Shown here in pieces: positions 1 through 64,000 of a DNA stretch of 64,000 nucleotides. Numbering within the stretch: position 1 is the first letter of the stretch; every line of letters starts with the position of its first letter. Origin of the DNA: a virus (lineage: Duplodnaviria; Caudoviricetes); IMG/VR virus record IMGVR_UViG_3300048920_000114, positions 7,769 to 71,768 of that record; one strand, written 5' to 3'. A program made the position numbers and the translations under genes. Below the pieces are notes generated by a model that did no database searches, was not told the DNA's origin, and saw nothing but the letters and a program-made list of their open reading frames with translations.

Positions 1-863
1 GCGTCAGAACCGATGGTACCCACGACGATGTCGCCTTGGTGGTCGTCGGCCGAGACCGGGACGTGCCTGGACAGAAGCGGCTGGCGGTTGAACGTCTCCG
101 CGGCCTTCTTCAACTCGTCCGGATGGCGCAGCAGCTTGTAGATCTTCTTCGGGTCGAGGCCGAGCTTCTCGTGGTTCGGGATCTCGCTCCCGAGGTACGG
201 GTTCACGCCCGCCTTCGAGATGTTGCTCTGCTGGACGTGCAGCCGACCGTCGGTGTCCTTGGTGCGGACCGACTTGTTGTCGTAGGGCAGGCCGCCCCTG
301 TTCATCTTGTCGACGCGCGGGTCGATGCCGTCCGGCGCGCGGTCCATCGCGATTCCGAAGAACTCGGCGATGTCGACGTCCTGCCGGCGCTCGGCCAGCC
401 GATCGAGGCGATTCTCGATCTTCAGACCGTTCAAGGTTTTCTCGACCTGCGGGTGCAGCGGCTCGGGAAGGTTGCCGGGCTTCACCCAACGATAGGCCGT
501 GTGTTCGTCGTTCAGCGTCGGCGTGAAGCGATCCTTCACGACACAATGGAAAGTGTGAAACACCATGCCGGTCGGGGTCTCGACCTCGCTGACGCAGACC
601 ATCGGGTCCGTCGCCAGATAGCCGACCTCCTCGCGCGCCTCGCGGATGGCTGCTTCCTCGGGGGTCTCGCCGGCCTCGGCCTTGCCGCCCGGGAGCGACC
701 AGTGGCCGCCGTAGTTCAGTTCGTCCTTCGACCGCTTGACCAGCAGCACGCGACCGTCGTTCTCGAACACGATCCCCGCCGCGATCGGCGCGCGGTCGAG
801 CGCGAGCGCCCCGGAGACGAGGAACGGGAAGATGCAGGTGCTGGTCAGGCCGCGAACGCGCAT
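1..863 (-). CDS. Nudix hydrolase fused to DUF2213-type putative prohead protease (3' end runs off the window; not in the ORF track)
   Basis: Manual translation from ATG 863, coupled TGATG to the GNAT stop: [26 protein letters not shown]... It has a perfect Nudix box [24 protein letters not shown] (about 620-690), then [32 protein letters not shown]...[24 protein letters not shown], typical of DUF2213. Confidence 0.9.
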
Positions 864-1297
864 CAAAGCTGTGGAACCTCTAGGGTGAGGGTGACCGCCT
901 GCTGGGCGAACCCGGTCTTGCGGTAGACCTCAAGAGCGTTTTTGTTTCGGACGTGCGTGGCGAGCTGGATCTTGACCAGCTTCAACTCGATGGACTTGGC
1001 GATCGCGAAGTTCAGCATCTCGGTGAAGACGCCCTGTCCGCGATGCTCCTCGACGACGAAGGCCTGGTAGATCCACATCGTCTTCGTCGGCTCGATCGTG
1101 TCCCAGGTCAGCACGCCGACCGCCTCGGGCTCGTGGCCGTCCTTCACGTAGGCGACGAAGGCCTTGTAGCTGAAGTGCATGTTCAGATCGCCGGAACCGA
1201 AGCCGTTCTGCTCGCCGTGAAGCCATCCTGCGACGGCGAGCTGCGAAGCCGGCGCCGCGTTCATGCTGTCGAACAGTTTGACCTCGATCTCGGCCAC
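863..1297 (-). CDS. GNAT-family acetyltransferase
   Basis: Acetyl-CoA motif [12 protein letters not shown], then [13 protein letters not shown]. Confidence 0.85.
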
Positions 1298-1301
1298 CCG
1301 G

Positions 1302-1466
1302 TCAGATCCTTCCGACCAGCAGCAGGATCAACAGGATCACCACGACCAGGCCGAGCCCGCCGCCCACGCCGTAGCCGCCGCCGTAGAACGGGCCGCCGCC
1401 GATGCCGCTGAAGCCGCCCAGGAGAGCGATGATCATGATGATCAGGATGATGGTTCCGAGGGACAT
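1302..1466 (-). CDS. DUF3309-like small membrane protein (54 aa)
   Basis: Manual translation MSLGTIILIIMIIALLGGFSGIGGGPFYGGGYGVGGGLGLVVVILLILLLVGRI: two hydrophobic helices around a Gly/Tyr loop, with RBS ggaggt upstream. Confidence 0.8.
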   Translation of the reverse strand: MSLGTIILIIMIIALLGGFSGIGGGPFYGGGYGVGGGLGLVVVILLILLLVGRI

Positions 1467-1470
1467 GGGG

Positions 1471-1698
1471 TTACCTCCGGGCGCCGACGGCGCGCTTCTT
1501 GGCGACGTTGCCCTTGATCGCGGTGTGACCGATGGCGCCGGCAGGGCCGGCCTTGTCCTGCTCGCGGACGAAGCTGTTCAGGTCGAACTCTCCCGGCTTG
1601 GCCTTCGGGACGGCCAGCTCGGCCGCGCTCCCGCTCACGGCGAAGGCCAGCGCGAACCACGCCACCGTCGCCAAAGTCAGGGCCTTCTCGATCGACAT
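1471..1698 (-). CDS. Small secreted/membrane protein (75 aa)
   Basis: MSIEKALTLATVAWFALAFAVSGSAA looks like a signal peptide; start re-set to the internal ATG 1698. Confidence 0.55.
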   Translation of the reverse strand: MSIEKALTLATVAWFALAFAVSGSAAELAVPKAKPGEFDLNSFVREQDKAGPAGAIGHTAIKGNVAKKRAVGARR

Positions 1699-1776
1699 AG
1701 ACGGGTTTCCGCGTTCTCTGCCCGCGATCCCTCGCACACTCGATGCTCGCGATGCAAGAAAATCCGTTCCGGAACG

Positions 1777-1830
1777 AAAAAAGCCCCCGACTGCATCACC
1801 TCCAAGTCGAGGGCTGGTCGGGGGCTTTCT
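1777..1830. terminator. Large hairpin, probable bidirectional intrinsic terminator
   Basis: aaagcccccgac ... gtcgggggcttt inverted repeat with an A-run on the left and a ttt/ctct run on the right. Confidence 0.6.
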
Positions 1831-2076
1831 CACGGGTCTTTTCCCGTCTGTCATCGCGGAGCCGCGCCGCGCTCGCCTACTCGAACCCCTCGTCAGGTGG
1901 CCAATGGTTGCTGTGCCGTGGCTGACGTCTGTCTCTGGTTCTTTCGCTCGGGATCTCTCCGGACGACGCACGAGGACCGCCTGATCCCCGCGAGATGTCG
2001 CCGGTTCGGGAACGCTGCTTTAGGTCAAGGACGGCGATCCTTGCCCCGGTCGTTCCGACATGTCTCGTCTCTACAC

Positions 2077-2104
2077 AAAAAATCCCCGGCTGTGAACCGG
2101 GGAA
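2077..2104 (-). terminator. Intrinsic terminator
   Basis: aaaaaat-ccccgg-ctgtgaa-ccgggg gives a GC stem followed by a U-run on the minus strand, downstream of the small-gene cluster. Confidence 0.7.
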
Positions 2105-2203
2105 GTTTGCGCGGTCGGGCGTTCACAGATCCACAGAACACGCCGCCGAAGCGGGTTTTGCTGTTTCACTCGAACGGTCGAAGCTTAGACCCTGTCGCCA
2201 GGG

Positions 2204-2407
2204 TCAGGCCAGTGGCTTCGTCACCGTCACCGTCGGGGTGTGTCGCCCCATGTGGTCGAGGCCGATGTTGAAGTTGATCGTCATTCCCTGAGCCTTGGCG
2301 AGATCCATCAGGCCCATCGTGACGCGCAAGCTGTCCTCGACCTTGCGTTTGATCTCCTGGGCGTGGACTAGCATCTGGTCTTCCGTCGTCGGGGTCATGC
2401 TGGTCAT
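2204..2407 (-). CDS. Hypothetical protein
   Basis: MTSMTPTTEDQ... with ATGA coupling to the upstream stop. Confidence 0.6.
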   Translation of the reverse strand: MTSMTPTTEDQMLVHAQEIKRKVEDSLRVTMGLMDLAKAQGMTINFNIGLDHMGRHTPTVTVTKPLA

Positions 2408-2571
2408 AGGATCTTGCTCACTGTCCATGCGGCGAATAGGGAAAGGGCGATCAAAGCTAGAACCGGAAGGTCCAGCAATCTGACCAGGAGGTCTGATGCT
2501 CGGAACCAATGCCGAACCCTGAGACGACGATGCTTCCACGAGTTGTGATAGATGACAGGTCTAACCTTCAT
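2404..2571 (-). CDS. Small membrane protein (55 aa)
   Basis: MKVRPVIYHNSWKH...LPVLALIALSLFAAWTVSKIL; coupled start/stop with both neighbours. Confidence 0.5.
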   Translation of the reverse strand: MKVRPVIYHNSWKHRRLRVRHWFRASDLLVRLLDLPVLALIALSLFAAWTVSKIL

Positions 2572-2654
2572 CTTCGTCGTCTCCGTTCCTTCGGCCACCG
2601 GGGTCGGGTGAGCCAGAACAGCATGGCGGAGACGAAAAGGCAAAAGCAGACCAT
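2568..2654 (-). CDS. Tiny membrane peptide (28 aa)
   Basis: MVCFCLFVSAMLFWLTRPRWPKERRRRR: hydrophobic helix plus basic tail, ATGA-coupled. Confidence 0.4.
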   Translation of the reverse strand: MVCFCLFVSAMLFWLTRPRWPKERRRRR

Positions 2655-2657
2655 GAC

Positions 2658-2918
2658 TCAGTCCACCTTCTGCGGGTGCATCATCACCGATTTGTTGTCG
2701 TCGAACATCGAGATCGGCGGGCCGGGGTCAGATGGTCCGAGCTTCATCACAGAGTTGCTGTAGTTCATCACCCCATCTGGAGTGCGGAAATATCGTCCAT
2801 AGGAACGCTCGTGCCGCAGGCCAGCGACCTCGCGGGCGTGCGTCTTTTTCTGCGCGTTGAAGCCGATGGCCATAAACGCGAGGCCGATGATGGCGAGTGC
2901 GAATCCTGCTTCGAACAT
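2658..2918 (-). CDS. Membrane-anchored hypothetical protein
   Basis: N-terminal TM MFEAGFALAIIGLAFMAIGF. Confidence 0.6.
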   Translation of the reverse strand: MFEAGFALAIIGLAFMAIGFNAQKKTHAREVAGLRHERSYGRYFRTPDGVMNYSNSVMKLGPSDPGPPISMFDDNKSVMMHPQKVD

Positions 2919-2921
2919 GGC

Positions 2922-3080
2922 TCAATCCTTCTCCTCTGCTGCGATGATCCTCTCCGCGTCCATGACCTGCTGGAGCGTCAGCGGCTTGTGCGCGCGGTAC
3001 CGCTCGACGAGCTCCTCGCTCGTGTACTGGATCAGGTCGGCGTCCCGGTGATGGTGGTTGTAGGCGGCGCTGTTCGTCAT
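2922..3080 (-). CDS. Hypothetical protein (52 aa)
   Basis: MTNSAAYNHHHRDAD..., coupled to the upstream stop. Confidence 0.55.
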   Translation of the reverse strand: MTNSAAYNHHHRDADLIQYTSEELVERYRAHKPLTLQQVMDAERIIAAEEKD

Positions 3081-3301
3081 TGGAGCGGGTCCCTGTACTG
3101 CGAGCATTTCTGCTTCACTTCCATCGGTTCGAGGCTCAACCGCTTCAGAGCATAGTTGGCTCCGTCGCCGAAGCCGCAGACGTAAGCCTCGCTTGTAGAT
3201 CCGGACGTCGCCGCGCGGATGTGGCCGACGACCAGCCCGGCGCAAAACATAGAAACCACCAGCACAACCTGGACGGCGACGAACGTGATCTTCGGGTTCA
3301 T
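3077..3301 (-). CDS. Membrane-anchored hypothetical protein (74 aa)
   Basis: MNPKITFVAVQVVLVVSMFCAGLVVG TM segment; ATGA coupling. Confidence 0.6.
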   Translation of the reverse strand: MNPKITFVAVQVVLVVSMFCAGLVVGHIRAATSGSTSEAYVCGFGDGANYALKRLSLEPMEVKQKCSQYRDPLQ

Positions 3302-3726
3302 CGCTTGCGCTCCCACGGCTTGCGCTTCATCGCCACCCACGGCCTGTCGTGGTCGCGCTTCGGCTCCTTCAACATCAGCTCGGTCGGCGCCTTCAGATCC
3401 CGCATGTAATCGTGGATCGGGTCGATCAGGATGACCTTGTAGAGACCGTCCTCGAGGAACTGGACGGCGTACTCGACCGAAATGTCGCCCTGCCCGAGGT
3501 CCACCCCGTAGATCATGCCGTCGGGGATGACCGCTCCGGGCTCTGCCGTCGTGGTGATCGACCTGTTCTTCAGCCCCATGTCCTCGCAGCCCTCGACGCC
3601 GTACATCAGGCGCTGTCGATCGTGCAGCCACCCTTCGGAGAAGTGCGGCGCGAGCGCCAGCAGCAGCGCGTCGATCCGGTCTTCCGGACAGGGCGTTTTC
3701 TTTCCTTCGTGATCGTCCTCCGTCAT
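3298..3726 (-). CDS. Hypothetical protein
   Basis: MTEDDHEGKKTPCPEDRID..., with phage-like codon use and coupled starts. Confidence 0.65.
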   Translation of the reverse strand: MTEDDHEGKKTPCPEDRIDALLLALAPHFSEGWLHDRQRLMYGVEGCEDMGLKNRSITTTAEPGAVIPDGMIYGVDLGQGDISVEYAVQFLEDGLYKVILIDPIHDYMRDLKAPTELMLKEPKRDHDRPWVAMKRKPWERKR

Positions 3727-3818
3727 GACCCCATCCAGTTCATCGCTATGCGGATCAGCACGACCGCGATGATCCCGAGCCACACGAGCTCGCCGCTGTA
3801 TCTCTTGATCAGGTTCAT
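3723..3818 (-). CDS. Tiny membrane peptide (31 aa)
   Basis: Manual translation MNLIKRYSGELVWLGIIAVVLIRIAMNWMGS; fills the gap with ATGA overlaps on both sides. Confidence 0.55.
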   Translation of the reverse strand: MNLIKRYSGELVWLGIIAVVLIRIAMNWMGS

Positions 3819-4294
3819 CGTGCCCTCGCTCTGATGAAGGCGTCCGCCGCGGCGAAGGCCTTGGTTGCGATCTCGTCGAAGTCGACGGGCATGAACGCCG
3901 CCGCGGTCGACTGATCAGCCCTGACGAAGTTTCTCTCCAGCATGCGCTGGTTGTGCTCGAGCCCGTCCTTGATCAGGGTGGGGAGGGCGGCGAGCGCAGC
4001 AGCGTCGCGCACGGACATGCCCGGGAACGACTCCGTAGCCTCAGATCCCGAGAAGGGGTGTGGCGAAAACCACTGATGGCCGTTCGGGCTGATCGGCTGT
4101 CCGGTGGTGTAGCTGTGCGTGAAGTCCGGCATCGGAATGCCGGAGAACGGCCGCGTCGACGGGTAGGCCGGGCCGCCGTCGTCCTTGCCGGGCTCGACCC
4201 GGTTGATCGTGACCCTGATCAGATCTCCGACCTTCTGCGGGAGGTCGACGGCGTTCGCCCAGACCGTCATCCCTATCGCGTTCTCGACTCTCAT
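3815..4294 (-). CDS. Hypothetical phage protein
   Basis: Contains DDGGPAYPS...GMSVRDAAALAALP...IATKAFAAADAF, a pattern common in small phage early proteins. Confidence 0.7.
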   Translation of the reverse strand: MRVENAIGMTVWANAVDLPQKVGDLIRVTINRVEPGKDDGGPAYPSTRPFSGIPMPDFTHSYTTGQPISPNGHQWFSPHPFSGSEATESFPGMSVRDAAALAALPTLIKDGLEHNQRMLERNFVRADQSTAAAFMPVDFDEIATKAFAAADAFIRARAR

Positions 4295-4509
4295 GGCTGC
4301 ACCGCTGCAGCCGCGTCTTTCGCAGGCATGTTTGCTGTGAACAGGTTTTCTGCGAGCTGACGTGCCATCGCCTCGCTGGATGCTCCGCCTGCCTCCTGAT
4401 CGTCGACGAAAATGACGGTCTCGCCACCCGAGGTCTTCATTTTCAGCCTGCGACCATCAGGCAGGGTCGCGGTGTGCAGCTTCTTCGTGATCTTGCGCCA
4501 GTTGATCAT
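4291..4509 (-). CDS. Hypothetical protein
   Basis: MINWRKITKK..., coupled to both neighbours. Confidence 0.6.
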   Translation of the reverse strand: MINWRKITKKLHTATLPDGRRLKMKTSGGETVIFVDDQEAGGASSEAMARQLAENLFTANMPAKDAAAAVQP

Positions 4510-4910
4510 GGTTTCCATCCCTTCTCAGTGTGAAATTGCGCGTGACCACCCGACGGGTTGGGGCGCGTGTATCCTTCTCGTCCTGTCAGCACCATCCCGC
4601 GCTTCAGCGGCTCGAAGCCGGGCTGCCAGTCTACGCAAAAGCCTTCGTTCAACGTGCTGAACAGGTAGATCGTGTAAGCGACGCGACAAACCCGACCACC
4701 TTCGGGCGTCGTGAGCCATTCGCCCTGATCGAACACGATGCTTCTGCGGTCCTCCTCGGGACGAGGCGCCGGCGCCTCTCGGCGGTAGAACAGCATGTTG
4801 AAGACGATCGCCCCGATGAACGCGATCAGGATGAATGCAGGGAAAGACGGAAACGAAAAACCCCCGCTTTCGCGAGGGTCTCGTTCGCCGTTTTGCGGCG
4901 ATGGGTTCAT
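4506..4910 (-). CDS. Membrane-anchored hypothetical protein
   Basis: RBS ggaggacacc before ATG 4910; TM PAFILIAFIGAIVFNMLFY. Confidence 0.65.
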   Translation of the reverse strand: MNPSPQNGERDPRESGGFSFPSFPAFILIAFIGAIVFNMLFYRREAPAPRPEEDRRSIVFDQGEWLTTPEGGRVCRVAYTIYLFSTLNEGFCVDWQPGFEPLKRGMVLTGREGYTRPNPSGGHAQFHTEKGWKP

Positions 4911-4970
4911 GGTGTCCTCCGACGTTTGATGCGCAGCGGTGAAGTCGCTTTCCAGCGGCCGGAACATGCT

Positions 4971-5003
4971 CTATCCGCCGAGGATGTCAACTGAGCGGAT
5001 AGG
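4971..5003 (-). promoter_or_regulatory. Promoter/operator of the inserted small-gene cluster
   Basis: TTGACA on the minus strand lies inside the inverted repeat CTATCCGC-N16-GCGGATAG; also contains the 19-bp motif CCTATCCG-CTC-AGTTGACA. Confidence 0.55.
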
Positions 5004-5011
5004 CATCACAG

Positions 5012-5043
5012 AAAAAGCCCCGCCTGGGGGTTGGCGGGGCTTC
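5012..5043 (-). terminator. Intrinsic terminator
   Basis: aaaaagccccgcc-tgggggtt-ggcggggctt. Confidence 0.75.
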
Positions 5044-5112
5044 CTGGGGTGACAATTTGGGACTTCACACTTGCGCGCGACGAGTCTGGAAACGCCGCGC
5101 GATGTCAGGAAC

Positions 5113-5427
5113 CTACGTCCGGATCTCGGGCTCGTCAACGTTGGCGCAGTCGACCGTTCGGCCCTTCCTGATGTAGCCGTGCCAGCAGGCTCCGCAGTTG
5201 ATCGAGGGGCTGAAGGTCGGCGACTCGCGGTTGCCGTCCCAATCCCACTGCGCGTGCCCGCCGTTCTTGTTCTGACCGTCGCGCTTGACGTCGGTCCTGC
5301 CGGCGATCAGCAGCGACCCGCAAGGCCGCTTGCGCTTCGGACAGGCGAAGTCGAAGTAGGCTTCCTGTCCCGGAGCGGCGTTCTCGTTCAGATCCTTGTC
5401 GAGGAAGGTGACCTTGGCGTCGGCCAT
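5113..5427 (-). CDS. DUF6527-like Cys/His protein
   Basis: WDWDGNRESPTFSPSINCGACWHGYIRKG motif; GTGATG coupling to the MuF stop. Confidence 0.65.
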   Translation of the reverse strand: MADAKVTFLDKDLNENAAPGQEAYFDFACPKRKRPCGSLLIAGRTDVKRDGQNKNGGHAQWDWDGNRESPTFSPSINCGACWHGYIRKGRTVDCANVDEPEIRT

Positions 5428-6263
5428 CACGAGAATCCTTTGATCATGGCGCGGGACACGCATTTGCAGTTGATCAGCTCGCCGGGCTGTATCCACTGGT
5501 TCACGGCGGGGTCGAACCAGCCCTTGGCGACCTCGTATACGACGCGATCCTTCCCGGCCTTCAGATGGGTGGGGCGGGGGTGCTTGCCGCCTCCGGAGTG
5601 AACCCACACGGCCGTCGTGACGCCTATCTCCAACTGCCGCGCCTTGTTCATCGCGGACGTCGCTTTGTTGTTCTGGTCGCGCGCGATCAGCTGGGCCCGA
5701 CGCTTCGTGACGCCGTAGTTCTTCTCCAGGCCCTTCGCGAGCGTGCCGAGGTCGCGGCCGGCCTTGACCGACTGCATCACCTGAACCTCGACGTTCTTCA
5801 GGTACTGCTGCGGGATCGATTTGATCAGGGCGACGTTCTCGGAGATCGTGGCGTTCAGGACGTCCCGCATCGCGGGCGTCATCGTGAACTTCACCGTGAA
5901 GCCGCCCTTCTTCAAGATCCGGGCGAGCTGCGCGTCGGTCCGCTTGTAGGCGGCTTTGCTGAAATACTTCGCGAGGTCGTCCGCGGCGTCGTCGAACGCG
6001 CGCAGCCATCGCTTCGAGAGGCGCCTGATCGCGGTGGTCAGGATGTTCGCCGGCATGTCGTCCAGCGCCATCTCCGGGCTGTAGTCCATCGCCATGATCG
6101 GGGTGTTCTGGTTGTACTTCGCTTCGAGCCAGTAGGTGACCGACTTGTTCATCTCCTCGGTCAGCTTCACCAGCTTGCGGCGGTACTCGACCTCGAGGCC
6201 GACGTTCGGGTGCAACGGCGCGAGCGTGACGTCCTTCGGCTTCTTCTTGGGCGCGCGGGCCAT
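5427..6263 (-). CDS. Phage head morphogenesis protein (MuF / SPP1 gp7-like), short form without a toxin extension
   Basis: RAQLIARDQNNKATSAMN...WVHSGGGKHPRPTH...PGELINCKC motifs; position after the portal. Confidence 0.9.
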   Translation of the reverse strand: MARAPKKKPKDVTLAPLHPNVGLEVEYRRKLVKLTEEMNKSVTYWLEAKYNQNTPIMAMDYSPEMALDDMPANILTTAIRRLSKRWLRAFDDAADDLAKYFSKAAYKRTDAQLARILKKGGFTVKFTMTPAMRDVLNATISENVALIKSIPQQYLKNVEVQVMQSVKAGRDLGTLAKGLEKNYGVTKRRAQLIARDQNNKATSAMNKARQLEIGVTTAVWVHSGGGKHPRPTHLKAGKDRVVYEVAKGWFDPAVNQWIQPGELINCKCVSRAMIKGFS

Positions 6264-6493
6264 CAGGCTTCGAGATCCATGACCCGCTGCGACATCTCGG
6301 CATGGACGGTGCGGACTCGGTCGAGGCTTTTGTGCATGTCCGTTCGGACGAGGGGTAGCTGTTGCGCGTGTTCGAGATCCTTGACCATGCGGTCGAACAC
6401 GACGGCGACGGCTTTGAAGTAAGCGGCGTCGACGGCGCGCATCAGATCCGATCGGTTGTCGTTGCCTTCGAGGATCGTCATGCGGTCAGCCAC
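6263..6493 (-). CDS. Hypothetical protein
   Basis: Coupled ORF in the head operon. Confidence 0.6.
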   Translation of the reverse strand: MADRMTILEGNDNRSDLMRAVDAAYFKAVAVVFDRMVKDLEHAQQLPLVRTDMHKSLDRVRTVHAEMSQRVMDLEA

Positions 6494-6770
6494 GGTCGCC
6501 TCCCGGCTGAAACGTAGCGGTCGACGAAGCCGCCGAGCCCTCCTCGCCGCGCTCCCCCGGAGGGTTGTTCCCTCCCGCCATGTCGCGCAGCGCGTCGTCG
6601 AGGTCCTTCATGTCGCCCTCGGCCTGGGTCAGCGCCGACTCGTGCTTCTCGAACACCTCGTTCGCGCGGCTGTCGAAGCTGTCGACCCGGAGCGCCAGGT
6701 CGTCGGCGCGTTGGTCGAACTTCTTGCGGGTTTCCGCGACGCGCGCGGCGAGGGCTTGGAACTTGTTCAC
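6486..6770 (-). CDS. Coiled-coil hypothetical protein
   Basis: GTG start at 6770 with RBS aaggag; heptad-rich sequence. Confidence 0.6.
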   Translation of the reverse strand: MNKFQALAARVAETRKKFDQRADDLALRVDSFDSRANEVFEKHESALTQAEGDMKDLDDALRDMAGGNNPPGERGEEGSAASSTATFQPGGDRG

Positions 6771-6877
6771 GACTCGATCTCCTTGACGATCTTGACGGCT
6801 GCCCAGCACGCGCCGGCGAGGAAGCCGACGCTGAACCAGATGGGAAGGATCAGTAGCAACCACCACGCGCTGATCAC
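6767..6877 (-). CDS. Small membrane peptide (36 aa)
   Basis: Manual translation MISAWWLLLILPIWFSVGFLAGACWAAVKIVKEIES. Confidence 0.5.
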   Translation of the reverse strand: MISAWWLLLILPIWFSVGFLAGACWAAVKIVKEIES

Positions 6878-6881
6878 GGCG

Positions 6882-7085
6882 TCAATCCTCCAGGTCGGAG
6901 TAGTCTTCCTCGTAGAGATCCGGAGGGACGAGCTCGGGCTCGATGATCTCGTCGTCCTCGCCGACCTCGTTCAGGCCGTTCTCGCCCATGCCCGGAGGAG
7001 GGGCGGCCTCGGTGCGCTCCGCGAACCCGGCGAGGACCTCCTCGTCGGTCGGGACGCCTTCCTGCTTCTTCTTAGAGCTTGCCAA
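6882..7085 (-). CDS. Small acidic protein, candidate immunity partner of the portal ART domain
   Basis: 67 aa, very rich in D/E; overlaps the ART stop by 14 nt and has an RBS ggagga. Confidence 0.55.
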   Translation of the reverse strand: MASSKKKQEGVPTDEEVLAGFAERTEAAPPPGMGENGLNEVGEDDEIIEPELVPPDLYEEDYSDLED

Positions 7086-7510
7086 AGTTCACCTCCTCCA
7101 GCGTGATCTTGTTGTCGACGTTCGAGATCACCTTGAACCGCGTCCCGGCCTTGAACAGGACCTCGGCCTCGCCCGGATAGTGCGACAGCTTGGAGATGTC
7201 CCGGCCGGTCTTGCCCTTGACCTCGAACCGCGTGTTGCCGCCGAAGCCGCTCGCCGTGCTCGTGCTCGTGAAGCCGCGCTCCTCGATGATCATGCCCGGC
7301 TTATACATGGCGACCTGTTCCTTGGACAGGGTCGCGCCCCGGCGCGTGGTTCCCTCGTAGGTCGGCATCGTGTCGAGCGCCTTGTTCAGCGACGCGGCGA
7401 ACTTGTACTGCTCCTCGGTCATGATGCCGGCGCGAAGCTGGTTGTTGACCTCGCGGTAGTACGAGCCGCTGTAGGCCATGACCTGCGCGGCGTCGCCCGG
7501 CGTCATCTTC
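7072..7510 (-). other. ADP-ribosyltransferase domain (R-S-E class)
   Basis: AYSGSYYREVNNQLRAG...TRRG...GFTSTS...GEAEVLFKAGTRFKV. Confidence 0.88.
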
Positions 7511-10500
7511 TCGTAGGCCTTGCCGAGCGTCTTCAGCTTCTTCGCCGCGTTCGCGATCGCGGCCTTGGCGTTGCCGCTCAAGATCCCGTTCAGGGCCTCG
7601 TAGTGTTCCTTGGCCTCCGGGCTGTTCAGCGACGCCTCGAAGTCGGCCGCCTCCTTCTTGGCCTGCTCCTCGGCAGCCTTCTGCGCGGTGGTCGCCTTGT
7701 TGGCCTGGTCGACGTAGTTCTTCGACACCTCGAAGTTCTTCTCGACGGTCTTGTGATGCGACTTCGCGAGCGCGGTCGTCTCGGTGGGCGACAGGATGTT
7801 CTTCGCGTTTTCGACGGTGCCGCCGACCTGGGCGACTGCCTTGATCTTCTCCTTCGCGACCGTCTCCGGGTTCTTCATCGCCTCCGCGCTGAAACCCTTG
7901 GTGTTCTGCTGGAACTTCTCGAACGCGGCCTTGATGGTCGCGACGTCGGGGCCTTTCGACTTCTCGACCACCGCGGCCATGCCCGGGTTGTCCTTCAGCG
8001 CCTGCTCGGCGACCTTGGTGGTGACCGACGGCTCGGCAGGCTTCGCCGCCATCGGCGCGGCGTACGCGTTCGGGAGCTTCAGGTCCTGCTGCTGCTTGGT
8101 CGCGGCGTTGAACAGCTTCTCCAGCTTCTTCTTCTCGCCTGCGTCCGTGGCCGCGCTGAACTCGTCGGACAGCTTGTTCTTCACGGTGGCGAGCGCCTGG
8201 AACAGATGGGCCTTCAGACCCGTGACGCCGGCAGCGCCCAGGCCGTTTGCCTCGGCGCCCTCGATCAGCTTCTTCAGCATGTTCCGGTAGTGGGTGCCGG
8301 ACTTCGCGGGCTGTCCGAGATAATAGGCCGCGGTCGCGTGATAGTCGGCCTTCTCGCCCTTGCCGGTGTCCTTCCAGAGCCCGCCGAACGCGGTGACCTT
8401 CTTCGCGGCCTTGCCGGCCTTCTCGCCGGCCGGGGCGCTGGACGAGCCCGAGCCGGTGCCGAACTTGCCGTCCGGAGCGCGCGGGTGGTCAGACTCGTTC
8501 CACGTCGCCTCGTCCTGCGCCTGCTTCTTCGAGACGTCGATGATCTTGGCCGGGACGGAGATCCCGAGCGCGGCGCCCGTGGCGAGCCGCGTCTGTCCGG
8601 CCATCAGGTGCAGCTTGCCGTCCTTCTTCAGGATGATCGGCGGCGCGGTCTTGCCTTCCTTCATCTCCTTGATGATTCGCGCGCTGTCCCGGCGATGGCT
8701 GAAGGTGTCGTGAATCCACTTCTCGTTCTGGCCGAGGCCCTGCGCGGCCATCGAGTTGCCGAGCTGCTTCAGCTCCTTCTCGCTCAACGGCTCGACCGGC
8801 GCGGCGTCGTACTTGGCCTGGAAGTCCTCGCGGGAGGCGAACGCGTCGGGGAAGCGCGGCTTCGAGTATTTCAGATACTCGGTGCCGTACTCCCAATCGA
8901 GCTCCTTCGGGGTGTAGTCCCGCATCTTCTCGGGCGGGTGCGACTTCAGCTTCCCGAGGTCCTTGCCGCCCTTGACGGTGGTCGCGGAAGATCCCGACGA
9001 GCCTGATCCGGACGTGAACTTGCCTCCGTCGCGCGGGTGCTTGCTCTCGTCGAACTCAGAGTCGCCGGAGACGAGAAAAGGGACCACGCCGTCCTGCGCC
9101 GGCGCGTCCTTCCCTGCAGGGGGGTTCTTCGGCTTCTTCTCGCCGGTCGCGGGGCTGTTCTCGCCTTCCCCGGCGTCGTCGTCACCCTCGTCGCCCGTGC
9201 CGTCGTCCACGCCCTCCGCTGGAGGATCTGGAACGTCCTCGACGTCGATCCCGGCGTAGCCCATGTCCGGATCGTCCGCGACGCGGCGCCGCTCCTCGAT
9301 CGGGTCGATGGTTCCGTTGCCGATCAGGATGTCGCCGGTCTCGGCCTCGAGCTTCTTGACCTCCGCGCGCTCCTTGTCGGACAGGGACCACAGCGGCTCG
9401 AACGAGAAGGTGATCTCGGGGTCGATCTCGTTCCAGAGCGAAAGCTGGATCATCTGGATGATCGTCGTCAGCGGGTCCCGGAAGATGTTCTCCTGAGAGG
9501 CGTGGACGAAGTCGTAGAAGATCCGGACCTCGGCCTCGGACGACGCGTTCAGGCCCTTCGGCTGCAAGCCGAGGAGGATGGCCACCGGGATCGACGACAC
9601 CGACGCCATCTGCTCCTGAGCCTGGGCTTGCAGGGCGTCGAGCGTGCCCAGCGGGGTCGAGATGTTGAAGAACTCCTCGGTCTCCTTGTCGAGCGCCATC
9701 GAGCCGCTGTTCGTGCGGATCAGGTTGAACAGCTCCAGGCGGTCGAGGACGCTGTCGTCGCCTTCTCCGTCGCCGGCCTGAAGCACCGAGGCCATGTTCG
9801 TGTAGATGCCGCTGACCGAGAACGACTCGATCAGGTCGCAGACCGCCTGACGCGTGCGCAGCCAGTTGTCGACGTAGGGCTTCGCCATCTGCGACATCGC
9901 GAGGCCGCCGAACGCGTACGCGGGCTTCAGGATGTCGGGGACCTCGCGGCCGACCAGCGTCAGGAAGCGCGAGGCGTGGACGGGCGTCGCCATGACGTAC
10001 CACGTCGCGGGCTTGTACCAGTCGGCGCGCAGCGGGTCGGTCGAGTTGTAGTCCTGGGGGTAGGCCCACATCGGCTCGACGTTGCGGATGGCCTTCAGCG
10101 GGGTCTTCTTGCTGACCTTGCCCTTGCTGTTGTGGCCGCTGCCGATCGGCGTGCGCAGCTCGGTCGTCTCTGTGTCGACGCCGATGGCGCCCACGTCGAG
10201 GAAGATGTGGCCGCGCCCGAAGGCGTTGTCGTGCTCGGCCGCGACCCGGAAGACGTCGCGGACCTTCAGGTCCGTCATCCGCTTCTGGATGTCCTTGATC
10301 TTCGCGCCCTTCTCCTCGGAACGCTTCTTCTTCTCCGCGTCGTCCAACTCGCCATCGACGTCGCTGGTCACTTCGAGCTTGATCCACTTGCGGGTCATCT
10401 CGGTCGCGACTTTTTCGATGATCTTGCGGTACTCGGGCCGCTGCGTCAGCTCGGCCAGGTACGGGTAGCCGAGGAACGTCGTCCCCTCGGCGAACTGGAT

Positions 10501-10839
10501 TCCGTTGCCCCACGCCCAAGTGTTGACCGCGCTGACCGTGGACGTGCCGACCGGCATCTCGTCCATGGCGAGGGTCGCGGCGCCTTTCGGCAGCACGCCG
10601 GGCGCGGGCTTGAACGCCTGGAAGATGTTGGGCTTCGCCGCGATCGCGTTCCTGTTCTTGCGCTCGATCTTGCGGTGCGCGCTCTCCAGGGCTCGCCGGC
10701 TGACCTTCATGCGGCCCCTCGGCTTCGGCTGCTCCTCGGCCTGCGCCGGCTGCTCGGCGCCGTCGAGGTACTGCGTGATCCCCTTCAGGATCTCCTTGGT
10801 CGGGTCCGACGAGGGACGCTTGGTGCGGTTCACCGTCAT
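7072..10839 (-). CDS. DUF1073-family portal protein fused to a ParB/Srx-like domain and a C-terminal ADP-ribosyltransferase
   Basis: Portal core FLGYPYLAELTQRPEYRKI...IPVAILLGLQPKGLNASSEAE...FEPLW directly follows terL. The C-terminus has the VIP2-like R-S-E triad TRRG / FTSTS / EAEVLF. Confidence 0.92.
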   Translation of the reverse strand: MTVNRTKRPSSDPTKEILKGITQYLDGAEQPAQAEEQPKPRGRMKVSRRALESAHRKIERKNRNAIAAKPNIFQAFKPAPGVLPKGAATLAMDEMPVGTSTVSAVNTWAWGNGIQFAEGTTFLGYPYLAELTQRPEYRKIIEKVATEMTRKWIKLEVTSDVDGELDDAEKKKRSEEKGAKIKDIQKRMTDLKVRDVFRVAAEHDNAFGRGHIFLDVGAIGVDTETTELRTPIGSGHNSKGKVSKKTPLKAIRNVEPMWAYPQDYNSTDPLRADWYKPATWYVMATPVHASRFLTLVGREVPDILKPAYAFGGLAMSQMAKPYVDNWLRTRQAVCDLIESFSVSGIYTNMASVLQAGDGEGDDSVLDRLELFNLIRTNSGSMALDKETEEFFNISTPLGTLDALQAQAQEQMASVSSIPVAILLGLQPKGLNASSEAEVRIFYDFVHASQENIFRDPLTTIIQMIQLSLWNEIDPEITFSFEPLWSLSDKERAEVKKLEAETGDILIGNGTIDPIEERRRVADDPDMGYAGIDVEDVPDPPAEGVDDGTGDEGDDDAGEGENSPATGEKKPKNPPAGKDAPAQDGVVPFLVSGDSEFDESKHPRDGGKFTSGSGSSGSSATTVKGGKDLGKLKSHPPEKMRDYTPKELDWEYGTEYLKYSKPRFPDAFASREDFQAKYDAAPVEPLSEKELKQLGNSMAAQGLGQNEKWIHDTFSHRRDSARIIKEMKEGKTAPPIILKKDGKLHLMAGQTRLATGAALGISVPAKIIDVSKKQAQDEATWNESDHPRAPDGKFGTGSGSSSAPAGEKAGKAAKKVTAFGGLWKDTGKGEKADYHATAAYYLGQPAKSGTHYRNMLKKLIEGAEANGLGAAGVTGLKAHLFQALATVKNKLSDEFSAATDAGEKKKLEKLFNAATKQQQDLKLPNAYAAPMAAKPAEPSVTTKVAEQALKDNPGMAAVVEKSKGPDVATIKAAFEKFQQNTKGFSAEAMKNPETVAKEKIKAVAQVGGTVENAKNILSPTETTALAKSHHKTVEKNFEVSKNYVDQANKATTAQKAAEEQAKKEAADFEASLNSPEAKEHYEALNGILSGNAKAAIANAAKKLKTLGKAYEKMTPGDAAQVMAYSGSYYREVNNQLRAGIMTEEQYKFAASLNKALDTMPTYEGTTRRGATLSKEQVAMYKPGMIIEERGFTSTSTASGFGGNTRFEVKGKTGRDISKLSHYPGEAEVLFKAGTRFKVISNVDNKITLEEVNFGKL
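8440..8520 (-). repeat. Cargo-leader peptide repeat, copy 2
   Basis: AQD-EATWNESDHPRAPDGKFGTGSGS. Confidence 0.8.
9001..9099 (-). repeat. Cargo-leader peptide repeat, copy 1
   Basis: AQD-GVVPFLVSGD-SEFDESKHPRDGGKFTSGSG. Confidence 0.8.
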
Positions 10840-12173
10840 GGCAGGCGCCGTGAGCGAGCCATGCCGCGGGCTCGTTCGAGGGCGGATTTGTTGACCTTCA
10901 TCGGGAGCCTCGCGTGGGTCTTGTGCATGACGGCGAGGGCCAGCGACATGACGCAGTCGTCGTGGAACCCTTCCGGCGCGGAATATCGCACGCCTGTCCG
11001 CGTGTATTCAAACTCAAACTGATCGAGTTCCTGCTTGATGACGCCGTCCGGGAAGGCGACCTGACCGTTCTGGATGGCGACGGCGAGGCCCTCCATCAGC
11101 TTCTGCTTCGACGCCGGGGTGAAGGTGTAGCCCTCGTAGCGCGAGCCCGGGTCCTTCTGCAGACTCTCGGTGATGGCGTCGCCGACGCCCGTGTCGTCGA
11201 CCAGAGCGGGCTTCTTGCGCACGATGGAGTGGATGTTCGTGGTGATCGATTCCCACGTCGGGCCGCCGCCGCCCCATCGCCCGAATCGACAGACGCGCCC
11301 GTGGACGTCGAGGCCGGTGACGACCGTGTAGTCCTGCTTGCGCGCGAGGTCGACGCCGAAGACGACGGGTTCCGACTGGACGACGGCGGGGATGACGCAC
11401 TTCGCGATGTGGTGCAGGCCGAACGGGTTTCCGCCGTCGTCGCTCGGCTCGGCCAGGTAAAGCTCGCGGAACACTTGCTCGGGGAGGACCGACTTCGCGT
11501 CGTCGATCTCCTCCTGGTCGAGGACGCCCGCGGCCACGGCGTCGAGCGCGGTGATCTTGTGGTAGCCGATCTGCGGGTCGTTCTTCGCCTCGCCCTTGCG
11601 GGCCATCGTGTAGAACCAGTTCCGCCGACCCTTCACGTTGCCGATCAGGCGGATCTGTCCGCGCGTGGCGGTCAGGGTCGAGCGCACGGCGTACCAGGCG
11701 GCCTCCTTGACGCGGGAGGCTTCATCGATGACGGCGGCGTAGACGTCCTCGCCGTACAGGCTGTCGGGCTTGTCGGCGGACTTGAACCACATGACCGCGC
11801 CGTTGATCAGCGTGATCGTCTTCAGCGTGATGTTGGCGACGCCGATGTCCGGGGGAAGGGCGCGCAGGCAGCGGCGGAAGGCGATGTCGGCCTGTCCGGA
11901 GACAGGCGCCACCCACCAGAAGTTATGGCCCTCCTTGCCGTGCAGCGCCTTCTCGGTGAACCAGACGATGCAGCCCGAGGTCTTGCCGGCCTTCGTCGAG
12001 GCCTCGATGCAGCTGTACCGGCGCGGGTCGTAGATCGCCTGGAACTGCTTCTCGTAGAGGAACGGTCGCTCGAACTCGAGGAGATACTCCTCGATGTCGA
12101 TGGTCGCGCCCGTGGAGCCGGGCGGAAGCTCGAACTCGTCTTCCGGATCGAGCAGTTCCGCCTCGGCAAGCAT
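10836..12173 (-). CDS. terL: Terminase large subunit
   Basis: Walker A EASTKAGKT, Walker B AAVIDEA, GNVKG coupling motif, nuclease FGVDLARKQD and HDDCVMSLALA. Confidence 0.93.
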   Translation of the reverse strand: MLAEAELLDPEDEFELPPGSTGATIDIEEYLLEFERPFLYEKQFQAIYDPRRYSCIEASTKAGKTSGCIVWFTEKALHGKEGHNFWWVAPVSGQADIAFRRCLRALPPDIGVANITLKTITLINGAVMWFKSADKPDSLYGEDVYAAVIDEASRVKEAAWYAVRSTLTATRGQIRLIGNVKGRRNWFYTMARKGEAKNDPQIGYHKITALDAVAAGVLDQEEIDDAKSVLPEQVFRELYLAEPSDDGGNPFGLHHIAKCVIPAVVQSEPVVFGVDLARKQDYTVVTGLDVHGRVCRFGRWGGGGPTWESITTNIHSIVRKKPALVDDTGVGDAITESLQKDPGSRYEGYTFTPASKQKLMEGLAVAIQNGQVAFPDGVIKQELDQFEFEYTRTGVRYSAPEGFHDDCVMSLALAVMHKTHARLPMKVNKSALERARGMARSRRLP

Positions 12174-12174
12174 G

Positions 12175-12570
12175 TCAGCCCTTCACGTCGTCCAGGGCTT
12201 CCCAGGCTGCTTGGCTCATGACGAACGGGTCGTCGGCGGGCTCGTCGGTGTTCCGAACCATGCACCACCCGCTCGTCATCCCCATCAGGAGCAGGACGTC
12301 GCCGTTCTCCTCGTGCTTGCGCGTCGGGATGTTGCGCCACTCCAGCGTCGGCGCGACAGGCGGCAGGCCGTCCATCTCTGCGGCCATCTGGAGCAGCTGG
12401 ACGCCGCGCGAGGCCGTTCCGCCCGTCACTGTCGTCGAGGGGGTGTCGATGCGATCGATCGTCATATCCATCCCGGAACCATCCGCCTTCGGCGTCCACG
12501 TGACGTCGGCGGTCACCCCGTTGACCTCGGGGATTTCTTTGCCTCGCTCGTACCGTGCGATCTCCGTCAT
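12175..12570 (-). CDS. Hypothetical protein between terS and terL
   Basis: Coupled to both neighbours, with phage-like codon use. Confidence 0.65.
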   Translation of the reverse strand: MTEIARYERGKEIPEVNGVTADVTWTPKADGSGMDMTIDRIDTPSTTVTGGTASRGVQLLQMAAEMDGLPPVAPTLEWRNIPTRKHEENGDVLLLMGMTSGWCMVRNTDEPADDPFVMSQAAWEALDDVKG

Positions 12571-13037
12571 TTCTTCGTCCTCTTTTTCACGACCTTGCCC
12601 TCGATCTGCTTGGCGTCGTCCGACACCTGCTGCGGCCGCTCGTTGTCGAACACCAGCAGGGTGAACTTGCGCTTCAGGTTCTTCGGGTTGGTCTGGTTAG
12701 GAGCGGCCGGCGCGAGGATAGCTCGGAACGTCGCGCTCTGATACGGCGCCAGCTCGCCCGCGACCTTGATGGTCAGCCGCGCGTACTTCTCGAACTTGTT
12801 CTCGTCAGGGTGACGGCCAGGCTGCACGGTTCCGTCCGGCATCGGCTGGTAGTAGGCGGCCATGCCGGCGAACAGCCCCATGAAGTCGTCCAGCACGTCC
12901 ACCGCCAGCTTGCGCCCGCTCGCTGACGCGGCGGCCAGCACACGCTCCGCAGCCTCGCCCTTGATGATCGTCTCGTTCAGCGGCTTGCCGCCCTTGGCGT
13001 TGCCGCGACGCTCGCCGGGCTTGGAACCTGCTGGCAT
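12567..13037 (-). CDS. terS: Terminase small subunit (probable)
   Basis: N-terminus MPAGSKPGERRGNAKGGKPLN, typical of Gly/Lys-rich TerS; first gene of the late operon. Confidence 0.65.
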   Translation of the reverse strand: MPAGSKPGERRGNAKGGKPLNETIIKGEAAERVLAAASASGRKLAVDVLDDFMGLFAGMAAYYQPMPDGTVQPGRHPDENKFEKYARLTIKVAGELAPYQSATFRAILAPAAPNQTNPKNLKRKFTLLVFDNERPQQVSDDAKQIEGKVVKKRTKK

Positions 13038-13406
13038 CAGGTCCCCCGGAAAATCTGAGCGAGTGCAAATGTAGGGCGAACAGCGCGGTCAGGCATTGGA
13101 ACCCCGGAATGTTTTCCGAACCGTGAAATCGTGTTTGCTGAACTCTGGATGGTTGATCCAGATCCAGCCGTAGAGGCTCCGGGCGAGGATCAGAGGTTCG
13201 GGAACGGGTCGTCCCAGGTTGAAGCGCGCCTTTACGCGGCGCTTCGACGGGAACTTGCGACGAGACATTGTGGAGATCCTCCGGGGGAACGGCCTCGTCT
13301 GTCCTACGCGCGGCGCTTCGCGCGCACAAGGGGAGGGGGCTTCGCCCCTTCGAGATCTAGAGGAGAGGGTTAGGCTTGCCGCCTACAGGGCATCTGCGCA
13401 CGGTCG

Positions 13407-13479
13407 TCAAATGGACGCAACGAGATAGGCGTGCGCGGTCAGTCGGTTACGGGCTGAAATCAAATGGGCGCAAACAGAT
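13407..13479. repeat. Imperfect 20-bp direct repeat upstream of terS
   Basis: TCAAATGGACGCAACGAGAT (13407) vs TCAAATGGGCGCAAACAGAT (13460), 17/20 identical. Confidence 0.6.
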
Positions 13480-13517
13480 CGCCAAAATCGAAGCGTTTTT
13501 TTCAGGTTTGTTGCAGG

Positions 13518-13805
13518 TCAGCGCCTGACGACGCGCGAAGCGACCATCCGGGCCAGCGCGCCGGTGACGCCGTCGTCCTTGAAAACGGGGAGGCGGCCTG
13601 TCTCGCTCACGATGGCGTCCGCGCCTGGATAGTCGAGGAGATCCGCCGCGGTCATCAGCGCCGCGGCCACGATGCAGACCTTCATCTTCTCGCCGTCGAT
13701 CGGCCCCAGGCGCTGGGCGACCTCGGCCAGGACCAGTTCGGCGATCGCTTGAACGTCGTCGCGGAAGACGGCGACCTCGTAGTTTAGGGGTTCGTTAACC
13801 GGCAT
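13518..13805 (-). CDS. Hypothetical protein
   Basis: ORF track; phage-like codon use. Confidence 0.6.
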   Translation of the reverse strand: MPVNEPLNYEVAVFRDDVQAIAELVLAEVAQRLGPIDGEKMKVCIVAAALMTAADLLDYPGADAIVSETGRLPVFKDDGVTGALARMVASRVVRR

Positions 13806-13929
13806 CGCGCATCCTGACTTCCGTTCCTGTCCCCTGACCTAGACCACCTGAACGGAAGTAGCCATGACCCGACCGACCTGCGCCTGCGGCGCCATTCGCC
13901 TACCCTGTCTTTGCTGTCACTCCGGCTGT

Positions 13930-14142
13930 CTATGCCGGGACCATTCCCTTCGCACGAGCGAGCAGTTCGAGGGACGAGCGCGCGACCTTCTCGCTGGAGA
14001 CGGGCTTGGCCACCGGCTGACCGTCGACGAACATCAGCCATCGGCTCCCGTTCTCTCCGTCCTGCCGCGCGTAGAGCTCGACGCCGTCCATGTTCAGGTA
14101 CGCACCCCTGACCTGTCCGTGGGTAACCTGCCACTCGCCCAT
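13930..14142 (-). CDS. Hypothetical protein
   Basis: MGEWQVTHGQVRGAYLN..., divergent from the 14263 operon. Confidence 0.5.
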   Translation of the reverse strand: MGEWQVTHGQVRGAYLNMDGVELYARQDGENGSRWLMFVDGQPVAKPVSSEKVARSSLELLARAKGMVPA

Positions 14143-14194
14143 AGGGGGTACTCCCAAAAATAAATCGAAAAAACTGCGCAGCGGGCATGGACAC

Positions 14195-14239
14195 CCTATT
14201 CGAAGCATAGCATCAAATCACCTATACGCTGAGTTGATC
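14195..14239 (+). promoter_or_regulatory. Operator-like motif upstream of the plus-strand accessory operon
   Basis: CCTATACG-CTG-AGTTGATC at 14221-14239 and a half-site CCTATTCG at 14195. Confidence 0.5.
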
Positions 14240-14262
14240 CACACAGACACCGGAGAGCGACC

Positions 14263-14670
14263 ATGAACCTTCCTGAATACCGCAAGATCGTCGACGCGCT
14301 GAACGCAGACCTCGCCGCCACATTCGCGAAGCATGGCCTCAAGATGGGCAAGCTGAACGCGGCGGTCGACTCGCTGTCGGGCACCATCCGCTACACGATC
14401 GTCGCGGCCGACGCCGCCCTGAAGGACAAGGACGGCAACGCTGCCACCCCCGAAGCCCTTCGCTACACGAACTACGCTCAGATGATGGGCATGAAGCCTG
14501 AGTGGCTGAACCAGACCTTCCGGGCGGGCAACAACGAATACACCCTTCGCGGGCTGAAGGACGGTCGCGCGACGAAGTCCATCATCGTTGAGCGCGGCGG
14601 GAAGATGTACGTCATGACGCCCTTCGACGTCACCGCCGCCTTCAACCTCAAGGCCATCCGCGCAGCATAA
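14263..14670 (+). CDS. Hypothetical protein
   Basis: RBS ggagag; first gene of the operon. Confidence 0.75.
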   Translation: MNLPEYRKIVDALNADLAATFAKHGLKMGKLNAAVDSLSGTIRYTIVAADAALKDKDGNAATPEALRYTNYAQMMGMKPEWLNQTFRAGNNEYTLRGLKDGRATKSIIVERGGKMYVMTPFDVTAAFNLKAIRAA

Positions 14671-14690
14671 AACCGAGAGGGAGCGTCGTC

Positions 14691-14831
14691 GTGCCGTTCA
14701 TCACCACCCAACCCAAACCGTTCCACCCCGTCCGCACGTTCTTCTTCCACGCCCTGATGTGGACTGTCGCCTTCCTCGGCGCCGGCGCCATCGGGATCAT
14801 CGGCTTCGCCTCCTACGTCGGCCTGATCTGA
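14691..14831 (+). CDS. Small membrane protein (46 aa)
   Basis: Manual translation MPFITTQPKPFHPVRTFFFHALMWTVAFLGAGAIGIIGFASYVGLI; RBS gagaggga. Confidence 0.55.
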   Translation: MPFITTQPKPFHPVRTFFFHALMWTVAFLGAGAIGIIGFASYVGLI

Positions 14832-14842
14832 GGAACCGCACA

Positions 14843-15343
14843 ATGTCAGACGCAGCATTCAAGGGCGCGCCCTACGGCGCCTACACCACGGACGAGCTCA
14901 AGGCCTTCATCGAGAAGAACCCGCAGCTCCCGGAGACAGCGAACAAGATGCGGGCAGAGCTGTTTCGCCGCGAGAAGGTCGCTGCCGGCGACGTCCAGGT
15001 CATGACCGATGGCGAGCGCCTGCGCTACGCTCGCGAGATGGAGGCCTTCGCGGCCAAAGGCGAGAAGATGCTGAAGGCGATCGCCGGCGTCATCACCGCG
15101 TGGGATCAATGGGCGGAAAGCAACGAGAAGGCTTCGCACGAACGCCTTCAGGCCGCGCTTCAGGTCATGGCCGAGTCGATGTACGCCGGGATGCCGATGG
15201 ACATGGTTCTAGAGGTCAGCATCGCCTACCTGATCATGCGCGACGGCGCGCCCGTCCCCTACGGGATCATCCCCGACATCAGCTTCGACGAGGCCCTGAT
15301 CCCGCTGCGCGCGATGACGCCTCCGAACCAGAGGACCGTCTGA
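14843..15343 (+). CDS. Hypothetical protein
   Basis: MSDAAFKGAPYG..., RBS gagga. Confidence 0.65.
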   Translation: MSDAAFKGAPYGAYTTDELKAFIEKNPQLPETANKMRAELFRREKVAAGDVQVMTDGERLRYAREMEAFAAKGEKMLKAIAGVITAWDQWAESNEKASHERLQAALQVMAESMYAGMPMDMVLEVSIAYLIMRDGAPVPYGIIPDISFDEALIPLRAMTPPNQRTV

Positions 15344-15438
15344 TGCGCGGCCTGATCCAGTTCCTGAAAAGCGACGAAGCCATGTCGTACGGCCTGATGT
15401 TCGCGAGCGTGTTCTTCATCGCGTCGGTGCTGCTGTGA
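15343..15438 (+). CDS. Small membrane peptide (31 aa)
   Basis: MRGLIQFLKSDEAMSYGLMFASVFFIASVLL, TGATG-coupled. Confidence 0.5.
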   Translation: MRGLIQFLKSDEAMSYGLMFASVFFIASVLL

Positions 15439-15725
15439 GTTGCTCTACCGCCTTCCCGCGATTCGACCTGTCGACGCTTCCGGAGATCCCCGAAGGGTTC
15501 GTCGACTCGTCGTGGCATGACGACGTTTGCCCTTCGTACATGAGCGAGGATCTCGGGCTTCAGATCTTCATCGACTACGTCGACGTCCAGGACCGCGAAT
15601 ATCCGAGGACGGCTCGCTTCAGCGTCTGCGACCTCGACCTCATGGCCGAGGGAAGGACTGAACTGAACAGCGACGACTGGAGCGAGATCCTCGCCTTCGT
15701 CGACACCCGGAGAAAATCATCATGA
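15435..15725 (+). CDS. Hypothetical protein
   Basis: GFVDSSWHDDVCPSY motif seen in small phage proteins; coupled. Confidence 0.65.
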   Translation: MSCSTAFPRFDLSTLPEIPEGFVDSSWHDDVCPSYMSEDLGLQIFIDYVDVQDREYPRTARFSVCDLDLMAEGRTELNSDDWSEILAFVDTRRKSS

Positions 15726-16159
15726 CCAGCGCGATGATCAGGACCCCGGAGGACGCGCGCGCATTCCTGACGGCGGGACGCGCGGTCCTGACCCTGAAAA
15801 GCCTTCGGACCGGCGACCACCTGACCTTCAAGGTGAAGGCGGCGACGAAGCCGGGCTCCGTCTCGCACTTCGTTTCGGTGCGCGCCGGATTTCCCGGAGA
15901 GAACAAGTTCAGCTACCTCGGCACGATCTCGGACACGGCGTTCAGGATCGGGCGCCGGGAGAAGACGCCCTTCGGCGAGAACGACCGCCAGCCGCGGGCC
16001 TTCAAGTTCCTGCTGGAGAACCTCGTCCGCAACCAGATGCCTCCGAGCATGGAGATCTGGCACGAGGGACAGTGCGGGCGCTGCGGACGCGCCCTGACCC
16101 ACCCGACCAGCATCGCCTCCGGGATAGGCCCGGAATGCGCACGAAAGATGGACCGATGA
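15722..16159 (+). CDS. DUF6011-like zinc-ribbon protein
   Basis: HEGQCGRCGRALTHPTSIASGIGPECA. Confidence 0.8.
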   Translation: MTSAMIRTPEDARAFLTAGRAVLTLKSLRTGDHLTFKVKAATKPGSVSHFVSVRAGFPGENKFSYLGTISDTAFRIGRREKTPFGENDRQPRAFKFLLENLVRNQMPPSMEIWHEGQCGRCGRALTHPTSIASGIGPECARKMDR

Positions 16160-16389
16160 GCAACCGCTTGAAGAAACCTGCCCTCAACTACCGGCTGACG
16201 CTGAAGACCGACGTCCTGAAGGCGCTGATGCTGGCGCCGAAGAAGCCGTTCACCTTCCTGCCGCTCTACGGGCAGGGGAACGAGATCAACGTCGCGATCT
16301 CGACCAGCATGGCCGACCAGCTCATGACGTTCGCCAAGCCCGGCGAGAACCTGTCCGACACCGTCGTGCGGATCTTGAACAGGCCATGA
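16156..16389 (+). CDS. Hypothetical protein
   Basis: MSNRLKKPALNY..., ATGA-coupled. Confidence 0.6.
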   Translation: MSNRLKKPALNYRLTLKTDVLKALMLAPKKPFTFLPLYGQGNEINVAISTSMADQLMTFAKPGENLSDTVVRILNRP

Positions 16390-16700
16390 GGACCCTGACG
16401 AACATGGTCCTGTTCTACCCGGTGACGTCGCTTCTGCTGGCGACGTCGCTCCTCTGCCTGATGGCGATCGTCGCGCTGAACAGGAGGGCGCGCACGGTCG
16501 CGCGCTGTCTCCTGATCCTGTCGCCGGCCGCGCCGCTGTTCCTTCTCTCGTTCGCCCTGACCGTCGCCCGCGCTTCCGTGTGGTGGCTGACAGCCAGGAT
16601 GCCGAACGCCCCCGCCATGAGACGCGCGGTAGCGCAGCTCGAAGCCGAGTTTTCAACCGCCGCTCCCGCGGCATCAGACGGAGGAAGACGTGAACATTAG
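16386..16700 (+). CDS. Membrane protein
   Basis: Two hydrophobic segments. Confidence 0.6.
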   Translation: MRTLTNMVLFYPVTSLLLATSLLCLMAIVALNRRARTVARCLLILSPAAPLFLLSFALTVARASVWWLTARMPNAPAMRRAVAQLEAEFSTAAPAASDGGRREH

Positions 16701-17268
16701 CCTGCTCGCGAAGAAGTTCAGCGATTACCACAACAGCGGCTTGTCCAAGGGACAGGCCTTGATGATCGAGGACGGCATGCCCGCCGCACTCGCCATGTCG
16801 GCCGACGAGCGCGCGGCGGCCCGCAACCTCAACAGCGCGATAACCACCATGCCCGGCGAACCCGTCGTGAATCGACTCGTCCCACAGGAGACCGAACAGA
16901 TGAAGAAGATCGCATTGCTCGCCAAGAAGGCGTCGTCGAAGAAGTCCATCCACATCCCGCGCAAGCCGAAGGCGAACCCCAAGCTCCCGGCGACTCACCC
17001 GGCGAACCGGGGCGCGAAAAAGACGACCGTCCAGGCCCGTCGCGCGCTGAAGCCGACCACCGAACGCTCGAAGAACCGCGTGCCCGGCGTCGACGTCGCC
17101 GAGTTCACGTGCGTCGCCGCGGGCGTGACGATGGAGATGCTCGTCAAGAAGTTCGGGATCGAGGCCCACCCGATGCGCGCGAAGATCCACTACGCGAAGC
17201 ATCAGCTCGGCTACACGATCGAGAACCGCGACGGACGCTACTTCGGCACGCGCCCGGTGGCGAAGTGA
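16690..17268 (+). CDS. Basic protein with a C-terminal winged-HTH (DUF3489-like)
   Basis: GVTMEMLVKKFGIEAHPMRAKIHYAKHQLGYTIENRDGRY. Confidence 0.55.
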   Translation: MNISLLAKKFSDYHNSGLSKGQALMIEDGMPAALAMSADERAAARNLNSAITTMPGEPVVNRLVPQETEQMKKIALLAKKASSKKSIHIPRKPKANPKLPATHPANRGAKKTTVQARRALKPTTERSKNRVPGVDVAEFTCVAAGVTMEMLVKKFGIEAHPMRAKIHYAKHQLGYTIENRDGRYFGTRPVAK

Positions 17269-17720
17269 TCGAGCCGATGGGCGGCTGGATGGGGCTCGCG
17301 GCGAAAGCCGCGACCGCCTCAGATCCCGGAGGGAGGCAGGTCGGCGCCCTGATCGTCGGGGCTTTCGGAAACAGGCTGGAGCCCGGCTGGGCCGGCATCC
17401 AGTCCGAACACGGCGTCGTGGCGTGTCCTCCCAGGCTCGACAAACCGGAGAAATACTACTGGTCCGAGCACGCCGAGCGCAGGGCGATCGCGGCGGCCGC
17501 GGCGAAGGGCTGGGCGCTCGAAGGCGCGACGATCTACGTGACGTGGTTCCCGTGCATGGACTGCGCGCGCATGATCGTCGGCACTCGGATGGCCGAGCTC
17601 GTCTACGGGCGGGAGCCGGATCTCGACGACCCGAAGTTCGGCGAGGACTTCAAGCGCGTTAAGGACCTTCTGACCGAGGCCAAGGTGAAGTTCAGGTGCG
17701 AACCCGTGGAGGAAAACTGA
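17265..17720 (+). CDS. dCMP/cytidine deaminase-family protein
   Basis: QVGALIVG, HAE and PCMDC zinc-binding motifs. Confidence 0.88.
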   Translation: MIEPMGGWMGLAAKAATASDPGGRQVGALIVGAFGNRLEPGWAGIQSEHGVVACPPRLDKPEKYYWSEHAERRAIAAAAAKGWALEGATIYVTWFPCMDCARMIVGTRMAELVYGREPDLDDPKFGEDFKRVKDLLTEAKVKFRCEPVEEN

Positions 17721-17947
17721 TGCGAAAATACGTCTCACCGAACGGAGACGAGATCCTCGGCACGCTGGAAAAGCTGACGGGCCGGGCCGAGATCTCCGGG
17801 ATCGAGGACGACGGGACGCCTGTTTACTCAGGCGGCACCGAGATCTTCTACGACGATCAGGTCACCATCATGAAAGACGGCAGGATGGTGTTTCTATGCA
17901 CCGAGGGCGACGAGTGGACGTTCGATCAACTGAAGCTCGCACCGTGA
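17720..17947 (+). CDS. Hypothetical protein
   Basis: TGATG-coupled, RBS ggagga. Confidence 0.65.
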   Translation: MRKYVSPNGDEILGTLEKLTGRAEISGIEDDGTPVYSGGTEIFYDDQVTIMKDGRMVFLCTEGDEWTFDQLKLAP

Positions 17948-18387
17948 AACCGCTCGTCATCGGCCAGGCGCCGAGCAGCTCATCGAACCCCGACTGGCCG
18001 CTGTCCGGAAGATCCGGGCGGCGGCTGGCCGCGCTGTGCGGCGTCGACGAGGCGGACTTCCTCGAGCATTTCGACAGGGTCAACCTGATCCCGACGTTCC
18101 CGGGGAAGGCCGGGAAGGGCGACGCCTTCCCGATCAATGAGGCGCGGCGCTCGGCGATGGTCGTCCGCAACATGCGGCCACGGCAGGTCATTCTCCTGGG
18201 AGACAACGTCCGCCGCGCGTTCGACGTCGTCGAGGGCGCGCCCCTGTTCAGGTGGTTTCGGCTCGGGCCTCACCGCGCCGCGATCGCGCCGCACCCTTCG
18301 GGGGTTTCGCGCTGGTGGAACGAGCGGGAGAACGAACAGCGCGCGCGGTCTTTTTGGCTTTCGCTGGCAACAGGACGCCGTCTCTGA
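17944..18387 (+). CDS. Uracil-DNA glycosylase-superfamily protein
   Basis: Motif A VIGQAP, SGRSGRRL, VILLG, motif B HPSG..RWWN. Confidence 0.8.
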   Translation: MKPLVIGQAPSSSSNPDWPLSGRSGRRLAALCGVDEADFLEHFDRVNLIPTFPGKAGKGDAFPINEARRSAMVVRNMRPRQVILLGDNVRRAFDVVEGAPLFRWFRLGPHRAAIAPHPSGVSRWWNERENEQRARSFWLSLATGRRL

Positions 18388-19795
18388 TCGCGGCGGCGAT
18401 GTGCATCATCATCACCGGAGGGACGGAGTTTCCGAGCCGCTCCCACTGCTGCGCGTACTTCCCCTTCAGGACGAAGTCGTCCGGGAATCCGCAGATCCGC
18501 TTCAGCTCGTCGATCGTGAAACGTCGTTTCTTCGTGACGCCCGCCTCGTCCTTCGTCCAGATCTCGCCGGCGGGGTTCAGGCCGTTGCCCGCGCTCGGGC
18601 CCGTGCCGATGGTGGCCGACGGCATGTCGGGCGAGTCGATCTGCACGTTCCCGAAACCTCCCCGGCCTCCGATCCCCGTGATCTCCTCGACCACCTTGTA
18701 GTGATGCGAGGCGTTGCCGGCCTTGCCGTTCGTGATCGTGGGGCAGGGCCTGTCCGTGACGTCCCGGGCGCCGGCGAACGTCCCGCTGCCGCCCGTGTCG
18801 TGAATCACCTTCACGTCGTCCTTGACCATGATGTGATGCGGCGTGGTGACGATGGTCGCGCACGGCCTGTCCATCATCTCGCCGGCCGACTTGAAGGCGC
18901 CCTGCATGTCGTGGACCGCGCTCGACAGGTGCGGGAGGGCGTCGCGCACGCTGTAGCGATACTGCAGCGGTACCGGGAACACCGGGTCACCGGGAACGTC
19001 GTCCCGCACGCCGACGAAAATGATGCGCTGTCTCGCCTGGGGGACGCCGAGCCACTGAGCGTCGAGCAGCTGCGCCTGGACGCGGTACCCGACCTTCAGC
19101 CGCTTCAGGATCTCGAGGAAGTAGCCCTTGGCCGCCCCCTTCACGAGGCCCGACACGTTCTCGGCCACGAACACGCGCGGCATCAGTTCGTCCCGCAGCT
19201 TGCAGTATTCGAAGAACAGATCCTCGTTCTTCTGGCTGGCGCCGTGCTCGTAGTGCTTGTCCTTGCCCCATCCCTTCTCGCGCTGCCCCGCCGTCGAGAA
19301 CGCCTGACAGGGCGGCGACCCGTCGAACACGTCGAGCTCGCCGGGCTTCAGCCCGACCTGCTTCAGGATCTCCGCGCCCTTGAGCAGCTTGATGTCGCGC
19401 CCGTCGATCTGCGTGTAGTCGGCCTTGTTCGCGGCGTAGCTGTCCTGAGCGACGGGAACGAACTCGTTGGCGAGGAGGACTCGGTACCCGGCCATCCGGT
19501 ACCCGGTCGAAGATCCGCCGCAGCCGGCGAACGTCGAAACGACGGTCAGACCATTCCACGGGATCTTCCGGATCTCGCTCATGAGGGGGACGCGGTAGGG
19601 AGGCTTGCTGTCGTCGGTCACGTAAGGGTCTCCGTCATACTCGATGTGATGTTGGCTCACGAAGGCGCCGGCGATACCGGTTGCCGAGACCGTCGGGGAC
19701 GGGTCGACGTCGAGGTCGGTGATCCTGTCCGGGGTCTTCGACGTCGGGATCTTCTTGCGGAAGTTTCCGTCCCTGACCTTCAGCAAGAAGACCAC
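18248..19795 (-). CDS. DNA (cytosine-5) methyltransferase
   Basis: Motif I FAGCGG, motif IV GSPPCQAFS, motif VI ENV, motif VIII QARQR, motif X LGNSVPP; the start codon is uncertain. Confidence 0.93.
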   Translation of the reverse strand: MVFLLKVRDGNFRKKIPTSKTPDRITDLDVDPSPTVSATGIAGAFVSQHHIEYDGDPYVTDDSKPPYRVPLMSEIRKIPWNGLTVVSTFAGCGGSSTGYRMAGYRVLLANEFVPVAQDSYAANKADYTQIDGRDIKLLKGAEILKQVGLKPGELDVFDGSPPCQAFSTAGQREKGWGKDKHYEHGASQKNEDLFFEYCKLRDELMPRVFVAENVSGLVKGAAKGYFLEILKRLKVGYRVQAQLLDAQWLGVPQARQRIIFVGVRDDVPGDPVFPVPLQYRYSVRDALPHLSSAVHDMQGAFKSAGEMMDRPCATIVTTPHHIMVKDDVKVIHDTGGSGTFAGARDVTDRPCPTITNGKAGNASHHYKVVEEITGIGGRGGFGNVQIDSPDMPSATIGTGPSAGNGLNPAGEIWTKDEAGVTKKRRFTIDELKRICGFPDDFVLKGKYAQQWERLGNSVPPVMMMHIAAAIRDGVLLPAKAKKTARAVRSPARSTSAKPPKGAARSRRGEARAETT

Positions 19796-19798
19796 GGG

Positions 19799-20398
19799 TT
19801 ACTTCTTCGGCTTGGCCACGCGCGCCTTCCTGGGCTCAGGCTCTGCCGGTACCGCCGAAGATCCGCTCCAGCGATAGCTGCACTTCGGACACTGATGCTC
19901 GGTCGGGATGCTCTCGTCGAACGCCGCGAAGCCTGTCGGCGGCGTGACCACGGGGTTCGTCATGTAGGACACGAGCGAGGCTTGGTCGAAGCCGGTCAGC
20001 GCGAGGGGAAACTTAGACAACTGCAACTCTCCGAGCTCCAGCTTCAGGAGGTCCTTGTCCCAGCCGGCGAGCGCGGCGGCCTGGTTGTCGGCGATCACCA
20101 TCGCGCGCTTCTGCGACGGGCTCAGGCCCGGGCGCACGATGGTCGGGATCTGAGCGTAGCCCAGCTTCTTCATCGCCATGACGCGACCGTGGCCGGCGAG
20201 GATCATCCCGTCCTCGTCGACCAGCGCGGGCTGCGTGAAGCCGTATTCCTTGATCATCGCGGCCAGCGTGTCGACCTGGTCGGGAGTGTGCGTGCGCGGG
20301 TTGCGCGGGTAGGGTTTGAGATCGTCGACCTTGCGCATGACAATCTTGTTCGCCGTGAAGTTCTCCGCGGGCGCCGCCGCCGTCGCCTGTTTCGCCAT
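19799..20398 (-). CDS. ParB/Srx N-terminal domain protein with a C-terminal Zn ribbon (methylase-associated type)
   Basis: LKPYPRNPRTH...GFTQPALVD...ILAGHGRVMA, then HQCPKCSYRW. Confidence 0.85.
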   Translation of the reverse strand: MAKQATAAAPAENFTANKIVMRKVDDLKPYPRNPRTHTPDQVDTLAAMIKEYGFTQPALVDEDGMILAGHGRVMAMKKLGYAQIPTIVRPGLSPSQKRAMVIADNQAAALAGWDKDLLKLELGELQLSKFPLALTGFDQASLVSYMTNPVVTPPTGFAAFDESIPTEHQCPKCSYRWSGSSAVPAEPEPRKARVAKPKK

Positions 20399-20682
20399 GT
20401 GCCTCTGCCTCGGTTGGGGACCTGAGCATCCGCTGTAGCCGGGCATCGGCGCCGTGTCTATCCGATCGGTCGCGCGGAGCTGCTCGACCATGGAAACCGG
20501 AGGGTCGGTGTCAATCCTGTTTCTTTTGCAAAACGGGCATGGCCACCGGCCCGGAATGTCCATTGTCTATCGGGCTCCGGCGAGAAGGCGCTTGCCCCGC
20601 CCACCCTCGCCGGTCACTGGACCGAGGCGTGGAAAGCCTCCCCCAGGATCTGCGACTCGGTCCCTTTTTGGAGGAGCGACAA

Positions 20683-21021
20683 ATGTCAGACCCGAACCTT
20701 GTTTTCAAACTGTCCGAGATCCGGTCCCTGTCGTGCGTGGACTGTCAGAGGAAGCTGTCCTGCGACGGCATCGAGCCGGTATCGCCGCGGTTCGACCTGC
20801 GGACCTTCGTGTGCCGGCGATGCTCTACGCAAGAGACCTTCATCATCGACGTCAGCGACAAGGTCCCGGCCGGCGTCCCCTCAATAGAACCCGGTCAACT
20901 CCGCCAGCTCGTCGACTCGAGTCGGCGCCTTCACGTCCAGGGCGTTGCGCACGATCTCGCTGATGTCGGTCTTGCGCTCGTCGACGGGGCGGAAGGCGAT
21001 CATCGGCCACGGAGCCTCTGA
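20683..21021 (+). CDS. Small CxxC-CxxC zinc-ribbon protein
   Basis: RBS ggagga; CVDC...IEP...DLRTFVCRRC; the 3' end overlaps a convergent ORF. Confidence 0.55.
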   Translation: MSDPNLVFKLSEIRSLSCVDCQRKLSCDGIEPVSPRFDLRTFVCRRCSTQETFIIDVSDKVPAGVPSIEPGQLRQLVDSSRRLHVQGVAHDLADVGLALVDGAEGDHRPRSL

Positions 21022-21261
21022 CCCGCTCCTCGGCGCCTGGATGTCCGGGACCTCGACCAAGCTGATCCCGGGCATCCCTTTTCTTGCCTGATCGAAGCTG
21101 AAGGGAAACTCGCCGAAGGCGGCGACGGTGTAGACCTGATCCTTGACAGGGACGGGGCCGTAGCGGCTCCCGTCGAGCAGGAAGATGTCGAACTCGACGA
21201 CGCAAACCACCTTCTGACCAACACGATCGATCGCCACGACGCAGACCCTCCGGATGAACAC
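20881..21261 (-). CDS. Hypothetical protein (start uncertain)
   Basis: Protein-like composition in the minus-strand frame; no clear RBS. Confidence 0.4.
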   Translation of the reverse strand: MFIRRVCVVAIDRVGQKVVCVVEFDIFLLDGSRYGPVPVKDQVYTVAAFGEFPFSFDQARKGMPGISLVEVPDIQAPRSGSEAPWPMIAFRPVDERKTDISEIVRNALDVKAPTRVDELAELTGFY

Positions 21262-21445
21262 CCGCCCCGTCGTACATCCGGACGAGGTCAGGTGTCCATG
21301 CTGGAAAGCAACGACGCCCGGTCCATTTCTGAACCGAGCGTCGAAGGGCCGTCCCGTCCGTTCACTGGAGGAGCGCAAGTGGTCGTGACACCCGCGCCGA
21401 GGTGGATGTAGCACGAGCGCGACAGGCCGGGTCAACACAATTCGG

Positions 21446-21546
21446 CGGTGACGCCCGAGCGGTGACGGACCCGGTGACGCGGCCTGAAACGGTGACACGT
21501 TCCGCTCTAAGTCGTTGTTTTGTCGAAAAGCGTCGGCGCGTCACCG
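21446..21546. repeat. CGGTGAC(G) repeat cluster 1 (iteron-like)
   Basis: Direct copies at 21446, 21460, 21472 and 21490, an inverted copy at 21539, and an IHF-like TAAGTCGTTGTTT between them. Confidence 0.65.
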
Positions 21547-21923
21547 CTTTTGTTTCGTCGGGCGAGGCGCCCCTTGGCCCGCTCGGCAGCGTCGTATCTG
21601 TTGTGGCAGCCTTGGCACCCGTGCAGAAGGTTCCCGTCGTCGCAGTCTTCCGGGGTGTGGTTCAGGTGCATGACCGTCAACACGATCTTGACGATCTTCT
21701 CGCCGTTGTTGAACAGAGGCCGGAAGGGCTGGAACGCCTCGCCGCACCAAAAACCTACCTCTCCGTTGCGCCGCAAGCAGCGGCCATCAACATCAGGCCC
21801 GTGCTGCTTTCCGCATATCCCGGTGCATTCGCAGCGGTTCCCCGACCGTGCGGCGATCCGCGGCACGACCTCGGTCTTCCAGTTCCGGGGGTACCGGGCT
21901 TTGTTTTCAGGGCGGATGGGCAT
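21507..21923 (-). CDS. HNH-like endonuclease / Zn-binding protein
   Basis: RCEC...VLTVMHLNHTPEDCDDGNLLHGCQGCHNRYD. Confidence 0.8.
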   Translation of the reverse strand: MPIRPENKARYPRNWKTEVVPRIAARSGNRCECTGICGKQHGPDVDGRCLRRNGEVGFWCGEAFQPFRPLFNNGEKIVKIVLTVMHLNHTPEDCDDGNLLHGCQGCHNRYDAAERAKGRLARRNKSGDAPTLFDKTTT

Positions 21924-21940
21924 CAGAACGGTCCTAAACT

Positions 21941-22420
21941 TTAGAAGGGGATGTCGTCGTCCATGTCGTCGCCGAACTTCCCGGGAGGAGCCGCGACGCG
22001 CCTCCGGGACGGCCCAGCGTCGCCGCCAGCAGATCCGTAGTCGTCGGGGCTGGCGTTCTCTCGCCCGCCGTCGCCGAGCGCCTGGAGGGCCTCCAGCTTG
22101 CAGTTGAAGCCGTTCAGCACGGTCTCGGTGATCCAGTGCTTCTGGCCGTCCTTGTCGTAGGTCCGGGTCATCTGCTGGCCCTCGACGTAGACCTTCATGC
22201 CCTTCTTCAGGCGCTCGCCGGCGAACTTGACGAGCCGCTCCTGGAACACGCGCACCTTGTGCCACTCGGTTCGCTCCACGCGCTCGCCCGTCGCCTTGTC
22301 CCGCCACGACATCGATGTGGCGATCGACATGTCGACGAAGTCGCCGTGCTTGCCGTTCACGACGGTCGGGTCCTGCCCGAGGTTCCCGACGAGGATCACC
22401 CTGTTGACCGATCCAGCCAT
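21941..22420 (-). CDS. ssb: Single-stranded DNA-binding protein
   Basis: MAGSVNRVILVGNLGQDP...TEWH.V...VYVEG...DDMDDDIPF. Confidence 0.95.
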   Translation of the reverse strand: MAGSVNRVILVGNLGQDPTVVNGKHGDFVDMSIATSMSWRDKATGERVERTEWHKVRVFQERLVKFAGERLKKGMKVYVEGQQMTRTYDKDGQKHWITETVLNGFNCKLEALQALGDGGRENASPDDYGSAGGDAGPSRRRVAAPPGKFGDDMDDDIPF

Positions 22421-22842
22421 CTTGTTCCCCTCCCTGCTGCGGCGTGGACGCCGATGACGTATGTCGCCTCGTGGACTTTACCCGTCAGGCCCCACAACAC
22501 CAGCGCGAGGAGGAACTGGTCGATGCCGTACCGCTTCCAGAACCTGTCCTCGTTCATGTCGTGCTGCTCGGCGTGATGCTCGCCGCACAGCGGGAGCGCC
22601 CATCGGTCGTCGGGCTTCTGCTGTCCGCCCGCGGGCTCCTTGCCGTGGATCTCGCTGCCCTGTCTGATGTGCGCGGCCTGGATCTGCGACGACAGGAAGC
22701 CTGACCGCATGTCGCCGGTCGCGCAGCAGACGCAGACCAGCTTGCGGACGAACGCGAGGTGGTTCGGCCTCTCCTCGCGCGGGGTCTTGAACGGTTTGAG
22801 GCGGGAGGCGAAGCCGCCTTCCGGAACGACTCGCGATGCCAT
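22396..22842 (-). CDS. DUF968-like / HNHc-type nuclease
   Basis: HLAFVRKLVCVCC...AAHIR...KPDDRWALPLCGEHHAEQH. Confidence 0.75.
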   Translation of the reverse strand: MASRVVPEGGFASRLKPFKTPREERPNHLAFVRKLVCVCCATGDMRSGFLSSQIQAAHIRQGSEIHGKEPAGGQQKPDDRWALPLCGEHHAEQHDMNEDRFWKRYGIDQFLLALVLWGLTGKVHEATYVIGVHAAAGRGTRWLDRSTG

Positions 22843-23168
22843 CAGTCAGGGTCCTTGTCGTGGGAGATCTGGAGCAGGTCCTCGGCGAGGTCCCGCATGG
22901 CAGGGTCGGCCTCGCTCGACAGAAGCCGCGCTTTGGCCTGCAGTCGCGTGACCATCCTCGCGTTCAGCTCGATCGACCGCCGAAGTTGTCTGGTAAGCCT
23001 GTCATCGAGGCGGTTTTCACGCGACACCATTGCTCTGCAAGGACCCACGGTAAGGGCACCGTTCGGATCTTTCTTCGACCAGATCTCGCTGGCGAACTGC
23101 ATGACGCGACCGTAGCCGAACAACTCTCCGAGCTGGCGAACGGCGTTTTCTTCTTCGTCCATAGTCAT
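22842..23168 (-). CDS. Hypothetical protein
   Basis: MTMDEEENAVRQ..., RBS aggag. Confidence 0.6.
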   Translation of the reverse strand: MTMDEEENAVRQLGELFGYGRVMQFASEIWSKKDPNGALTVGPCRAMVSRENRLDDRLTRQLRRSIELNARMVTRLQAKARLLSSEADPAMRDLAEDLLQISHDKDPD

Positions 23169-23176
23169 GATCGCTC

Positions 23177-25684
23177 CTAAAACACCGTCGAGGGCGGCTC
23201 GTCGCCCATGCTGGTGATCTCTTGCCCGGTCGCCTGATCGACGATCGGTTCTTGCTTCTTCTTCTTCGGCGCCGGCGGCCACTGTATCCCGCGGCCGAAG
23301 ACGCGCTTCCCGGTCGGCCAGACGTAGTGGATCATGCGCTGGCGCTCGCCTTCCTCGGGGACGTGGTCTGGATCTGGCATCTCTGAAATCCCTATGACGT
23401 TCGCCGGCAGCAGCTGATCGCGGAATCGCTTCGTCTGCGCCTTCATCTTGTTGCGGTACTTGTCGTGCGTCTCGCCTTCCTCCTGCGGGACGGTCTTCTT
23501 GTACTCGAGCCCGAGGTCCACCCACCGAACGACGTACATCACGTCCCTGCCGACCTCGAGGCCGGCGGGCGGCTTCATGGCTAGGCTGCTGTTCATCACG
23601 CGCAGCAACGCCTTGAACAGGCCGGCGTTGTTGTCGGTCAGGAAGAAGCCCTCCGGGCGGTCCTTGTTGCTGTTCTCGATCACGCTGTCCGGGATGTGCT
23701 GCGTCGGCTCGACCGAGACCATGCTGGTGATGTCGTCGCCGTCCTCGTCGACCCCGATCTTCACCTTGCTCAGAACGAAGCTCCAGTTCAGGCCGTCGTC
23801 GCCCTCGCGCTGCTTGTTGACCTTCACCCGGCGCATGACGCGCCCGTCCTCGTCCCGCTTCTCTTTGACGTTGGCGCCCTTGCCGTGCTGCTTGTCGTCC
23901 TCGAACACGCGCTCGACGAGGAGCGCGGCCTCGATGTTGTTGAAGAAGATCTCGTTGCCGCGGTGCTTTCCCTCGGCGTTCGTGTGGCCGACGATCCAGA
24001 GCGGACAGGCCGTCTTGTCCTTCACGATGGCGTAGTTGTTCATGATCTTGTTCAGATCCTCGCTCTTGATCTCGCTCGACCCGCGCGTCGCCGCGTTGTG
24101 GGTGTCGACGATCGTGGCGGCGTAGGGCAGCTTGAACCGCTCGGCCAGCTTCAGGATGTCCTCGGCCAGGCTGATCGCGTTGTCCTCGTCTGCGTACAGG
24201 TTCGGCGGACGGGTCAGCCACGCGAACGAGTGGAGATCCTCGGGGTGGATGCCGTGATGCTTCAGGTATGCCCGGAGGCGATTCTCGAAACCGGTCGCGC
24301 CCTCGTAGGTCAGATAGACGAACCCGCCCGGCGTCACCTTCTTGCCGGCGAACTGCTTCCCGAAGTGGACGTGCATGGCCATGTCCAGCGTCTCGAAGGT
24401 CTTCCCCGATCGGCTCGGGCCCATGATCAGGAGGTTGTCGTCCATCGGTACGATGCCCTTGATCCGCCACGGGTAGGCGCGGACGGGCGCCCCGAGATCC
24501 CGCGCGGTGCGCGCGCCGTACTTCGACTCGTAAGGCTTCGGCGTCCACGCCGGCAGGCCGTCCACGATCTCCAGCAGCTGCTCGCGTGTGCCTCCGCTTT
24601 CCCGCCAGTCTTTGACGTCGCCCTTCACCGGGCAGGCCGGCCACACGTCCTTGAAGTTCAGGGTCCGCACGCCGGCGCCGACCGCGGTCAGCATCGCGCC
24701 TATCTTGTCGGCGCGCTCGGAGCCCGCCTTGTCGTTGTCCTTCAGGATCACGACGTCCCGCGCGTTGCGGAAGAACTCGGCGCAGGCCTGGGTGAAGTTG
24801 CCGGCGCCGCCGCTGTTCGTCACGGCGAGGAGACCCCACTCGATCAGGACGTCGACCTTCGCCTCGCCCTCGGGCAGGAAGATCGTGCGCTGCTCGTCGC
24901 GCTCCTCGGTCAGCTCGGGCGCGACGTCGGCGGCGTTGTAGAGCCACGGCTCGATCGGGGGAAGATCGGTGAAGTAGCGACGCTGTGTCAGTTTCCAGTC
25001 GACGAACTTCTTCTCGTCGAAGCGCATCCATGTGTCTTTGTAGAGCATGAACTCTTGCGGGTTGCCGCGCCCGTCGTCAGTCGACAGCGACCAGATCCAC
25101 TCGCCCTCGGGAGATGGCCGACGTTGCATGAACGTCTTCCAGGGCTTGCCTTCCTTGGTCAGGTGCCACGAGCCGTCCGGAAGCCGCTTCTGGCTCCTTA
25201 TCGTCTCGTAGAGGAGCGTCCCTTCGGGGCTGTAATACTGCCACGCTTTGACGATCTCGTTCTTGCCTTGCGCTTTCGCAGCGTCTCGGCGAGCCCGACC
25301 CTCGCCATCTGGTGAAGGACCCGAGTCGCCGCCTGTCCTCTGCTCAGGCTTGGGTGAAGCGACAGCTCGCGCGCGATCAGGTTTTCCCACAGCTCGTCCG
25401 GCGTCTCCGGACAAGGTGACGCCGACCTGCTGCGCGAGTTCCTTGACCGCGTCGACGAACGAGTAGCCTTCGAAGGTTTGGAGGTAGTCGAAGCAGTCCC
25501 CCGGCTTTTCCCCGCCATTGCCGAACTCCTTGTAGAAGCCTTTGCTGTCGCTGATCGTGAACGACGGGTTGTCCGCCATCACGAACTCGGACCCCTGTTT
25601 GCGCAGGGCGTTCTTCTTGCCGATCAGATCCGACAGCACGACTCGGCTGCGGATCTCATCGAGTTCTCGTTCTTCGAATGCCAT
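23177..25684 (-). CDS. DnaG-type primase (TOPRIM) fused to a RecA-like/AAA_25 helicase
   Basis: DnaG-like N-terminus, TOPRIM LPEGE...DNDKAG, Walker A GPSRSGKT, Walker B IVDT, VGH motif. Confidence 0.9.
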   Translation of the reverse strand: MAFEERELDEIRSRVVLSDLIGKKNALRKQGSEFVMADNPSFTISDSKGFYKEFGNGGEKPGDCFDYLQTFEGYSFVDAVKELAQQVGVTLSGDAGRAVGKPDRARAVASPKPEQRTGGDSGPSPDGEGRARRDAAKAQGKNEIVKAWQYYSPEGTLLYETIRSQKRLPDGSWHLTKEGKPWKTFMQRRPSPEGEWIWSLSTDDGRGNPQEFMLYKDTWMRFDEKKFVDWKLTQRRYFTDLPPIEPWLYNAADVAPELTEERDEQRTIFLPEGEAKVDVLIEWGLLAVTNSGGAGNFTQACAEFFRNARDVVILKDNDKAGSERADKIGAMLTAVGAGVRTLNFKDVWPACPVKGDVKDWRESGGTREQLLEIVDGLPAWTPKPYESKYGARTARDLGAPVRAYPWRIKGIVPMDDNLLIMGPSRSGKTFETLDMAMHVHFGKQFAGKKVTPGGFVYLTYEGATGFENRLRAYLKHHGIHPEDLHSFAWLTRPPNLYADEDNAISLAEDILKLAERFKLPYAATIVDTHNAATRGSSEIKSEDLNKIMNNYAIVKDKTACPLWIVGHTNAEGKHRGNEIFFNNIEAALLVERVFEDDKQHGKGANVKEKRDEDGRVMRRVKVNKQREGDDGLNWSFVLSKVKIGVDEDGDDITSMVSVEPTQHIPDSVIENSNKDRPEGFFLTDNNAGLFKALLRVMNSSLAMKPPAGLEVGRDVMYVVRWVDLGLEYKKTVPQEEGETHDKYRNKMKAQTKRFRDQLLPANVIGISEMPDPDHVPEEGERQRMIHYVWPTGKRVFGRGIQWPPAPKKKKQEPIVDQATGQEITSMGDEPPSTVF

Positions 25685-25696
25685 TCCAACTTCCCG

Positions 25697-26290
25697 TCAG
25701 GCGATAGCAGGAAACTTGTCGAGCTCTTTGCCGAAACCCGTCCACCCCGCACGTCGCTGTCTGCTGTAAATGTCGGCGCGCCGCCAGCCCGGAGTCAGGT
25801 TTTCAAAATGTTTGTAGACCTCGTCGGGCTTGCGGCTGTGCTCGCGGGCGAGTCCCTCGATCTCGACGCCCTCCGACGACTCGATCAGGTTCTTGATCGA
25901 CCGTCCGCGCAGCTTGTTCTTGCCCTTCGTGGCGATGATGAACGGCTCGCAGACGCTGCGCATGACGTGGCCGGTGCCCCATCGAAGCTTTCCGTTCTTG
26001 GTGCGCTTCGACCAGGCGCCTCCGGTCTGAACCCGGAGCCCCCACACGTTCTCGACGATCATGTGCTGCTTGCCGAACAGCGGCCACGTACACCACACGA
26101 TCACGGCGCCGCCGTCGTGCAGGAGATCCGCCACCGGCAGGCCGTAGATCTCGTCCCACGTCTGCGTCTCGTACTGCGAGTCCGGGGACTTCGCCTTCCC
26201 CTTCTCGGACCACGTCGCCCACGGCCACGCCGGGTCGATCATGACGAGGTCGAAGGAGCGCGGCTTCAACGGCGCGAAATCGAACGTCAT
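25697..26290 (-). CDS. MT-A70-family DNA methyltransferase
   Basis: FDLVMIDPAW...WCTWP...WGL...WSK...EHSRKPDE. Confidence 0.88.
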   Translation of the reverse strand: MTFDFAPLKPRSFDLVMIDPAWPWATWSEKGKAKSPDSQYETQTWDEIYGLPVADLLHDGGAVIVWCTWPLFGKQHMIVENVWGLRVQTGGAWSKRTKNGKLRWGTGHVMRSVCEPFIIATKGKNKLRGRSIKNLIESSEGVEIEGLAREHSRKPDEVYKHFENLTPGWRRADIYSRQRRAGWTGFGKELDKFPAIA

Positions 26291-27243
26291 GCTCGCTCCC
26301 GCATGAAGAAGCCCAGCTTCTGGTAGGGCTCGATCGACAGCTTCAGCGGCTCGATCACGCGGTTGATCGTGGTCACGGCGTCCTCGACGTAGAACCGCTG
26401 CGAGGAGATCCCCTTCGCCATGCTGACCGACGCCAGCTTCGCGGTGTCGATGCAGCCGGACCCCATGCAGCGATAGAGATGGTCGGCTATCCGCCAGTGG
26501 TCGGGGTCGAGGCCGACGGTCTTCCCGTCGTGCTCGAACAGCAAGGGGGACGTGGCGTCGGCGTCCTTGCTGTTCAGCGCGGCCTTGGCTCGCGCGCGCT
26601 CTATCTGCTCCTCTGACAGCGCGCGCGGCGCGGGCTTCGGAACGTGCTTCTGCACCTTGGGGTTCGGCTTCCCGCCGACCAGGCCGGCGCCGGGGTTCCG
26701 CGCGACTAAGCGGCCCTTCTCGGTCAGCGTCATGCGACCGTGGTCGTCTCGGTTGAGCCTGCCCTCCTTGACGTAGCGATAGAACTCCGGAGCGATCTGC
26801 CTGAACGTGACGTTCGGCCACCATTTGTTGCGGATCTTGTTGATGACGACGGTCGCCACCATGCCTTCGGGGGGGCCCGCGTCCAGGATCTGAAACATCA
26901 TCTGGAAGTTCGTCGGGATGCCGGGAGGGCGCGGCACCGAGACGTAGGCGCCCGGCAGGTTCGGCTCCTCCGGCTCCTCGCGCGACTCGAGTCGGTCGAC
27001 GGTCCTCTCGCTCAGGGGGACTGTTCGCTCGTCGTCGATGCCGATCACCAGAGAAACAGCGACAGGTTTCGAGATCTCCACCGCGACACCCTCCCCGATA
27101 TGCTTCTCGCCATACAGGGCCAGAATATCGCGCAGCAGATCTTCCTTGTGCTTCAAAAGAGGCATCTCGGACAACGCGATCTGCACCCTCACCAGCTCGG
27201 CGCGCGCGCATGACAGGAACTGCTTCGTAACTTCGTCGGTCAT
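26287..27243 (-). CDS. Putative transcriptional regulator with winged-HTH domains
   Basis: GMVATVVINKIRNKWW...LTEKG wHTH-like segment and an OmpR-like C-terminal segment. Confidence 0.5.
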   Translation of the reverse strand: MTDEVTKQFLSCARAELVRVQIALSEMPLLKHKEDLLRDILALYGEKHIGEGVAVEISKPVAVSLVIGIDDERTVPLSERTVDRLESREEPEEPNLPGAYVSVPRPPGIPTNFQMMFQILDAGPPEGMVATVVINKIRNKWWPNVTFRQIAPEFYRYVKEGRLNRDDHGRMTLTEKGRLVARNPGAGLVGGKPNPKVQKHVPKPAPRALSEEQIERARAKAALNSKDADATSPLLFEHDGKTVGLDPDHWRIADHLYRCMGSGCIDTAKLASVSMAKGISSQRFYVEDAVTTINRVIEPLKLSIEPYQKLGFFMRERA

Positions 27244-27563
27244 TTTTTCTTCTTCCACTTCCTGTCTTCCTCGGCCTTGCGCTCCAGCTCCTGCTGCTCC
27301 ATCCATTCGATCAACCGTCGAACGTCGTTCATCATGAGCCACTCGCGGCGCCAGCCCTGCATCATCTTGCTGCCCTCGACCCGCTGCCGCTGCTGGATGA
27401 TCGCCATCCGCTTCAGCGCGTAGTCGAGCATTCGTTCCTTCGGTCTGTCCTTCAGCCATTCGGCGTCGTGCTTCTGGATGTCGGCCATGATCTGGTCGGC
27501 GGGGAGGAGGTCGGTCGGCGCAAGCGGGTCGACCTCGGTCTGTTCTTCGGGATCTTCGCTCAA
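27240..27563 (-). CDS. Hypothetical protein
   Basis: ORF track; coupled to both neighbours. Confidence 0.55.
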   Translation of the reverse strand: MSEDPEEQTEVDPLAPTDLLPADQIMADIQKHDAEWLKDRPKERMLDYALKRMAIIQQRQRVEGSKMMQGWRREWLMMNDVRRLIEWMEQQELERKAEEDRKWKKKK

Positions 27564-28189
27564 AACGGGATGTCGTCATCATCGTGGATGAAGCGGGACG
27601 CGACTCGCCTCTTGGAAGCCGGCGCCGTTACGGCGTCGACCAGTTTGGGCTTCTTCGGGATGGGCAGCAGCGCGTTGTCTTTGTGGCCAAGCTTGTAGGC
27701 GCCGTACGCTGCGATCAGATAGGCCTCGGCGCGCTGGTGGTCTTTCATGCGCTTCAGCGGTTCGGCGAGGTGCGGGAATTTCTCGATCGTCAGAAGCCGC
27801 GCCTCCTCCTTCGAGGCCTTGCCGCCGCGCATGCCGAAGTGACCCTTCCAGCTCTGCGACGCGACCATCGTGGGGCGGATGTCGAGGCACCCCAGGACGG
27901 CCTTGATGGCGAAGAAGCCGCCGCCGAACCTGAACAGCGACGTGTTGCCGAACTTGATCTCCTCGCCGGTCTTCTCGTCGCGACCAGGCCGCGCGTTGAC
28001 GATCTCGAGGAAGACGTGCTCGGGGCGGAAGGCCCAGAAGATGTCGCGCAGCGCGGGGTAGTCGAGCTCGCGATGCTTGCCTTCCTCCGTCGTCGGCAGG
28101 TCCACGACGACCTCCCGGTTGACGAACTCGTCGGTGAACAGCGCGACGGCGCCGTTGATGCCCGGATCTATCCCCACGACTCTGACCAC
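27560..28189 (-). CDS. RuvC-like Holliday junction resolvase
   Basis: GIDPG, VFLE, WKGHFG, D..AEAYLIA RNase H-fold catalytic pattern. Confidence 0.85.
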   Translation of the reverse strand: MVRVVGIDPGINGAVALFTDEFVNREVVVDLPTTEEGKHRELDYPALRDIFWAFRPEHVFLEIVNARPGRDEKTGEEIKFGNTSLFRFGGGFFAIKAVLGCLDIRPTMVASQSWKGHFGMRGGKASKEEARLLTIEKFPHLAEPLKRMKDHQRAEAYLIAAYGAYKLGHKDNALLPIPKKPKLVDAVTAPASKRRVASRFIHDDDDIPF

Positions 28190-28222
28190 GACGATGCCTC
28201 CGGTTGCGGGACGGCCAGTCCC

Positions 28223-28708
28223 TTAATGCGCTCTCGGGTTCGGACCGCGTCCGACCTGACTGAGGTTCGCTTCCGCCTTGTCGGCGAGCTCACGAACGCG
28301 GGCCGACGCTGAAGACGTGGGAGCGGCCGCGCTGGCGCCGGGCTGTCGAAGGTGGCGCGGCCGCAGGTCTTCGTCGGCTTCCGAGGTTTCTTCCGGCTGT
28401 TCGCCGGTCGTGCGCAGGAGGTCCTGGTTCTTGCCCCACTCGCGCTCGCAGTAGACCTCGAAGTGGAAGCGCAGTTCTTCGCGCGCGACGGGGTCCATCT
28501 TGCGAAGCTTCATCAGCCAGGCGAACGCGGTCTTGTGAAGCTTGTCGTTGTCGACGGCTGTCTGGATCAGCTCGCCCTTGCGCTGGTTCGCGTCCGACGC
28601 CGTCTTGCTGGCGTTCGCGACCTTCGCGATCAGATCCTTCAGCTTCTGAGGTTTGATCGCTTCGTGGACCGTTTGGTCGGCCACCGGTTCTTGGATTGTC
28701 TTGGCCAT
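28223..28708 (-). CDS. GapR/DUF2312-like DNA-binding protein
   Basis: LKDLIAKV...KTAFAWLMKLRKMDPVAREE...VY helical pattern; RBS aggag. Confidence 0.5.
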   Translation of the reverse strand: MAKTIQEPVADQTVHEAIKPQKLKDLIAKVANASKTASDANQRKGELIQTAVDNDKLHKTAFAWLMKLRKMDPVAREELRFHFEVYCEREWGKNQDLLRTTGEQPEETSEADEDLRPRHLRQPGASAAAPTSSASARVRELADKAEANLSQVGRGPNPRAH

Positions 28709-29002
28709 GCCGTCTCCTTCGAGATGTGACGGCCCCCGCAAAGAGCGACCTGATACGGGGGCCGTCGGTATCGCTGCGCAGCCGGGTGGAACGCAGCAAT
28801 TCTGAAAAGGATGGGCAGGTCGCCGGCTGCTAATGATTGAACCATCCGATTCAGTCAACTGGCAACCGTTGTGCGACGCGGAACGGATCTCAAGCGACTC
28901 GCGCGCGGTAGTTAGATCTCTACAGAGTTAAGGAAGGGGCGCTTCAGGCGCCCTTCCCTGAACCATCAACTCCTGCGTTTCAAGGCCGCGCGCGAAAGCT
29001 CT

Positions 29003-29128
29003 GTCACCGATTTTCAGTGTTGCTGTCAACGGGTACGCCGATCGGTGACGGAAGCGGGTGCGGGCCGGTGACGGTGACGTCCGGGCGGCCATGTCCATGC
29101 AAACGATGGGGCTTTTCTCGCGTCACCG
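29003..29128. repeat. CGGTGAC(G) repeat cluster 2 (iteron-like)
   Basis: Direct copies at 29043, 29066 and 29072; inverted copies at 29003 and 29121. Confidence 0.65.
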
Positions 29129-29184
29129 GGGATCGGGTCCGCAACCGACTTTTCCCCACTATTTTCGCTCCGGGAACAAAAACG

Positions 29185-29212
29185 CTGGACGACCCTAAAC
29201 TGTGCGTATAGG
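29185..29212 (+). promoter_or_regulatory. Early promoter/operator motif
   Basis: CTGGACGACCCTAAACTGTGCGTATAGG, 22/28 identical to 35626-35653. Confidence 0.65.
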
Positions 29213-29260
29213 TAGCGGGCACTGCGAGTCTCCCGCTCGCCGCGCCAGACGGAGGAAACC

Positions 29261-29716
29261 ATGGACGAACTCTACGAGGGCATCGCCCGGAACATCGCGA
29301 CGAGCCGCCGCTCCGTCATGCACGTCATGAGCGACGGACACAGCCCGCCGTTCGCCTATTCGATCGGGAACAGCGTCTGGAAGGCCGGCGCGCTCCCGGA
29401 GGTTCTGATCATCGGCATCAATCCGCGAGTCTCGCAGGTGATCATCAACGAGGTCAGCGACAGACTGATCGTCCAGGGCGTTCCGCAGGATCGCCAGCTT
29501 TTCATGCTCGACGGCGGGAAGGTCCCGCTGATGCTCGTCTTCTGCAAGCCGCTGGTGAAGGACGTCTACACCCTGCAGGCCGGCCGGTACCTGAAGCGCG
29601 AGGACTACGACGTCATGCAGATCGTCGTCCCCGACGAGAACGGCCTGTTCCCGTGGCAGCCCGGATGCTCCGAGATCTACAAGAACATCCCGTTCCTCGG
29701 CGAGACGGTTCAGTAG
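29261..29716 (+). CDS. DUF4262-like protein
   Basis: PFAYSIG...PEVLIIGI...QIVVPDENGLFPW. Confidence 0.8.
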   Translation: MDELYEGIARNIATSRRSVMHVMSDGHSPPFAYSIGNSVWKAGALPEVLIIGINPRVSQVIINEVSDRLIVQGVPQDRQLFMLDGGKVPLMLVFCKPLVKDVYTLQAGRYLKREDYDVMQIVVPDENGLFPWQPGCSEIYKNIPFLGETVQ

Positions 29717-29717
29717 C

Positions 29718-30065
29718 ATGTGGATCTGTTTGAACGACGCCTTCCTGTCGATCGTGAAGAAGGACTGCGCGAACGACGAGCTGCTCGTCCGCGCGCGGCG
29801 CAAGGGAGACATCGAGAAGGTGTTCTCCGGCGCCGTCGTCACCCGATACACGAAGTCGGATTACCTGTTCCGTGCGCGCGTGAAGGTGTCGGCCGTGTCG
29901 CAGGTGATGATCAACGAGGCCACCCGCATCAACTACGCGAACTTCAAGAACAGCGTGAAGGACAAGGACCTTCACGACGCCTACCTGAAGATCTGGACCG
30001 CGATGGCCGCCCTCCAGCCCACCGAGCCGTACACCGGGAAGAAGCGAAAGGTCGCGAAGCGATGA
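29718..30065 (+). CDS. Conserved phage hypothetical protein
   Basis: MWICLNDAFLSIV...LLVRAR...DYLFRA...NYANFK. Confidence 0.75.
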   Translation: MWICLNDAFLSIVKKDCANDELLVRARRKGDIEKVFSGAVVTRYTKSDYLFRARVKVSAVSQVMINEATRINYANFKNSVKDKDLHDAYLKIWTAMAALQPTEPYTGKKRKVAKR

Positions 30066-31432
30066 ACATGCACGTCCCAGCCCTGAAGCGCAGCCTTCAG
30101 GACGTCGTCGCGGAGTACGACCTGAAGCGCGCCGGCATCGACGAAGCGATGGCCGCCCACAAGCGCGCCTGCAATGACCTGAAATCCTCGGCCGCGGTCG
30201 GCGGCACGTTCGGAGCCTACGTTCTTCACAGCCTCGCGGACAACGTCCACCGCAGCGACATGGAGAAGGCGCTGCTGAAGTCGGCGTGGCTTCACGTCTA
30301 CGAGGGCCTGAGCATCAATGTCGTCGCCAGCGCGCGCGATCGCAAGCTGTTCGAGCAGTCGATGGAGAAGCCGGCGCCGTTCACGCTGGAGAACATAGGC
30401 GCCACGTTCGGCCGCTACATCCTCGACCCGCGCGGCAACATCCTGCGCGGACTCGCGGAGACGTTCTGCTCGCTCGACCAGTCCTACAAGAGCCACGAGA
30501 AGATGAAGATCGGCGTCGCCGGGCTTCCGAAGCGGATCGTTCTGTCCAACGTCGGCTCCTATGGATCTCGCGGGCGCGAGGAGTTGAAGGACGTCCTGAA
30601 CGCTCTGGCGTCCTACCGCGGCGAGCCCTTGATCGAGAACGTGGATCTGAGGCCGATCGATGATCTTCACAGCTCGATCAGGGCGACGTCCGGCCAGGTC
30701 GTCATCCCCGACAAGCTCGACGAGGACGGGAAGGTCATCCGCAGGGGCGGACTGACCATCAAGAAGTTCCTGAACGGCAACGCGCACCTGATGTTCAACC
30801 AGGCCGCGCTGCGCGACATCAACAAGGCGCTGTCCGACTACTACGGCGAGGTCCTGCCCGACTGCCCGGAGGAGCGCCCGGCGAAGCAGGCGTCGACCGA
30901 GGTCAGTAAGGACCTTCAGTTCTACCCGACTCCGTCGAGCGTGGTCGCGCTGACCCTGCGGAAGATCGCGCACAAGTTCGGCGACGACTTCCTGAAGGGG
31001 AAGAAGTTGCTCGAACCGTCGTGCGGAGACGGGCGGTTCATGGTCGCCGCCCACGCCAAGGGCGCCAGCCCCTTCGGCTTCGAGGTCGACATCAACCGGA
31101 CCCTGGAGTGCAGGAAGCGCGGCCTGCGCGTGCTGTGCGCGAACTTCCTCGAGACCGAACCCTGCGGCACCTACGACGTCGCGCTGATGAACCCGCCGTT
31201 CTACGGCAAGCATTACGCGAAGCACGTCCGCCACGCCTACAAGTTCCTGAAGCCGGGCGGGCGCCTGATCGCGATCCTGCCGGCGACGGCGCGCGACCAC
31301 GGCTTGCTCGACGACGTCGGCGTTCGGTCCCGCTACATGGACGCCCCGTGGGACGACCTCCCGGTCGGCTCGTTCAGCGAGTCCGGCACCAACATCAACA
31401 CCGTCCTGTTCATCGTCACGAAGGAGTCCTGA
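30062..31432 (+). CDS. DUF4942-domain class I SAM-dependent (N6-adenine type) DNA methyltransferase
   Basis: QFYPTP, LEPSCGDG, MNPPF, LKPGGRLIAILP. Confidence 0.88.
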   Translation: MNMHVPALKRSLQDVVAEYDLKRAGIDEAMAAHKRACNDLKSSAAVGGTFGAYVLHSLADNVHRSDMEKALLKSAWLHVYEGLSINVVASARDRKLFEQSMEKPAPFTLENIGATFGRYILDPRGNILRGLAETFCSLDQSYKSHEKMKIGVAGLPKRIVLSNVGSYGSRGREELKDVLNALASYRGEPLIENVDLRPIDDLHSSIRATSGQVVIPDKLDEDGKVIRRGGLTIKKFLNGNAHLMFNQAALRDINKALSDYYGEVLPDCPEERPAKQASTEVSKDLQFYPTPSSVVALTLRKIAHKFGDDFLKGKKLLEPSCGDGRFMVAAHAKGASPFGFEVDINRTLECRKRGLRVLCANFLETEPCGTYDVALMNPPFYGKHYAKHVRHAYKFLKPGGRLIAILPATARDHGLLDDVGVRSRYMDAPWDDLPVGSFSESGTNINTVLFIVTKES

Positions 31433-31435
31433 CAC

Positions 31436-31660
31436 ATGGCCACGTCTTTCCCGTTCCTCGCCATCGCGCGCCACTTCGACATCCCCTACGGAAGGGTCAT
31501 TCGCACGGCGGAGGCATTCGGAAACCCGGAGATCGTCTTCAGCCCCGAGACCTCGCTGGAATACAACCAGATGATCGGGACGCTCGCCTACTTCGCTATC
31601 GCTGAAGCCTTGGGCGAGGAGGCCCGGCGTCGCTTCGAGGTCGAGCAGCAGGGGCGCTGA
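31436..31660 (+). CDS. Hypothetical protein
   Basis: ORF track; operon context. Confidence 0.6.
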   Translation: MATSFPFLAIARHFDIPYGRVIRTAEAFGNPEIVFSPETSLEYNQMIGTLAYFAIAEALGEEARRRFEVEQQGR

Positions 31661-31661
31661 G

Positions 31662-32099
31662 ATGGTCGCCTATAGCGTCAAGGAACGGTTCATCGCCCCC
31701 ATCGAAGTGGGTTTAGGCCTGCCGATCACAGGGCCGGCTTCCGTCGCGTTCCCGGCTCCGAAGCTTCAGACCATTCGTGCTGTCGGAAAGCGACGACACG
31801 CGCGTCCGGGAGAGATCATCCAGATCTACTACGCGATGCGAACCAGCTTCTGCCGCCTGATCGGGGTGGCGAGGTGCGTCGACGTCGTCCCGCTTGTCTT
31901 CGACTTCGCGTTCGTCAACCGCTCCATCACCGCCCGGATCGATGGTCAGAGGCTGCGCCGCGACGAGATGGACGACTTCGCGCGGCGAGACGGGTTCGAC
32001 GACCACGCGGACATGGCGCGATTCTGGCGCGACGAACATCCCTTCGAAAGGTTCGAAGGCGTGCTGATCCGCTGGGCGCCGATCACCGGGGAGCCGTGA
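31662..32099 (+). CDS. ASCH-like domain protein
   Basis: KLQTIR...RPGEIIQIY...FARRDGF. Confidence 0.7.
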   Translation: MVAYSVKERFIAPIEVGLGLPITGPASVAFPAPKLQTIRAVGKRRHARPGEIIQIYYAMRTSFCRLIGVARCVDVVPLVFDFAFVNRSITARIDGQRLRRDEMDDFARRDGFDDHADMARFWRDEHPFERFEGVLIRWAPITGEP

Positions 32100-32100
32100 C

Positions 32101-32328
32101 ATGGCAAGTCTGTCTGACATGGGACTGGCCGCCGCTCGCGCTTTGTACGACTTCGGCCTGCGTTATCAGATTGTCGAAGCCATGATCGGCCCGTGGCAGG
32201 CCCGCCTCGTAGTGACGACCGACGGGCACTTAGACGACGAAGAAAGGCAGACTGTGAAGGACGCCGTCGAGAGGTTCCGACCGGCTGGAGCTTTGGTCGA
32301 CATCGTGTTCGAGGAGTTCGTCGTCTGA
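32101..32328 (+). CDS. Hypothetical protein
   Basis: ORF track; coupled. Confidence 0.55.
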   Translation: MASLSDMGLAAARALYDFGLRYQIVEAMIGPWQARLVVTTDGHLDDEERQTVKDAVERFRPAGALVDIVFEEFVV

Positions 32329-33851
32329 TGCTGCACCGATGGTCGGACCCGGACTACAGCGATATCAACAACACCGTCCGTCGCTGCACCCGCGTGGGGT
32401 GCACGATGCTGAAGATCACCCGGCACGAGCCCGACAACTACATGCAGCCGCACTGGCTCGTGTGGGACAGACAGGACGGCAGGGGACAGTTTAATTCCGA
32501 GCATGTGCCGGAATGCACGGGCGCGGCCGCGCCCAAGAAGGAGAGAAAAGTCGTGGCTAAAGCAGCAGCACCAAAGAAGACGGCGGAAGCGCCGAAGGAC
32601 GATCACCCCTACCGCCTGGTGGCGATGCGGGTCGAGAACTTCCGCAAGTTGAAGGCGGTCCACGTCACGCCGACAGGCGCGATCGTGAAGGTCTCCGGAC
32701 GCAACGAACAGGGCAAGAGCGCGCTCCTCGACTCGGTCTACGCGGCGATCGGCGGGAAGAAGTTCTTTCCTGCCACGCCGGTCCGTGAGGGAGAGGAGAG
32801 GGCCGAGATCATGCTCGACTTCGGTGGTCTGAAGCTGACGCGCACGATCTGGAACAAGGAGGGCGGCGGCGTCGACCACAAGGTCGTGTTGCAGTACGCC
32901 GATGGCAAGCGCCCGAAGCAGGCCCAGGACGTGCTGAACGAGCTGCTCGGATCTCCGATCGCCGACGACCCACTGGCGTTCTCGAAGATGAAGTCGAAAG
33001 AGCAGTACGAGCTGCTCAAGAAACTTGTTCCAGGGATCGACTTCGATGCCCACGAGGAGAAGCGCAAGGAGCTCTACGAGAGGCGAACGCAGGTCGGTCG
33101 AGACAGGGACCGCGCTGCAGGTGCCGCCGACTCCATCGAGGTGCCGGTCGGCGCCAAAGAGGAGACGGTCGACGTCACCGAGCTGGCCTCGGAGCTCGGC
33201 AAGGTCGGCGCCTTCAACGCGGAGATCGAGCGACGCAGGGAGGCCCGCGAACAGGCGGCCGAGAAGATCTCGAACAACCTCGACGAGATCGACAGGCTGG
33301 AGGCCACGATCAAGCAACTGAAGACCGACACCGCCGCGCTGGAGATCAAACTCAAGAACGCCGAACCACTGCCCGAGCCGATGGACGCCGAGGCCATCGA
33401 GCAGCAGATCGCCGACGCCGACGCGATCAACGCCGGCGCCCGTGCGCTCTCTGACAGGAAGGCGAAAATAAAGGAGCGCGACGAGGCGGAGAAGCTCTAC
33501 GCCGAACTGTCCAACGAGATCGATGACATGGACAAAGACAAGCGCGACGCGATCGCCGAGGCGAAGCTCCCGGTCAAGGGACTCGACTTCGGCGACGACG
33601 AGATTCTGCTCGACGGGCTGCCGTTCAGCGACGCCTCGACCGCGCGCAAGATCCGCACGGCCACCGCGCTGCTGATGGCGATGAAGCCCGAGCTGCGCGT
33701 GCTGCTGGTCCGGGAAGGGTCGCTCCTGGACGACGACGCGCGCGACGCGCTCGAGGCCGACGCCAAGGAGCACGGGTTCGTGGTCCTGATGGAATGTGTC
33801 GGTACCGGGGACGCGTCGGGGATCGTCATCGAGGACGGGGAGGTCGTCTAA
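32328..33851 (+). CDS. SbcC/Rad50-like coiled-coil ABC ATPase (alternative start GTG 32553)
   Basis: VENFRKL, Walker A GRNEQGKS, long coiled coil, FSDAS signature, VLLVREGSLLD. Confidence 0.85.
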   Translation: MLHRWSDPDYSDINNTVRRCTRVGCTMLKITRHEPDNYMQPHWLVWDRQDGRGQFNSEHVPECTGAAAPKKERKVVAKAAAPKKTAEAPKDDHPYRLVAMRVENFRKLKAVHVTPTGAIVKVSGRNEQGKSALLDSVYAAIGGKKFFPATPVREGEERAEIMLDFGGLKLTRTIWNKEGGGVDHKVVLQYADGKRPKQAQDVLNELLGSPIADDPLAFSKMKSKEQYELLKKLVPGIDFDAHEEKRKELYERRTQVGRDRDRAAGAADSIEVPVGAKEETVDVTELASELGKVGAFNAEIERRREAREQAAEKISNNLDEIDRLEATIKQLKTDTAALEIKLKNAEPLPEPMDAEAIEQQIADADAINAGARALSDRKAKIKERDEAEKLYAELSNEIDDMDKDKRDAIAEAKLPVKGLDFGDDEILLDGLPFSDASTARKIRTATALLMAMKPELRVLLVREGSLLDDDARDALEADAKEHGFVVLMECVGTGDASGIVIEDGEVV

Positions 33852-34069
33852 TGGAGCCGGAAGCTATCGATTTCTTCGGGAGGATGGTCGAGGACAAAAC
33901 AGACATGGAGCAGCAGCAAGGCTCCGCGTCGACCATGGCGATGCTTTCCATCGCCGTCAGCATGAAGCGCATCGCCGACGCCGTGACCCACGCACCTGAC
34001 GGGCCGGCCTACAACCTGTACGACTTCATCAAGCGCCTGACGGAAACAGTAGAAGGAAGACACCAGTGA
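33851..34069 (+). CDS. Hypothetical protein
   Basis: TAATG-coupled. Confidence 0.6.
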   Translation: MEPEAIDFFGRMVEDKTDMEQQQGSASTMAMLSIAVSMKRIADAVTHAPDGPAYNLYDFIKRLTETVEGRHQ

Positions 34070-34329
34070 CCGTGAGAAAGAAACCGAACCGGGACTTCGT
34101 CCCCTTCAAGATCGAGCCGGGGGACGACCTGATCCTTCAGAAGATCCCGGCGCAGTACCGGGACGCCCTGTCCGCGGTCAGCGACCACGGGCTCGGACTT
34201 CGATACGAGGCCGCCGCCGCGCATCTGGGCGTGTCGATCGGCACGGTCAAAAGCCGGGTCAGCCGGGCGAAGGACATGGTCCGCGTCGCGCGGGCCCAGG
34301 AGCAGCTCGACAAAGAGATCGTCGAGTAA
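34066..34329 (+). CDS. Stand-alone ECF sigma region-4 HTH protein
   Basis: IPAQYRDAL...YEAAAAHLGVSIGTVKSRVSRAK. Confidence 0.8.
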   Translation: MTVRKKPNRDFVPFKIEPGDDLILQKIPAQYRDALSAVSDHGLGLRYEAAAAHLGVSIGTVKSRVSRAKDMVRVARAQEQLDKEIVE

Positions 34330-34412
34330 CCTGGGGACGGCGCCGGCCGGGACGTGGCGAATCGTCCCGGCCGGATCTACCAGCCCGACCCGGTCGAACA
34401 GGGGAGGGTTGC

Positions 34413-34604
34413 GTGCGAGAGACGATCCAAGAGATCTGCGACGCCATCAACGGCGAAGCGGGAGACGTGAACCAGAAGCTCGCCATGATCGGCGCGGTCC
34501 TCGAAACCATCGTGGTGAACGAGGTCCGGACAGAGTTTCGCGCGCAGGCCGTCGACAAGTTCTGCGGAATCGTCCGCGACAGGATCGGCGCCACGCTCAA
34601 CTGA
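34413..34604 (+). CDS. Hypothetical protein
   Basis: RBS ggggagg. Confidence 0.6.
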   Translation: MRETIQEICDAINGEAGDVNQKLAMIGAVLETIVVNEVRTEFRAQAVDKFCGIVRDRIGATLN

Positions 34605-34614
34605 GGGAAAGATC

Positions 34615-34887
34615 GTGAAGAAGAAGAAACCAGCCGCCGTCGAGGCGTCGCCCGAGGATCTCGCGGCGACGCGCAAGCAGATACAGGACACGGCGATGTT
34701 CATGGCTGACATGATCCAGCGCAGCCCGCCGACCGTGCAGACGTCCAGCGCCGCCGTTCTGCTGTCCTCCCTGATCGTCATCAACGTCAGACCGGACAAG
34801 CGCCTGAAGGTCCTGGAAGGGTTCATCGCCGACATCAGGCGCCACATCATCCAGGCCAACTCCAAGAAGCAGGGCGCCGCGCAGTGA
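34615..34887 (+). CDS. Hypothetical protein
   Basis: ORF track. Confidence 0.6.
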   Translation: MKKKKPAAVEASPEDLAATRKQIQDTAMFMADMIQRSPPTVQTSSAAVLLSSLIVINVRPDKRLKVLEGFIADIRRHIIQANSKKQGAAQ

Positions 34888-35096
34888 AGAAACCGGTCAC
34901 CAACGCCGACGTCGGCAAGAAGCTTCGCGCAGCGCGCGACAAGGCGAACCTCACGCAGCCCCAGGTGGGTGAGGCCTGCGGCGTCACCGCCCAGGCGGTC
35001 GCGAAATACGAGAAGGGCACGAGCGGCCTGACCGTCATGATGCTCTACAAGCTGGCCGGCGCGGTCGGCGTCAACCCGAAGGAGCTGCTGCCATGA
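34884..35096 (+). CDS. XRE/Cro-C1 HTH transcriptional regulator
   Basis: VGKKLRAARDKANLTQPQVGEACGVTAQAVAKYEKG. Confidence 0.88.
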   Translation: MKKPVTNADVGKKLRAARDKANLTQPQVGEACGVTAQAVAKYEKGTSGLTVMMLYKLAGAVGVNPKELLP

Positions 35097-35413
35097 CTCG
35101 CAACGACCGTGTGATGGAGAGCGGAATGACCGAAGCAGAGCGCCAGATCGTGAACCGAGCTATCGGCCGCATCTTCATGATGGCATCGAGGCCCGAGAAG
35201 CCAGACGACGCGCTTGAATACGAACGTTGCCGCAAAGTCATCATGACCATTGCGGAGGAGACGGTGATTGACGTTCCAGAGCAATACTATCCTGGGGACG
35301 GATTTTATCCGCTTCGGATTGAGCTCGCATATGTGGAGCGGCTGCATTCCGAGAGACAGCGCAAAGCTCGCCGCAGGGCAACGCTCACGGTCAAAAAAGA
35401 GGAAACCCCATGA
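35093..35413 (+). CDS. Hypothetical protein
   Basis: ORF track; coupled. Confidence 0.55.
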   Translation: MTRNDRVMESGMTEAERQIVNRAIGRIFMMASRPEKPDDALEYERCRKVIMTIAEETVIDVPEQYYPGDGFYPLRIELAYVERLHSERQRKARRRATLTVKKEETP

Positions 35414-35610
35414 GACAGAACAACGAAGGGATCGCGGTCGGCGGTCCATGCGACGGCGAGGAGCTGCACTACTGGAAGCAGGTCCTGCCCATCTCCGAAC
35501 TCGGCGCTGCGCGTCCGTTCTCCGACGCGATCGCGCGCAAGGCGACGCCGTCGTTCGGTCCAGGGCACTACGAGTTCTCGAACGACAAGTGGATCTGGCT
35601 AAGAGGTTGA
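35410..35610 (+). CDS. Hypothetical protein
   Basis: VGGPCDGE motif; coupled. Confidence 0.6.
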   Translation: MRQNNEGIAVGGPCDGEELHYWKQVLPISELGAARPFSDAIARKATPSFGPGHYEFSNDKWIWLRG

Positions 35611-35625
35611 AATCTCGTTTCGGGG

Positions 35626-35653
35626 CTGGCCACCCCTAAACAGATCGTATAGG
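35626..35653 (+). promoter_or_regulatory. Early promoter/operator motif (second copy)
   Basis: CTGGCCACCCCTAAACAGATCGTATAGG upstream of the recombination genes. Confidence 0.65.
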
Positions 35654-35689
35654 ACCGACGACGGTCGAACCGTTCACACACTGGAGAGA

Positions 35690-36754
35690 ATGATGCCCAA
35701 AGCAGCATCCGCGACGCTTGCCGACAAGTCACTGACCGCCACAGATCCGCGGGAGCTTAAGCTTCCCGACGGGATCTACTTCGGCCTCGACGAGGTCCGG
35801 TACCACGCCGACTCGGCGCTCGGTTCCAGCAACATCCGGGACCTTCTGAAGGGCGCGAACCTCTACTGGTTCAAGTCGTGGATGAACCCGAAGAAGCCGA
35901 AGGACAAGAAGACCCCGTCCAAGATCCTCGGCTCGGCCACCCACAAGCTGCTGCTCGAAGGGTTCAAGGCTTACAGCGCGATCTACCTGCGCGGTCCCTA
36001 CACATCCGAGGACGACCACCTGTCGCCCGCCGACAAATCGGCCCTGACGAAGGAGGCGAAGAAGAAGCTGCTCGAAGGACAGGAGCTTCTCCCCGCCGAC
36101 GACTACGACTTCGTCATGAACTGCAAGGACGTCCTCGACGCCGACCCGGAGCTCGCCGGCTGTCTCGACAACGGCCCGAGCGAGGTATCCGTCTTCTGGA
36201 CCCGCCCGGACGGCGTGCGCTGCAAGGTGCGCTTCGACAAGCTGAAGATCGGCGGCATCGGCGACATCAAGACCATCGCCAACGAGCGCGAGCGCGACCT
36301 GGAGGTCGCCTGCATGCTCGACATCCACACCTACCGCTACGACATCCCCGCCGAGCATTACAGCGAGGGGCGCCGTCAGATGGGCGCGCTTCTGAAGGCC
36401 GGGAAAGTGTTCGCCGGCGACGAGCACGGGCCGCTGTCTGACAAGAACGACGGCGAGAAAACGATGCTGGAGTTTCTCGCCAAGTGCGTCGAGCAGAAAC
36501 GCTGGGGCTTCCAGTTCGTGTTCATCCCGAAGACGGGCGCTCCCGACGCGTGGTCGACCGTCATCACCCCGCACCCGGAGAATCCGTTCACGCGCGGCGC
36601 CCGGATGGACATCGAGACCGCGATCGGTCGCTACAAGACCTTCCGCGAGAAGTTCGGCACGACGACGCGCTGGCTCCCGCACAAGCCCGTCGAGGAGCTC
36701 GACATCAACCGCATGCCGTTCGGCTTCGGTCGGGTCACGGGCAATGGCGGGTAA
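35690..36754 (+). CDS. RecE/exonuclease VIII-like PD-(D/E)xK nuclease (DUF3799-like)
   Basis: YHADSALGSS...GSATHKLLLE...EVSVFW...CKVRFDKL...DIKT. Confidence 0.85.
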   Translation: MMPKAASATLADKSLTATDPRELKLPDGIYFGLDEVRYHADSALGSSNIRDLLKGANLYWFKSWMNPKKPKDKKTPSKILGSATHKLLLEGFKAYSAIYLRGPYTSEDDHLSPADKSALTKEAKKKLLEGQELLPADDYDFVMNCKDVLDADPELAGCLDNGPSEVSVFWTRPDGVRCKVRFDKLKIGGIGDIKTIANERERDLEVACMLDIHTYRYDIPAEHYSEGRRQMGALLKAGKVFAGDEHGPLSDKNDGEKTMLEFLAKCVEQKRWGFQFVFIPKTGAPDAWSTVITPHPENPFTRGARMDIETAIGRYKTFREKFGTTTRWLPHKPVEELDINRMPFGFGRVTGNGG

Positions 36755-37010
36755 CGCCTGCTGCCGGGTCTGCGCCAAGTTCGCAGCCCCGGCCTCTTGC
36801 GAGACGATCGACGCCGGGCCGGTGTGCGTGAACTGCAGCGGTACCGACGCCGACGTGAAGGAGGCCATCTCCCGGGCCTCCGAACAGCTTTCGATGCTGA
36901 CCGGATACAGGATCTCCTGCGCGGTCAGGATCGCCAAAGGAGCCCAGCTCCGCAGACGCGTCCGCCTCGGTCTGATACCGAGGCCGGCGAACAGAAAGAG
37001 TTCCGCGTAG
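36744..37010 (+). CDS. Small zinc-finger protein
   Basis: CRVC...CVNC. Confidence 0.5.
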   Translation: MAGNACCRVCAKFAAPASCETIDAGPVCVNCSGTDADVKEAISRASEQLSMLTGYRISCAVRIAKGAQLRRRVRLGLIPRPANRKSSA

Positions 37011-37106
37011 CGCGCTGCGCGGGGCCGAGGGTGGGGAGCGTCCGAGTAGGCCCGGACAGACGAGCATCTCCACCGCTTTTTTTGAACCCACGACGGAGGA
37101 AACATC

Positions 37107-38603
37107 GTGAACCAGTACAACGACGAAGGCAGCACCATCGACAACGACACCGGCGAGGTCGTCGCGGTCGAGCCCACTGGCGGCCTGCAGCCCGTCATCA
37201 CCGCCGAGATCAACCAGGCCGTGGCGACGGCCCACAAATACCCGCGCCGCCCCGACAAGGCGATCATCAACGAGATCCTGGGCAGGGCGACGCTCGACGA
37301 GGAGATCGCCGCGGAGTGCAGCTACACGCTGAAGCGCGGCAACAAGAACATCAGCGGTCCCAGCATCAGGTTCGCCGAGATCGTCCGCGCCTCCTACGGC
37401 AACATCCGGGTGGCTTCGCGCTTCGTCGCGCTCGACATGGCTGACCCCGAGCGCGCGGCAGTGATCGTCGAGGCTGTGGCGCTCGATCTGGAGATGAACC
37501 AGTCCGAGATCATCCCTAACCGCCGCAGCATCATGACATCCGGGACGAACGGTCGGAAGCCGCAGATCTATTCTGCCGACATGATCAACATGACCGTGAA
37601 CGCAGCGTCGTCGATCGCGCGTCGCAACGCGATCCTGTCCGTGGTCCCGAAGGTCCTCTGGCAGACGGGCTACCAGCGCGTCCTGAAGGTCCTGATGGGC
37701 AACGCCGACACGCTGATCCAACGCCGCGAGAAGATGATTGATGCCTTCAGCCGGTTCGACGTCACGCCCGAGATGCTGTTCCAGGCGATCGGAGTAGGCA
37801 ACGTCACCGAGATCAAGGTCGACCACATGCCGACGATGATCGGGATGCTCACGGCGATCAAGGAGGGAGAGCAGGTCGACTTCGTTCTTGAACGGCGTGG
37901 CATGACCGAGACGCCGAAGCACGAGGTCGTCAAGAACCCGCTGAAGGATCAGCCCGAGACCAAGGACACCAAGACGAGCATCGAAAAGCTCGCGTCCAGC
38001 GACGAGCGCAAGAACCCGGACGATTCCTACCATGGTAACACCGAGGCGTTCGCGGCGGCCGACCTCGTCATCAGCCGATCAGGGAAGGTCCTGAAAAGCC
38101 TCGGAGACCGTCGCCCTGAGCACATCGTCGATCAACGATTTGAAGCAAACGACGACATCTTCACCTCGTTCGACGAGTGGACCGGGATCTGCACCTCGAA
38201 CCAGATGACCACCGAGTTCGGCCTGAAGTGGCTGGAACCCAAGGCATCCGTGAACGAGGACAACAGCCAGCGTTCGCAGGGCGGGGAACCTGACGGAGAC
38301 GAAGGCCCTGCGGAGCCCGCTAGCAACGCTGCGCCATCGACCGCCACGCAACAGCCCGCTCGGGAAAACAACGCGCCCAGCAGGCCGGCTGCGAGCCGTG
38401 GCACCGAAAAACCGACGTTCGAAGGCGACGAAGCCTACATGAGCTACATGCGGGACATCTTCGACCGCGCGACGAGCCGTTCGGCGATCAACGAGCCGTG
38501 GGGAAGCACCCGCGACGATCGCCGGGAACTCCTGAGCGTCGACCAGATCGATGCCCTGACCAAGGACCGCGACGCGGCCCTGAAGCGGTTCGCCAAGGCC
38601 TGA
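37107..38603 (+). CDS. Putative single-strand annealing recombinase
   Basis: AEINQAVATAHKYPR...SYTLKRG...GPSIRFAE...YGNI; next to a RecE-like nuclease (the function is inferred from this context). Confidence 0.6.
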   Translation: MNQYNDEGSTIDNDTGEVVAVEPTGGLQPVITAEINQAVATAHKYPRRPDKAIINEILGRATLDEEIAAECSYTLKRGNKNISGPSIRFAEIVRASYGNIRVASRFVALDMADPERAAVIVEAVALDLEMNQSEIIPNRRSIMTSGTNGRKPQIYSADMINMTVNAASSIARRNAILSVVPKVLWQTGYQRVLKVLMGNADTLIQRREKMIDAFSRFDVTPEMLFQAIGVGNVTEIKVDHMPTMIGMLTAIKEGEQVDFVLERRGMTETPKHEVVKNPLKDQPETKDTKTSIEKLASSDERKNPDDSYHGNTEAFAAADLVISRSGKVLKSLGDRRPEHIVDQRFEANDDIFTSFDEWTGICTSNQMTTEFGLKWLEPKASVNEDNSQRSQGGEPDGDEGPAEPASNAAPSTATQQPARENNAPSRPAASRGTEKPTFEGDEAYMSYMRDIFDRATSRSAINEPWGSTRDDRRELLSVDQIDALTKDRDAALKRFAKA

Positions 38604-38606
38604 GCC

Positions 38607-38780
38607 ATGCTGATCCCGTTCCTCCGATACATGGGCACCGTGTGCCTGATCGGCGCCGTCGTCAGCGTGGAAGCGCAGATGATCGTCGCCGCCATAACGC
38701 CGCCGCAGCGGGAGCCCTTCCGCTGCTTCGAGAACTGGCCATCGAAGGCCGACTGGTGTCCGAAGGTGAGGGTCGGCTGA
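38607..38780 (+). CDS. Small membrane/secreted protein (57 aa)
   Basis: Manual translation MLIPFLRYMGTVCLIGAVVSV... Confidence 0.5.
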   Translation: MLIPFLRYMGTVCLIGAVVSVEAQMIVAAITPPQREPFRCFENWPSKADWCPKVRVG

Positions 38781-39091
38781 TGCCTTTCACGATGGACAGG
38801 AAAGCCCTCGGCACGCTCCGACAGAGGATGCAGTCCCTGCTGCACGACCCCGCTGTCCCGAGCAAATACTCGACGGACATCTCGACCGTCATGGGCTACC
38901 TCGACGGCGTCGCGTCCGAGATGCGCCGCGAGGCGATCTTCAAGGCCGGTGCGGAGACGGAGATCCTTCAGTCCGGCGAGATCCTGTTCGAGGGACATCC
39001 GCTCGGCAGCATGGAGCGATGCACCTTCTACGACGGTCACGAGTCGACGCACCCGAAGTTCAAGAACCCCTACCGACACGAGCGACGCTGA
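38780..39091 (+). CDS. Hypothetical protein
   Basis: MPFTMDRKAL..., TGATG-coupled. Confidence 0.6.
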   Translation: MPFTMDRKALGTLRQRMQSLLHDPAVPSKYSTDISTVMGYLDGVASEMRREAIFKAGAETEILQSGEILFEGHPLGSMERCTFYDGHESTHPKFKNPYRHERR

Positions 39092-40311
39092 TGGAATGGT
39101 CCCCGCAACAGGACATGGCGCTCGAAGCCGTCCGCAAGTGGCTCGGGCCCGGGAAGTGGGTCGACGACAACTTCACGGGAAGCCGTCAGATCTTCCGGCT
39201 GTTCGGCTATGCCGGCACGGGCAAGACGACGCTCGCGATCGAGATGGCGAAGATGGTCGACGGGGAGGTCCTGTTCGGCGCCTTCACCGGGAAAGCCGCG
39301 CTCGTCATGCGCAAGAAGGGTTGCCACGGCGCGTCGACCCTTCACTCGCTGATCTACAAACCGCGGCGCAAACACCGGGATGACGACGACCACCATGAGG
39401 GCGACATGCCGGCGTGGGAGTTGAACCCGGAGAGCCCGGTCAAGGGCGCGTCCCTGCTGATCGTCGACGAGTGTTCGATGGTCGGCGAGGAGCTCGCGCG
39501 CGACGTCCTGTCGTTCGGAACGCCGGTCCTCGTCCTGGGCGACCCCGCGCAGCTTCCGCCCGTGTCCGGCGCCGGCTACTTCACCGACGCGAAGCCCGAC
39601 GTGATGCTGACCGAGATCCACCGCCAGGCGGCGGAGAACCCGATCGTGCGCATCGCCACTGACATCCGGACGGGCGTCGGCGTGCGGGTAGGAAACCACG
39701 TCGGGCCGACGAAGGGGACCGGCGTCTCCATCATCACGCGCGACAGGCTGTTGCGCAGGACCGAGATGGGCGCGGGACAGATCCTCTGCGGCAAGAACGA
39801 CACCCGGGTCGGGATCAACAAGCGTATGCGCCAGCGGCTGCGCGAAGACGGTCTGTTGCCGAAGGGTGATCATCTACCCGTCGTCGGCGATCGCGTCATC
39901 TGCCTGAAGAACAAGCGCGAGAGCGGGCTTCTGAACGGCGGGATGTGGAACGTGATCGACGTCCTGGACAAGATGCCCGACGCCAAGCGCGGGCGCAAAG
40001 GCATGTCCTACCTGGAGATCGACTCGCTCGACGACATGGGCTTGAACTACGCCAAGGTCCCGCAGGCGTTCTGGTACTGGAACAACAAGCTCGCCGACCT
40101 GAACATCCCCGAGGGGATCTCGCGCAAGGACAACGACGAGTTCGACTACGCCTACGCCGTCACCTGTCACAAATCGCAGGGCTCGCAGTGGGACAAGGTC
40201 CTCGTCTTTGACGAGAGCCAAGTCTTCGGCCGGGACGACGACAGCATCCCGGCCCGCTGGCTCTACACCGCCGCCACCCGCGCCGCCGAGGCGCTCGTCA
40301 TCGTTCTTTGA
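39091..40311 (+). CDS. SF1B RecD/Dda-like ATP-dependent helicase
   Basis: GYAGTGKTT, VDECSMV, GDPAQLPPV, LTEIHRQ, AVTCHKSQGSQW, YTAATRA. Confidence 0.92.
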   Translation: MEWSPQQDMALEAVRKWLGPGKWVDDNFTGSRQIFRLFGYAGTGKTTLAIEMAKMVDGEVLFGAFTGKAALVMRKKGCHGASTLHSLIYKPRRKHRDDDDHHEGDMPAWELNPESPVKGASLLIVDECSMVGEELARDVLSFGTPVLVLGDPAQLPPVSGAGYFTDAKPDVMLTEIHRQAAENPIVRIATDIRTGVGVRVGNHVGPTKGTGVSIITRDRLLRRTEMGAGQILCGKNDTRVGINKRMRQRLREDGLLPKGDHLPVVGDRVICLKNKRESGLLNGGMWNVIDVLDKMPDAKRGRKGMSYLEIDSLDDMGLNYAKVPQAFWYWNNKLADLNIPEGISRKDNDEFDYAYAVTCHKSQGSQWDKVLVFDESQVFGRDDDSIPARWLYTAATRAAEALVIVL

Positions 40312-40323
40312 AGGAGGAAAGTC

Positions 40324-40683
40324 GTGAGAGAGAAAAAGACCTATCCCGTCGCAAGCATGGAACAGCTTCTCAACGCGGACGACCGCACGAACACGGCCGC
40401 GCGAAGCCTGCTCAACATGACGGCCAACCTGACGAAGGCCGCCGTCGCCCTGGAGACGATCCTCGCCGGCCCTGACGCCGCCCCTGAGGATCTGTCCGAC
40501 GCCCTGCTGGCAGCAATGATCGCCGGGATCACCTCGTTCGCTGCCGCCGGCGCGTCTACGCGCGGGAAACTGTTCGACGCCGACGAGTTCGCCGAGTTTG
40601 CTCGCAGGATCGCCGGGGAGACCGCCGCCATGCAGGAGGAGGTCGAGGCGGACGTCGCAGCGGCGAAGGCGACCGCGTCGTGA
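40324..40683 (+). CDS. Hypothetical protein
   Basis: RBS aggagg. Confidence 0.65.
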   Translation: MREKKTYPVASMEQLLNADDRTNTAARSLLNMTANLTKAAVALETILAGPDAAPEDLSDALLAAMIAGITSFAAAGASTRGKLFDADEFAEFARRIAGETAAMQEEVEADVAAAKATAS

Positions 40684-41417
40684 AGATCCGGTGCATAGAC
40701 ACAGAAACGACGGGCGTCCCGTCCGACGAGGAGACCGGCCACGCGCTGGTCGAGATCGGATGGTGCGACCTGTCCGAGGCCAGCACTATCGACGGCACCG
40801 ACTACGTCGTCGGCGAGCAGGCCGGCGAGCTGGTGAACCCCGGCAGGCCCATCCCCGTCCAGGCGCGCGCGGTCCACCATATCAGCGACGAGGACGTCCA
40901 GGACGCGATCCACCCGGACGAGGCCTGCATGATCCTGAACGACGGCGACCACACGCATTGCTGCGCCCACAACATCGACTTCGAGAAGAAGTTCGTCGGG
41001 ATCGGTGATCGCAAGTGGCTCTGCACGTACAAGACCGCGCTTCGCCTCTGGCCCGACGCGCCCGGCCACAAGCTGGGCGAACTGATGTATTTCCTCGAGA
41101 TCGACAAGGAGCCTGACTTCGTCAAGGAGAAGGCGTTCCCCGCGCACCGGGCGCCGCCCGACGCCTACCTCTGCGCGTTCGTCCTGCGCAAGATCCTGCG
41201 CACGCACGACGACGTCGAGGAGTTGATCCGCTGGTCGAACGGACCCGCGCTTCTCTACATGTGCTTCATGAAGAAACACAAAAACAAACCGTGGGCGACC
41301 GTCGCCCGCGAGGACCGCCCCTACCTCGTCTGGATCTACGAACAGTCCGACGTTAAAGACCGCGACATCCGCGCCACGGTCAAATACTGGCTCAACCTGA
41401 CCGCTCAAAACACCTGA
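40680..41417 (+). CDS. DEDDh 3'-5' exonuclease (ExoX-like)
   Basis: IDTETTG, AHNIDFE, AHRAPPDAY. Confidence 0.9.
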   Translation: MKIRCIDTETTGVPSDEETGHALVEIGWCDLSEASTIDGTDYVVGEQAGELVNPGRPIPVQARAVHHISDEDVQDAIHPDEACMILNDGDHTHCCAHNIDFEKKFVGIGDRKWLCTYKTALRLWPDAPGHKLGELMYFLEIDKEPDFVKEKAFPAHRAPPDAYLCAFVLRKILRTHDDVEELIRWSNGPALLYMCFMKKHKNKPWATVAREDRPYLVWIYEQSDVKDRDIRATVKYWLNLTAQNT

Positions 41418-41431
41418 AGGAGAGAACACCT

Positions 41432-43327
41432 ATGCCCGTAGTTGAAGGACAGACTCAGACGCAAACGCCGTCGAGCATGATCGCGTTGAAGGACCTGCAC
41501 CCCGCCCGCGGCACGATCTACGACGTGCGCAAGGCCGGCAACGGCGACATCACCGAACTGAAAGCTTCGATCAAGTCGATCGGCATCCTGATCCCGCTCG
41601 CCGTCAAGAAGGCAGACGACGCGAGGCTGATCGTCGTCGCTGGAAACCGCCGCCTCGCCGCGCTGAAGGAGTTGTATCCGCCAGATTACAAGGTGCCGAC
41701 CGTCTCGGCCGACGCGTTCAGCGGCGACACCCGGGTCCTCGCGATGGCGACGAACATCGCCCTGCCTCAGCACCCGATGGACCGGTACGAGATCATCGCC
41801 GCGCTCGTGAAGGAGGGCATGACGCCCGCCGAGGCGCAAGAGCGGTTCGCGCTGTCGGACAAGGTCTTCCGCCAGACGATGCGGCTCGGCGCCCTGTCGC
41901 CCAAGATCCGCGACGCCTACCGCGACGGCGAGATCGACGGCGACACCGCGCGCGCGTTCGCGCTGACCGACGACGCCCGCACCCAGGAGAAGCTGTTCGG
42001 CCAGCTCAAGAAAAGCTCTCACATGGGCCGGTTCAACGCCCACGCCGTCACGAGCAAGCTGGGCGGCAGCACCGAGGTCGGCAAGCTGGTGACCTTCGTC
42101 GGCGTCGAGACGGTCGCCGCGGCCGGCATCCTGAAGATCGAGGATCTGTTCGGCTCGAACCACGACGTCACCGACGCGGGCAAGCTGCACAAGATGGCCC
42201 AGGACAGGATCAACGCCGAGATCGGCGTCCTGACCACGGCGGGCACGCCGAGCGGCGGCTGGGGATGGGCGGCGCACGAGGAGGACCTCGGACAGGACCG
42301 CTACTACTACGGACGAGAGAACCCGGCCAGCACCGGGAAGCCGACGGCGGAGGAAAAGGCTGAACTCGCCAAGATCGTCGACGCCCTGAGCAACGCCCCG
42401 GAGGACGAGGACGACTGGTCCGCCGAGCAACACGACATGCACTGGCGCCACGGCTACCTGGAGACGCTGATCAAGAACCGGGGCTACACCGCAGAGCAGA
42501 AGGCGAGGTCGGGCTGCATCCTGGCGATCGACTACAACGGGAACCTGAAGATCGACTACGCTCGCACGAAGCCGCGCGCGCCGAGCAAGACCGTCTCGCC
42601 CGGTAAGGAGGCCGGGTCCGCGAAGAAGGACGTCGCGAAGAAGCCCGGAGAGGTCGCAGTGATCAGCAACAAGCTCGCCGAGCGCATGTCGACGTCGCTG
42701 CAGAACGCCGTCGCCGCCGCGCTCGAGCACGACCCTCGGTTGGCGGCCGCTGCGATGATCGCGGCGTTCGCCAGCGGCGGCCACGTCCTGAACGTCCGGG
42801 CCGGGGGAGGGTCGACGGGAACCGCCGAAGACTTCGTCGGCGTGTTCGAGGGCACGAAGAACGCCAGCGCGAACGAGCTTCTGTCGATGCTGATGAAGGT
42901 CGCCCAGCAGGCGGTCAACATCGTCACGCAGAACTCGCTGCGCGTGCCGATCGAGGACGAGGCCCTGTCCGCTCTGCTCGCGGCCATGAAGCCGAGCGTG
43001 GTCAACAGCAAGATCGTCGCTCACTTCGACTACACCGACTACTTCAACTCGGTCAGCGTGGCCGGGATCTCCGACGCGGTCAGGACCGCGCAGGGCGACA
43101 AGCCCGCCGACACCGTGGCGAAGATGGCGAAGAAGAACGCCGTCGACTACGCGGTGCAGCACGTCCCGGCGACGAACTGGCTCCCGAAGGAGATGCGGTC
43201 GGTCCATTACGACGGCCCGGTCGAGCCCGCCCCGGCGCCGAAGAAGACCGCGGCAAAGAAGGCGTCCGCGCCGAAGAAACCCGCGAAAAAGGCGGCCAAG
43301 AAGGTCGCGAAGAAGAAGACCAAGTAG
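41432..43327 (+). CDS. Large ParB/RepB/Spo0J-family protein with a Lys/Ala-rich tail
   Basis: LKASIKSIGILIPL...VVAGNRRLAAL...HPMD...HTH; C-terminus PKKTAAKKASAPKKPAKKAAKK. Confidence 0.85.
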   Translation: MPVVEGQTQTQTPSSMIALKDLHPARGTIYDVRKAGNGDITELKASIKSIGILIPLAVKKADDARLIVVAGNRRLAALKELYPPDYKVPTVSADAFSGDTRVLAMATNIALPQHPMDRYEIIAALVKEGMTPAEAQERFALSDKVFRQTMRLGALSPKIRDAYRDGEIDGDTARAFALTDDARTQEKLFGQLKKSSHMGRFNAHAVTSKLGGSTEVGKLVTFVGVETVAAAGILKIEDLFGSNHDVTDAGKLHKMAQDRINAEIGVLTTAGTPSGGWGWAAHEEDLGQDRYYYGRENPASTGKPTAEEKAELAKIVDALSNAPEDEDDWSAEQHDMHWRHGYLETLIKNRGYTAEQKARSGCILAIDYNGNLKIDYARTKPRAPSKTVSPGKEAGSAKKDVAKKPGEVAVISNKLAERMSTSLQNAVAAALEHDPRLAAAAMIAAFASGGHVLNVRAGGGSTGTAEDFVGVFEGTKNASANELLSMLMKVAQQAVNIVTQNSLRVPIEDEALSALLAAMKPSVVNSKIVAHFDYTDYFNSVSVAGISDAVRTAQGDKPADTVAKMAKKNAVDYAVQHVPATNWLPKEMRSVHYDGPVEPAPAPKKTAAKKASAPKKPAKKAAKKVAKKKTK

Positions 43328-43393
43328 ACAGCGCCGGGGCGGCGTGGCATGCGTCGCCCCGGTCACCATCCATTCACCTGACGGAGGAACGTC

Positions 43394-44014
43394 GTGGTTT
43401 TCAAGTCTCCCCTGCAATGGCCGCAAGGCTACCCGAAGACGCCCAGCCGCAAGGTCGCCATGTTCAGCGCCCGTCGCGACAACGGCGGCGTGCGCAGCCT
43501 GAACATGACCGAGGCCACGAAGCGCCTGCGCGAGGAGCTCGCCCGCCACGGCGTGCGCGACCACGAGGTCGACGTCGTCATCTCGACGAACATGAAGGTC
43601 GGCGTCAGCGGGTTGCCGCGCGCCGATCAGGGCGAGCCCGGAGATCCCGGCGTGTCGGTCTATTGGGAGGCGAACGGCAAGTCGCGCAACATGGCGATCG
43701 ACATCTACACCCGGGTCGCGGACAACATCGCCGCCGTCGCGGCCACCCTCGAGGCCATGCGCGCGATCGAGCGCCACGGCGGCAAGGCGATCCAGGACAA
43801 GGCGTTCGCAGGGTTCGACGCGCTGCCGGCGCCGGACGGCTGGCGACAGATACTCGGCCTTGGTGAAGACCCTCGCGGGATCACCAAAGAGACCATCGTG
43901 AACCACTTCAAGGCGCGCGCAGCCGAGGTCAACGATCACCGTGGAATGCCGACCGACATGGGCGCGCTGGTCAAGGCTCGCGACGAAGCCCTCGCATACG
44001 TTCGCGGCGAGTAG
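43394..44014 (+). CDS. Conserved phage protein with a degenerate C-terminal J-domain
   Basis: PLQWPQG...ISTN...DPGVSVYW...AFAGFDALP...WRQILG; no HPD motif. Confidence 0.7.
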   Translation: MVFKSPLQWPQGYPKTPSRKVAMFSARRDNGGVRSLNMTEATKRLREELARHGVRDHEVDVVISTNMKVGVSGLPRADQGEPGDPGVSVYWEANGKSRNMAIDIYTRVADNIAAVAATLEAMRAIERHGGKAIQDKAFAGFDALPAPDGWRQILGLGEDPRGITKETIVNHFKARAAEVNDHRGMPTDMGALVKARDEALAYVRGE

Positions 44015-44120
44015 AGATCGGGCCTGCCGCGTCGGAGTCGTCCTCCGTCGCCGGCGCGCTGTCCCGAGGGAGGCCAGGACGGGAGATCTGGCCTCCCACC
44101 TTTTTCACGAGGAGCCACAC

Positions 44121-44360
44121 ATGTTAGGCCACACCGACACGAAGACGATCAACCAGCGCCGGCCGCTGACGACGAACATGAAACTCCTGCTTGCGGATCT
44201 GTTGCGCGACAGGACGATCCGGAAGAACCAGCTCGACCAGTCGGACGCGAACGTGATGCGGGCGCTCATGGACCGCGGTTACGCCACCTGGGACGTCTCG
44301 ACGTCCTGCTATTCGATCACGCCAGAAGGTGAAACTGCGCTGACAGGAACGAAGCCATGA
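44121..44360 (+). CDS. Small wHTH-like protein
   Basis: ALMDRGYA...YSITPEG; RBS gagga. Confidence 0.55.
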   Translation: MLGHTDTKTINQRRPLTTNMKLLLADLLRDRTIRKNQLDQSDANVMRALMDRGYATWDVSTSCYSITPEGETALTGTKP

Positions 44361-44557
44361 CCATCAAGCAAAGCGTCGGAAAGTTCGTCGTCCACTGCGA
44401 CGAGTGTCCCGAGGACATCGAGACCGAGGAATCAGACTTCGACGCCGCGCGCGCGATGGCCGCCGAGGCCGGGTGGCGGACCTTCCGAGGCCCCGACGGA
44501 AAATGGGCCAACTCGTGCCCGGCCTGCGTCGAGACGTTCAAACACCGCAAAAAGTGA
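44357..44557 (+). CDS. Small zinc-finger protein
   Basis: CDEC...AGW...CPAC. Confidence 0.7.
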   Translation: MTIKQSVGKFVVHCDECPEDIETEESDFDAARAMAAEAGWRTFRGPDGKWANSCPACVETFKHRKK

Positions 44558-44596
44558 GTTCACCCCGGCCCGAGGGCCACAACGAAGGAAGACCCC

Positions 44597-44872
44597 ATGA
44601 AGACACTTAAACCGACGCTCGCCGCAACCGCGATCGCCCTGTTCCTGACCTCCCCCGCGCTCGCGCAGAAGGGGCCCGAGACCTACACGCTGAACATGAC
44701 GCCCGCGGAGGTCAACGCCGTCGGCATCGCGCTGATGCAGCGCCCCTACAGCGAGGTGGCGGAGCTGATGAACAAGCTGAACGATCAGGTCAAGAAGCAG
44801 AACGATGCGGCCGGCGCGAAGGCCGAGCCGGCGAAGCCCCCGGCGCCGACGACGCCACCCGCCAAGAAGTGA
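44597..44872 (+). CDS. Small secreted protein
   Basis: Signal peptide MKTLKPTLAATAIALFLTSPALA. Confidence 0.7.
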   Translation: MKTLKPTLAATAIALFLTSPALAQKGPETYTLNMTPAEVNAVGIALMQRPYSEVAELMNKLNDQVKKQNDAAGAKAEPAKPPAPTTPPAKK

Positions 44873-44888
44873 GATCCGACCGATGACG

Positions 44889-44918
44889 AAGCCGCCCCTG
44901 ACCGGGCGGCTTTTTTTT
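44889..44918. terminator. Terminator between the convergent early and late operons
   Basis: aagccgccc-ctgacc-gggcggctttttttt. Confidence 0.85.
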
Positions 44919-44921
44919 CGT

Positions 44922-45416
44922 TCAGACGGGGACCTTGCCCTGCAGCACGAAGGCTAGGACCAGGCCGGCGAACACCAGTGCGGCGATGCTGATCCCTATG
45001 TTAATCCACCGCTTCGGAGGAACCCTGTCGTTCAGGCCTCCCGGCGCCGCCAGATGAAAGACAGCGGCGATGACGCTGGTGAACAGCGCGTAGCTGACGA
45101 TGTCGGACTCGAGCAGCCACTCCGGCTTGCCGAGGATGCGCCACACCATCGACCACGTCCTGATCACCACGATCGAGAAACCGCCGCAGAAGATCCCGAG
45201 CGCGAGGATGTCCGCCCTGTCGAGCGGTCGATCGTCGAGGAGGATGACGACGACGGGCGGGTAGTAGGCGACGCACACGCCCACCCACAGCGCCACCAGC
45301 GCGAAGTTCAGGACCACGATCAGTTGCGCTGCCTCGGTCAGATACGCGATGGCGGCGAAGACGAGGTTGGGGATGATGAAAAGCCAGACGAACCGCGTCT
45401 TCATCAGCTTGGACAT
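44922..45416 (-). CDS. Multi-pass membrane protein (lysis-cassette associated)
   Basis: About five hydrophobic helices. Confidence 0.75.
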   Translation of the reverse strand: MSKLMKTRFVWLFIIPNLVFAAIAYLTEAAQLIVVLNFALVALWVGVCVAYYPPVVVILLDDRPLDRADILALGIFCGGFSIVVIRTWSMVWRILGKPEWLLESDIVSYALFTSVIAAVFHLAAPGGLNDRVPPKRWINIGISIAALVFAGLVLAFVLQGKVPV

Positions 45417-45418
45417 TC

Positions 45419-45616
45419 TCAGGTTCGCTCCAGAAGCTGGTCGTACGTTCGGCGCAGGTTCTCCGAGGAACGCTCTATCCGATCGAGGAGGATGCGGCTG
45501 TCGCGCCGCGCGTCGGACGTCGTCTTGTCGACCTCAAGAACCATCGACTCTCGCTCCTCGGCCTCGCGGACGGGGAGGAAGACGATGGCTCGAAGGAACT
45601 TGACCATAGGCGACAT
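45419..45616 (-). CDS. Hypothetical lysis-cassette protein
   Basis: MSPMVKFLRAIVFLP..., TGATG-coupled. Confidence 0.55.
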   Translation of the reverse strand: MSPMVKFLRAIVFLPVREAEERESMVLEVDKTTSDARRDSRILLDRIERSSENLRRTYDQLLERT

Positions 45617-45888
45617 CAAACCGCCTTCTCGTCGTGGAGGTACCGTTTCAGCCGCTCGTTCGTGACCGCCAACTGCGCGTCCGCGGCCACCACCACCCCG
45701 TGGACCTTCACCAGGGCGTCCGCGCAGGCCCGAGCCGTCGCTCCGTTGTCGACGCCCTCCTGGATACGCTTCTCCTGGATCGTGTCGTAACGAAGGAAAA
45801 GCCATCGGATCACGTATCCAGATATCACCAAAAGGCCCCAAGGCCCGTACTTCGACAGCATCCCGGCGACGCCGACCATCTCGTCCAT
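45616..45888 (-). CDS. Holin-like single-TM protein
   Basis: YGPWGLLVISGYVIRWLF TM followed by a coiled region; lysis context. Confidence 0.5.
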   Translation of the reverse strand: MDEMVGVAGMLSKYGPWGLLVISGYVIRWLFLRYDTIQEKRIQEGVDNGATARACADALVKVHGVVVAADAQLAVTNERLKRYLHDEKAV

Positions 45889-45906
45889 GATCGGCCTCCG
45901 CCGTGT

Positions 45907-46239
45907 TCACGCCTGGGGCTTGTCAGCCGCGGCGGCGTCCTCGGCGAGAGCGGCAGCGGCCGCGTCGTCGAAGTCTTTGTCCAGGATTTTCTCGGCTTCC
46001 TCGAGCGCGTCTAGTTGCGCCATGTGCGTCGAGGGGTCGGACTTCAGGGCCATGATGATGTTCTGCGTGATAGGTTTCAGGCCCTTGTACTGCTGCGCCA
46101 CCAGCGGAGCGGCTTCCGTGACGAATTCAACGGCCTTGCCGATGAACGTGGTCTTGCTGTCGCCGATCAGCTTCGAGAGCGACGGCAGCGCGGCCTGCAG
46201 GAGGGCGAGGGCGCCGGTTAGGATGGTTTCCGTGTTCAA
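45907..46239 (-). CDS. Hypothetical amphipathic lysis-cassette protein
   Basis: ORF track; context. Confidence 0.6.
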   Translation of the reverse strand: MNTETILTGALALLQAALPSLSKLIGDSKTTFIGKAVEFVTEAAPLVAQQYKGLKPITQNIIMALKSDPSTHMAQLDALEEAEKILDKDFDDAAAAALAEDAAAADKPQA

Positions 46240-46673
46240 GGCTTCGCTCCTGCGGTTGCGGCAATGTAGGTCGCCATCATCGCCTGAATGGTCGTCACCG
46301 ACTGCGTCAGGGCGCTGTAGAGACCAGTTTTACCGAGCGAGCCGGGATGGTCTCGCATGAACTTCTGAAGATCGTCTCGCGCGACACGGCCCGCCTTAAT
46401 CATGGCGATGATCGACGGAGTGACCGCCGGGTCTCGACAGATCGGACCGTTGTCACCGGTACAACGCTTGAGACGGAGATAGTTCGTCGCGGTGACCTGC
46501 ACCGCGTCGAAAGAGTTGCTGGCGATCAGCACCATCTCGGGGGAGACGCTGAGATCCTCGACCGCGGCCGAGGCCGTGCTGATGAACTGCGTCGCTTCGA
46601 CCAGCTTCGCGCAGCCGCCGAGAGACAGACCGATCGCGAGGACCGCGACCGCGAACCTATGGTTGAACCTCAA
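46236..46673 (-). CDS. Lipoprotein (o-spanin candidate)
   Basis: TTG start after RBS aggagga; lipobox LSLGG-C. Confidence 0.65.
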   Translation of the reverse strand: MRFNHRFAVAVLAIGLSLGGCAKLVEATQFISTASAAVEDLSVSPEMVLIASNSFDAVQVTATNYLRLKRCTGDNGPICRDPAVTPSIIAMIKAGRVARDDLQKFMRDHPGSLGKTGLYSALTQSVTTIQAMMATYIAATAGAKP

Positions 46674-47176
46674 TTTTCCATTCCTCCTGTTTTGACGACC
46701 TGTTCGCTCTTGGTGGCATCGACCAGGCTCTGGTCGGTGACTCGGATCGGCTCGACGACCTCCGGGATCGCGGCCGTCGCGTCCAGCAGCGCGGCCTTCG
46801 TGACCTGGGAGACGTCCAGCACCGCGCCAGTGGCGCCGGCCGGGTTCGCGACGATGGTCGCCGTGGCGTTGAGAAGCGCGACCTTCGCGCTGTCGCTCTG
46901 CGCGTTCTGAGGGTTGCTGGCGATGTCGGTGACCGCGCCGATCTGGTTGGTCGGGCTGGCCGCGATGACGCCGCGCGTGGCGAGATAGAACGCGTAGATC
47001 GCGCTGATCGTCGGGACGACGGTGTTGACCGTGTCGCCGAGCTGCGTGATCAGGCCCATGACCTTCTGAAGGTCGAAGCCCTTGTTCTGAAGACCGAAGA
47101 TCGTGAAGGCGGTTCCGACAGCGACGCCCGCGTAGCGCGTGGCGGTGTCGACCTGCTTCTTCGTGGGGAGCCACAT
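46670..47176 (-). CDS. Membrane protein (holin or i-spanin candidate)
   Basis: N-terminal hydrophobic segments; follows the endolysin. Confidence 0.6.
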   Translation of the reverse strand: MWLPTKKQVDTATRYAGVAVGTAFTIFGLQNKGFDLQKVMGLITQLGDTVNTVVPTISAIYAFYLATRGVIAASPTNQIGAVTDIASNPQNAQSDSAKVALLNATATIVANPAGATGAVLDVSQVTKAALLDATAAIPEVVEPIRVTDQSLVDATKSEQVVKTGGMEN

Positions 47177-47253
47177 GGGCCGGTCTCCGGTTGATGCTCG
47201 AAAGGGCGTAGCACCAACCGGAACGTGCGCGCATCAAAAAAGTGGGTTCCGAG

Positions 47254-48093
47254 CTATGCTTCCTGCGAGGAGACCTTGCCCGTGCTGGTGATGATGGGAA
47301 GGTGCGACAGGCCGATCTTGTCCGGGAGCGGAACGCCGGCAGGCCACCAGTAGCCTTTGTTCAGACGCGAGACCGCGAACGGCGCGATGGTCACGGCGTC
47401 GGACTGGTTGCCGCCGAGGCCCATGATGTTGCCGCGCTGATCCTTGCCAGCGACGATGGTGATGTGGCCGCCGCCGTCGCGCAGCATCGGGGCGAACGCG
47501 CCGACCGCTGGTCCCGAGATCTGCACGGCGGGCCATGAGTGGCCGACCCGCTTCTGCATGAGCTCCGGGTTGAAGTCGAGCGCCCACAGCGTCTCCGGTC
47601 CTTCGAGCCCGACCTTCGTCAGGACGTGGTTCCCGAACAAGGCGCACCAAGCGATTGAATCATGCGTGTAGGACTTGGCGATATCGCCGCCCTCGTCCTT
47701 CGCCCAATCGATGATGACCGGGTTGTCCTTGGCGCCGGCGAACTCCTTCGTGCCGACCAGCGCGAGGCCGGCCTGAAGCCACAGCGGCCGCTGGATCTGC
47801 GCGACGGGGACCGAGATGTGGTCGGAGATGTCGATCACCGCGCCGGTCGACCCCCGGATCTTGCTCACGGCGACGTCGATCGCGCGCGCGGTGTTCTTGC
47901 CCACGACCCCATCGACCATCAGGCCGGCGACGCGCTGGAAGTCGCGCACCGCCGTGTTCGTCGCGGTCAGGAAGTTGCCGGTGCCGGACAGCTTGTAGCC
48001 GATCGCCCGGAGACCGAGCTGGAAGGCTTGGACGACCGGACCCGAAGATCCTTGGCGATACAGCTTGTCGCCAACTAGGGTTTCAATGGTCAT
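47254..48093 (-). CDS. Endolysin: peptidoglycan-binding domain plus TIGR02594/NlpC-P60-like catalytic domain
   Basis: GPVVQAFQLGL...VRDFQRVAGLMVDGVVG; AWCALF...GGHIT...GGNQSDAV. Confidence 0.88.
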   Translation of the reverse strand: MTIETLVGDKLYRQGSSGPVVQAFQLGLRAIGYKLSGTGNFLTATNTAVRDFQRVAGLMVDGVVGKNTARAIDVAVSKIRGSTGAVIDISDHISVPVAQIQRPLWLQAGLALVGTKEFAGAKDNPVIIDWAKDEGGDIAKSYTHDSIAWCALFGNHVLTKVGLEGPETLWALDFNPELMQKRVGHSWPAVQISGPAVGAFAPMLRDGGGHITIVAGKDQRGNIMGLGGNQSDAVTIAPFAVSRLNKGYWWPAGVPLPDKIGLSHLPIITSTGKVSSQEA

Positions 48094-48105
48094 GATATGA
48101 TCCTG

Positions 48106-51100
48106 TCACTGGATGCGAACGGCGCTGATCACGCTGTCCGAGCCGATGCCTGTTTGACTTGCCTTGATCACCCCGGTCGACGTCGAAGCGTTTCGACAGG
48201 ATATCCTTAGGTTTCCTGCGGGAGACGTGACGACAGAGCTCAATGCTACCGTGTTCGGTAGATTGCCAGCAACGTTGGAAGACAGTGCTGCGCCAGAAGC
48301 GTAGGTGTTCGTCCCATCCCACAGCTTGCACTGAAGGCCTGCAGTGATCGCTGTCGTGTCCGTCACCATGACCTGACCCGTGACGATCCACGTTCCCACC
48401 GTTCCTTGCGCGATCGTGGGTCCATCGGCGAAGTTGTTGACGGTGCCCATCGCTACATCGCTGCCGAGAACCGTTCTGAAAGAAGTCAGACCAGAGGACA
48501 CCGAGTTAGCAGACTGGCTCAGACCGTATCCGAGACCAACGACGCCGCTCGCCCCGCCGATGTTCGCAACGCCCGCGTTGCCGCCCGTGATGTTCGGGCC
48601 GTTTCGGGTGTCGGTCCAACCGAAGGTGTTGAGGTACATAGACCCGCTGGTGGAATCCATGGTGAAGTAGACTTGGCGGGCCGTGTCCGTAATGACGGAG
48701 CCTTGGCTCCATCCTTGCTGCCCACTGACGCTGACGACGCCGGCTTGGATCACGTTGATGGCGCTTCCAATTGCTCCCAAGCTGTTCAGTCCCGGCGTGT
48801 AGACGTAGACACGCGATACGGTCGCAGCGCCTGCTATGAGGCCGAGCGAGATGTTCGCTTTCACTGCGACGCCCGGAGGAACCGTCAGGGTGGCGGTCTG
48901 GACCGCGGTCGTCCCGCTGAAGTTGTTGACGTCGGTGACCGACGCATCCCATTGGAAGTCGTTTCCGGTCTGAAGAAACTTGGTCCACTGACCAGAACCG
49001 TTCGTCTTCATCGACCCCACGCGCCGCTGCATCGTGTAGGCGGACGGAATGTTCGTCGCGGTCGAGCAGCCGGCGACGTTCGTGGTGATGCACGAGTCGA
49101 CGACGCCGGTGTCCGGACGCTGGATGACGAACGCGTGGTACCACGTCGAGTTCGCGATGGTGCCGCTGTCAAGGCCGCCCGCAGCGGTGCCGACTGCCCA
49201 CGCCCCCGTCGTCTTCGAGATCGCGTTCGACAGCACGATGAAACCGGCGTTCAGGTTGTCGGTCGCGCTGCCCGTGCTCAGGCTGTAGGTGGTCGAGCTT
49301 CCGGCCGTCGAGAGAGTGTATCCGGAGATGTAGTTCTGCAGCACGTTGGCGGAGGGCGCTGTGGCCGTAGCACCGGCGCCAGCGGGACCGCCGAAAGTTT
49401 CGGTCCATCCGTTGGAGACGAAAATGATCAGATCAGCGGTGGCGCCCACGCGGGCACGAATTTGCGCCGATGCGTTGGTTACGACGTCCGCTTTGTACGA
49501 GACAATGTTGTTGGCGGCTGTTGATCCTTGAGCCGTGAGGGCTGTCGCGCTTGGCGCAACATCGGCTTGCGCCAGCGACGACATGTACATGACATTGGTG
49601 GTCACCAATGTTCCGTAGCTACCCGAGAGATTAGCCTCTACGACGACCCCTGTTGGGATTCCGGGTAGCGTGACCGTGACGGCAGAGGTCGAACCGACCG
49701 GATTCATCGTCAGACCGAACGGAGTGACCCAGGAGAACTTGTTGCCGTTCTGAACGAACGCCGTCCACTGGCTAGAACCGTTAGTCAGCATCGATCCGAT
49801 GCGTCGGAACTGCGTGTAGGCAGTCGGGATGTTCGCGCCCGTGACGCAGCCTGCGGCCGTCGTCGACGTGCAGACGTCCGTAGCCCCCGTGTCGGGCCGA
49901 CGCATGATGAAGACGTGGTACCAAGTGTTGATGGCGATGGTGCCGGTGTCGAGAGATCCCGCAGCGCTTCCGAGCGCCCATGCGCCCGTGGTCTTGGTGT
50001 AGGCCGTGGCCAGCTGCATGAACGCGACGTTGCCGCTGTCCACCGCCGAACCCGTGGTGATCCCGAAGGTCGTGCTGCTGCCGGCCGTCGACAGCGTGAG
50101 CCCGCTCTTGAAGCCGGGGAACACCGTAGGATCTACGTTGAGCGTTCCGCTCGTCGTGATCGGCCCGCCCGTGAGGCCCTGACCCGGCGTGGTGTTGACG
50201 AGGCTGATCCCGCCGCCACCACCGCCGCCTCCTGTCGCGAGCGTTGTCCACTTCGAGACGCCGTCGGACAGCGCGACGAGCCCACCGAACTGCGTGGTGA
50301 TCGGTGCGACCGTGGTCCCGTTGATCGTGTCGCCGCCCGAGCGGGCGACCGTCACGGTGTTGGCGCCGTTGATGGCGCCGGCCTGGTCGACGATGGTCAG
50401 GGACTGGCCGGGGTTTACCGAGGACGCGAGCGGGAGCGTGAACGTGCGGACCGCGGTCAGCGTCGTCGTCGTTCCGACCGTGCGGGTCGTGGCGGCGATG
50501 GTCAGGTTCGCGTCGCCGACCGTCGTCATCTGGTCGATGTTCAGCAGCGCGGGGAGGCGCGCGTTCGCGCCCGTGATGTCGACCGGCGACGCCGTGCTGC
50601 CGGTGTTGTTGGCGAGCAGGCGGTTCGCGCCGATCGGGGCGATCTGGTTCAGCGCGACCGTTCCGGACAGCTCGGAGAACAACGGGACCGACACGGTCAG
50701 CGCGGCGCCCGCCGAGGCTTGCTTGACGAACTGGCCGGTGCCGCCCGTCGCGGAGAAGTTGGTGGTCCCGGACGGGAACGTGATCGTGCTCGTCCCGCAC
50801 ACCGCGGCGCAGTTGACCGTCAGGCCGCCCGAGGTCGAGCCGAGGACCTGGAAGCCTCCCGAGATGAACTGCTGCACCGCCTGCCACTGCTGGGCGACGT
50901 CGAGGCCGGCCAGCGTGTGCGTTCCTGCAGGCAGGGTCGAGTTCGTGACTCCGGTCGAGGTTAGGGTGGTGGCGAACGCGCCGGCCTGGGTGAACGGTCC
51001 CGCCGTCGACAAGGCGCCCGTGATCGAGACCGTGCTCGACGCTGAGAAGTTGCCGCCGACCGTGATGGTGCGGGCGCCGTTGTTGACGCCGGTCCCGCCG

Positions 51101-52200
51101 TAGGTTCCGAGGACGAGGCCGCTGTTGATCGAGCCGCCAGAGATCGAGGGGGTTCCGCCGAGGGTGTAGGTTCCGGTGATCGTCCCGGACAGGACCGGGG
51201 CCGAGATAGAGGGGCTGGTTCCGAACACGAGAGGCCCGGTTCCGGTCTCGTCCGTCATCGCCGTGATCAGGTTCGCGCTCGACGGGACCGCGAGGAACGC
51301 AGACACCCCCGTGCCGAGGCCAGAGACGCCCGTGGCGATGGGAAGGCCCGCCGCGTTCGTCAGCGTCAGGGAGGCCGGCGTGCCCATCGCCAGGGCGTTC
51401 GGGAGGGTCGTGGAGACGGACGGGATTCCCGTTCCCCCGGTGACCACCACGCCGTTGTTGGCGGTCGCGAGGTTCCCGAGCTTGGCCGTCGGGTCGGTGT
51501 AGAGCAGACCGTTCGTGACGCCGCCCGTGATCGTGGTGGTTCCGACCGTGATGGTTCCCGCCGACGCGATGATCGTGCAAGACGAGCCCAGCGTGCAGGG
51601 CACGGTGTTGATGGTGGTGATGGTGTTGACGAGGTCGCTGTTCTTCACCAGCCCCGTTGCGGTGAACGCGGTCGTGATCGTCGCGCCGGCGCCGAAGGTC
51701 TGAAGCCCGGACCACGCGTTCGCGGTCGCGAGGTTGACGCCCAGGTTTCCACCCGCGGCGGTCAGGGTCGAGTTGAAGTTCAGCGCGTAGTTCGTCGACC
51801 CGCTCGGGAACGTGACCGCCAGAGGCGACGTCGCCGTGAAGCTCGCGGAGCTCGGGCCCGACAGCGGGCCGACCGTGACGCCGTTGATGCGAGCGAAGAT
51901 GCCGGTCGAGGTTGTCCACACGTCGCCGTTGTTCGGCGTGAACGGCGCCACGCCGGGCGCGATGTTGAAGCCCGAGTTTCCGGTGACCGACGGGACCGTC
52001 GTCAGCTTGCCGGTCATCACGCCGCCTGCGACGTTCAGCGGGACGAAGTTCAGGACGTCCTGCTTCTTGGCGAAGTAGCTGTTCCACTGCGCGGCGGTCG
52101 GTACCTGACCGGTGATCAGGTTCGGCGAGGACTGCGCGAGCGCGGCCTCGGCGCCGAACAAGAAGGCGAGGGCGACGAAGGGGGCGAGGATCTTCTTCAT
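48106..52200 (-). CDS. Large Thr/Gly-rich tail fibre/adhesin-like protein with an N-terminal signal-like peptide
   Basis: 1364 aa, beta-rich with internal duplicated domains; lies between the fibre genes and the lysin. Confidence 0.7.
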   Translation of the reverse strand: MKKILAPFVALAFLFGAEAALAQSSPNLITGQVPTAAQWNSYFAKKQDVLNFVPLNVAGGVMTGKLTTVPSVTGNSGFNIAPGVAPFTPNNGDVWTTSTGIFARINGVTVGPLSGPSSASFTATSPLAVTFPSGSTNYALNFNSTLTAAGGNLGVNLATANAWSGLQTFGAGATITTAFTATGLVKNSDLVNTITTINTVPCTLGSSCTIIASAGTITVGTTTITGGVTNGLLYTDPTAKLGNLATANNGVVVTGGTGIPSVSTTLPNALAMGTPASLTLTNAAGLPIATGVSGLGTGVSAFLAVPSSANLITAMTDETGTGPLVFGTSPSISAPVLSGTITGTYTLGGTPSISGGSINSGLVLGTYGGTGVNNGARTITVGGNFSASSTVSITGALSTAGPFTQAGAFATTLTSTGVTNSTLPAGTHTLAGLDVAQQWQAVQQFISGGFQVLGSTSGGLTVNCAAVCGTSTITFPSGTTNFSATGGTGQFVKQASAGAALTVSVPLFSELSGTVALNQIAPIGANRLLANNTGSTASPVDITGANARLPALLNIDQMTTVGDANLTIAATTRTVGTTTTLTAVRTFTLPLASSVNPGQSLTIVDQAGAINGANTVTVARSGGDTINGTTVAPITTQFGGLVALSDGVSKWTTLATGGGGGGGGISLVNTTPGQGLTGGPITTSGTLNVDPTVFPGFKSGLTLSTAGSSTTFGITTGSAVDSGNVAFMQLATAYTKTTGAWALGSAAGSLDTGTIAINTWYHVFIMRRPDTGATDVCTSTTAAGCVTGANIPTAYTQFRRIGSMLTNGSSQWTAFVQNGNKFSWVTPFGLTMNPVGSTSAVTVTLPGIPTGVVVEANLSGSYGTLVTTNVMYMSSLAQADVAPSATALTAQGSTAANNIVSYKADVVTNASAQIRARVGATADLIIFVSNGWTETFGGPAGAGATATAPSANVLQNYISGYTLSTAGSSTTYSLSTGSATDNLNAGFIVLSNAISKTTGAWAVGTAAGGLDSGTIANSTWYHAFVIQRPDTGVVDSCITTNVAGCSTATNIPSAYTMQRRVGSMKTNGSGQWTKFLQTGNDFQWDASVTDVNNFSGTTAVQTATLTVPPGVAVKANISLGLIAGAATVSRVYVYTPGLNSLGAIGSAINVIQAGVVSVSGQQGWSQGSVITDTARQVYFTMDSTSGSMYLNTFGWTDTRNGPNITGGNAGVANIGGASGVVGLGYGLSQSANSVSSGLTSFRTVLGSDVAMGTVNNFADGPTIAQGTVGTWIVTGQVMVTDTTAITAGLQCKLWDGTNTYASGAALSSNVAGNLPNTVALSSVVTSPAGNLRISCRNASTSTGVIKASQTGIGSDSVISAVRIQ

Positions 52201-52203
52201 GGT

Positions 52204-52986
52204 TCAGCCTTGCTTGGTCAGGTCTGGAAGCTGGTAGTAGTCGACGGTGTCGACCGTCAGATCTTCGATGTCGTGAAGGGCTTGCGCCACCGCGCGGTTG
52301 ATGGCCGCCTCCGACGCCTGGATCTTCGCGTTCTCCTCGACGACGGCCGCGTCCTCTGCGGATCTGCGCGCGGCGACCTCGGCCTCGACGTCCAGAAGCT
52401 TGGGGTCAGGCTTGGGGATGGCCGCCAGCGCCGCCGCGCGAGGATCGTCCGTGATCCCCATCTTCGCCGCGAGGCTGGTCAGAAGACCGATCTCGGCGTT
52501 GTTCACCTCGACGACCTTGGCGTTGTAGGCGTCGAAGGAGGCGGTGATCGCCTTCTCGTTCTCGGCCACCACGGCGTTGCGCGTCTCGGCGTCCTTCGTC
52601 GCGATGTCCTGCGCGACCATCTGCCGGAGAGGGCGTTTGTTGGAGGCGAGAACCGCGTTGTGCGCCTCGGCCTCGGCCGACCGGAGCTTGGCGACGAGCT
52701 CGTCCTTGCGCAGCGGCAGGAGATCCTCCGGCGTCGGGTCGTCGTTCTCGACCTGGTAGTCGGCGTTGCCGTCCTTGTCGACGGCCGACGCGACCCACCC
52801 GTTCGGAGCGTCGGGGAACGGGCACGGCGCCCACCGCTCGATGTCCGGGATGTTCGGGTTCTTGGCGTCCTGCGCGACGCGCTTCTCGCGCTCGTTCCAC
52901 TCCCTGACCTCGTGCGCGTGCGCGGCGATCTGGACCTCGATGTCGGGGTTAGCGCGGAGGAACGACTTCTTGAACGTGAAGGGCAT
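52204..52986 (-). CDS. Hypothetical protein (possible fibre assembly chaperone)
   Basis: MPFTFKKSFLRANP..., between two fibre genes. Confidence 0.6.
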   Translation of the reverse strand: MPFTFKKSFLRANPDIEVQIAAHAHEVREWNEREKRVAQDAKNPNIPDIERWAPCPFPDAPNGWVASAVDKDGNADYQVENDDPTPEDLLPLRKDELVAKLRSAEAEAHNAVLASNKRPLRQMVAQDIATKDAETRNAVVAENEKAITASFDAYNAKVVEVNNAEIGLLTSLAAKMGITDDPRAAALAAIPKPDPKLLDVEAEVAARRSAEDAAVVEENAKIQASEAAINRAVAQALHDIEDLTVDTVDYYQLPDLTKQG

Positions 52987-52993
52987 CTGATCC

Positions 52994-54136
52994 TCAGAGT
53001 TTCTGCAGCCAGTCGACGACCATGTCCCTGGAGACGTTGTTGTGCGGGGTTCCGAGACCGGAGTTCGCCGTCGTGATGTTGTGCGTGTGGTTGGCGTTCT
53101 GCGCGTCCGAGACGATGTTGATGTTGTGGTTGTGGTTGATGTCGGTGCCGAAGATCGTGGCGCCGGCAGGAGCCGTGCCCGGCTGGTTGCCGCCACCGCC
53201 GCTCATCCCGCCGACGTTGGCGTTGGCGTTCGTCCCGTGCGCGTGCGGGTTGGACTGGTTCATCACGCCCGACGTTCCGTTGACGCCGTGAGCATGGCTC
53301 GCGCTCTCGATGCCGGTCGTCCCGGTGTGTCCGTGCGTCCCGTTCTCGTTCGCGGTCAGCGCGTGCAGGTTCTCTCCGATCAGAGATCCGGTAGTCGTCG
53401 CGTTGCCGGCTATCACGGGCACGCCGGTCAGTCGCCCCGTCCCGTTGTCGTTGCCTACCATGCCGGCGCCGGAGCCGTCGTAGATCTGGATCGGCTTCAG
53501 CGCGTTGAAGTCGGCCAGCGCGTTCGCGCCGCGTCCGCCCGTGACCGGACAGATGGCGTTCGAGAACTTGTTCCACGTCTTGACGTAGAGGAAGACCGCG
53601 TCGGCCGAGGCGTAGGTGGCCGTCGATCCCGCGGCGCCGAGCGTGAAACCGGACTTCATCGGCACCCAGCCCGCGGGGACGTCGTTGGGCATCGGGTTTC
53701 CGCGCACGTCTCCGGTGCCGTGGGCGAACGGCGGCGAGATCCAGCCTGCGCCGAACGCGTCGGGGTCCGACACGTTGTCGTCCACCGTGCTCATCCAGAG
53801 GTTACCGACCACGATCCGCGAGCGGATGATCGCCTCCGCGGGGTAGCCGCCAGATCCCGTCGCGAAGTCGGCGTCGTAGTAGACCGGACCGCCGACGGAC
53901 AGCCAGCGATCCCAGGAGGTCGACTGGAACAGGATGCCGTTGGTGTCCTGACCGTAGGGCGGGATTCCGCCCTCCGCGATCTGCTGCATGTTGACCGGGA
54001 CGAAGCCGGTGTAGAGCGACGCGCGCCCCGGCTGGAGCCCGATCTGCGAGTCGACGGGGATGACGTCGATGTAGGGCGTGTCCGCGAACTGACCGAAGGC
54101 GATCGGGAACTTGCGCGGGATGTCTACTTTTTTCAT
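52994..54136 (-). CDS. Baseplate-anchored tail fibre with a collar/needle domain
   Basis: GRASLYTGF...GGIPPYGQDTNGIL...GGYP; GENLHALTANE and repeated HxH motifs. Confidence 0.8.
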   Translation of the reverse strand: MKKVDIPRKFPIAFGQFADTPYIDVIPVDSQIGLQPGRASLYTGFVPVNMQQIAEGGIPPYGQDTNGILFQSTSWDRWLSVGGPVYYDADFATGSGGYPAEAIIRSRIVVGNLWMSTVDDNVSDPDAFGAGWISPPFAHGTGDVRGNPMPNDVPAGWVPMKSGFTLGAAGSTATYASADAVFLYVKTWNKFSNAICPVTGGRGANALADFNALKPIQIYDGSGAGMVGNDNGTGRLTGVPVIAGNATTTGSLIGENLHALTANENGTHGHTGTTGIESASHAHGVNGTSGVMNQSNPHAHGTNANANVGGMSGGGGNQPGTAPAGATIFGTDINHNHNINIVSDAQNANHTHNITTANSGLGTPHNNVSRDMVVDWLQKL

Positions 54137-54139
54137 GCC

Positions 54140-54805
54140 TTACACCACTTGGACGATCGTCGCCGAGACGCCGCTCGGTTTCGGAAGAACGCCGGACTGC
54201 CCCAGGATCGCCTGCTCGACGCCGGTCAGGATGAACTCGAAGGTGTAGGTCATGGTCATGTCCTGCCCGTCAGTGCAGTAGCAGTTACCGCGCCCCTGAA
54301 ACAAGCTCCGCAAGATCTTGTTGATGCTGGGGATGGAACCGTCGGACACGTTCGAGAACGCCTTGGCGAGGAGCAGCGTGCGGTAGGAGCTGTCCGGGAG
54401 GTTGAAGTTCGAGGAAAGCTGGTCGCCCGTGTAGAACGGCGCGACGTTGAACGGCCTGCCGTCGAGGCCCGACTCGTCGAAGTTGAAGTATTCGCGGTCG
54501 CCCGGGATCTGAAGCGTGCGGCCGACGCCGAGGATGCGCCCCCACACGTCGAGGCCGTGGCCGACCGCCGTGTCGATGTTCCAGATGTTGTCGAAGAACG
54601 CGTCCATGTTCCCGGACTGGCTGACCGACTCGAAGAAGTAGCCGATCAGCTTCGTCAGGATGTCGCTGTTCGCGTACTGGCTGATGATGGTCCTTCGATA
54701 GTCGAACCCGACGCCGACGTTGCCGCCGATCGGCGTCTTGCCGATGATGAACTCGCCTATGCCGCCGCTCGCTCCGGCGTTCGGAGGATAGGGAGGTCCC
54801 GTCAT
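54140..54805 (-). CDS. Baseplate wedge protein (DUF2612-like)
   Basis: TIISQYANS...WNIDTAVGHGLDVWGRILGV. Confidence 0.85.
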   Translation of the reverse strand: MTGPPYPPNAGASGGIGEFIIGKTPIGGNVGVGFDYRRTIISQYANSDILTKLIGYFFESVSQSGNMDAFFDNIWNIDTAVGHGLDVWGRILGVGRTLQIPGDREYFNFDESGLDGRPFNVAPFYTGDQLSSNFNLPDSSYRTLLLAKAFSNVSDGSIPSINKILRSLFQGRGNCYCTDGQDMTMTYTFEFILTGVEQAILGQSGVLPKPSGVSATIVQVV

Positions 54806-56232
54806 GTGAAGGTCACCGCGATGTCGCCCACCGAGATCGTGGGCACCTGGTTGATGTTGACCTCGACCTGGTTGCTGGTCGGCCTCGAGGCTTTCATCAC
54901 GCGGCTGGAGACGACCTGCGTGATGTTGAGGTTGTAGGTTCCCGTGTTTCCGGTGCCGGTGCCGAGAGAGACGATACGCGTGCCGGCCGGGATCACGCTG
55001 GCCGCGTCGGTGATGGTCTGTCCGACCGCCAGCACGCCGGACGCGACGCCCGTGACCGTCATCACGAGGCCTGCGATGGACGCGGTGAACGTCACCTGCG
55101 GAGAGTTGGCCGACCCCACGGTGATCGAGACGATCTGCGCCCACGCGCCGAGCGCGGCGACGGGGGCGTAGTACCGGCTGGCGAAGATGGTCGAGCCGAT
55201 CCGGGCGCGCACGCCGCCGTCGCCTCCCGAGAACGCCGAGACGATGGCGTTCTGGATCAGCGCCACCGCGTTGTCCGGGACGTTCGCGTTGTTGATCAGG
55301 TTGACCGCGAACAGGGTCTGCAGCGCGTCGGGGATCTCGAACGTGACGTTGTACTGAGGGTAGGGGAACGAGTAGCCGGATGAATCGTCGACCACGACGA
55401 CCGTGGTGTTTCCGTTGTAGGCGCAGCCGGGGGACTTCTTCGTCCAGATCGCCTCGCCGATGTCCTGGGCGACGCCGCCGACGGCCGCGACGTAGAGCGA
55501 ATGCGGGGCGAGCGTGGCGCCCCTGACCGTGATCGGCGTGTCGTTGACGTTCTCGGTGACGTAGGCGTCGATGACGTCCGCGACGTTCAGCACGGCGCCG
55601 AGGATCGACGGCATCGACCCCCGAGAGTTGAGCGCGACCGAGGCCTGCCGGCGCGCCTCGAACTCGCTGCGGCTCTCGACGTCGTTTCCGATCACGCCGT
55701 CGACGAGGTTGACCACGCTCTCCCAGCCGTTCACCGCTTTGTAGATCTGGTTCAGCGACCCGTCCGGGCAGGCGATGGGGCCGTTGACCGTGCAGGCGAA
55801 CTGGACGGTGACGCTGCCGCCGATCGGGATCGTGGCTTCCTCGGTCGACTGGTAGATGTTGCCGTCGATCGCCAGCGCGAGGGACCCGAGCGGGATGACG
55901 ACCCCGGTCAGACCGGAGCAGACCGCCGACACGATCGTCGGCTGCGAGGCCTTTCGCTCCAGGTTGTAGATCCGCCCGATGGCATCCTGCATGCGCCCTT
56001 GCGCGTAGGCTGGGTCGACCTGGTTGGTGTAGTAGATGAACGTGTCGTTCGCGTTTCCGATGATCGCGGCCTCGCTGGTGGCGAGCTGTCCTTGCGGGCT
56101 CTCCAGCGCAGGGTTCAGGCCTCCTCCGAACGCGTCCTGCATGTCGAGCATGACGCCGGCGACGATCTCGTCCTCGGGCGGCGCCTGGAAGCCGTTGGGT
56201 CCGAAGACTACTTTCGGTACGTTCGTTGCCAT
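54802..56232 (-). CDS. Baseplate J-like protein
   Basis: PQGQLA...QDAIGRIY...ESRSEFEARR...HSLYVAAVGG. Confidence 0.85.
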   Translation of the reverse strand: MATNVPKVVFGPNGFQAPPEDEIVAGVMLDMQDAFGGGLNPALESPQGQLATSEAAIIGNANDTFIYYTNQVDPAYAQGRMQDAIGRIYNLERKASQPTIVSAVCSGLTGVVIPLGSLALAIDGNIYQSTEEATIPIGGSVTVQFACTVNGPIACPDGSLNQIYKAVNGWESVVNLVDGVIGNDVESRSEFEARRQASVALNSRGSMPSILGAVLNVADVIDAYVTENVNDTPITVRGATLAPHSLYVAAVGGVAQDIGEAIWTKKSPGCAYNGNTTVVVVDDSSGYSFPYPQYNVTFEIPDALQTLFAVNLINNANVPDNAVALIQNAIVSAFSGGDGGVRARIGSTIFASRYYAPVAALGAWAQIVSITVGSANSPQVTFTASIAGLVMTVTGVASGVLAVGQTITDAASVIPAGTRIVSLGTGTGNTGTYNLNITQVVSSRVMKASRPTSNQVEVNINQVPTISVGDIAVTFT

Positions 56233-56588
56233 CAGAAACCCGCCGTCGTTACGTTGCCATCTTTGTCGGTGACCTGGACCTGCCCGGTCACCCGCCTTCC
56301 GGACACGCCGGAGATGAAGCACACCGCCTTGACCACGCCCGGAACGGTCATCGCCGCGGCGACGAACTTCGTCTTCATCAACGAGACGGCCGGAGGACGA
56401 CCGAGGAAGTCCTGAAAATACGGGACGCCCTTCGACTTCGACGCGTTGTACCAAAGCTCCGACTGGAACAGCCTGATCGCGCTCGCCGCGTCCTGAGCCA
56501 ACGAGTAAGGCTCCCCGGCGACCGCCCAGTTGCCCGAGACGTCCAAGACGAAGTCCCACAAAACGGTGTCTAAAAGCAATGTTCTCAT
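56232..56588 (-). CDS. Baseplate wedge subunit (gp25/W-like position)
   Basis: WDFVLDVSGN...SELWY...GVPY. Confidence 0.75.
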   Translation of the reverse strand: MRTLLLDTVLWDFVLDVSGNWAVAGEPYSLAQDAASAIRLFQSELWYNASKSKGVPYFQDFLGRPPAVSLMKTKFVAAAMTVPGVVKAVCFISGVSGRRVTGQVQVTDKDGNVTTAGF

Positions 56589-57310
56589 GGCGTGGGCAAT
56601 CCTGATGTTCCGGTGCCGATGGTGACGCCGAGCGTGCGGTGAGCCTTCAGGCTGATCGTGCCGGCGACGACGTCGCCCGTGGTCGAGATGTTCGCCGTGG
56701 TCTGGATGACCTTGTCGTAGGTCCCGCCGCCCGCCGCCTTGATCGAGCCGCCGAGCTGGACGTCGTCCTGGAACGTGACCTTGCCCTTGAAATTCCAGCC
56801 CGCCGTCGAGTCGACTGTCAGGACCTTGTCGCCCTTGAACGTGAATGTGCCGCCGTCGTCCTTGAACTCGATGAACTGCTCGGGGTCCTTGTTCATCAGG
56901 CCGCAGATGTAGACGCCGTCGGCCGGGCTGAACTTGCGGTTAGATCCTGGCTGCGCGGCGCCCTTCGCCGCCTTCACCGCGGAGATGTCCCGATCGGCGC
57001 AGACCATCATCCCCATGTCGTCGACCGCGGGCGTTCCCTTCACCGCGCTCTTTCCCCACTGCGCGGTGATGTACGGGATGCCGAAGACCGTTCCCTGGTC
57101 GGTCACGTTACCGGAGCCGTCGATCAGCTTCGTCAGGATCTGAACGTCGACCGTCTTCGCGCCGGCATCGACCGCGGTCACCTTGACCATCTTCATCGTC
57201 GAGATCCCGGCGAGCGCCTGGTCGATCACGAACTTCTCGACGTTGTAGTCGCTCGCCGCGTCGCTCGGATGCTGCTGTCCGTAGCCGAACTGGTTGTCGC
57301 CTTCGGCCAT
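56585..57310 (-). CDS. Baseplate spike (Gp138-N/OB-fold type)
   Basis: VKVTAVD...VDVQ...DRDISAV...ADGVYICG; C-terminal ISLKAHRT. Confidence 0.8.
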   Translation of the reverse strand: MAEGDNQFGYGQQHPSDAASDYNVEKFVIDQALAGISTMKMVKVTAVDAGAKTVDVQILTKLIDGSGNVTDQGTVFGIPYITAQWGKSAVKGTPAVDDMGMMVCADRDISAVKAAKGAAQPGSNRKFSPADGVYICGLMNKDPEQFIEFKDDGGTFTFKGDKVLTVDSTAGWNFKGKVTFQDDVQLGGSIKAAGGGTYDKVIQTTANISTTGDVVAGTISLKAHRTLGVTIGTGTSGLPTP

Positions 57311-58200
57311 CAGCGTTGCACCGGGGTTGGATACTTCGGGTTGTAGGCGAGGAGTGTGATCTCCCACTTACCTTTGGGCGTCAGGCATTCGAGGTCGTAG
57401 TCCATACCGTAGATCGACCACTCGCCGCACGCCGGCTTCAGCCTGCTCTCGACGTTGATCTTCTGGCCGAAGCCGATCGACGGGTTGAACAGGCACTTCA
57501 GCATGATTCCGTAGGCCGTGTAGGTCGGGTAGCCGATCATTCCTGTCTGCGGCGATATCAGCGGCACCTGTCCGTTGCGCGTGCCGTTCTTCGGCCAGAT
57601 CGCCAGCTTTCCGTTGTCGATGATCATGCTGATGCCGGCGTCTTTCGCGATCGCCTGCGCCTGCACCTTCGGAGATCCGGTGTAGTAGGGGTTCGACAGC
57701 TTCGCGGTCACGCCGCTGTTCTCGAACGCGAGGCCCATCGTGGCCGCGAGACCGGACAGCAGCGTGGCGACGTCGCCCGAGCCCTTGATGCTGGAGACCG
57801 GCGTCGGGACGGTCGCGTCCGGAAGGCCCGTGTGCGCGGAGATCTTGAACGACACCTGCGGCGACGCGGAGAAGTCCGCGTACGCGCTCAGGATGTAGCC
57901 CTGGAAGACGGTCGACAGGCCGTCCTCGTCGCCGGCCTGGAGAACGATCGAGTTCTTCGGGACGAGGTTGATCTGCATGCCGAGCGTCGAAAGCTGGTTC
58001 ATCTTCGACTCGGTCATCCCGTAGATCGTCAGCTCCATCTTGGAGTCTGACGGTCCCCCGGCCTTGCTGATGTGCGCCGACATGCGAAGCCCGGACAGCG
58101 TGACCGTGTTTCCGCCGCCCTCGAACTTCGGCTGCTGCGTGTTGCTGCCGGACGGCGCGAGCGAGACGGTGACCTCGAGGAGCTTCTTGGTGAAGGCCAT
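57310..58200 (-). CDS. Baseplate hub protein
   Basis: LTIYGM...LQAGD...TGMIGYP...CLFNPSI. Confidence 0.8.
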   Translation of the reverse strand: MAFTKKLLEVTVSLAPSGSNTQQPKFEGGGNTVTLSGLRMSAHISKAGGPSDSKMELTIYGMTESKMNQLSTLGMQINLVPKNSIVLQAGDEDGLSTVFQGYILSAYADFSASPQVSFKISAHTGLPDATVPTPVSSIKGSGDVATLLSGLAATMGLAFENSGVTAKLSNPYYTGSPKVQAQAIAKDAGISMIIDNGKLAIWPKNGTRNGQVPLISPQTGMIGYPTYTAYGIMLKCLFNPSIGFGQKINVESRLKPACGEWSIYGMDYDLECLTPKGKWEITLLAYNPKYPTPVQR

Positions 58201-58526
58201 CAGCCGACCGCCTCCATCTCTTCCTCGGTCAGGTAGATCAGCAGGTACCGATCGCCGAGCCCCCGATACTCGGGGTCGAGCCCGAGGCCGTTGTCGTCGG
58301 TCTGCTGGTCGTAGAACGTCAGGTCCCCGGAGAAGCCGAAGTAGCCGTTCCGCACGATGCGGTTCATGTTCTCGCACTGCACGCCGGCGACGATCAGATC
58401 GTTGTTCGAGTAAAGGTCGATGAACAGCCCGAAGAACCGCTGGAAGACGTTGATCTGGCAGCTCTGGTTTCCGAGCTGCACGCTCAGGGTCTGCGACGGG
58501 ACCGCTCGTAGGGGGATCTGCTGCAT
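58200..58526 (-). CDS. Baseplate-associated protein
   Basis: MQQIPLRAVPSQTLSVQL...DPEYRGLGDRY. Confidence 0.75.
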   Translation of the reverse strand: MQQIPLRAVPSQTLSVQLGNQSCQINVFQRFFGLFIDLYSNNDLIVAGVQCENMNRIVRNGYFGFSGDLTFYDQQTDDNGLGLDPEYRGLGDRYLLIYLTEEEMEAVG

Positions 58527-58533
58527 CGCCGCC

Positions 58534-59151
58534 TCACTGAAGGTTCTGGTTGAAGAACGACGACGGCGCCTTGAACGGCTGCGGCTGCACGGTGCCGCTG
58601 TTCGTCTGCCCCGCGCCGCTCGGCGCCTTGGTGTCGCTGAAGGCCGCCTGCGCGGTCACGCTGACCTGCGTGAAGAACACGTCGACCGAGATCAGGCCGT
58701 TCCCGCTGATCGCCGTGCGGCGGTAGTCCTGCCGCTCGAAGTTGACGCTGGTGTAGATCTTCTCCGGCGTGACGACGTCGTAGAGCTCCAGGTCGCCCAT
58801 GACCTCGTCGATCGACGCCATGAAGTCCGCGCGCGCCGACAGATCCCCGCCCGTCGACAGCCGAAGCTTCACGTTGAACGGCGTCTGGACCTTGTCGTAG
58901 TTCTCGAAGGCGCCTTCCTCGAGCTGGTAGTCCGACGTGATCCACTGCTCGCGGTAGTCCAGCGACAGGACGTTGTCGGAGAAGATGACCTGCTCGCCGT
59001 CGAGGAACACGCCCCATCGCGGGGTGTCGATCCCGAAGAAGAAGTCGATCGCGTCGCCGATCATCAGTTCGATCGTGCCGATCGGGTTCAGGATGTCGCG
59101 CAGCAGCGGCGGGACGCCGGGGACGTTGGGGACGAAGGGAAAGAACGCCAT
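58534..59151 (-). CDS. Distal tail / tube-initiator-like protein
   Basis: DYQLEEGAFENYDKVQTPF...YDVVTPEKIY. Confidence 0.75.
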   Translation of the reverse strand: MAFFPFVPNVPGVPPLLRDILNPIGTIELMIGDAIDFFFGIDTPRWGVFLDGEQVIFSDNVLSLDYREQWITSDYQLEEGAFENYDKVQTPFNVKLRLSTGGDLSARADFMASIDEVMGDLELYDVVTPEKIYTSVNFERQDYRRTAISGNGLISVDVFFTQVSVTAQAAFSDTKAPSGAGQTNSGTVQPQPFKAPSSFFNQNLQ

Positions 59152-59152
59152 G

Positions 59153-60559
59153 TCACTGGCCTCCCGAGTTCGCGTTGGCCGCGCGGCTCTGGCGATCGGT
59201 CACGCCCTTGCGGAAGTCGGACGCGATCTCCTGGCCGTTCGTGCCGTTCGTGTAGACGTTGACGGTGTCGATCGTGGTGTTCTGGTCGCCGCCGCCCGCG
59301 CCGCCCTGACCGATGCCGGCGAACTGGCCGATGCCGTTGTTGCGCGCGCCGTACCAGTCGGCCCAGCCGCGCCCCGAGGTCGCCGCGTACTTCAGCGCGT
59401 ACTCGATCCCCTGCTTCTCGGTTTTTGGATCCGAAGGGTCGAGCCCGGTGTCCTTCGCGAACATGTCGCCCAGGCTCGGACGGCTGGTCTTGCTGCGGTT
59501 GAGCTGGAACGCGCCGTACGACTTCTCGCCCGGCACCGTGCTGACGAAGTTGTTGAAGCCCTCTGTCTTGGCGACGCGCAGCGCGACGTCGGGATCGATC
59601 CCGTTCTTGATCGCGGTCTGCTTGATGAACGCGGCCTTCTCCTCCTGGGACGAGAAGGAGCCGTCCGACGAGTTCGAGTTCGCGGCCTGCGGACCGCCGA
59701 GCGGCTTCCCGCTGGCGTCGTAGCCCGGCCAGCCCTTCATCGAGCCGTCGGTGTTGCCGGTGTTCAGCTTGTTCAGGATCTTCTTGCTCAGGTCGATCGC
59801 GCCGAAGACCATCCGGTAGCCCATCTGCTTCCCGGACTCGAGCATGCCGTTCCAGCGGCGCTCCAGCGCGGTCGCCTCGTCGGCGTTCTCCTTGGTGATC
59901 CCTTTGATCTTCGACAGCTCCTCGCGAAGCCGTGCGCTGCCCTGCATCAGGAGGTCGATGGACGCGGGGTCGAGGCCGAGCCGCCTGCCGAGGAGACCCG
60001 CCGTCTCCTTGCCGCCCGGACCCGCCGCGATGTTCTTCAGGTTGTCCGCGAGGTCGAACAGGCTCTGCTCGACGCCCTTGTTCATGTCGATGACGACGCC
60101 GCCCGCGGTGCTGATCGCGCGGAACTCCGCGATCAGGGGCGAGACGTCGCCGATCTTGAAACCGGCGAACGCGTCGGACAGGCGGGTGAAGTTGCTCGCC
60201 ATCGTGCCGGCGTCGCCGCCGAACACGCGCGCGAGGCCCTGCCACTTCGAGATCGACTCGACGCTTCCGTCTATCTGCTTCGACAGGCGGTTGACGCCCG
60301 CGGCCGCCGTGATCGTGTCGGTGGTGAAGTTGACCAGGAACTTACCCGCGCCCACGGCGCCGAAGAAGCCCGCCGCCTGCCGCGCGAGCCCGGAGATCGA
60401 GGACCCGATGCTACTGACCGCCTTGTCGGTGCTGCCGGCGCGGCTTTCCAGCTCCTGCTGCTGTCCCTTGAAGTTCTGCAGGACCTTGCGTTGCTGCGCG
60501 TCGAACTTGGACGGGTCCAGGCCGAGCTCGACGACGAAGGAGTCGATGACGGTGGCCAT
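59153..60559 (-). CDS. Tape measure protein with a C-terminal lysozyme-like domain
   Basis: MATVIDSFVVELGLD start; later GIDPDVALRVAKTEG...SYGAFQL...GWADWYGA. Confidence 0.85.
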   Translation of the reverse strand: MATVIDSFVVELGLDPSKFDAQQRKVLQNFKGQQQELESRAGSTDKAVSSIGSSISGLARQAAGFFGAVGAGKFLVNFTTDTITAAAGVNRLSKQIDGSVESISKWQGLARVFGGDAGTMASNFTRLSDAFAGFKIGDVSPLIAEFRAISTAGGVVIDMNKGVEQSLFDLADNLKNIAAGPGGKETAGLLGRRLGLDPASIDLLMQGSARLREELSKIKGITKENADEATALERRWNGMLESGKQMGYRMVFGAIDLSKKILNKLNTGNTDGSMKGWPGYDASGKPLGGPQAANSNSSDGSFSSQEEKAAFIKQTAIKNGIDPDVALRVAKTEGFNNFVSTVPGEKSYGAFQLNRSKTSRPSLGDMFAKDTGLDPSDPKTEKQGIEYALKYAATSGRGWADWYGARNNGIGQFAGIGQGGAGGGDQNTTIDTVNVYTNGTNGQEIASDFRKGVTDRQSRAANANSGGQ

Positions 60560-61185
60560 TTAGGTCCCCTGCGGCTTGCGCGGCCTGTTGTGCCAGTCGA
60601 TCATCCTGACCTCGATCATGTCGTGGCAGTCTTCGACCGAGTAAACCGTGTCCAGTTCGTGGAGCGTCGCCATCCCGGAGGACAGCACGTTTCCGATCAG
60701 TCTTGAGACGTTTGGGTAGTCGACGTGGTTTCTTCCATCAGCGCGTCCTGGCGCTTCTTCGCTATCCGGGAGAGCCAGTCGTGAATCGTAAAACCCACGT
60801 GGAGATGGAGGACCTCCAGCCTCAGAACCGCGCGGGTGTCGACCTCCTCGATGTCTTCCTCGACGAGCGGCCTGGTCGTGCCGACCCCGGTGATGAACTC
60901 GACGCAGCCCATCATCTCGTCCATGAGCGGTTCGAGGTCGTCGTACTTGGCGTCGGCCAGCGCGGCGAAGGTGTAGAGCGCGAAGCCGACCATCCCGGCC
61001 TCGGCCACGCCCGGAGGGACCTCCTTGCCGGCGTGGGAGATGGCGAGCCACGCGCGGGTCGCCCACTTCTCCGCCTTCGACGCCGGCATCTCGGTGATGC
61101 GATACTTGCGGCCGAGGTCCCGGCTGTCCTTCCCGCGGGACGTCTTCTCCGCGGTGATCTCGATGTCTAGGCTCTTTCGTCCCAC
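60560..61185 (-). CDS. Tail assembly chaperone pair (G: 60697-61185; G-T via a -1 frameshift to 60560)
   Basis: Slippery G GGT TTT at 60790-60796; the -1 frame is open to YPNVSRLIG...MATLHELDTVYSVED. Confidence 0.8.
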
Positions 61186-61186
61186 G

Positions 61187-61615
61187 TCAGCTCCTGGCCG
61201 GTTCGATCTTCTCCCACGTGACCTCGAACCGTCGGCCCTGCAGGGTGCGCTTGCCGTCCGGCGCGGGCGGATAGCTCGTCAGCACGCCGTTGGTCATCTG
61301 GTACTTCATACCGATGCTCTTTAGCAAGATGACCGCGTTCGCCGAGATGACCTCGCCCGCCGCCTTGCACGCCGCGCGCCACTGGTCGAAGACGAAGTTG
61401 TCGGGCGAGTCCGCCATGAGGTTGTAGTTCTGCTTCGTCGAGACGAAGACGTAGCCGGCCGACTGACGCCCGTCGACGCCCATCTGGACCTCGGCCTCGG
61501 CCAGCGGATCTGTTCCGAAGACGTCGTCCGCGGTGAAGCCCTGCAGCTGCATCGGGGCGGGGAACACCAGCGGGATGTAGAACTGAAGGACTGCGTTCGA
61601 GGAGGTGATGGACAT
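61187..61615 (-). CDS. Tail tube protein (DUF3277-like)
   Basis: LQGFTADD...MGVDG...LMADS; follows the sheath. Confidence 0.85.
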   Translation of the reverse strand: MSITSSNAVLQFYIPLVFPAPMQLQGFTADDVFGTDPLAEAEVQMGVDGRQSAGYVFVSTKQNYNLMADSPDNFVFDQWRAACKAAGEVISANAVILLKSIGMKYQMTNGVLTSYPPAPDGKRTLQGRRFEVTWEKIEPARS

Positions 61616-61625
61616 GGCTTTTCCC

Positions 61626-63359
61626 TTACTGGACCGCGATGCTTTCGAGGTCGATGGACTGGACCGCCTGCCCGTCGACGTACCAGAAGATCATCGGCGG
61701 CGAGCCGCGGTTCTGGCGAACCTCCGGGGTGGCGTCGAGGATCTGAAGGTACCAGCCGCGCGTGCTCAGGGTCGACGCGATGTCGCGGCCGGCCTGCGCG
61801 TTGATGGCGGCGATCTGGTCGGACGACAGCGTGACGCCCGGCTGGAACGCACCGAAGGCGAGGCCCTGGTTGATGACGTCGGACAGCGACGCCTCGATCT
61901 TGGCGTAGCCCGCCGAGGTGTACGGGATGGCGCGCGTGTTCACGAGCAGCTGCACGAGCGCGAGCTGGAGCGCGTTGTTCAGCCAGATCTGGTTGATGTA
62001 GCCGTCGAGCCACTTGTACTCGCCCGAGACCGTGCCGTCGGCGAACCACAGGAAGTCGTCGTTCGCGGTCGCGTAGGCGCCGTAGCAGTTGTAGCCGTTC
62101 GCCAGCAGGTTCTGCAGGGTCGTGATGTCCGACACCGCCGCGACGAGGCCGGCCTGACGCTTGAACTTGAAGGTGATGCGCCCGCCGATCTGCTCGAAGT
62201 CGATCGAGGCGATCGATCCGAGGACGAACGCGGCGTGGTTCATGTCCTCGTTCTCCCAGATCGGACACGTTCCGTTGTAGCCCGCGCTGATCACCTGGTT
62301 GGCGAAGCTGCCCGTCGCCGGGACCTGCGTGGTCGGCGACGCGTCGGTGTCCCAACCGATGTAGGCGTACCGCTTGTTCGTGCCGTTCGCCCAGGCCGCG
62401 AAGGCGAGCTTGTTCGCGAACCCGCTGGCGTCCGGGTTGAAGGTCGTGGTGAAGGCCGCCCAGTTCTGCGTGACGTTCACGACGCCGGCCATGAAGCCTC
62501 CCGGCGTGGCGGCGTCGGCGCCGGGTGAGATGACCGCTCCGGTCGACTGCGTCATCTTCAGAGCGACCGCGACCGAGCCCGAAGCGTAGCCGATGGTGGA
62601 GTCGACTCCGGCCGTTCCGGACGCGACTACGAAGGCGGCCGCCACGGGGTCGAAGGTCACGGCGGGGAAGTCGGTGGTCAGCGGCTCGGACGAGACGGCC
62701 TGGCTGTTGTTCACGGTGTAGGTGCCGGGGCCGCCGACGCCGGTGCCGAGCGCGGTGATGTAGGTGTTCGCCGCGACGCCGGCGCCCTTGACGATGTGGC
62801 CGACCTCGATCTCGCCGTCGGTCACCGCGGTCACGGTCATCACGTTGGCCGAGATAGATCCGGTGAAGGACGCGGCCTGGGAGCCGTCGATCGACAGCGC
62901 GGTGCCGATGATCATGGCGGCGTTCGAGAACGAGGTCGCCGCCGCGAGGTTCGGCGTGCCGGTCTTGTCGACGCCGTCGATCGTGACGTTGAACGGGCCC
63001 GACAGGGCCTGAAGCTGGGACAGCGTCATCGTCGAGATGTTGCCGCCGCGCAGCCACGCCGAGACGTCGTCCTGGTTGTACTGAGCGAACAGGATGGCGC
63101 CCGGCTTCTTGTTCGAGCCCTCGAAGCCCCCGAAGTAGCCGGAGCCCATGTCCGGGCCGCCGCCCGCGAAGATCGCCTCGGGCGAGGTCGGGCCGAAGTA
63201 GGTCTTCACCGCCTGGGCGCTGCCGAGACGGAGGATCGTCCCGACCGGTACGCGGTCGTCGTTCGTCAGGACGAGGCCGTTCAGGTCCAGCGCGGAACCG
63301 CCCGCGCTCAGGACGTTCGGCGTGACGTTGACGACTACGTTGGCCGGGATCGTGCTCAT
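61626..63359 (-). CDS. Tail sheath protein (DUF3383)
   Basis: MSTIPANVVVNVTP...QNWAAF...ASIDF...GRITFKFK...NCYGAYA...WLDGYINQIWL. Confidence 0.9.
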   Translation of the reverse strand: MSTIPANVVVNVTPNVLSAGGSALDLNGLVLTNDDRVPVGTILRLGSAQAVKTYFGPTSPEAIFAGGGPDMGSGYFGGFEGSNKKPGAILFAQYNQDDVSAWLRGGNISTMTLSQLQALSGPFNVTIDGVDKTGTPNLAAATSFSNAAMIIGTALSIDGSQAASFTGSISANVMTVTAVTDGEIEVGHIVKGAGVAANTYITALGTGVGGPGTYTVNNSQAVSSEPLTTDFPAVTFDPVAAAFVVASGTAGVDSTIGYASGSVAVALKMTQSTGAVISPGADAATPGGFMAGVVNVTQNWAAFTTTFNPDASGFANKLAFAAWANGTNKRYAYIGWDTDASPTTQVPATGSFANQVISAGYNGTCPIWENEDMNHAAFVLGSIASIDFEQIGGRITFKFKRQAGLVAAVSDITTLQNLLANGYNCYGAYATANDDFLWFADGTVSGEYKWLDGYINQIWLNNALQLALVQLLVNTRAIPYTSAGYAKIEASLSDVINQGLAFGAFQPGVTLSSDQIAAINAQAGRDIASTLSTRGWYLQILDATPEVRQNRGSPPMIFWYVDGQAVQSIDLESIAVQ

Positions 63360-63369
63360 GTGATTTTCC

Positions 63370-63918
63370 TCATGATGCGGGGAACTCCACCTCGACGCTC
63401 TTTGGTACGATCGTGAGCGTGTCGGCGTATTGCTGCGGGAAGATCACCTTCGGGTCGACCTGCAAGGAGATCTCGACGATCCAGCGGTCCTCGTACTGCT
63501 GCTCGCCGTTGCCGGCGAACGGAAGCTGGCGAGGGTCGCTGGCGTAGAGCGGCGAGATGCCGGGGCTGTTCGTGCTGAAGAAGTCGACCGCCCACTCGTC
63601 CTTGACCATCGTCGTGACGATCTGGACGCCGTCGCCGCCGAGCGGGCCGTGGACGTCGAGCTGGTAGTCGAACTGTGTTTTCTGCGTCACCGTGGTCGTG
63701 GTCGGAAACTGGATGACGCTTTTGTCGAACTCGTCGATGTTCGTGGCGAGGCGCGTTCTGTGAACCGGCGTCATCAGGACGTAGTTCGGCGAGGTCGGCT
63801 CCGGGACCCGGTTGTCCTGCGCCTGCACGACCTCGAACTCGCTCGGCATCACGGCGACGAGGAAGCCTCGCAGCGCAGTGACGACGGTGTCCTCGGTCGG
63901 GGCGACGGTCAGAGGCAT
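63370..63918 (-). CDS. Tail terminator/neck protein
   Basis: VVQAQDNRVPEP...YQLDVHG...PLYASDP...QYEDRW. Confidence 0.75.
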   Translation of the reverse strand: MPLTVAPTEDTVVTALRGFLVAVMPSEFEVVQAQDNRVPEPTSPNYVLMTPVHRTRLATNIDEFDKSVIQFPTTTTVTQKTQFDYQLDVHGPLGGDGVQIVTTMVKDEWAVDFFSTNSPGISPLYASDPRQLPFAGNGEQQYEDRWIVEISLQVDPKVIFPQQYADTLTIVPKSVEVEFPAS

Positions 63919-64000
63919 TGTTCGGGTTTCGATCCTGCTGCGCTCAGGATCGGTAGCAGAACCGGAGACCGAAACGCAATCTTTGCGATGCGCCTCGGAA

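Follow-up and report, generated by a model that had tools for sequence, protein, structure and literature searches.

The cut-site motif of a phage capsid protein recurs where enzymes are fused to the portal and to the head-maturation protease, which probably frees them inside the capsid

Introduction

The prohead protease of phage T4, gp21, cuts after glutamate in L/I-x-E and processes Alt, an ADP-ribosyltransferase (ART) that is packaged in the head. The T4 system of gp21, the internal proteins IPI–III and Alt resembles the one described here in several respects: the protease has the same fold, the cleavage motif has an acidic P1 and a hydrophobic or small P3 residue, one motif extends over capsid, scaffold and packaged enzymes, an ART is among the cargo, and the cargo leaves with the DNA, which is known for T4 and presumed here. 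It differs in that P1 is Asp rather than Glu and P3 is Ala in our phage, in that the protease of our phage has a scaffold tail of its own, and in the attachment of the cargo, which in T4 carries a short N-terminal capsid-targeting sequence and here is covalently fused to the C terminus of the portal or the N terminus of the protease, placing it outside the T4 type.

Fusions of effectors to portal proteins have been described (Iyer 2017, PMC5512222), as have Nudix fusions to MuF, to the portal and to the serine peptidase that processes the capsid, and portal proteins bearing ARTs (Iyer 2022, PMC9503650). As far as the available text of these two papers goes, they share with our locus the portal– and MuF–effector fusions, the ParB-like cargo and the proposed injection; the same text gives no cleavage motif and neither A-x-D nor the HPR..GxF cassette described below, and has release proceed through a metallopeptidase or through Hint autoproteolysis. 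An earlier note on this DNA had presented cargo carried on portal and protease rather than on MuF as new, and the available portions of both papers already contain such fusions. Release of enzymes in the capsid is a known idea, and the cut site is what we add.

The Pbunaviruses KPP12, E217 and Pa193 have homologous capsid, decoration, portal, MuF and DUF2213 proteins. Their gp24, called a 'putative scaffolding protein', belongs to Pfam family PF09979 (now named Pa193_gp24) and has four A-x-D motifs in its tail, and their capsid protein is cut after SAMD64. In KTN6 numbering the four tail sites are NAQD377, RAMD410, LALD436 and KAQD457, and the predicted cuts in these heads also include VAMD in the portal and FASD68 in MuF. 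The available portions of the structure papers leave 'cleaved or disordered' open and do not call gp24 a protease. No ART or Nudix domain is recognized by Pfam in the Pbunavirus portal extension. The same head module as in our phage is found in Bcep781, with gp17 (a portal with a C-terminal Nudix domain) and gp14 (a head maturation protease); its capsid leader ends in EYAMD34/ (a slash marks a cut or predicted cut throughout), four sites lie in its scaffold tail, and its Nudix domain follows the predicted cut GAQD572/AAM. Unlike our phage, Bcep781 carries Nudix on the portal instead of the protease and has no ART or ParB-like module.

Results

We analyzed a stretch of 64,000 nucleotides (the window) from the virus record IMGVR_UViG_3300048920_000114. 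Every head gene here lies on the minus strand, as do all features given below, and the gene order is TerL, portal and MuF, followed after other genes by protease-scaffold, decoration and capsid, so that the protease-scaffold gene precedes the capsid gene. The genes considered here are the portal–cargo fusion gene (7072–10839; an ORF of 1255 aa), the MuF head-morphogenesis gene (5427–6263; 278 aa, matching Pfam Phage_Mu_F and phrog_324) and the 5′ part of the Nudix-DUF2213 protease-scaffold gene (1–866), which starts at 866 (TTG) or 863 (ATG), runs off the window and extends 1146 bases past its start, for a full-length protein of 670 aa. A GNAT acetyltransferase gene without the motif (863–1297) is noted for context only; its stop codon and the Nudix-protease ATG overlap. 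A PHROGs search with the small ORFs at 1300–5400 gave nothing useful. Megablast of window positions 1–12200 against 50,697 phage records returned short patches of 75–84% identity in portal genes only, and no near-identical phage. Among these portal–terminase head genes, ParB-like and ART domains are joined to the portal and a Nudix domain to the protease, and the locus belongs with the polyvalent effector fusions, which combine at least two unrelated effectors in a single polypeptide.

The DUF2213 domain, which begins at about base 296 and continues downward, has a predicted fold that matches its proposed role as a prohead protease. Its model (pLDDT 78.6) was closest to T4 gp21 (5jbl), with Z 10.9 and an rmsd of 2.9 Å over 133 of 164 residues; herpesvirus assemblins came next (Z 6–7.5), and the top rows of a Foldseek search belonged to the same families. 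The fold is thus of the gp21/assemblin type, and the protein is a predicted prohead serine protease, for which H268, S320 and H350, invariant in 31 sequences, are candidate catalytic residues. Among the matches listed in a literature search for DUF2213, none dealt with function or specificity.

Direct evidence for a cut after A-x-D comes from the capsid protein of a homologous head. In virions of the PB1-like phage KPP12, the major capsid protein has the Edman N terminus SNFTAPV… (PMC3474789), which corresponds to residue 65 onward of the KTN6 homologue, directly after GSAMD64. Cleavage after A-x-D thus has an experimental footing in a homologous head. The capsid protein models built from cryo-EM of E217 and Pa193 begin at residue 66, according to the available portions of those reports. 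In our phage, the capsid gene lies 2254–3345 bases before the window start, and its product has a leader ending in IAMD44/AQPQ, which answers in the affirmative the earlier note's question of whether a leader with A-x-D at its end is also present on the capsid protein, encoded outside the window, and, with the KPP12 terminus, bears out A-x-D as a recurring site of the head system. The Asp of this site is invariant across 18 aligned capsid proteins, including those of Bcep781 (39% identity) and KTN6 (27%), and among 120 closer relatives 109 have A-M-D/A and only one lacks A-x-D in its first 80 residues. The capsid leaders of WCHABP12, MyoSmar and Asa56 likewise end in AMD, several leaders carry the site duplicated in tandem, and the site of FEC19 reads V-G-D, a variant noted for Wifcevirus. 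Searching with peptide strings for the predicted mature N termini of other genera returned no further Edman anchor, and the XM1 capsid, which lacks 30 residues, was not reached by sequence profile in the PDB.

The same short motif is common to the capsid, scaffold, MuF and portal proteins, and it occurs there far more often than composition predicts. Portal, MuF, Nudix-DUF2213 and capsid proteins together contain 16 A-[MLQ]-D sites, compared with 2.5 expected and 10 in the highest shuffle. By shuffling, the portal has five (1.08 expected, P = 0.006), MuF has two (0.26 expected, P = 0.025) and full-length Nudix-DUF2213 has eight (0.87 expected, with 0 of 5000 shuffles as high). Across the whole genome, by a count that rests on crude gene calls, five head proteins, together 14% of the proteome, hold 20 of the 40 A-[MLQFY]-D sites (binomial P = 1e-7). 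Sets of homologues gave the same picture, with 589 sites versus 117 in shuffles for protease-scaffold proteins, 309 versus 143 for portal fusions and 132 versus 33 for capsid proteins, counts that are non-independent events because the sequences in each set are related; the reversed motif stayed at background. Scaffold tails contain 13.3 sites per 1000 aa versus 1.8 inside the protease domain, and AxD ranked first in enrichment among 400 gapped dipeptides (z 22); at P2, the enrichment of Met and Gln was sixfold. Different genera keep the motif at the end of the capsid leader, at the N termini of portal and MuF, and in scaffold tails.

Translation of the genes placed all eight sites named in the earlier note, together with the hexapeptide PFLVSG shared by two of the proteins, where that note had put them. 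MuF carries MAMD60/ (6084–6095, last base 6084) and MALD68/ (6060–6071, last base 6060), and six other phages have A-x-D at MuF residues 48–71. In Nudix-DUF2213, LALD24/-RAP (795–806), preceded by a leader with PFLVSG, and IAMD175/-RAP (342–353) lie on either side of the Nudix domain (342–794), and the NUDIX Pfam match (residues 27–142) falls between them, as the bracketing proposed for this domain would have it. Six further sites, at residues 407, 449, 482, 555, 598 and 650, lie in the scaffold tail outside the window. Almost all DUF2213 proteins, including those with N-terminal cargo, also have A-[FLM]-D-R directly ahead of the DUF2213 domain. Because A-F-D-R is kept even where only 4–16 residues precede it, this element could be structural or autoinhibitory instead of a cut site.

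The portal–cargo fusion consists of a leader, a portal domain, an acidic linker, cassettes and cargo. Residues 126–501 match Phage_portal_3 (PF06381; E 3.6e-74, 250 bits with the cut-off at 33.8), and the protein also matches phrog_146 (E 1e-101). Ahead of the core domain (residues 110–525; 9265–10512) the leader ends in the predicted cut site LAMD93/EMP (10561–10572, last base 10561). Such a site, A-[MLQFY]-D 10–26 aa ahead of the portal domain, is present in 114 of 120 portal-fusion relatives and also in Bcep781, KTN6, WCHABP12, MyoSmar and Asa56. After the core domain come PAQD583/GVVPFLVSGD593/ (9061–9102), two candidate cut sites around PFLVSG (last bases 9091 for PAQD and 9061 for VSGD); a junction cassette, SEFDESKHPRDGGKFTSGSGSS (8998–9060); a ParB/Srx-like domain (residues 633–776; 8512–8943), which ends in QAQD776/; a second cassette, EATWNESDHPRAPDGKFGTGSGSS (8449–8511); a region without a Pfam match (residues 798–1090; 7570–8448); and an ART domain of the R-S-E type (7075–7569). 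The sites had been thought to bound the ART exactly, a point that we revise: the predicted released piece is 777–1255, or 310 mostly unassigned residues plus the ART. Region 798–1090 is conserved together with the ART in the relatives P0122, P0136, P0140, P0153 and P0156, and so travels with it.

PFLVSG is found at portal residues 587–592 and at residues 14–19 of the Nudix protein, and is a conserved peptide among close relatives. We rejected a recent DNA duplication as its source, as only 11 identical bases are common to both copies. Two A-[MLQ]-D sites that had not been named before lie inside folded portal domains, at 384 and 1156. Because they are unconserved even in P0122, which is 74–80% identical, they are probably chance occurrences; the joint sites, by comparison with the same relative, are conserved.

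Comparison of the joints revealed a fuller cassette, A-x-D/xx[WF]xExxHPRxxxGxF. Among relatives, A-x-D lies 5–13 aa upstream of HPR..GxF in 108 of 128 such motifs, and many joints have a P3 residue other than Ala. VSGD does not conform to A-x-D but genuinely belongs to the junction cassette; the equivalent of the PFLVSG joint in P0122 reads AKD/GVVPFLVSGAPDRVALD/EAKWDESKHPR. Motif density across relatives is 0.85 per 1000 aa in the portal core domain and 2.6 in the C-terminal extensions. Within 130 aa after the portal domain, a strict A-[MLQFY]-D is present in no more than 46 of 120 portal fusions; because the remaining ones have G/S/V-x-D variants or no cassette, the rule is loose at P3. No further ORF of the genome contains the cassette, and a Pfam search with the portal middle regions and cassettes found no match. 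The MuF-toxin paper does not mention the HPR motif or cleavage, nor does the P1 paper describe a motif common to such proteins.

The modules between the cassettes are exchanged between phages. The ParB-like module behaves as a clean insertion or deletion and is absent from P0122. Depending on the phage, the same cargo modules sit on portal C termini or protease N termini; in P0370 and P0372 the cassette and the ParB-like module are at the protease N terminus, and the protein begins M-AWNEGDHPR, exactly at the predicted P1′. The cargo domains of relatives include Zeta, GNAT, InPase, topoisomerase IB, His_Phos and Hint; MyoSmar and BcepF1 have InPase on the portal.

The ART and Nudix assignments of the earlier note stood up to profile and structure searches, and the middle domain probably has the ParB/Srx fold. 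ADPrib_exo_Tox and ART profiles match residues 1101–1249 (PF03496, 42.1 bits with a cut-off of 23.4; PF01129, 33.1 bits with a cut-off of 22.3), and the R, STS and ExE residues of an ADP-ribosyltransferase are kept. The closest solved relative, PDB 6dre/6drh (E 6e-17), aligns at RRG, FTSTS and EAE (EAEVLF); it is of the Tre1 type, Tre1 being a Serratia type VI effector that targets FtsZ. The vehicle is a phage head here and a PAAR/T6SS spike for Tre1, and we identified no immunity gene at our locus. For the middle domain, a language model gave a lead to ParB_N (0.91), and the AlphaFold model (pLDDT 94.8) retrieved almost exclusively the ParB/Srx fold among the top ~35 Foldseek rows (sulfiredoxin, ParB, Noc, SbnI and KorB), with a best E of only 6.5e-3, and the G and R of its GxxR motif (AGxTR) are invariant. 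By sequence, neither ParB_N (PF02195) nor ddrB-ParB (PF18763) was matched, no Pfam family appearing at E up to 5, and one of 29 homologues reached ParB_N (E 0.054). The Nudix domain matches PF00293 with 85 bits and has an intact Nudix box, Gx5Ex7REUxEExGU. Its nearest solved relatives are nucleotide pyrophosphohydrolases of the MutT/NudI type, and none of our results ties it to the removal of protein ADP-ribose, the 'eraser' role once suggested for it.

Discussion

Because the motif at the capsid cut site also stands at every joint between a head protein and an enzyme, the head-maturation protease probably frees the fused enzymes inside the capsid, here and in the hundreds of related phages that share the pattern. 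Of the interpretation from which we started, the protease fold, A-x-D as a recurring head site, the ART and Nudix identities and a probable ParB/Srx fold have stood, whereas the eraser role, the exact bounds of the ART and the novelty of the arrangement have not.

In the mechanism that we propose, the DUF2213 protein would act as a prohead serine protease of the T4 gp21 type, with a scaffold as its C-terminal part, cutting after the Asp of A-x-D with Ala at P3, mostly Met, Gln, Leu or Phe at P2 and mostly Ala, Ser, Glu or Arg at P1′. It would remove the 44-residue leader of the capsid protein, cleave its scaffold tail at six positions, trim the N termini of portal and MuF, and most likely cut the joints that connect enzymes to the portal C terminus and to its own N terminus. 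The pieces freed in the shell would be the Nudix hydrolase (25–175), the ParB/Srx-like domain (594–776) and a Tre1/VIP2-type ART with its upstream region (777–1255); because they would be too large to exit the shell otherwise, they would be expelled with the DNA, in parallel to T4 Alt and the T4 internal proteins. Taken as a whole, the reading in which the head module in the window is that of a Bcep781/PB1-like myophage, DUF2213 cuts at A-x-D in capsid, scaffold, portal, MuF and cargo joints, and the enzymes leave with the DNA seems to us on balance a probable one. Within it, we infer the cleavage at cargo joints, the retention in the capsid, the injection and the enzyme targets.

It is unlikely, in our estimate, that A-x-D is a maturation site of the capsid leader, scaffold, MuF and portal N terminus only, with the cargo staying on the portal C terminus in 12 copies and acting in place or being dragged out with the DNA unfreed. 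The modest motif density in the C-terminal extensions and the non-Ala P3 at many joints would fit such an arrangement, and portal residues 529–765, invisible in the E217 and Pa193 maps as far as the available accounts of these go, may be disordered rather than cut. However, it is the joint sites that are conserved and not those within domains, the same cassette follows directly after the start Met in versions that stand alone or sit at the protease N terminus, and Nudix has a site on either side, with P2 varying among Met, Leu and Gln across relatives. A folded domain of 480 residues on each of the 12 portal subunits would, moreover, have to traverse the portal channel still attached.

The enzymes, cut or not, might instead act late in the producing cell or be discarded with the scaffold, with fusion serving co-expression or stoichiometry and not delivery. 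What speaks for this is that injection is here a deduction, and that the available text of Iyer 2022 (PMC9503650) offers an alternative in which ARTs protect the packaging apparatus from immunity. We nevertheless consider it improbable: the fusion partners face the capsid interior, so the enzymes end up inside the shell, and the cargo set of ART, Nudix, ParB-like, InPase, Zeta and topoisomerase recurs in head-packaged polyvalent proteins. Folded domains of 17–50 kDa, furthermore, cannot pass capsid pores, an exclusion that is established for the T4 internal proteins.

That the motif is a compositional or structural quirk, such as a helix cap or an assembly contact, and not a protease site is very improbable, and for the capsid site close to refuted: the motif regions are indeed rich in Ala and Asp, and A-F-D-R before the protease domain is conserved with almost nothing to remove, but composition is accounted for by the shuffles and the reversed motif, the KPP12 Edman N terminus lies exactly after A-M-D, and several capsid leaders have the site in tandem.

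Cleavage at A-x-D by the DUF2213 protease would provide a concrete specificity, a cut after Asp, for PF09979/DUF2213, a prohead-protease family that is very large, has hardly been studied and includes the therapeutic Pseudomonas Pbunaviruses and the Acinetobacter Obolenskviruses. For the capsid protein, it answers the question of 'cleaved or disordered?' raised by E217 and Pa193. For hundreds of phages it also predicts where the mature portal, MuF, scaffold and cargo proteins begin and end, and it turns the idea of injected head-fused enzymes into exact peptide masses that can be checked in existing virion LC-MS data. More tentatively, A-x-D/xx[WF]xExxHPRxxxGxFGxGG might be a portable address cassette that, having become the N terminus of the cargo, serves as a signal for head retention or ejection. 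Should the cassette prove to be a loading signal, it might serve to put proteins into capsids; and, if true, any enzyme could be plugged onto a portal C terminus or protease N terminus in hundreds of phages, a natural plug-and-play loading of the capsid.

An A-x-D motif concentrated in the head module

The flagged region is a head module lying on the minus strand throughout; the window covers bases 7769-71768 of one 71,768-base contig with a G+C content of 61-69%. It begins with the large terminase at 10836-12173 and a portal fusion of 1255 aa at 7072-10839, in which Phage_portal_3 spans residues 126-501 and an ADP-ribosyltransferase (ART) residues 1101-1249. Next come two small ORFs and MuF (5427-6263), then a stretch of ~4 kb (1300-5400) with a lower G+C content of 0.61-0.63, filled by small ORFs that are mostly unassignable. 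A GNAT acetyltransferase gene (863-1297) follows, and its stop codon overlaps the ATG (ATGA) of the Nudix-DUF2213 gene, which runs off the window edge. A small-gene block at the equivalent position in Acinetobacter phage WCHABP12 and in Aeromonas phage 56 makes 1300-5400 look like an insertion hot spot. The GNAT gene contains neither the A-x-D motif nor the cassette described below; a portal-GNAT fusion exists in one relative, P0191. Sequence beyond the window edge brings the Nudix-DUF2213 protein to 670 aa, with Nudix at 27-141, DUF2213 at 201-368 and then a 300-residue tail that phrog_2229 ('head maturation protease') matches over its entire length. Its gene is followed by those for an XM1-gp53-type decoration protein and the 363-aa major capsid protein (phrog_264).

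All of the A-[MLQ]-D and related sites that the earlier note had placed at domain borders are present at the coordinates it gave, as is the PFLVSG that it reported in both the portal fusion and the Nudix-DUF2213 protein. Compared with shuffled sequences, motif sites were in excess in the portal (5 observed versus 1.1 expected), MuF (2 versus 0.26) and the full Nudix-DUF2213 protein (8 versus 0.87, with 8 reached in 0 of 5000 shuffles), six of whose sites lie in the scaffold tail beyond the window; together with the capsid protein, these proteins hold 16 sites where 2.5 were expected. Half of the contig's A-[MLQFY]-D sites fall within five head proteins whose share of the proteome, under crude gene calling, is 14% (P = 1e-7). 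In the tails of 120 protease-scaffold homologues, no gapped dipeptide was more enriched than AxD (z 22), with Met and Gln sixfold enriched at P2, Ala and Ser enriched at P1′, and a site density of 13.3 per 1000 aa, versus 1.8 in the protease domain; the reversed motif was at background level. The A-x-D motif is real.

Other proteins also carry the motif. A 241-aa protein encoded on the minus strand, downstream of the genes for capsid and adaptor (contig positions 2434-3159, or 4609-5334 bases ahead of the window), has three A-[MLQFY]-D sites (Asp 64, 175 and 200) and may be another processed head protein; it gave no confident family match, only weak coiled-coil-type Pfam matches. The minus-strand ORFs at 61626-63359 (577 aa) and 63370-63918 (182 aa) each have a single N-terminal-proximal A-x-D (Asp 25 and 35, respectively), which may mark propeptides or be due to chance.

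Evidence for cleavage at the capsid leader

The capsid protein, encoded outside the window, has a leader ending in QIAMD44↓AQPQ (the arrow marking the candidate cut), a positive outcome for the check that the earlier note had suggested. We compared Bcep781-like, PB1-like (Pbunavirus), Obolenskvirus, Popoffvirus and Myosmarvirus phages and many alphaproteobacterial prophages. Leaders end in EYAMD34↓A in Bcep781, GSAMD64↓S in KTN6, TIAMD31↓S in WCHABP12, GIAMD67↓A in MyoSmar and LAMD↓A in Asa56, and all 18 sequences of an alignment with identities as low as 27% share the leader-end Asp. Edman sequencing of KPP12 virions gave a 20-residue start for the major structural protein (PMC3474789), which corresponds to the residues directly following SAMD64. 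Coming from a homologous phage, this N terminus is the decisive anchor for cleavage after A-x-D in the capsid protein. Cryo-EM capsid models of E217 and Pa193 begin at residue 66, and the E217 authors leave the missing residues as 'cleaved or disordered'.

Some capsid leaders, among them those of the homologues P0083 and P0111 and of Asa56 and Bcep781, carry a tandem double motif, the forms being LAMD...IAAD↓A, LAMD...MAMD↓S, MAMD...LAMD↓A and AMDAAD↓. In Escherichia phage FEC19 (Wifcevirus), the capsid position aligned with A-M-D reads V-G-D, and the portal lacks A-x-D altogether, suggesting that the P3 preference shifted in this lineage. The deposited annotation of Aeromonas phage vB_AsaM-56 (NC_019527) puts a 2736-base minus-strand 'hypothetical protein' (gp56) across genes that clearly lie on the plus strand and encode the protease-scaffold, decoration and capsid proteins.

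DUF2213 resembles the T4 prohead protease

The best structural match to a model of Nudix-DUF2213 residues 176-400 (pLDDT 78.6) was the prohead protease gp21 of T4 (Z 10.9, rmsd 2.9 Å over 133 residues), followed by herpesvirus assemblins, and His268, Ser320 and His350 are invariant in 31 sequences. T4 gp21 recognizes L/I-x-E and cleaves behind the Glu, so the habit of this family is to pair an acidic P1 with a small hydrophobic P3. PF09979 (DUF2213) is now 'Pa193_gp24' in Pfam, named for a 'putative scaffolding protein'; the accessible part of the Pa193 paper does not describe it as a protease.

Motifs and a cassette at cargo joints

An A-x-D site lies 10-26 residues ahead of the portal domain in 114 of 120 portal fusions, at residues 48-71 of MuF in seven phages, and, as A-[FLM]-D-R, immediately before the DUF2213 domain in nearly all DUF2213 proteins, those with an N-terminal Nudix often having a second site (IAMD175↓RAP in this phage). 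Joints after the portal domain have a longer cassette, [A/G/S]-x-D↓x-x-[W/F]-x-E-x-x-HPR-x3-G-x-F-G-x-G-G, which occurs 117 times in 86 of the 120 portal-fusion relatives; A-x-D stands 5-13 residues upstream of the HPR motif in 108 of 128 cases. Only two cassettes are present in this genome, at 8998-9060 and 8449-8511 on the minus strand (linker [W/F]xExxHPRxxxGKFxxGSGSS). Both belong to the portal fusion and come directly after candidate cut sites, VSGD593 and QAQD776, respectively. Because a cassette directly follows it, the atypical VSGD593 is a real site. The in-domain A-[MLQ]-D at portal residues 384 and 1156 are not conserved. The motif follows the borders of cargo modules in many lineages.

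Modules are also exchanged between these anchors. The inter-cassette piece of the portal fusion has a predicted ParB/Srx-like fold (pLDDT 94.8) and is missing, from one cassette to the next, in a relative of 74-80% identity. Bcep781 carries its Nudix on the portal, behind GAQD572↓, and P0277 and P0324 carry ART plus Nudix on the protease. In other phages the protease gene opens with a cassette and a ParB-like module, its start (M-AWNEGDHPR) falling exactly at the predicted P1′. Portal fusions are common, with ART, Nudix, Zeta, GNAT, InPase, topoisomerase IB, His_Phos and Hint domains among the 120 best relatives. One source names a 1160-aa Phage_portal_3 protein of Xanthobacter agilis (P0226) 'anti-CBASS Acb1 family protein', apparently a wrong name for a portal that has been propagated.

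The ART is nearest to PDB 6dre/6drh (Tre1 type; E 6e-17) and keeps the R, STS and ExE motifs. The Nudix box is intact, with MutT/NudI types as its nearest solved relatives, so the proposed role as an ADP-ribose 'eraser' is unsupported.

Relation to known systems

Effectors fused to portal and to MuF were described by Iyer et al. 2017 (PMC5512222), and Nudix fusions to MuF, portal and the capsid-processing serine peptidase, portal-ART fusions and their proposed injection by Iyer et al. 2022 (PMC9503650). The portions of the literature that we consulted contain no description of an A-x-D specificity for the DUF2213 protease family or of the junction cassette. We infer that the cargo enzymes would be released, retained in the head and injected, as the earlier note proposed. 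The head system here is a variant of the T4-style theme of protease-processed packaged enzymes, and its A-x-D sites yield directly testable predictions.

Follow-up and report, generated by a model that had tools for sequence, protein, structure and literature searches.

A phage portal protein fused to a modular cargo with an intact R-S-E ADP-ribosyltransferase

A portal gene extended by a long cargo

The window, that is the whole 64,000-nucleotide stretch of DNA analysed here, is part of a source genome of 71.8 kb that is bounded by DTR and has a completeness of 100% (CheckV). No integrase or resolvase was found in this complete genome, and the source is a complete, uncultured 72-kb contractile-tailed phage that is apparently virulent. 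The head genes in the window include a 1255-aa ORF (7072..10839, minus strand; stop codon at 7072-7074, start ATG) in which a portal protein continues into a long C-terminal cargo. Its location on the minus strand had gone unmentioned in the sequence-only reading of this DNA. Directly upstream lies the large terminase gene TerL (10836..12173, minus strand; PF17289 and PF04466), the stop of which overlaps the portal start. Downstream are a short MuF head-morphogenesis protein of 278 aa (5427..6263, minus strand; PF04233; phrog_324 positions 61-320 of 624) and the N-terminal part of a 670-aa Nudix-DUF2213 protein (1..866, minus strand; PF00293 and PF09979), which runs past the window edge. The MuF protein consists of PF04233 alone and has no C-terminal toxin, in agreement with its earlier description as short and toxin-less.

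The portal domain proper covers residues 113-545 (9205..10503, minus strand) and gives a full-length match to the Phage_portal_3 profile and to solved portals. PF06381 (Phage_portal_3, formerly DUF1073) aligns to residues 126-501 (E 3.6e-74, 250 bits, profile positions 2-354 of 357), PHROG portal profiles stretch the match to about residue 570 (phrog_146, E 1e-101), and the PDB sequence match is the gp19 portal of E217/Pa193 (E 1e-31 to 4e-32). The proposed DUF1073 portal region of about 570 aa thus holds. A profile search for the portal families PF06381 and PF04860 in the complete genome returned this one PF06381 match and none to PF04860; as far as these two families go, the ORF is the only portal gene of the genome.

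Candidate cut sites lie in the two stretches that flank the portal domain. The N-terminal 93 residues (10561..10839, minus strand) form a candidate propeptide that ends in L-A-M-D93 and is followed by E; relatives retain such a site, as AMD, AQD or ALD, roughly 20 residues ahead of the portal domain. Its equivalent in the PB1 portal is VAMD76/S (here and below, a slash marks the putative cut), and the first 93 residues of the Pa193 portal are missing from both the cryo-EM map and LC-MS (PMC11456595). On the other side, residues 546-593 (9061..9204, minus strand) form the acidic, low-complexity linker noticed previously, with candidate cut sites at A-Q-D583/G and S-G-D593/S. The alignment places the linker directly after the helix that forms the C-terminal barrel in E217 and is directed towards the head interior; in the E217/Pa193 homologue the barrel projects into the head and an extra 240 C-terminal residues are invisible in the maps. 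Since the C-terminal barrel of this portal family points into the head, the 660-aa extension is expected to lie inside the capsid.

The ORF has a GC3 of 0.94 along its length, and PF06381 and PF03496 are joined in about 30 database proteins, many of them on contigs of about 70 kb. An artefact of assembly or sequencing, or gene decay with a true portal that ends after the linker, is scarcely credible as the origin of the fusion: a JGI metagenome contig and a separately assembled Logan/SRA contig, from different samples, encode exactly this 1255-aa protein, which is therefore no one-off assembly error; in homologues with 45-82% identity a single reading frame stays open from portal through ADP-ribosyltransferase (ART), with no stop after the portal; and both the GC3 and the conserved catalytic triad described below speak against this reading. 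The 80 portals nearest to this one comprise 54 plain proteins and 26 with extensions, 10 of them with an ART, which indicates that the cargo is optional and swappable.

Cargo modules and the ADP-ribosyltransferase

The cargo that follows the linker measures about 660-680 aa. The size of about 680 aa given in the sequence-only reading was right, but its treatment as one block was not, as the cargo resolves into tagged modules, with the ART preceded by two helical domains and these by a ParB/sulfiredoxin-like domain. At the start of each module stands an E-x-x-HPR-x3-GKF tag, and upstream of it an A-x-D-type site, which at junction 1 takes the form S-G-D/S. Tag 1, SEFDESKHPRDGGKF, occupies residues 594-608 (9016..9060, minus strand), while at junction 2 (8461..8514, minus strand) A-Q-D776 is followed by tag 2, EATWNESDHPRAPDGKF, at residues 777-793. 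The HPR..GKF tag was found one to three times per protein in most of 39 sequences (this protein and 38 homologues). The ParB/sulfiredoxin-like domain and one tag are both missing from the closest homologue, P0002, so a tag and its domain behave together like one cassette.

The ParB/sulfiredoxin-like domain (residues 625-775; 8515..8967, minus strand) belongs to a family of 108 clusters among 1.84 billion proteins. It matched no Pfam family at E <=1, neither PF02195 nor the DdrB-ParB family of Iyer et al. nor any other model, and ParB_N touches just one of 35 family members (E 0.054). Its profile nevertheless aligned to ParB 4umk in the PDB (E 1.2e-3), with GNTR placed on the GERR box, so that the G-x-x-R box following the second strand in ParB is also present here; additionally, G748 and R751 (AGQTR) are invariant in the 35 family members. 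The AF2 model (pLDDT 96) gave 11 VIA matches with Z >=2, of which the best reached only 5.5, and nine of these 11 were Srx, Osa, PadC, SerK, SbnI, KorB, ParB or Spo0J chains. A further match, Atu1540, is an uncharacterised protein that we take to be ParB-like. Foldseek hits were at E 0.013 or worse, in a list made up almost entirely of Srx, ParB, Osa, KorB and Noc. The two helical domains, with approximate limits of 819-924 and 939-1109 (7555..8424, minus strand), are modelled with pLDDT >90 and are common to a subset of homologues; they have generic helical structure matches only (Z <=8) and no Atlas match.

The ART domain proper comprises residues 1096-1255 (7075..7554, minus strand) and is supported by PF03496 (E 8e-11, 42.1 bits against a cut-off of 23.4), PF01129 (E 4.5e-8, 33.1 bits against 22.3) and Tre1 (6dre/6drh; E 2e-15, 27-30% identity). 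As anticipated, all three catalytic elements are present: the motifs TRRG (1165-1168), FTSTS (1190-1194) and EAEVLF (1224-1229) line up with the catalytic R, STS and ExE in Tre1 and in both Pfam profiles, with the codons of R1167 at 7339-7341, of S1192-T-S at 7258-7266 and of E1224-A-E1226 at 7162-7170, all on the minus strand. Across 34 sequences (this protein and 33 homologues) S1192 and E1226 show no variation, with conservation of at least 90% at R1167 and E1224, and judged by sequence the ART is intact with a complete R-S-E triad. The structure comparison suggested earlier gave the same picture: the AF2 model (pLDDT >90 across the domain) has the split beta-sandwich with N-terminal helices of the ART fold and matches Tre1 in Foldseek (E 4e-10, TM 0.83) and VIA (Z 20.7, rmsd 2.0 Å, 175 residues), followed by XopAI and HopU1 (Z about 19). 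In characterised R-S-E enzymes an ExE ARTT loop goes with arginine specificity, and the E-x-E loop seen here therefore predicts such specificity. Overall, Pfam, PHROG and PDB sequence matches together with structure comparison confirm the original observation of a portal fused to an intact toxin-type R-S-E ART.

One head-module chain thus combines a portal with at least two unrelated effector-type domains, ParB/Srx-like and ART, and the modules recombine between carriers and lineages. The ParB/Srx-like domain, for example, is carried by portal, DUF2213, Zeta+ART and ART-only proteins, and modules also occur as free-standing tagged proteins or on MuF and DUF2213 carriers.

Candidate cleavage sites and the putative head protease

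Sites of the A-x-D type recur in several head proteins. All seven AMD tripeptides of the 20,950-aa ORF set, a motif picked after the data had been seen, fall in the MCP, Nudix-DUF2213, MuF (one, at residue 58) and portal proteins, which make up 12% of residues. In relatives, AMD occurs 3.4 times per 1000 aa in DUF2213 proteins, 2.7 in MCPs and 1.0 in portals; the figure is 0 for both TerL and decoration proteins, and 0.11 for the other ORFs. A-[M/L/Q]-D is enriched 10-35x in head-internal proteins. The MCP maturation site h-A-[MLVF]-D/AQP is conserved and aligns with SAMD64/S of PB1; the mature capsid protein of Pa193 begins at residue 66. Furthermore, the Nudix module is bordered by ALD/RAP and AMD/RAP, the scaffold part of the same protein contains four further [AT]MD sites, and 52 of 73 HPR..GKF tags have an A-x-D-[AESG] within 11 residues upstream, as against 4% of control windows. 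From the motif shared with the MCP maturation site and its enrichment in head-internal proteins we infer that cleavage by the head protease releases the cargo modules inside the capsid. The A-x-D could, on the other hand, merely belong to the structure of the tag, and S-G-D/S at junction 1 is a poor match to the consensus.

The putative head protease and scaffold is the Nudix-DUF2213 protein, which matches phrog_2229, 'head maturation protease' (E 2e-116), and in which DUF2213 has an invariant His and Ser with HK97-like spacing. As hhalign found no match between DUF2213 and HK97 gp4, its identity as a protease rests on the PHROG annotation and on Iyer et al. 2022. A search restricted to the HK97-type S78 protease family (PF04586) found no member.

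Relation to known systems and proposed role

The best-supported reading is the proposed analogy with T4 Alt and with MuF-ART toxins. T4 Alt, as outlined in two surveys (PMC5512222, PMC9503650), is an arginine-modifying R-S-E ART that is made late, loaded into the head, cut by the prohead protease, injected with the DNA and active on host proteins early. It is a free protein that an N-terminal capsid-targeting sequence, later removed by a gp21-type protease, directs to the scaffolding core, whereas the ART here is translated within the portal and is closer to Tre1 and HopU1 than to Alt. Synthesis within the portal chain also places the ART outside the T4 Alt-type family; the likeness would lie in the mode of working. 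The closest solved structure, Tre1 (PDB 6DRE/6DRH), is a T6SS effector of Serratia proteamaculans that is delivered by a PAAR/T6SS spike and has an ARH-type immunity partner, whereas no ARH, macro-domain or other antidote gene was found in this genome. That absence fits a lytic phage and gives no positive functional hint. The target of Tre1 is FtsZ, which at 27-30% identity is not transferable to the present enzyme.

The MuF-ART proteins of the cultured phages Xanthomonas Xp12, Pseudomonas PaMx28/AAT-1 and Stenotrophomonas DLP4 belong to the same ART subfamily (34-40% identity). They carry the enzyme at the C-terminal tip of the head-morphogenesis protein beside the portal, so that the carrier is MuF and not the portal; the 1192-aa protein of Xp12 has a zinc-protease-like HExxH module instead of the HPR..GKF tag. 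The MuF of the present phage, unlike those of MuF-ART phages and the MuF polymorphic toxins (PMC5576092), is without cargo. PB1-like phages (PB1, E217, Pa193; gp18/gp19; PDB 8FVH, 9B41) share the portal family, the head-gene order (portal, 278-aa MuF, DUF2213 protein, decoration protein, MCP) and the AMD/ALD motifs, which occur at the N-terminus of the portal, ahead of the cargo and where the MCP is matured. Their portals have a C-terminal cargo of their own, called InPase-like in the account of Iyer et al. 2017 (PMC5512222) and invisible in cryo-EM, but it is a single 130-aa domain with neither the HPR..GKF tag nor an ART.

We favour, at a probability of roughly 65%, a head-packed portal cargo that is matured, delivered with the DNA and provides an ART acting early on a host protein; portal topology suggests that packing and delivery with the DNA are most likely. 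The portal domain would assemble, as is usual, into a dodecamer at the vertex through which DNA enters, loading up to 12 cargo copies per virion without a separate packaging signal, each a 'polyvalent' stack of tag, ParB/sulfiredoxin-like domain, tag, two helical domains and a Tre1/C3/VIP2-class ART. During head maturation the phage protease, probably DUF2213 of the neighbouring Nudix-DUF2213-scaffold protein, would cut at A-x-D, stripping the first 93 residues of the portal and freeing the ParB-like and helical-ART modules with an HPR..GKF tag at each new N-terminus. The freed proteins would exit through portal and tail together with the DNA, and the ART may then use host NAD+ on one or more host proteins in the first minutes of infection, by analogy with T4 Alt. 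A point against this reading is that twelve copies of a 72-kDa cargo would need head space and unfolded passage through the tail channel; such passage is known for other ejection proteins.

An unlikely alternative is that the cargo stays tethered to the portal, undelivered, and acts late in the producing cell or in the capsid, for example by modifying phage or host proteins in assembly, organising the DNA end or serving as a structural plug. This would fit the C-terminal extension of E217/Pa193, which is encoded and was never observed free or attached, the weak site at junction 1 and the idea, raised in Iyer et al. 2022 (PMC9503650) in connection with packaging-linked ARTs, that these protect the packaging apparatus. 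However, the catalytic residues of a diffusible-substrate enzyme are strictly conserved, junction 2 (A-Q-D/E) is identical in form to the N-terminal sites of relatives' portals, and the occurrence of the modules free-standing and on other carriers argues for a portal-independent role.

Somewhat more doubtful is a different class of substrate: instead of a host protein arginine, the ART, with the ParB-like module alongside, would modify a small molecule such as a defence signalling nucleotide, or a nucleic acid such as mRNA, tRNA or the DNA of the host or of a competitor. Some conflict-system ARTs do modify DNA or RNA, for instance DarT and CmdT (bioRxiv 10.1101/2024.02.24.581662), and the ParB/Srx-like fold has been associated, in Osa and its relatives, with NTP-dependent nicking of DNA; against this, the closest enzymes by sequence and fold are the protein-arginine ARTs Tre1, HopU1, Vis, ExoS and C3-like, and the ARTT loop is E-x-E. 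A polymorphic toxin for warfare among bacteria, comparable to the MuF toxins of temperate phages and released with particles to kill non-lysogens instead of aiding infection, shares its domain grammar with MuF polymorphic toxins (Jamet 2017, PMC5576092) and has an interbacterial T6SS toxin as its closest solved ART, but is very improbable in a genome where neither integrase or resolvase nor an immunity-like ARH/macro gene was found and where the ART is joined to the only portal, an essential protein.

The architecture of the fusion has precedents among the polyvalent proteins. The relevant parts of Iyer et al. 2017 (PMC5512222) and 2022 (PMC9503650) describe, computationally only, portal- or MuF-fused ART, Nudix, 2H, PBECR and InPase domains; they rank ARTs as the commonest macromolecule-modifying domain, list ParB-like domains too, and explicitly mention the portal, MuF and the capsid-processing peptidase as fusion partners of ART and Nudix domains. 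The plan is the same, with a series of unrelated enzyme modules placed behind a head-assembly domain, and both come from phages with terminase-portal class packaging; the HPR..GKF junction tag and the A-x-D cleavage code are not described in those parts of the two papers. Other portal-ART fusions are already present in viral structure libraries, and the present protein is a further case of already described portal-fused effectors.

A portal protein that ends in an ADP-ribosyltransferase

The portal-cargo gene (7072-10839, minus strand) is an ATG-to-TAA open reading frame of 1255 codons, just as the sequence-only reading had delimited it, and its GC3 of 0.94 is a normal value for genuine genes in this sequence (64% G+C). 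Pfam assigns residues 126-501 to Phage_portal_3 (PF06381, formerly DUF1073; E 3.6e-74), within a span covered by PHROG portal profiles (residues 113-575), and residues 1101-1249 to both ADPrib_exo_Tox (PF03496, E 8e-11) and ART (PF01129, E 4.5e-8). The R-S-E motifs of an ADP-ribosyltransferase (ART) that had been picked out in the cargo were confirmed, with re-verified coordinates, as TRRG (1165-1168), FTSTS (1190-1194) and EAEVLF (1224-1229).

The proviso that such a fusion could be a sequencing artefact, to be betrayed by homologues with a stop after the portal, can be set aside. When the cargo region alone was used as query, about 30 of the 38 related proteins combined PF06381 with PF03496, several of them with NUDIX as well and many on contigs of ~70 kb. 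Moreover, the identical 1255-aa protein is found on a JGI contig and on a 37.8-kb Logan contig, an independent assembly from a different run. Given homologues of the same architecture and an identical ORF in a second assembly, we reject an artefactual origin. A frameshift route to a short, cargo-less portal was also considered, and no convincing slippery site was seen (a C6 run in the linker at 9119-9124 and an off-frame TGA at 9182-9184, just past the portal domain, both on the minus strand). The source record (IMG/VR; 71,768 bp, of which the window is bases 7769-71768, with 127-bp direct terminal repeats) is 100% complete by CheckV, and a profile search of this complete genome returned a single PF06381 match; as no second, unfused portal gene was found with PF06381 or PF04860, this gene is the phage's only detectable portal.

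The enzyme in the cargo has its closest solved counterpart, by sequence, in the Serratia T6SS effector Tre1 (6DRE/6DRH, E 2e-15), followed by XopAI, Vis, ExoS/T and SpvB. The structural check proposed for this region returned a Tre1-like ART fold: Tre1 matched the AlphaFold2 model of residues 800-1255 (mean pLDDT 89) with E 4e-10 and a target TM of 0.83 in Foldseek, and with Z 20.7 and an rmsd of 2.0 Å over 175 residues in VIA-align, where XopAI and HopU1 scored Z ~19. In a 34-sequence alignment S1192 and E1226 are invariant and R1167 and E1224 at least 90% conserved; the STS and ExE motifs are degenerate in two homologues (P0004 and P0005). Judged by its residues, the catalytic site here is intact. 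In R-S-E enzymes an E-x-E loop goes with arginine specificity, and by analogy the loop found here predicts the same preference.

Overall, the fusion is a real, well-preserved example of an already known class, one predicted from genomes since 2017. In Iyer et al. 2017 (PMC5512222), polyvalent proteins are defined, fusions of PBECR, 2H and InPase domains to portal and MuF (the head-morphogenesis protein) are listed, and ARTs are named as the commonest modifying domain. Other portal-ART fusions are already present in BFVD, and our literature search turned up no paper reporting experiments on an ART fused to a portal. The cultured phages Xp12, PaMx28, AAT-1 and DLP4 encode the same ART subfamily, but there the carrier is MuF. 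What is new here is the full domain map, a ParB/sulfiredoxin-like module within the cargo, and quantitative support for an A-x-D cut site that this phage shares with PB1-like phages.

Genome setting and lifestyle

The head genes lie on the minus strand, in an order that opens with two small ORFs and the large terminase (10836-12173), continues with the portal-cargo gene, three further small ORFs and a 278-aa MuF (5427-6263), and then a 104-aa PF20137 (BubE) gene directly after it (5113-5427; a precomputed match, missed by our GC3-based ORF filter). Several ORFs of unknown function lead to a 144-aa GNAT acetyltransferase inside the head module (863-1297; PF00583, E 6e-11), a 670-aa Nudix-DUF2213 protein with a MutT-like Nudix hydrolase (window 1-866, continuing past the window start at G000 6622-8634 in L002 coordinates), a decoration-type minor capsid protein (L002 5589-6551) and, at the end of the order, the major capsid protein (MCP). 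Pseudomonas phage PB1 has the same head-gene order, down to the 278-aa length of MuF.

PHROG matches include tail sheath and tape-measure-like genes, so the phage is a myovirus, and since neither integrase, resolvase nor tRNA was found in the genome, it looks virulent. A search of the genome for antidote or eraser genes (ARH, PF03747; Macro, PF01661) was likewise negative. Non-structural genes include those for a C5 cytosine methylase (18248-19795, minus strand), a DUF4942+methyltransferase protein (29720-31432, plus strand), a 631-aa ParB_N+HTH protein (41432-43327, plus strand) and a primase/AAA_25 helicase (23177-25684, minus strand); the two methylases suggest anti-restriction DNA modification. 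A 1364-aa ORF adjoining the tail genes (48106-52200, minus strand) has no PHROG match and may be a fibre or other large virion protein; no other protein encoded outside the head module contains a TMD tripeptide (here FTMD|S, residue 1180). Furthermore, phrog_21413 matches an insert of ~70 residues in both the decoration-type protein (residues 160-230) and the tail sheath (window 61626-63359, minus strand; residues 155-228), so that two surface proteins appear to have an exposed module in common.

Tagged cargo modules and candidate cut sites

Each cargo module of the portal-cargo protein opens with a short tag, E-x-x-HPR-x3-GKF, present in the window as two copies only: SEFDESKHPRDGGKF (residues 594-608) and EATWNESDHPRAPDGKF (residues 777-793). 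Among the 39 sequences scanned, most proteins have one to three tags, always at domain boundaries, and the tag is also found in cargo carried by DUF2213 proteins and MuF. Not every head-fused ART comes with the tag, as the MuF-ART of Xp12 was checked and has none.

The first tagged module (domain A, residues 625-775) is a compact domain with a pLDDT of 96, whose family comprises 108 clusters at 50% identity from a search of 1.84 billion proteins, many of the members being free-standing and 130-180 aa long. It has no match among Pfam models, the DdrB-ParB model included. A 35-member profile matches ParB of H. pylori (4UMK, E 1.2e-3), and in that match the G748-x-x-R751 box, which is invariant, falls on the ParB GERR box; structural searches with Foldseek and VIA-align return almost exclusively sulfiredoxin, Osa, PadC, KorB, Noc and ParB chains. 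The structural scores are modest (best Z 5.5), and we call the domain ParB/sulfiredoxin-like. The following domains (residues 819-924 and 939-1109) are helical and confidently predicted; they gave generic helical matches only in VIA-align (Z at most 8) and nothing usable from the ESM Atlas.

The cargo is an optional, swappable accessory, as its pieces come and go and change carriers. The closest homologue, with a portal domain 82% identical, lacks exactly one tag plus domain A; elsewhere, domain A is carried by DUF2213 proteins, by a protein that combines Zeta kinase with ART, and by ART-only proteins. The 80 nearest IMG/VR portal relatives divide into 54 without an extension and 26 extended by more than 150 residues; the ART is present in 10. 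The GNAT gene, whose stop overlaps with the Nudix-DUF2213 start, encodes a protein with neither tag nor AMD site.

How could such modules be set free? Four head proteins, which together account for 12% of the residues in a 20,950-aa ORF set, contain all seven of its A-M-D tripeptides (expected number in the whole set, 3.7), a count to be read with the knowledge that the motif was picked after inspection of the data. One lies in the MCP (QIAMD|AQ), one in MuF and one in the portal (LAMD93|E); the other four are in the Nudix-DUF2213 protein, which also has one TMD. In relatives the MCP site reads h-A-[M/L/V/F]-D|A-Q-P (AMD in 24 of 35) and aligns with SAMD64|S of PB1, and the portal site, as AMD, AQD or ALD, lies ~20 residues ahead of the portal domain. 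In the PB1 portal (L003 9111-11420, PB1 coordinates), VAMD76|S occurs close to the N-terminus, and EALD590|D separates the barrel from an InPase-like C-terminal domain. In virions of Pa193, the first 93 portal residues are absent from both the map and LC-MS, and the cryo-EM model of the capsid protein begins at residue 66 (PMC11456595); the SAMD64|S of the PB1 MCP (L003 15217-16365) stands just ahead of that first residue. The AMD density of relatives, per 1000 residues, is 3.4 for DUF2213 proteins and reaches 4.0 when only their scaffold parts are counted; MCPs have 2.7, portals 1.0 and MuF 0.6, compared with 0.11 for other ORFs and 0 for both terminases and decoration proteins.

The same signature precedes the tags: A-x-D-[A/E/S/G] lies within 11 residues upstream of 52 of 73 tags versus 4% of control windows, with Ala at P3 in 55 of 72 tag-upstream sites. 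Here, the junction before tag 2 is canonical (A-Q-D776|E), and before tag 1 there are two candidates, A-Q-D583|G and the weaker S-G-D593|S. The simplest reading of these motifs, to which we give about even odds, is cleavage by a head protease on the C-terminal side of these Asp residues, which would free each tagged module. In the neighbouring protein, the Nudix module lies between an ALD|RAP and an AMD|RAP site, and hence may be set free as a packaged enzyme, in copy numbers like those of a scaffold. Relatives have Nudix on the portal and not on the DUF2213 protein.

This leads us to the protease itself. No classical S78 prohead protease was found in the genome. DUF2213 is a putative protease on the basis of its PHROG annotation ('head maturation protease'), the capsid-processing serine peptidase referred to in Iyer 2022 (PMC9503650), and an invariant His and Ser at HK97-like spacing. 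Profile comparison leaves this link unconfirmed: a 54-sequence DUF2213 alignment, compared with HK97 gp4 by hhalign, matched over just 16 columns (probability 0.3%). The ESM Atlas returned only unnamed clusters and YonD_N for the domain.

Proposed delivery with the phage DNA

Our proposed mechanism starts from what is established, namely the gene architecture, the intact catalytic site, its conservation and the topology of the homologous E217 portal, whose C-terminal barrel points into the head and whose additional 240 residues are disordered in maps or missing from them. The portal dodecamer would hold the cargo on its inner side and, as a result, up to twelve copies of each module would likely be enclosed. 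Maturation cleavage would then release the modules, which would leave with the DNA, and the ART would modify arginines of host proteins using host NAD+; ejection and early action are plausible by analogy with T4 Alt.

More broadly, we propose for DUF2213-type phages, including the therapeutic PB1-like Pseudomonas phages, a cut-and-tag grammar in which cleavage after A-[M/L/Q/x]-D would leave E-x-x-HPR-x3-GKF as the new N-terminus of every module, a portable signal for head retention or ejection. We put the probability of this at roughly one in three. Term searches of the polyvalent-protein paper (PMC5512222) returned neither tag nor junction cleavage code; we found no mention of an HPR tag or cleavage in the MuF-toxin paper (PMC5576092), and nothing relevant in the literature on maturation sites in PB1-like capsids.

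Proteins injected with phage DNA act ahead of any phage gene expression, and therefore decide the first-minutes contest between host defences and phage. An ART fused to the portal comes in a fixed dose, up to twelve copies per virion, and needs no separate packaging signal. With its complete genome, single portal gene, intact predicted enzyme and clear candidate cut sites, this phage offers a clean test case, and the motif analysis ties it to the well-studied phages PB1, E217 and Pa193. If the grammar is true, the injected set here would be made up of an arginine ART, a ParB-like enzyme and a Nudix hydrolase in free form, and the injected proteome of hundreds of uncultured phages would become readable from sequence.
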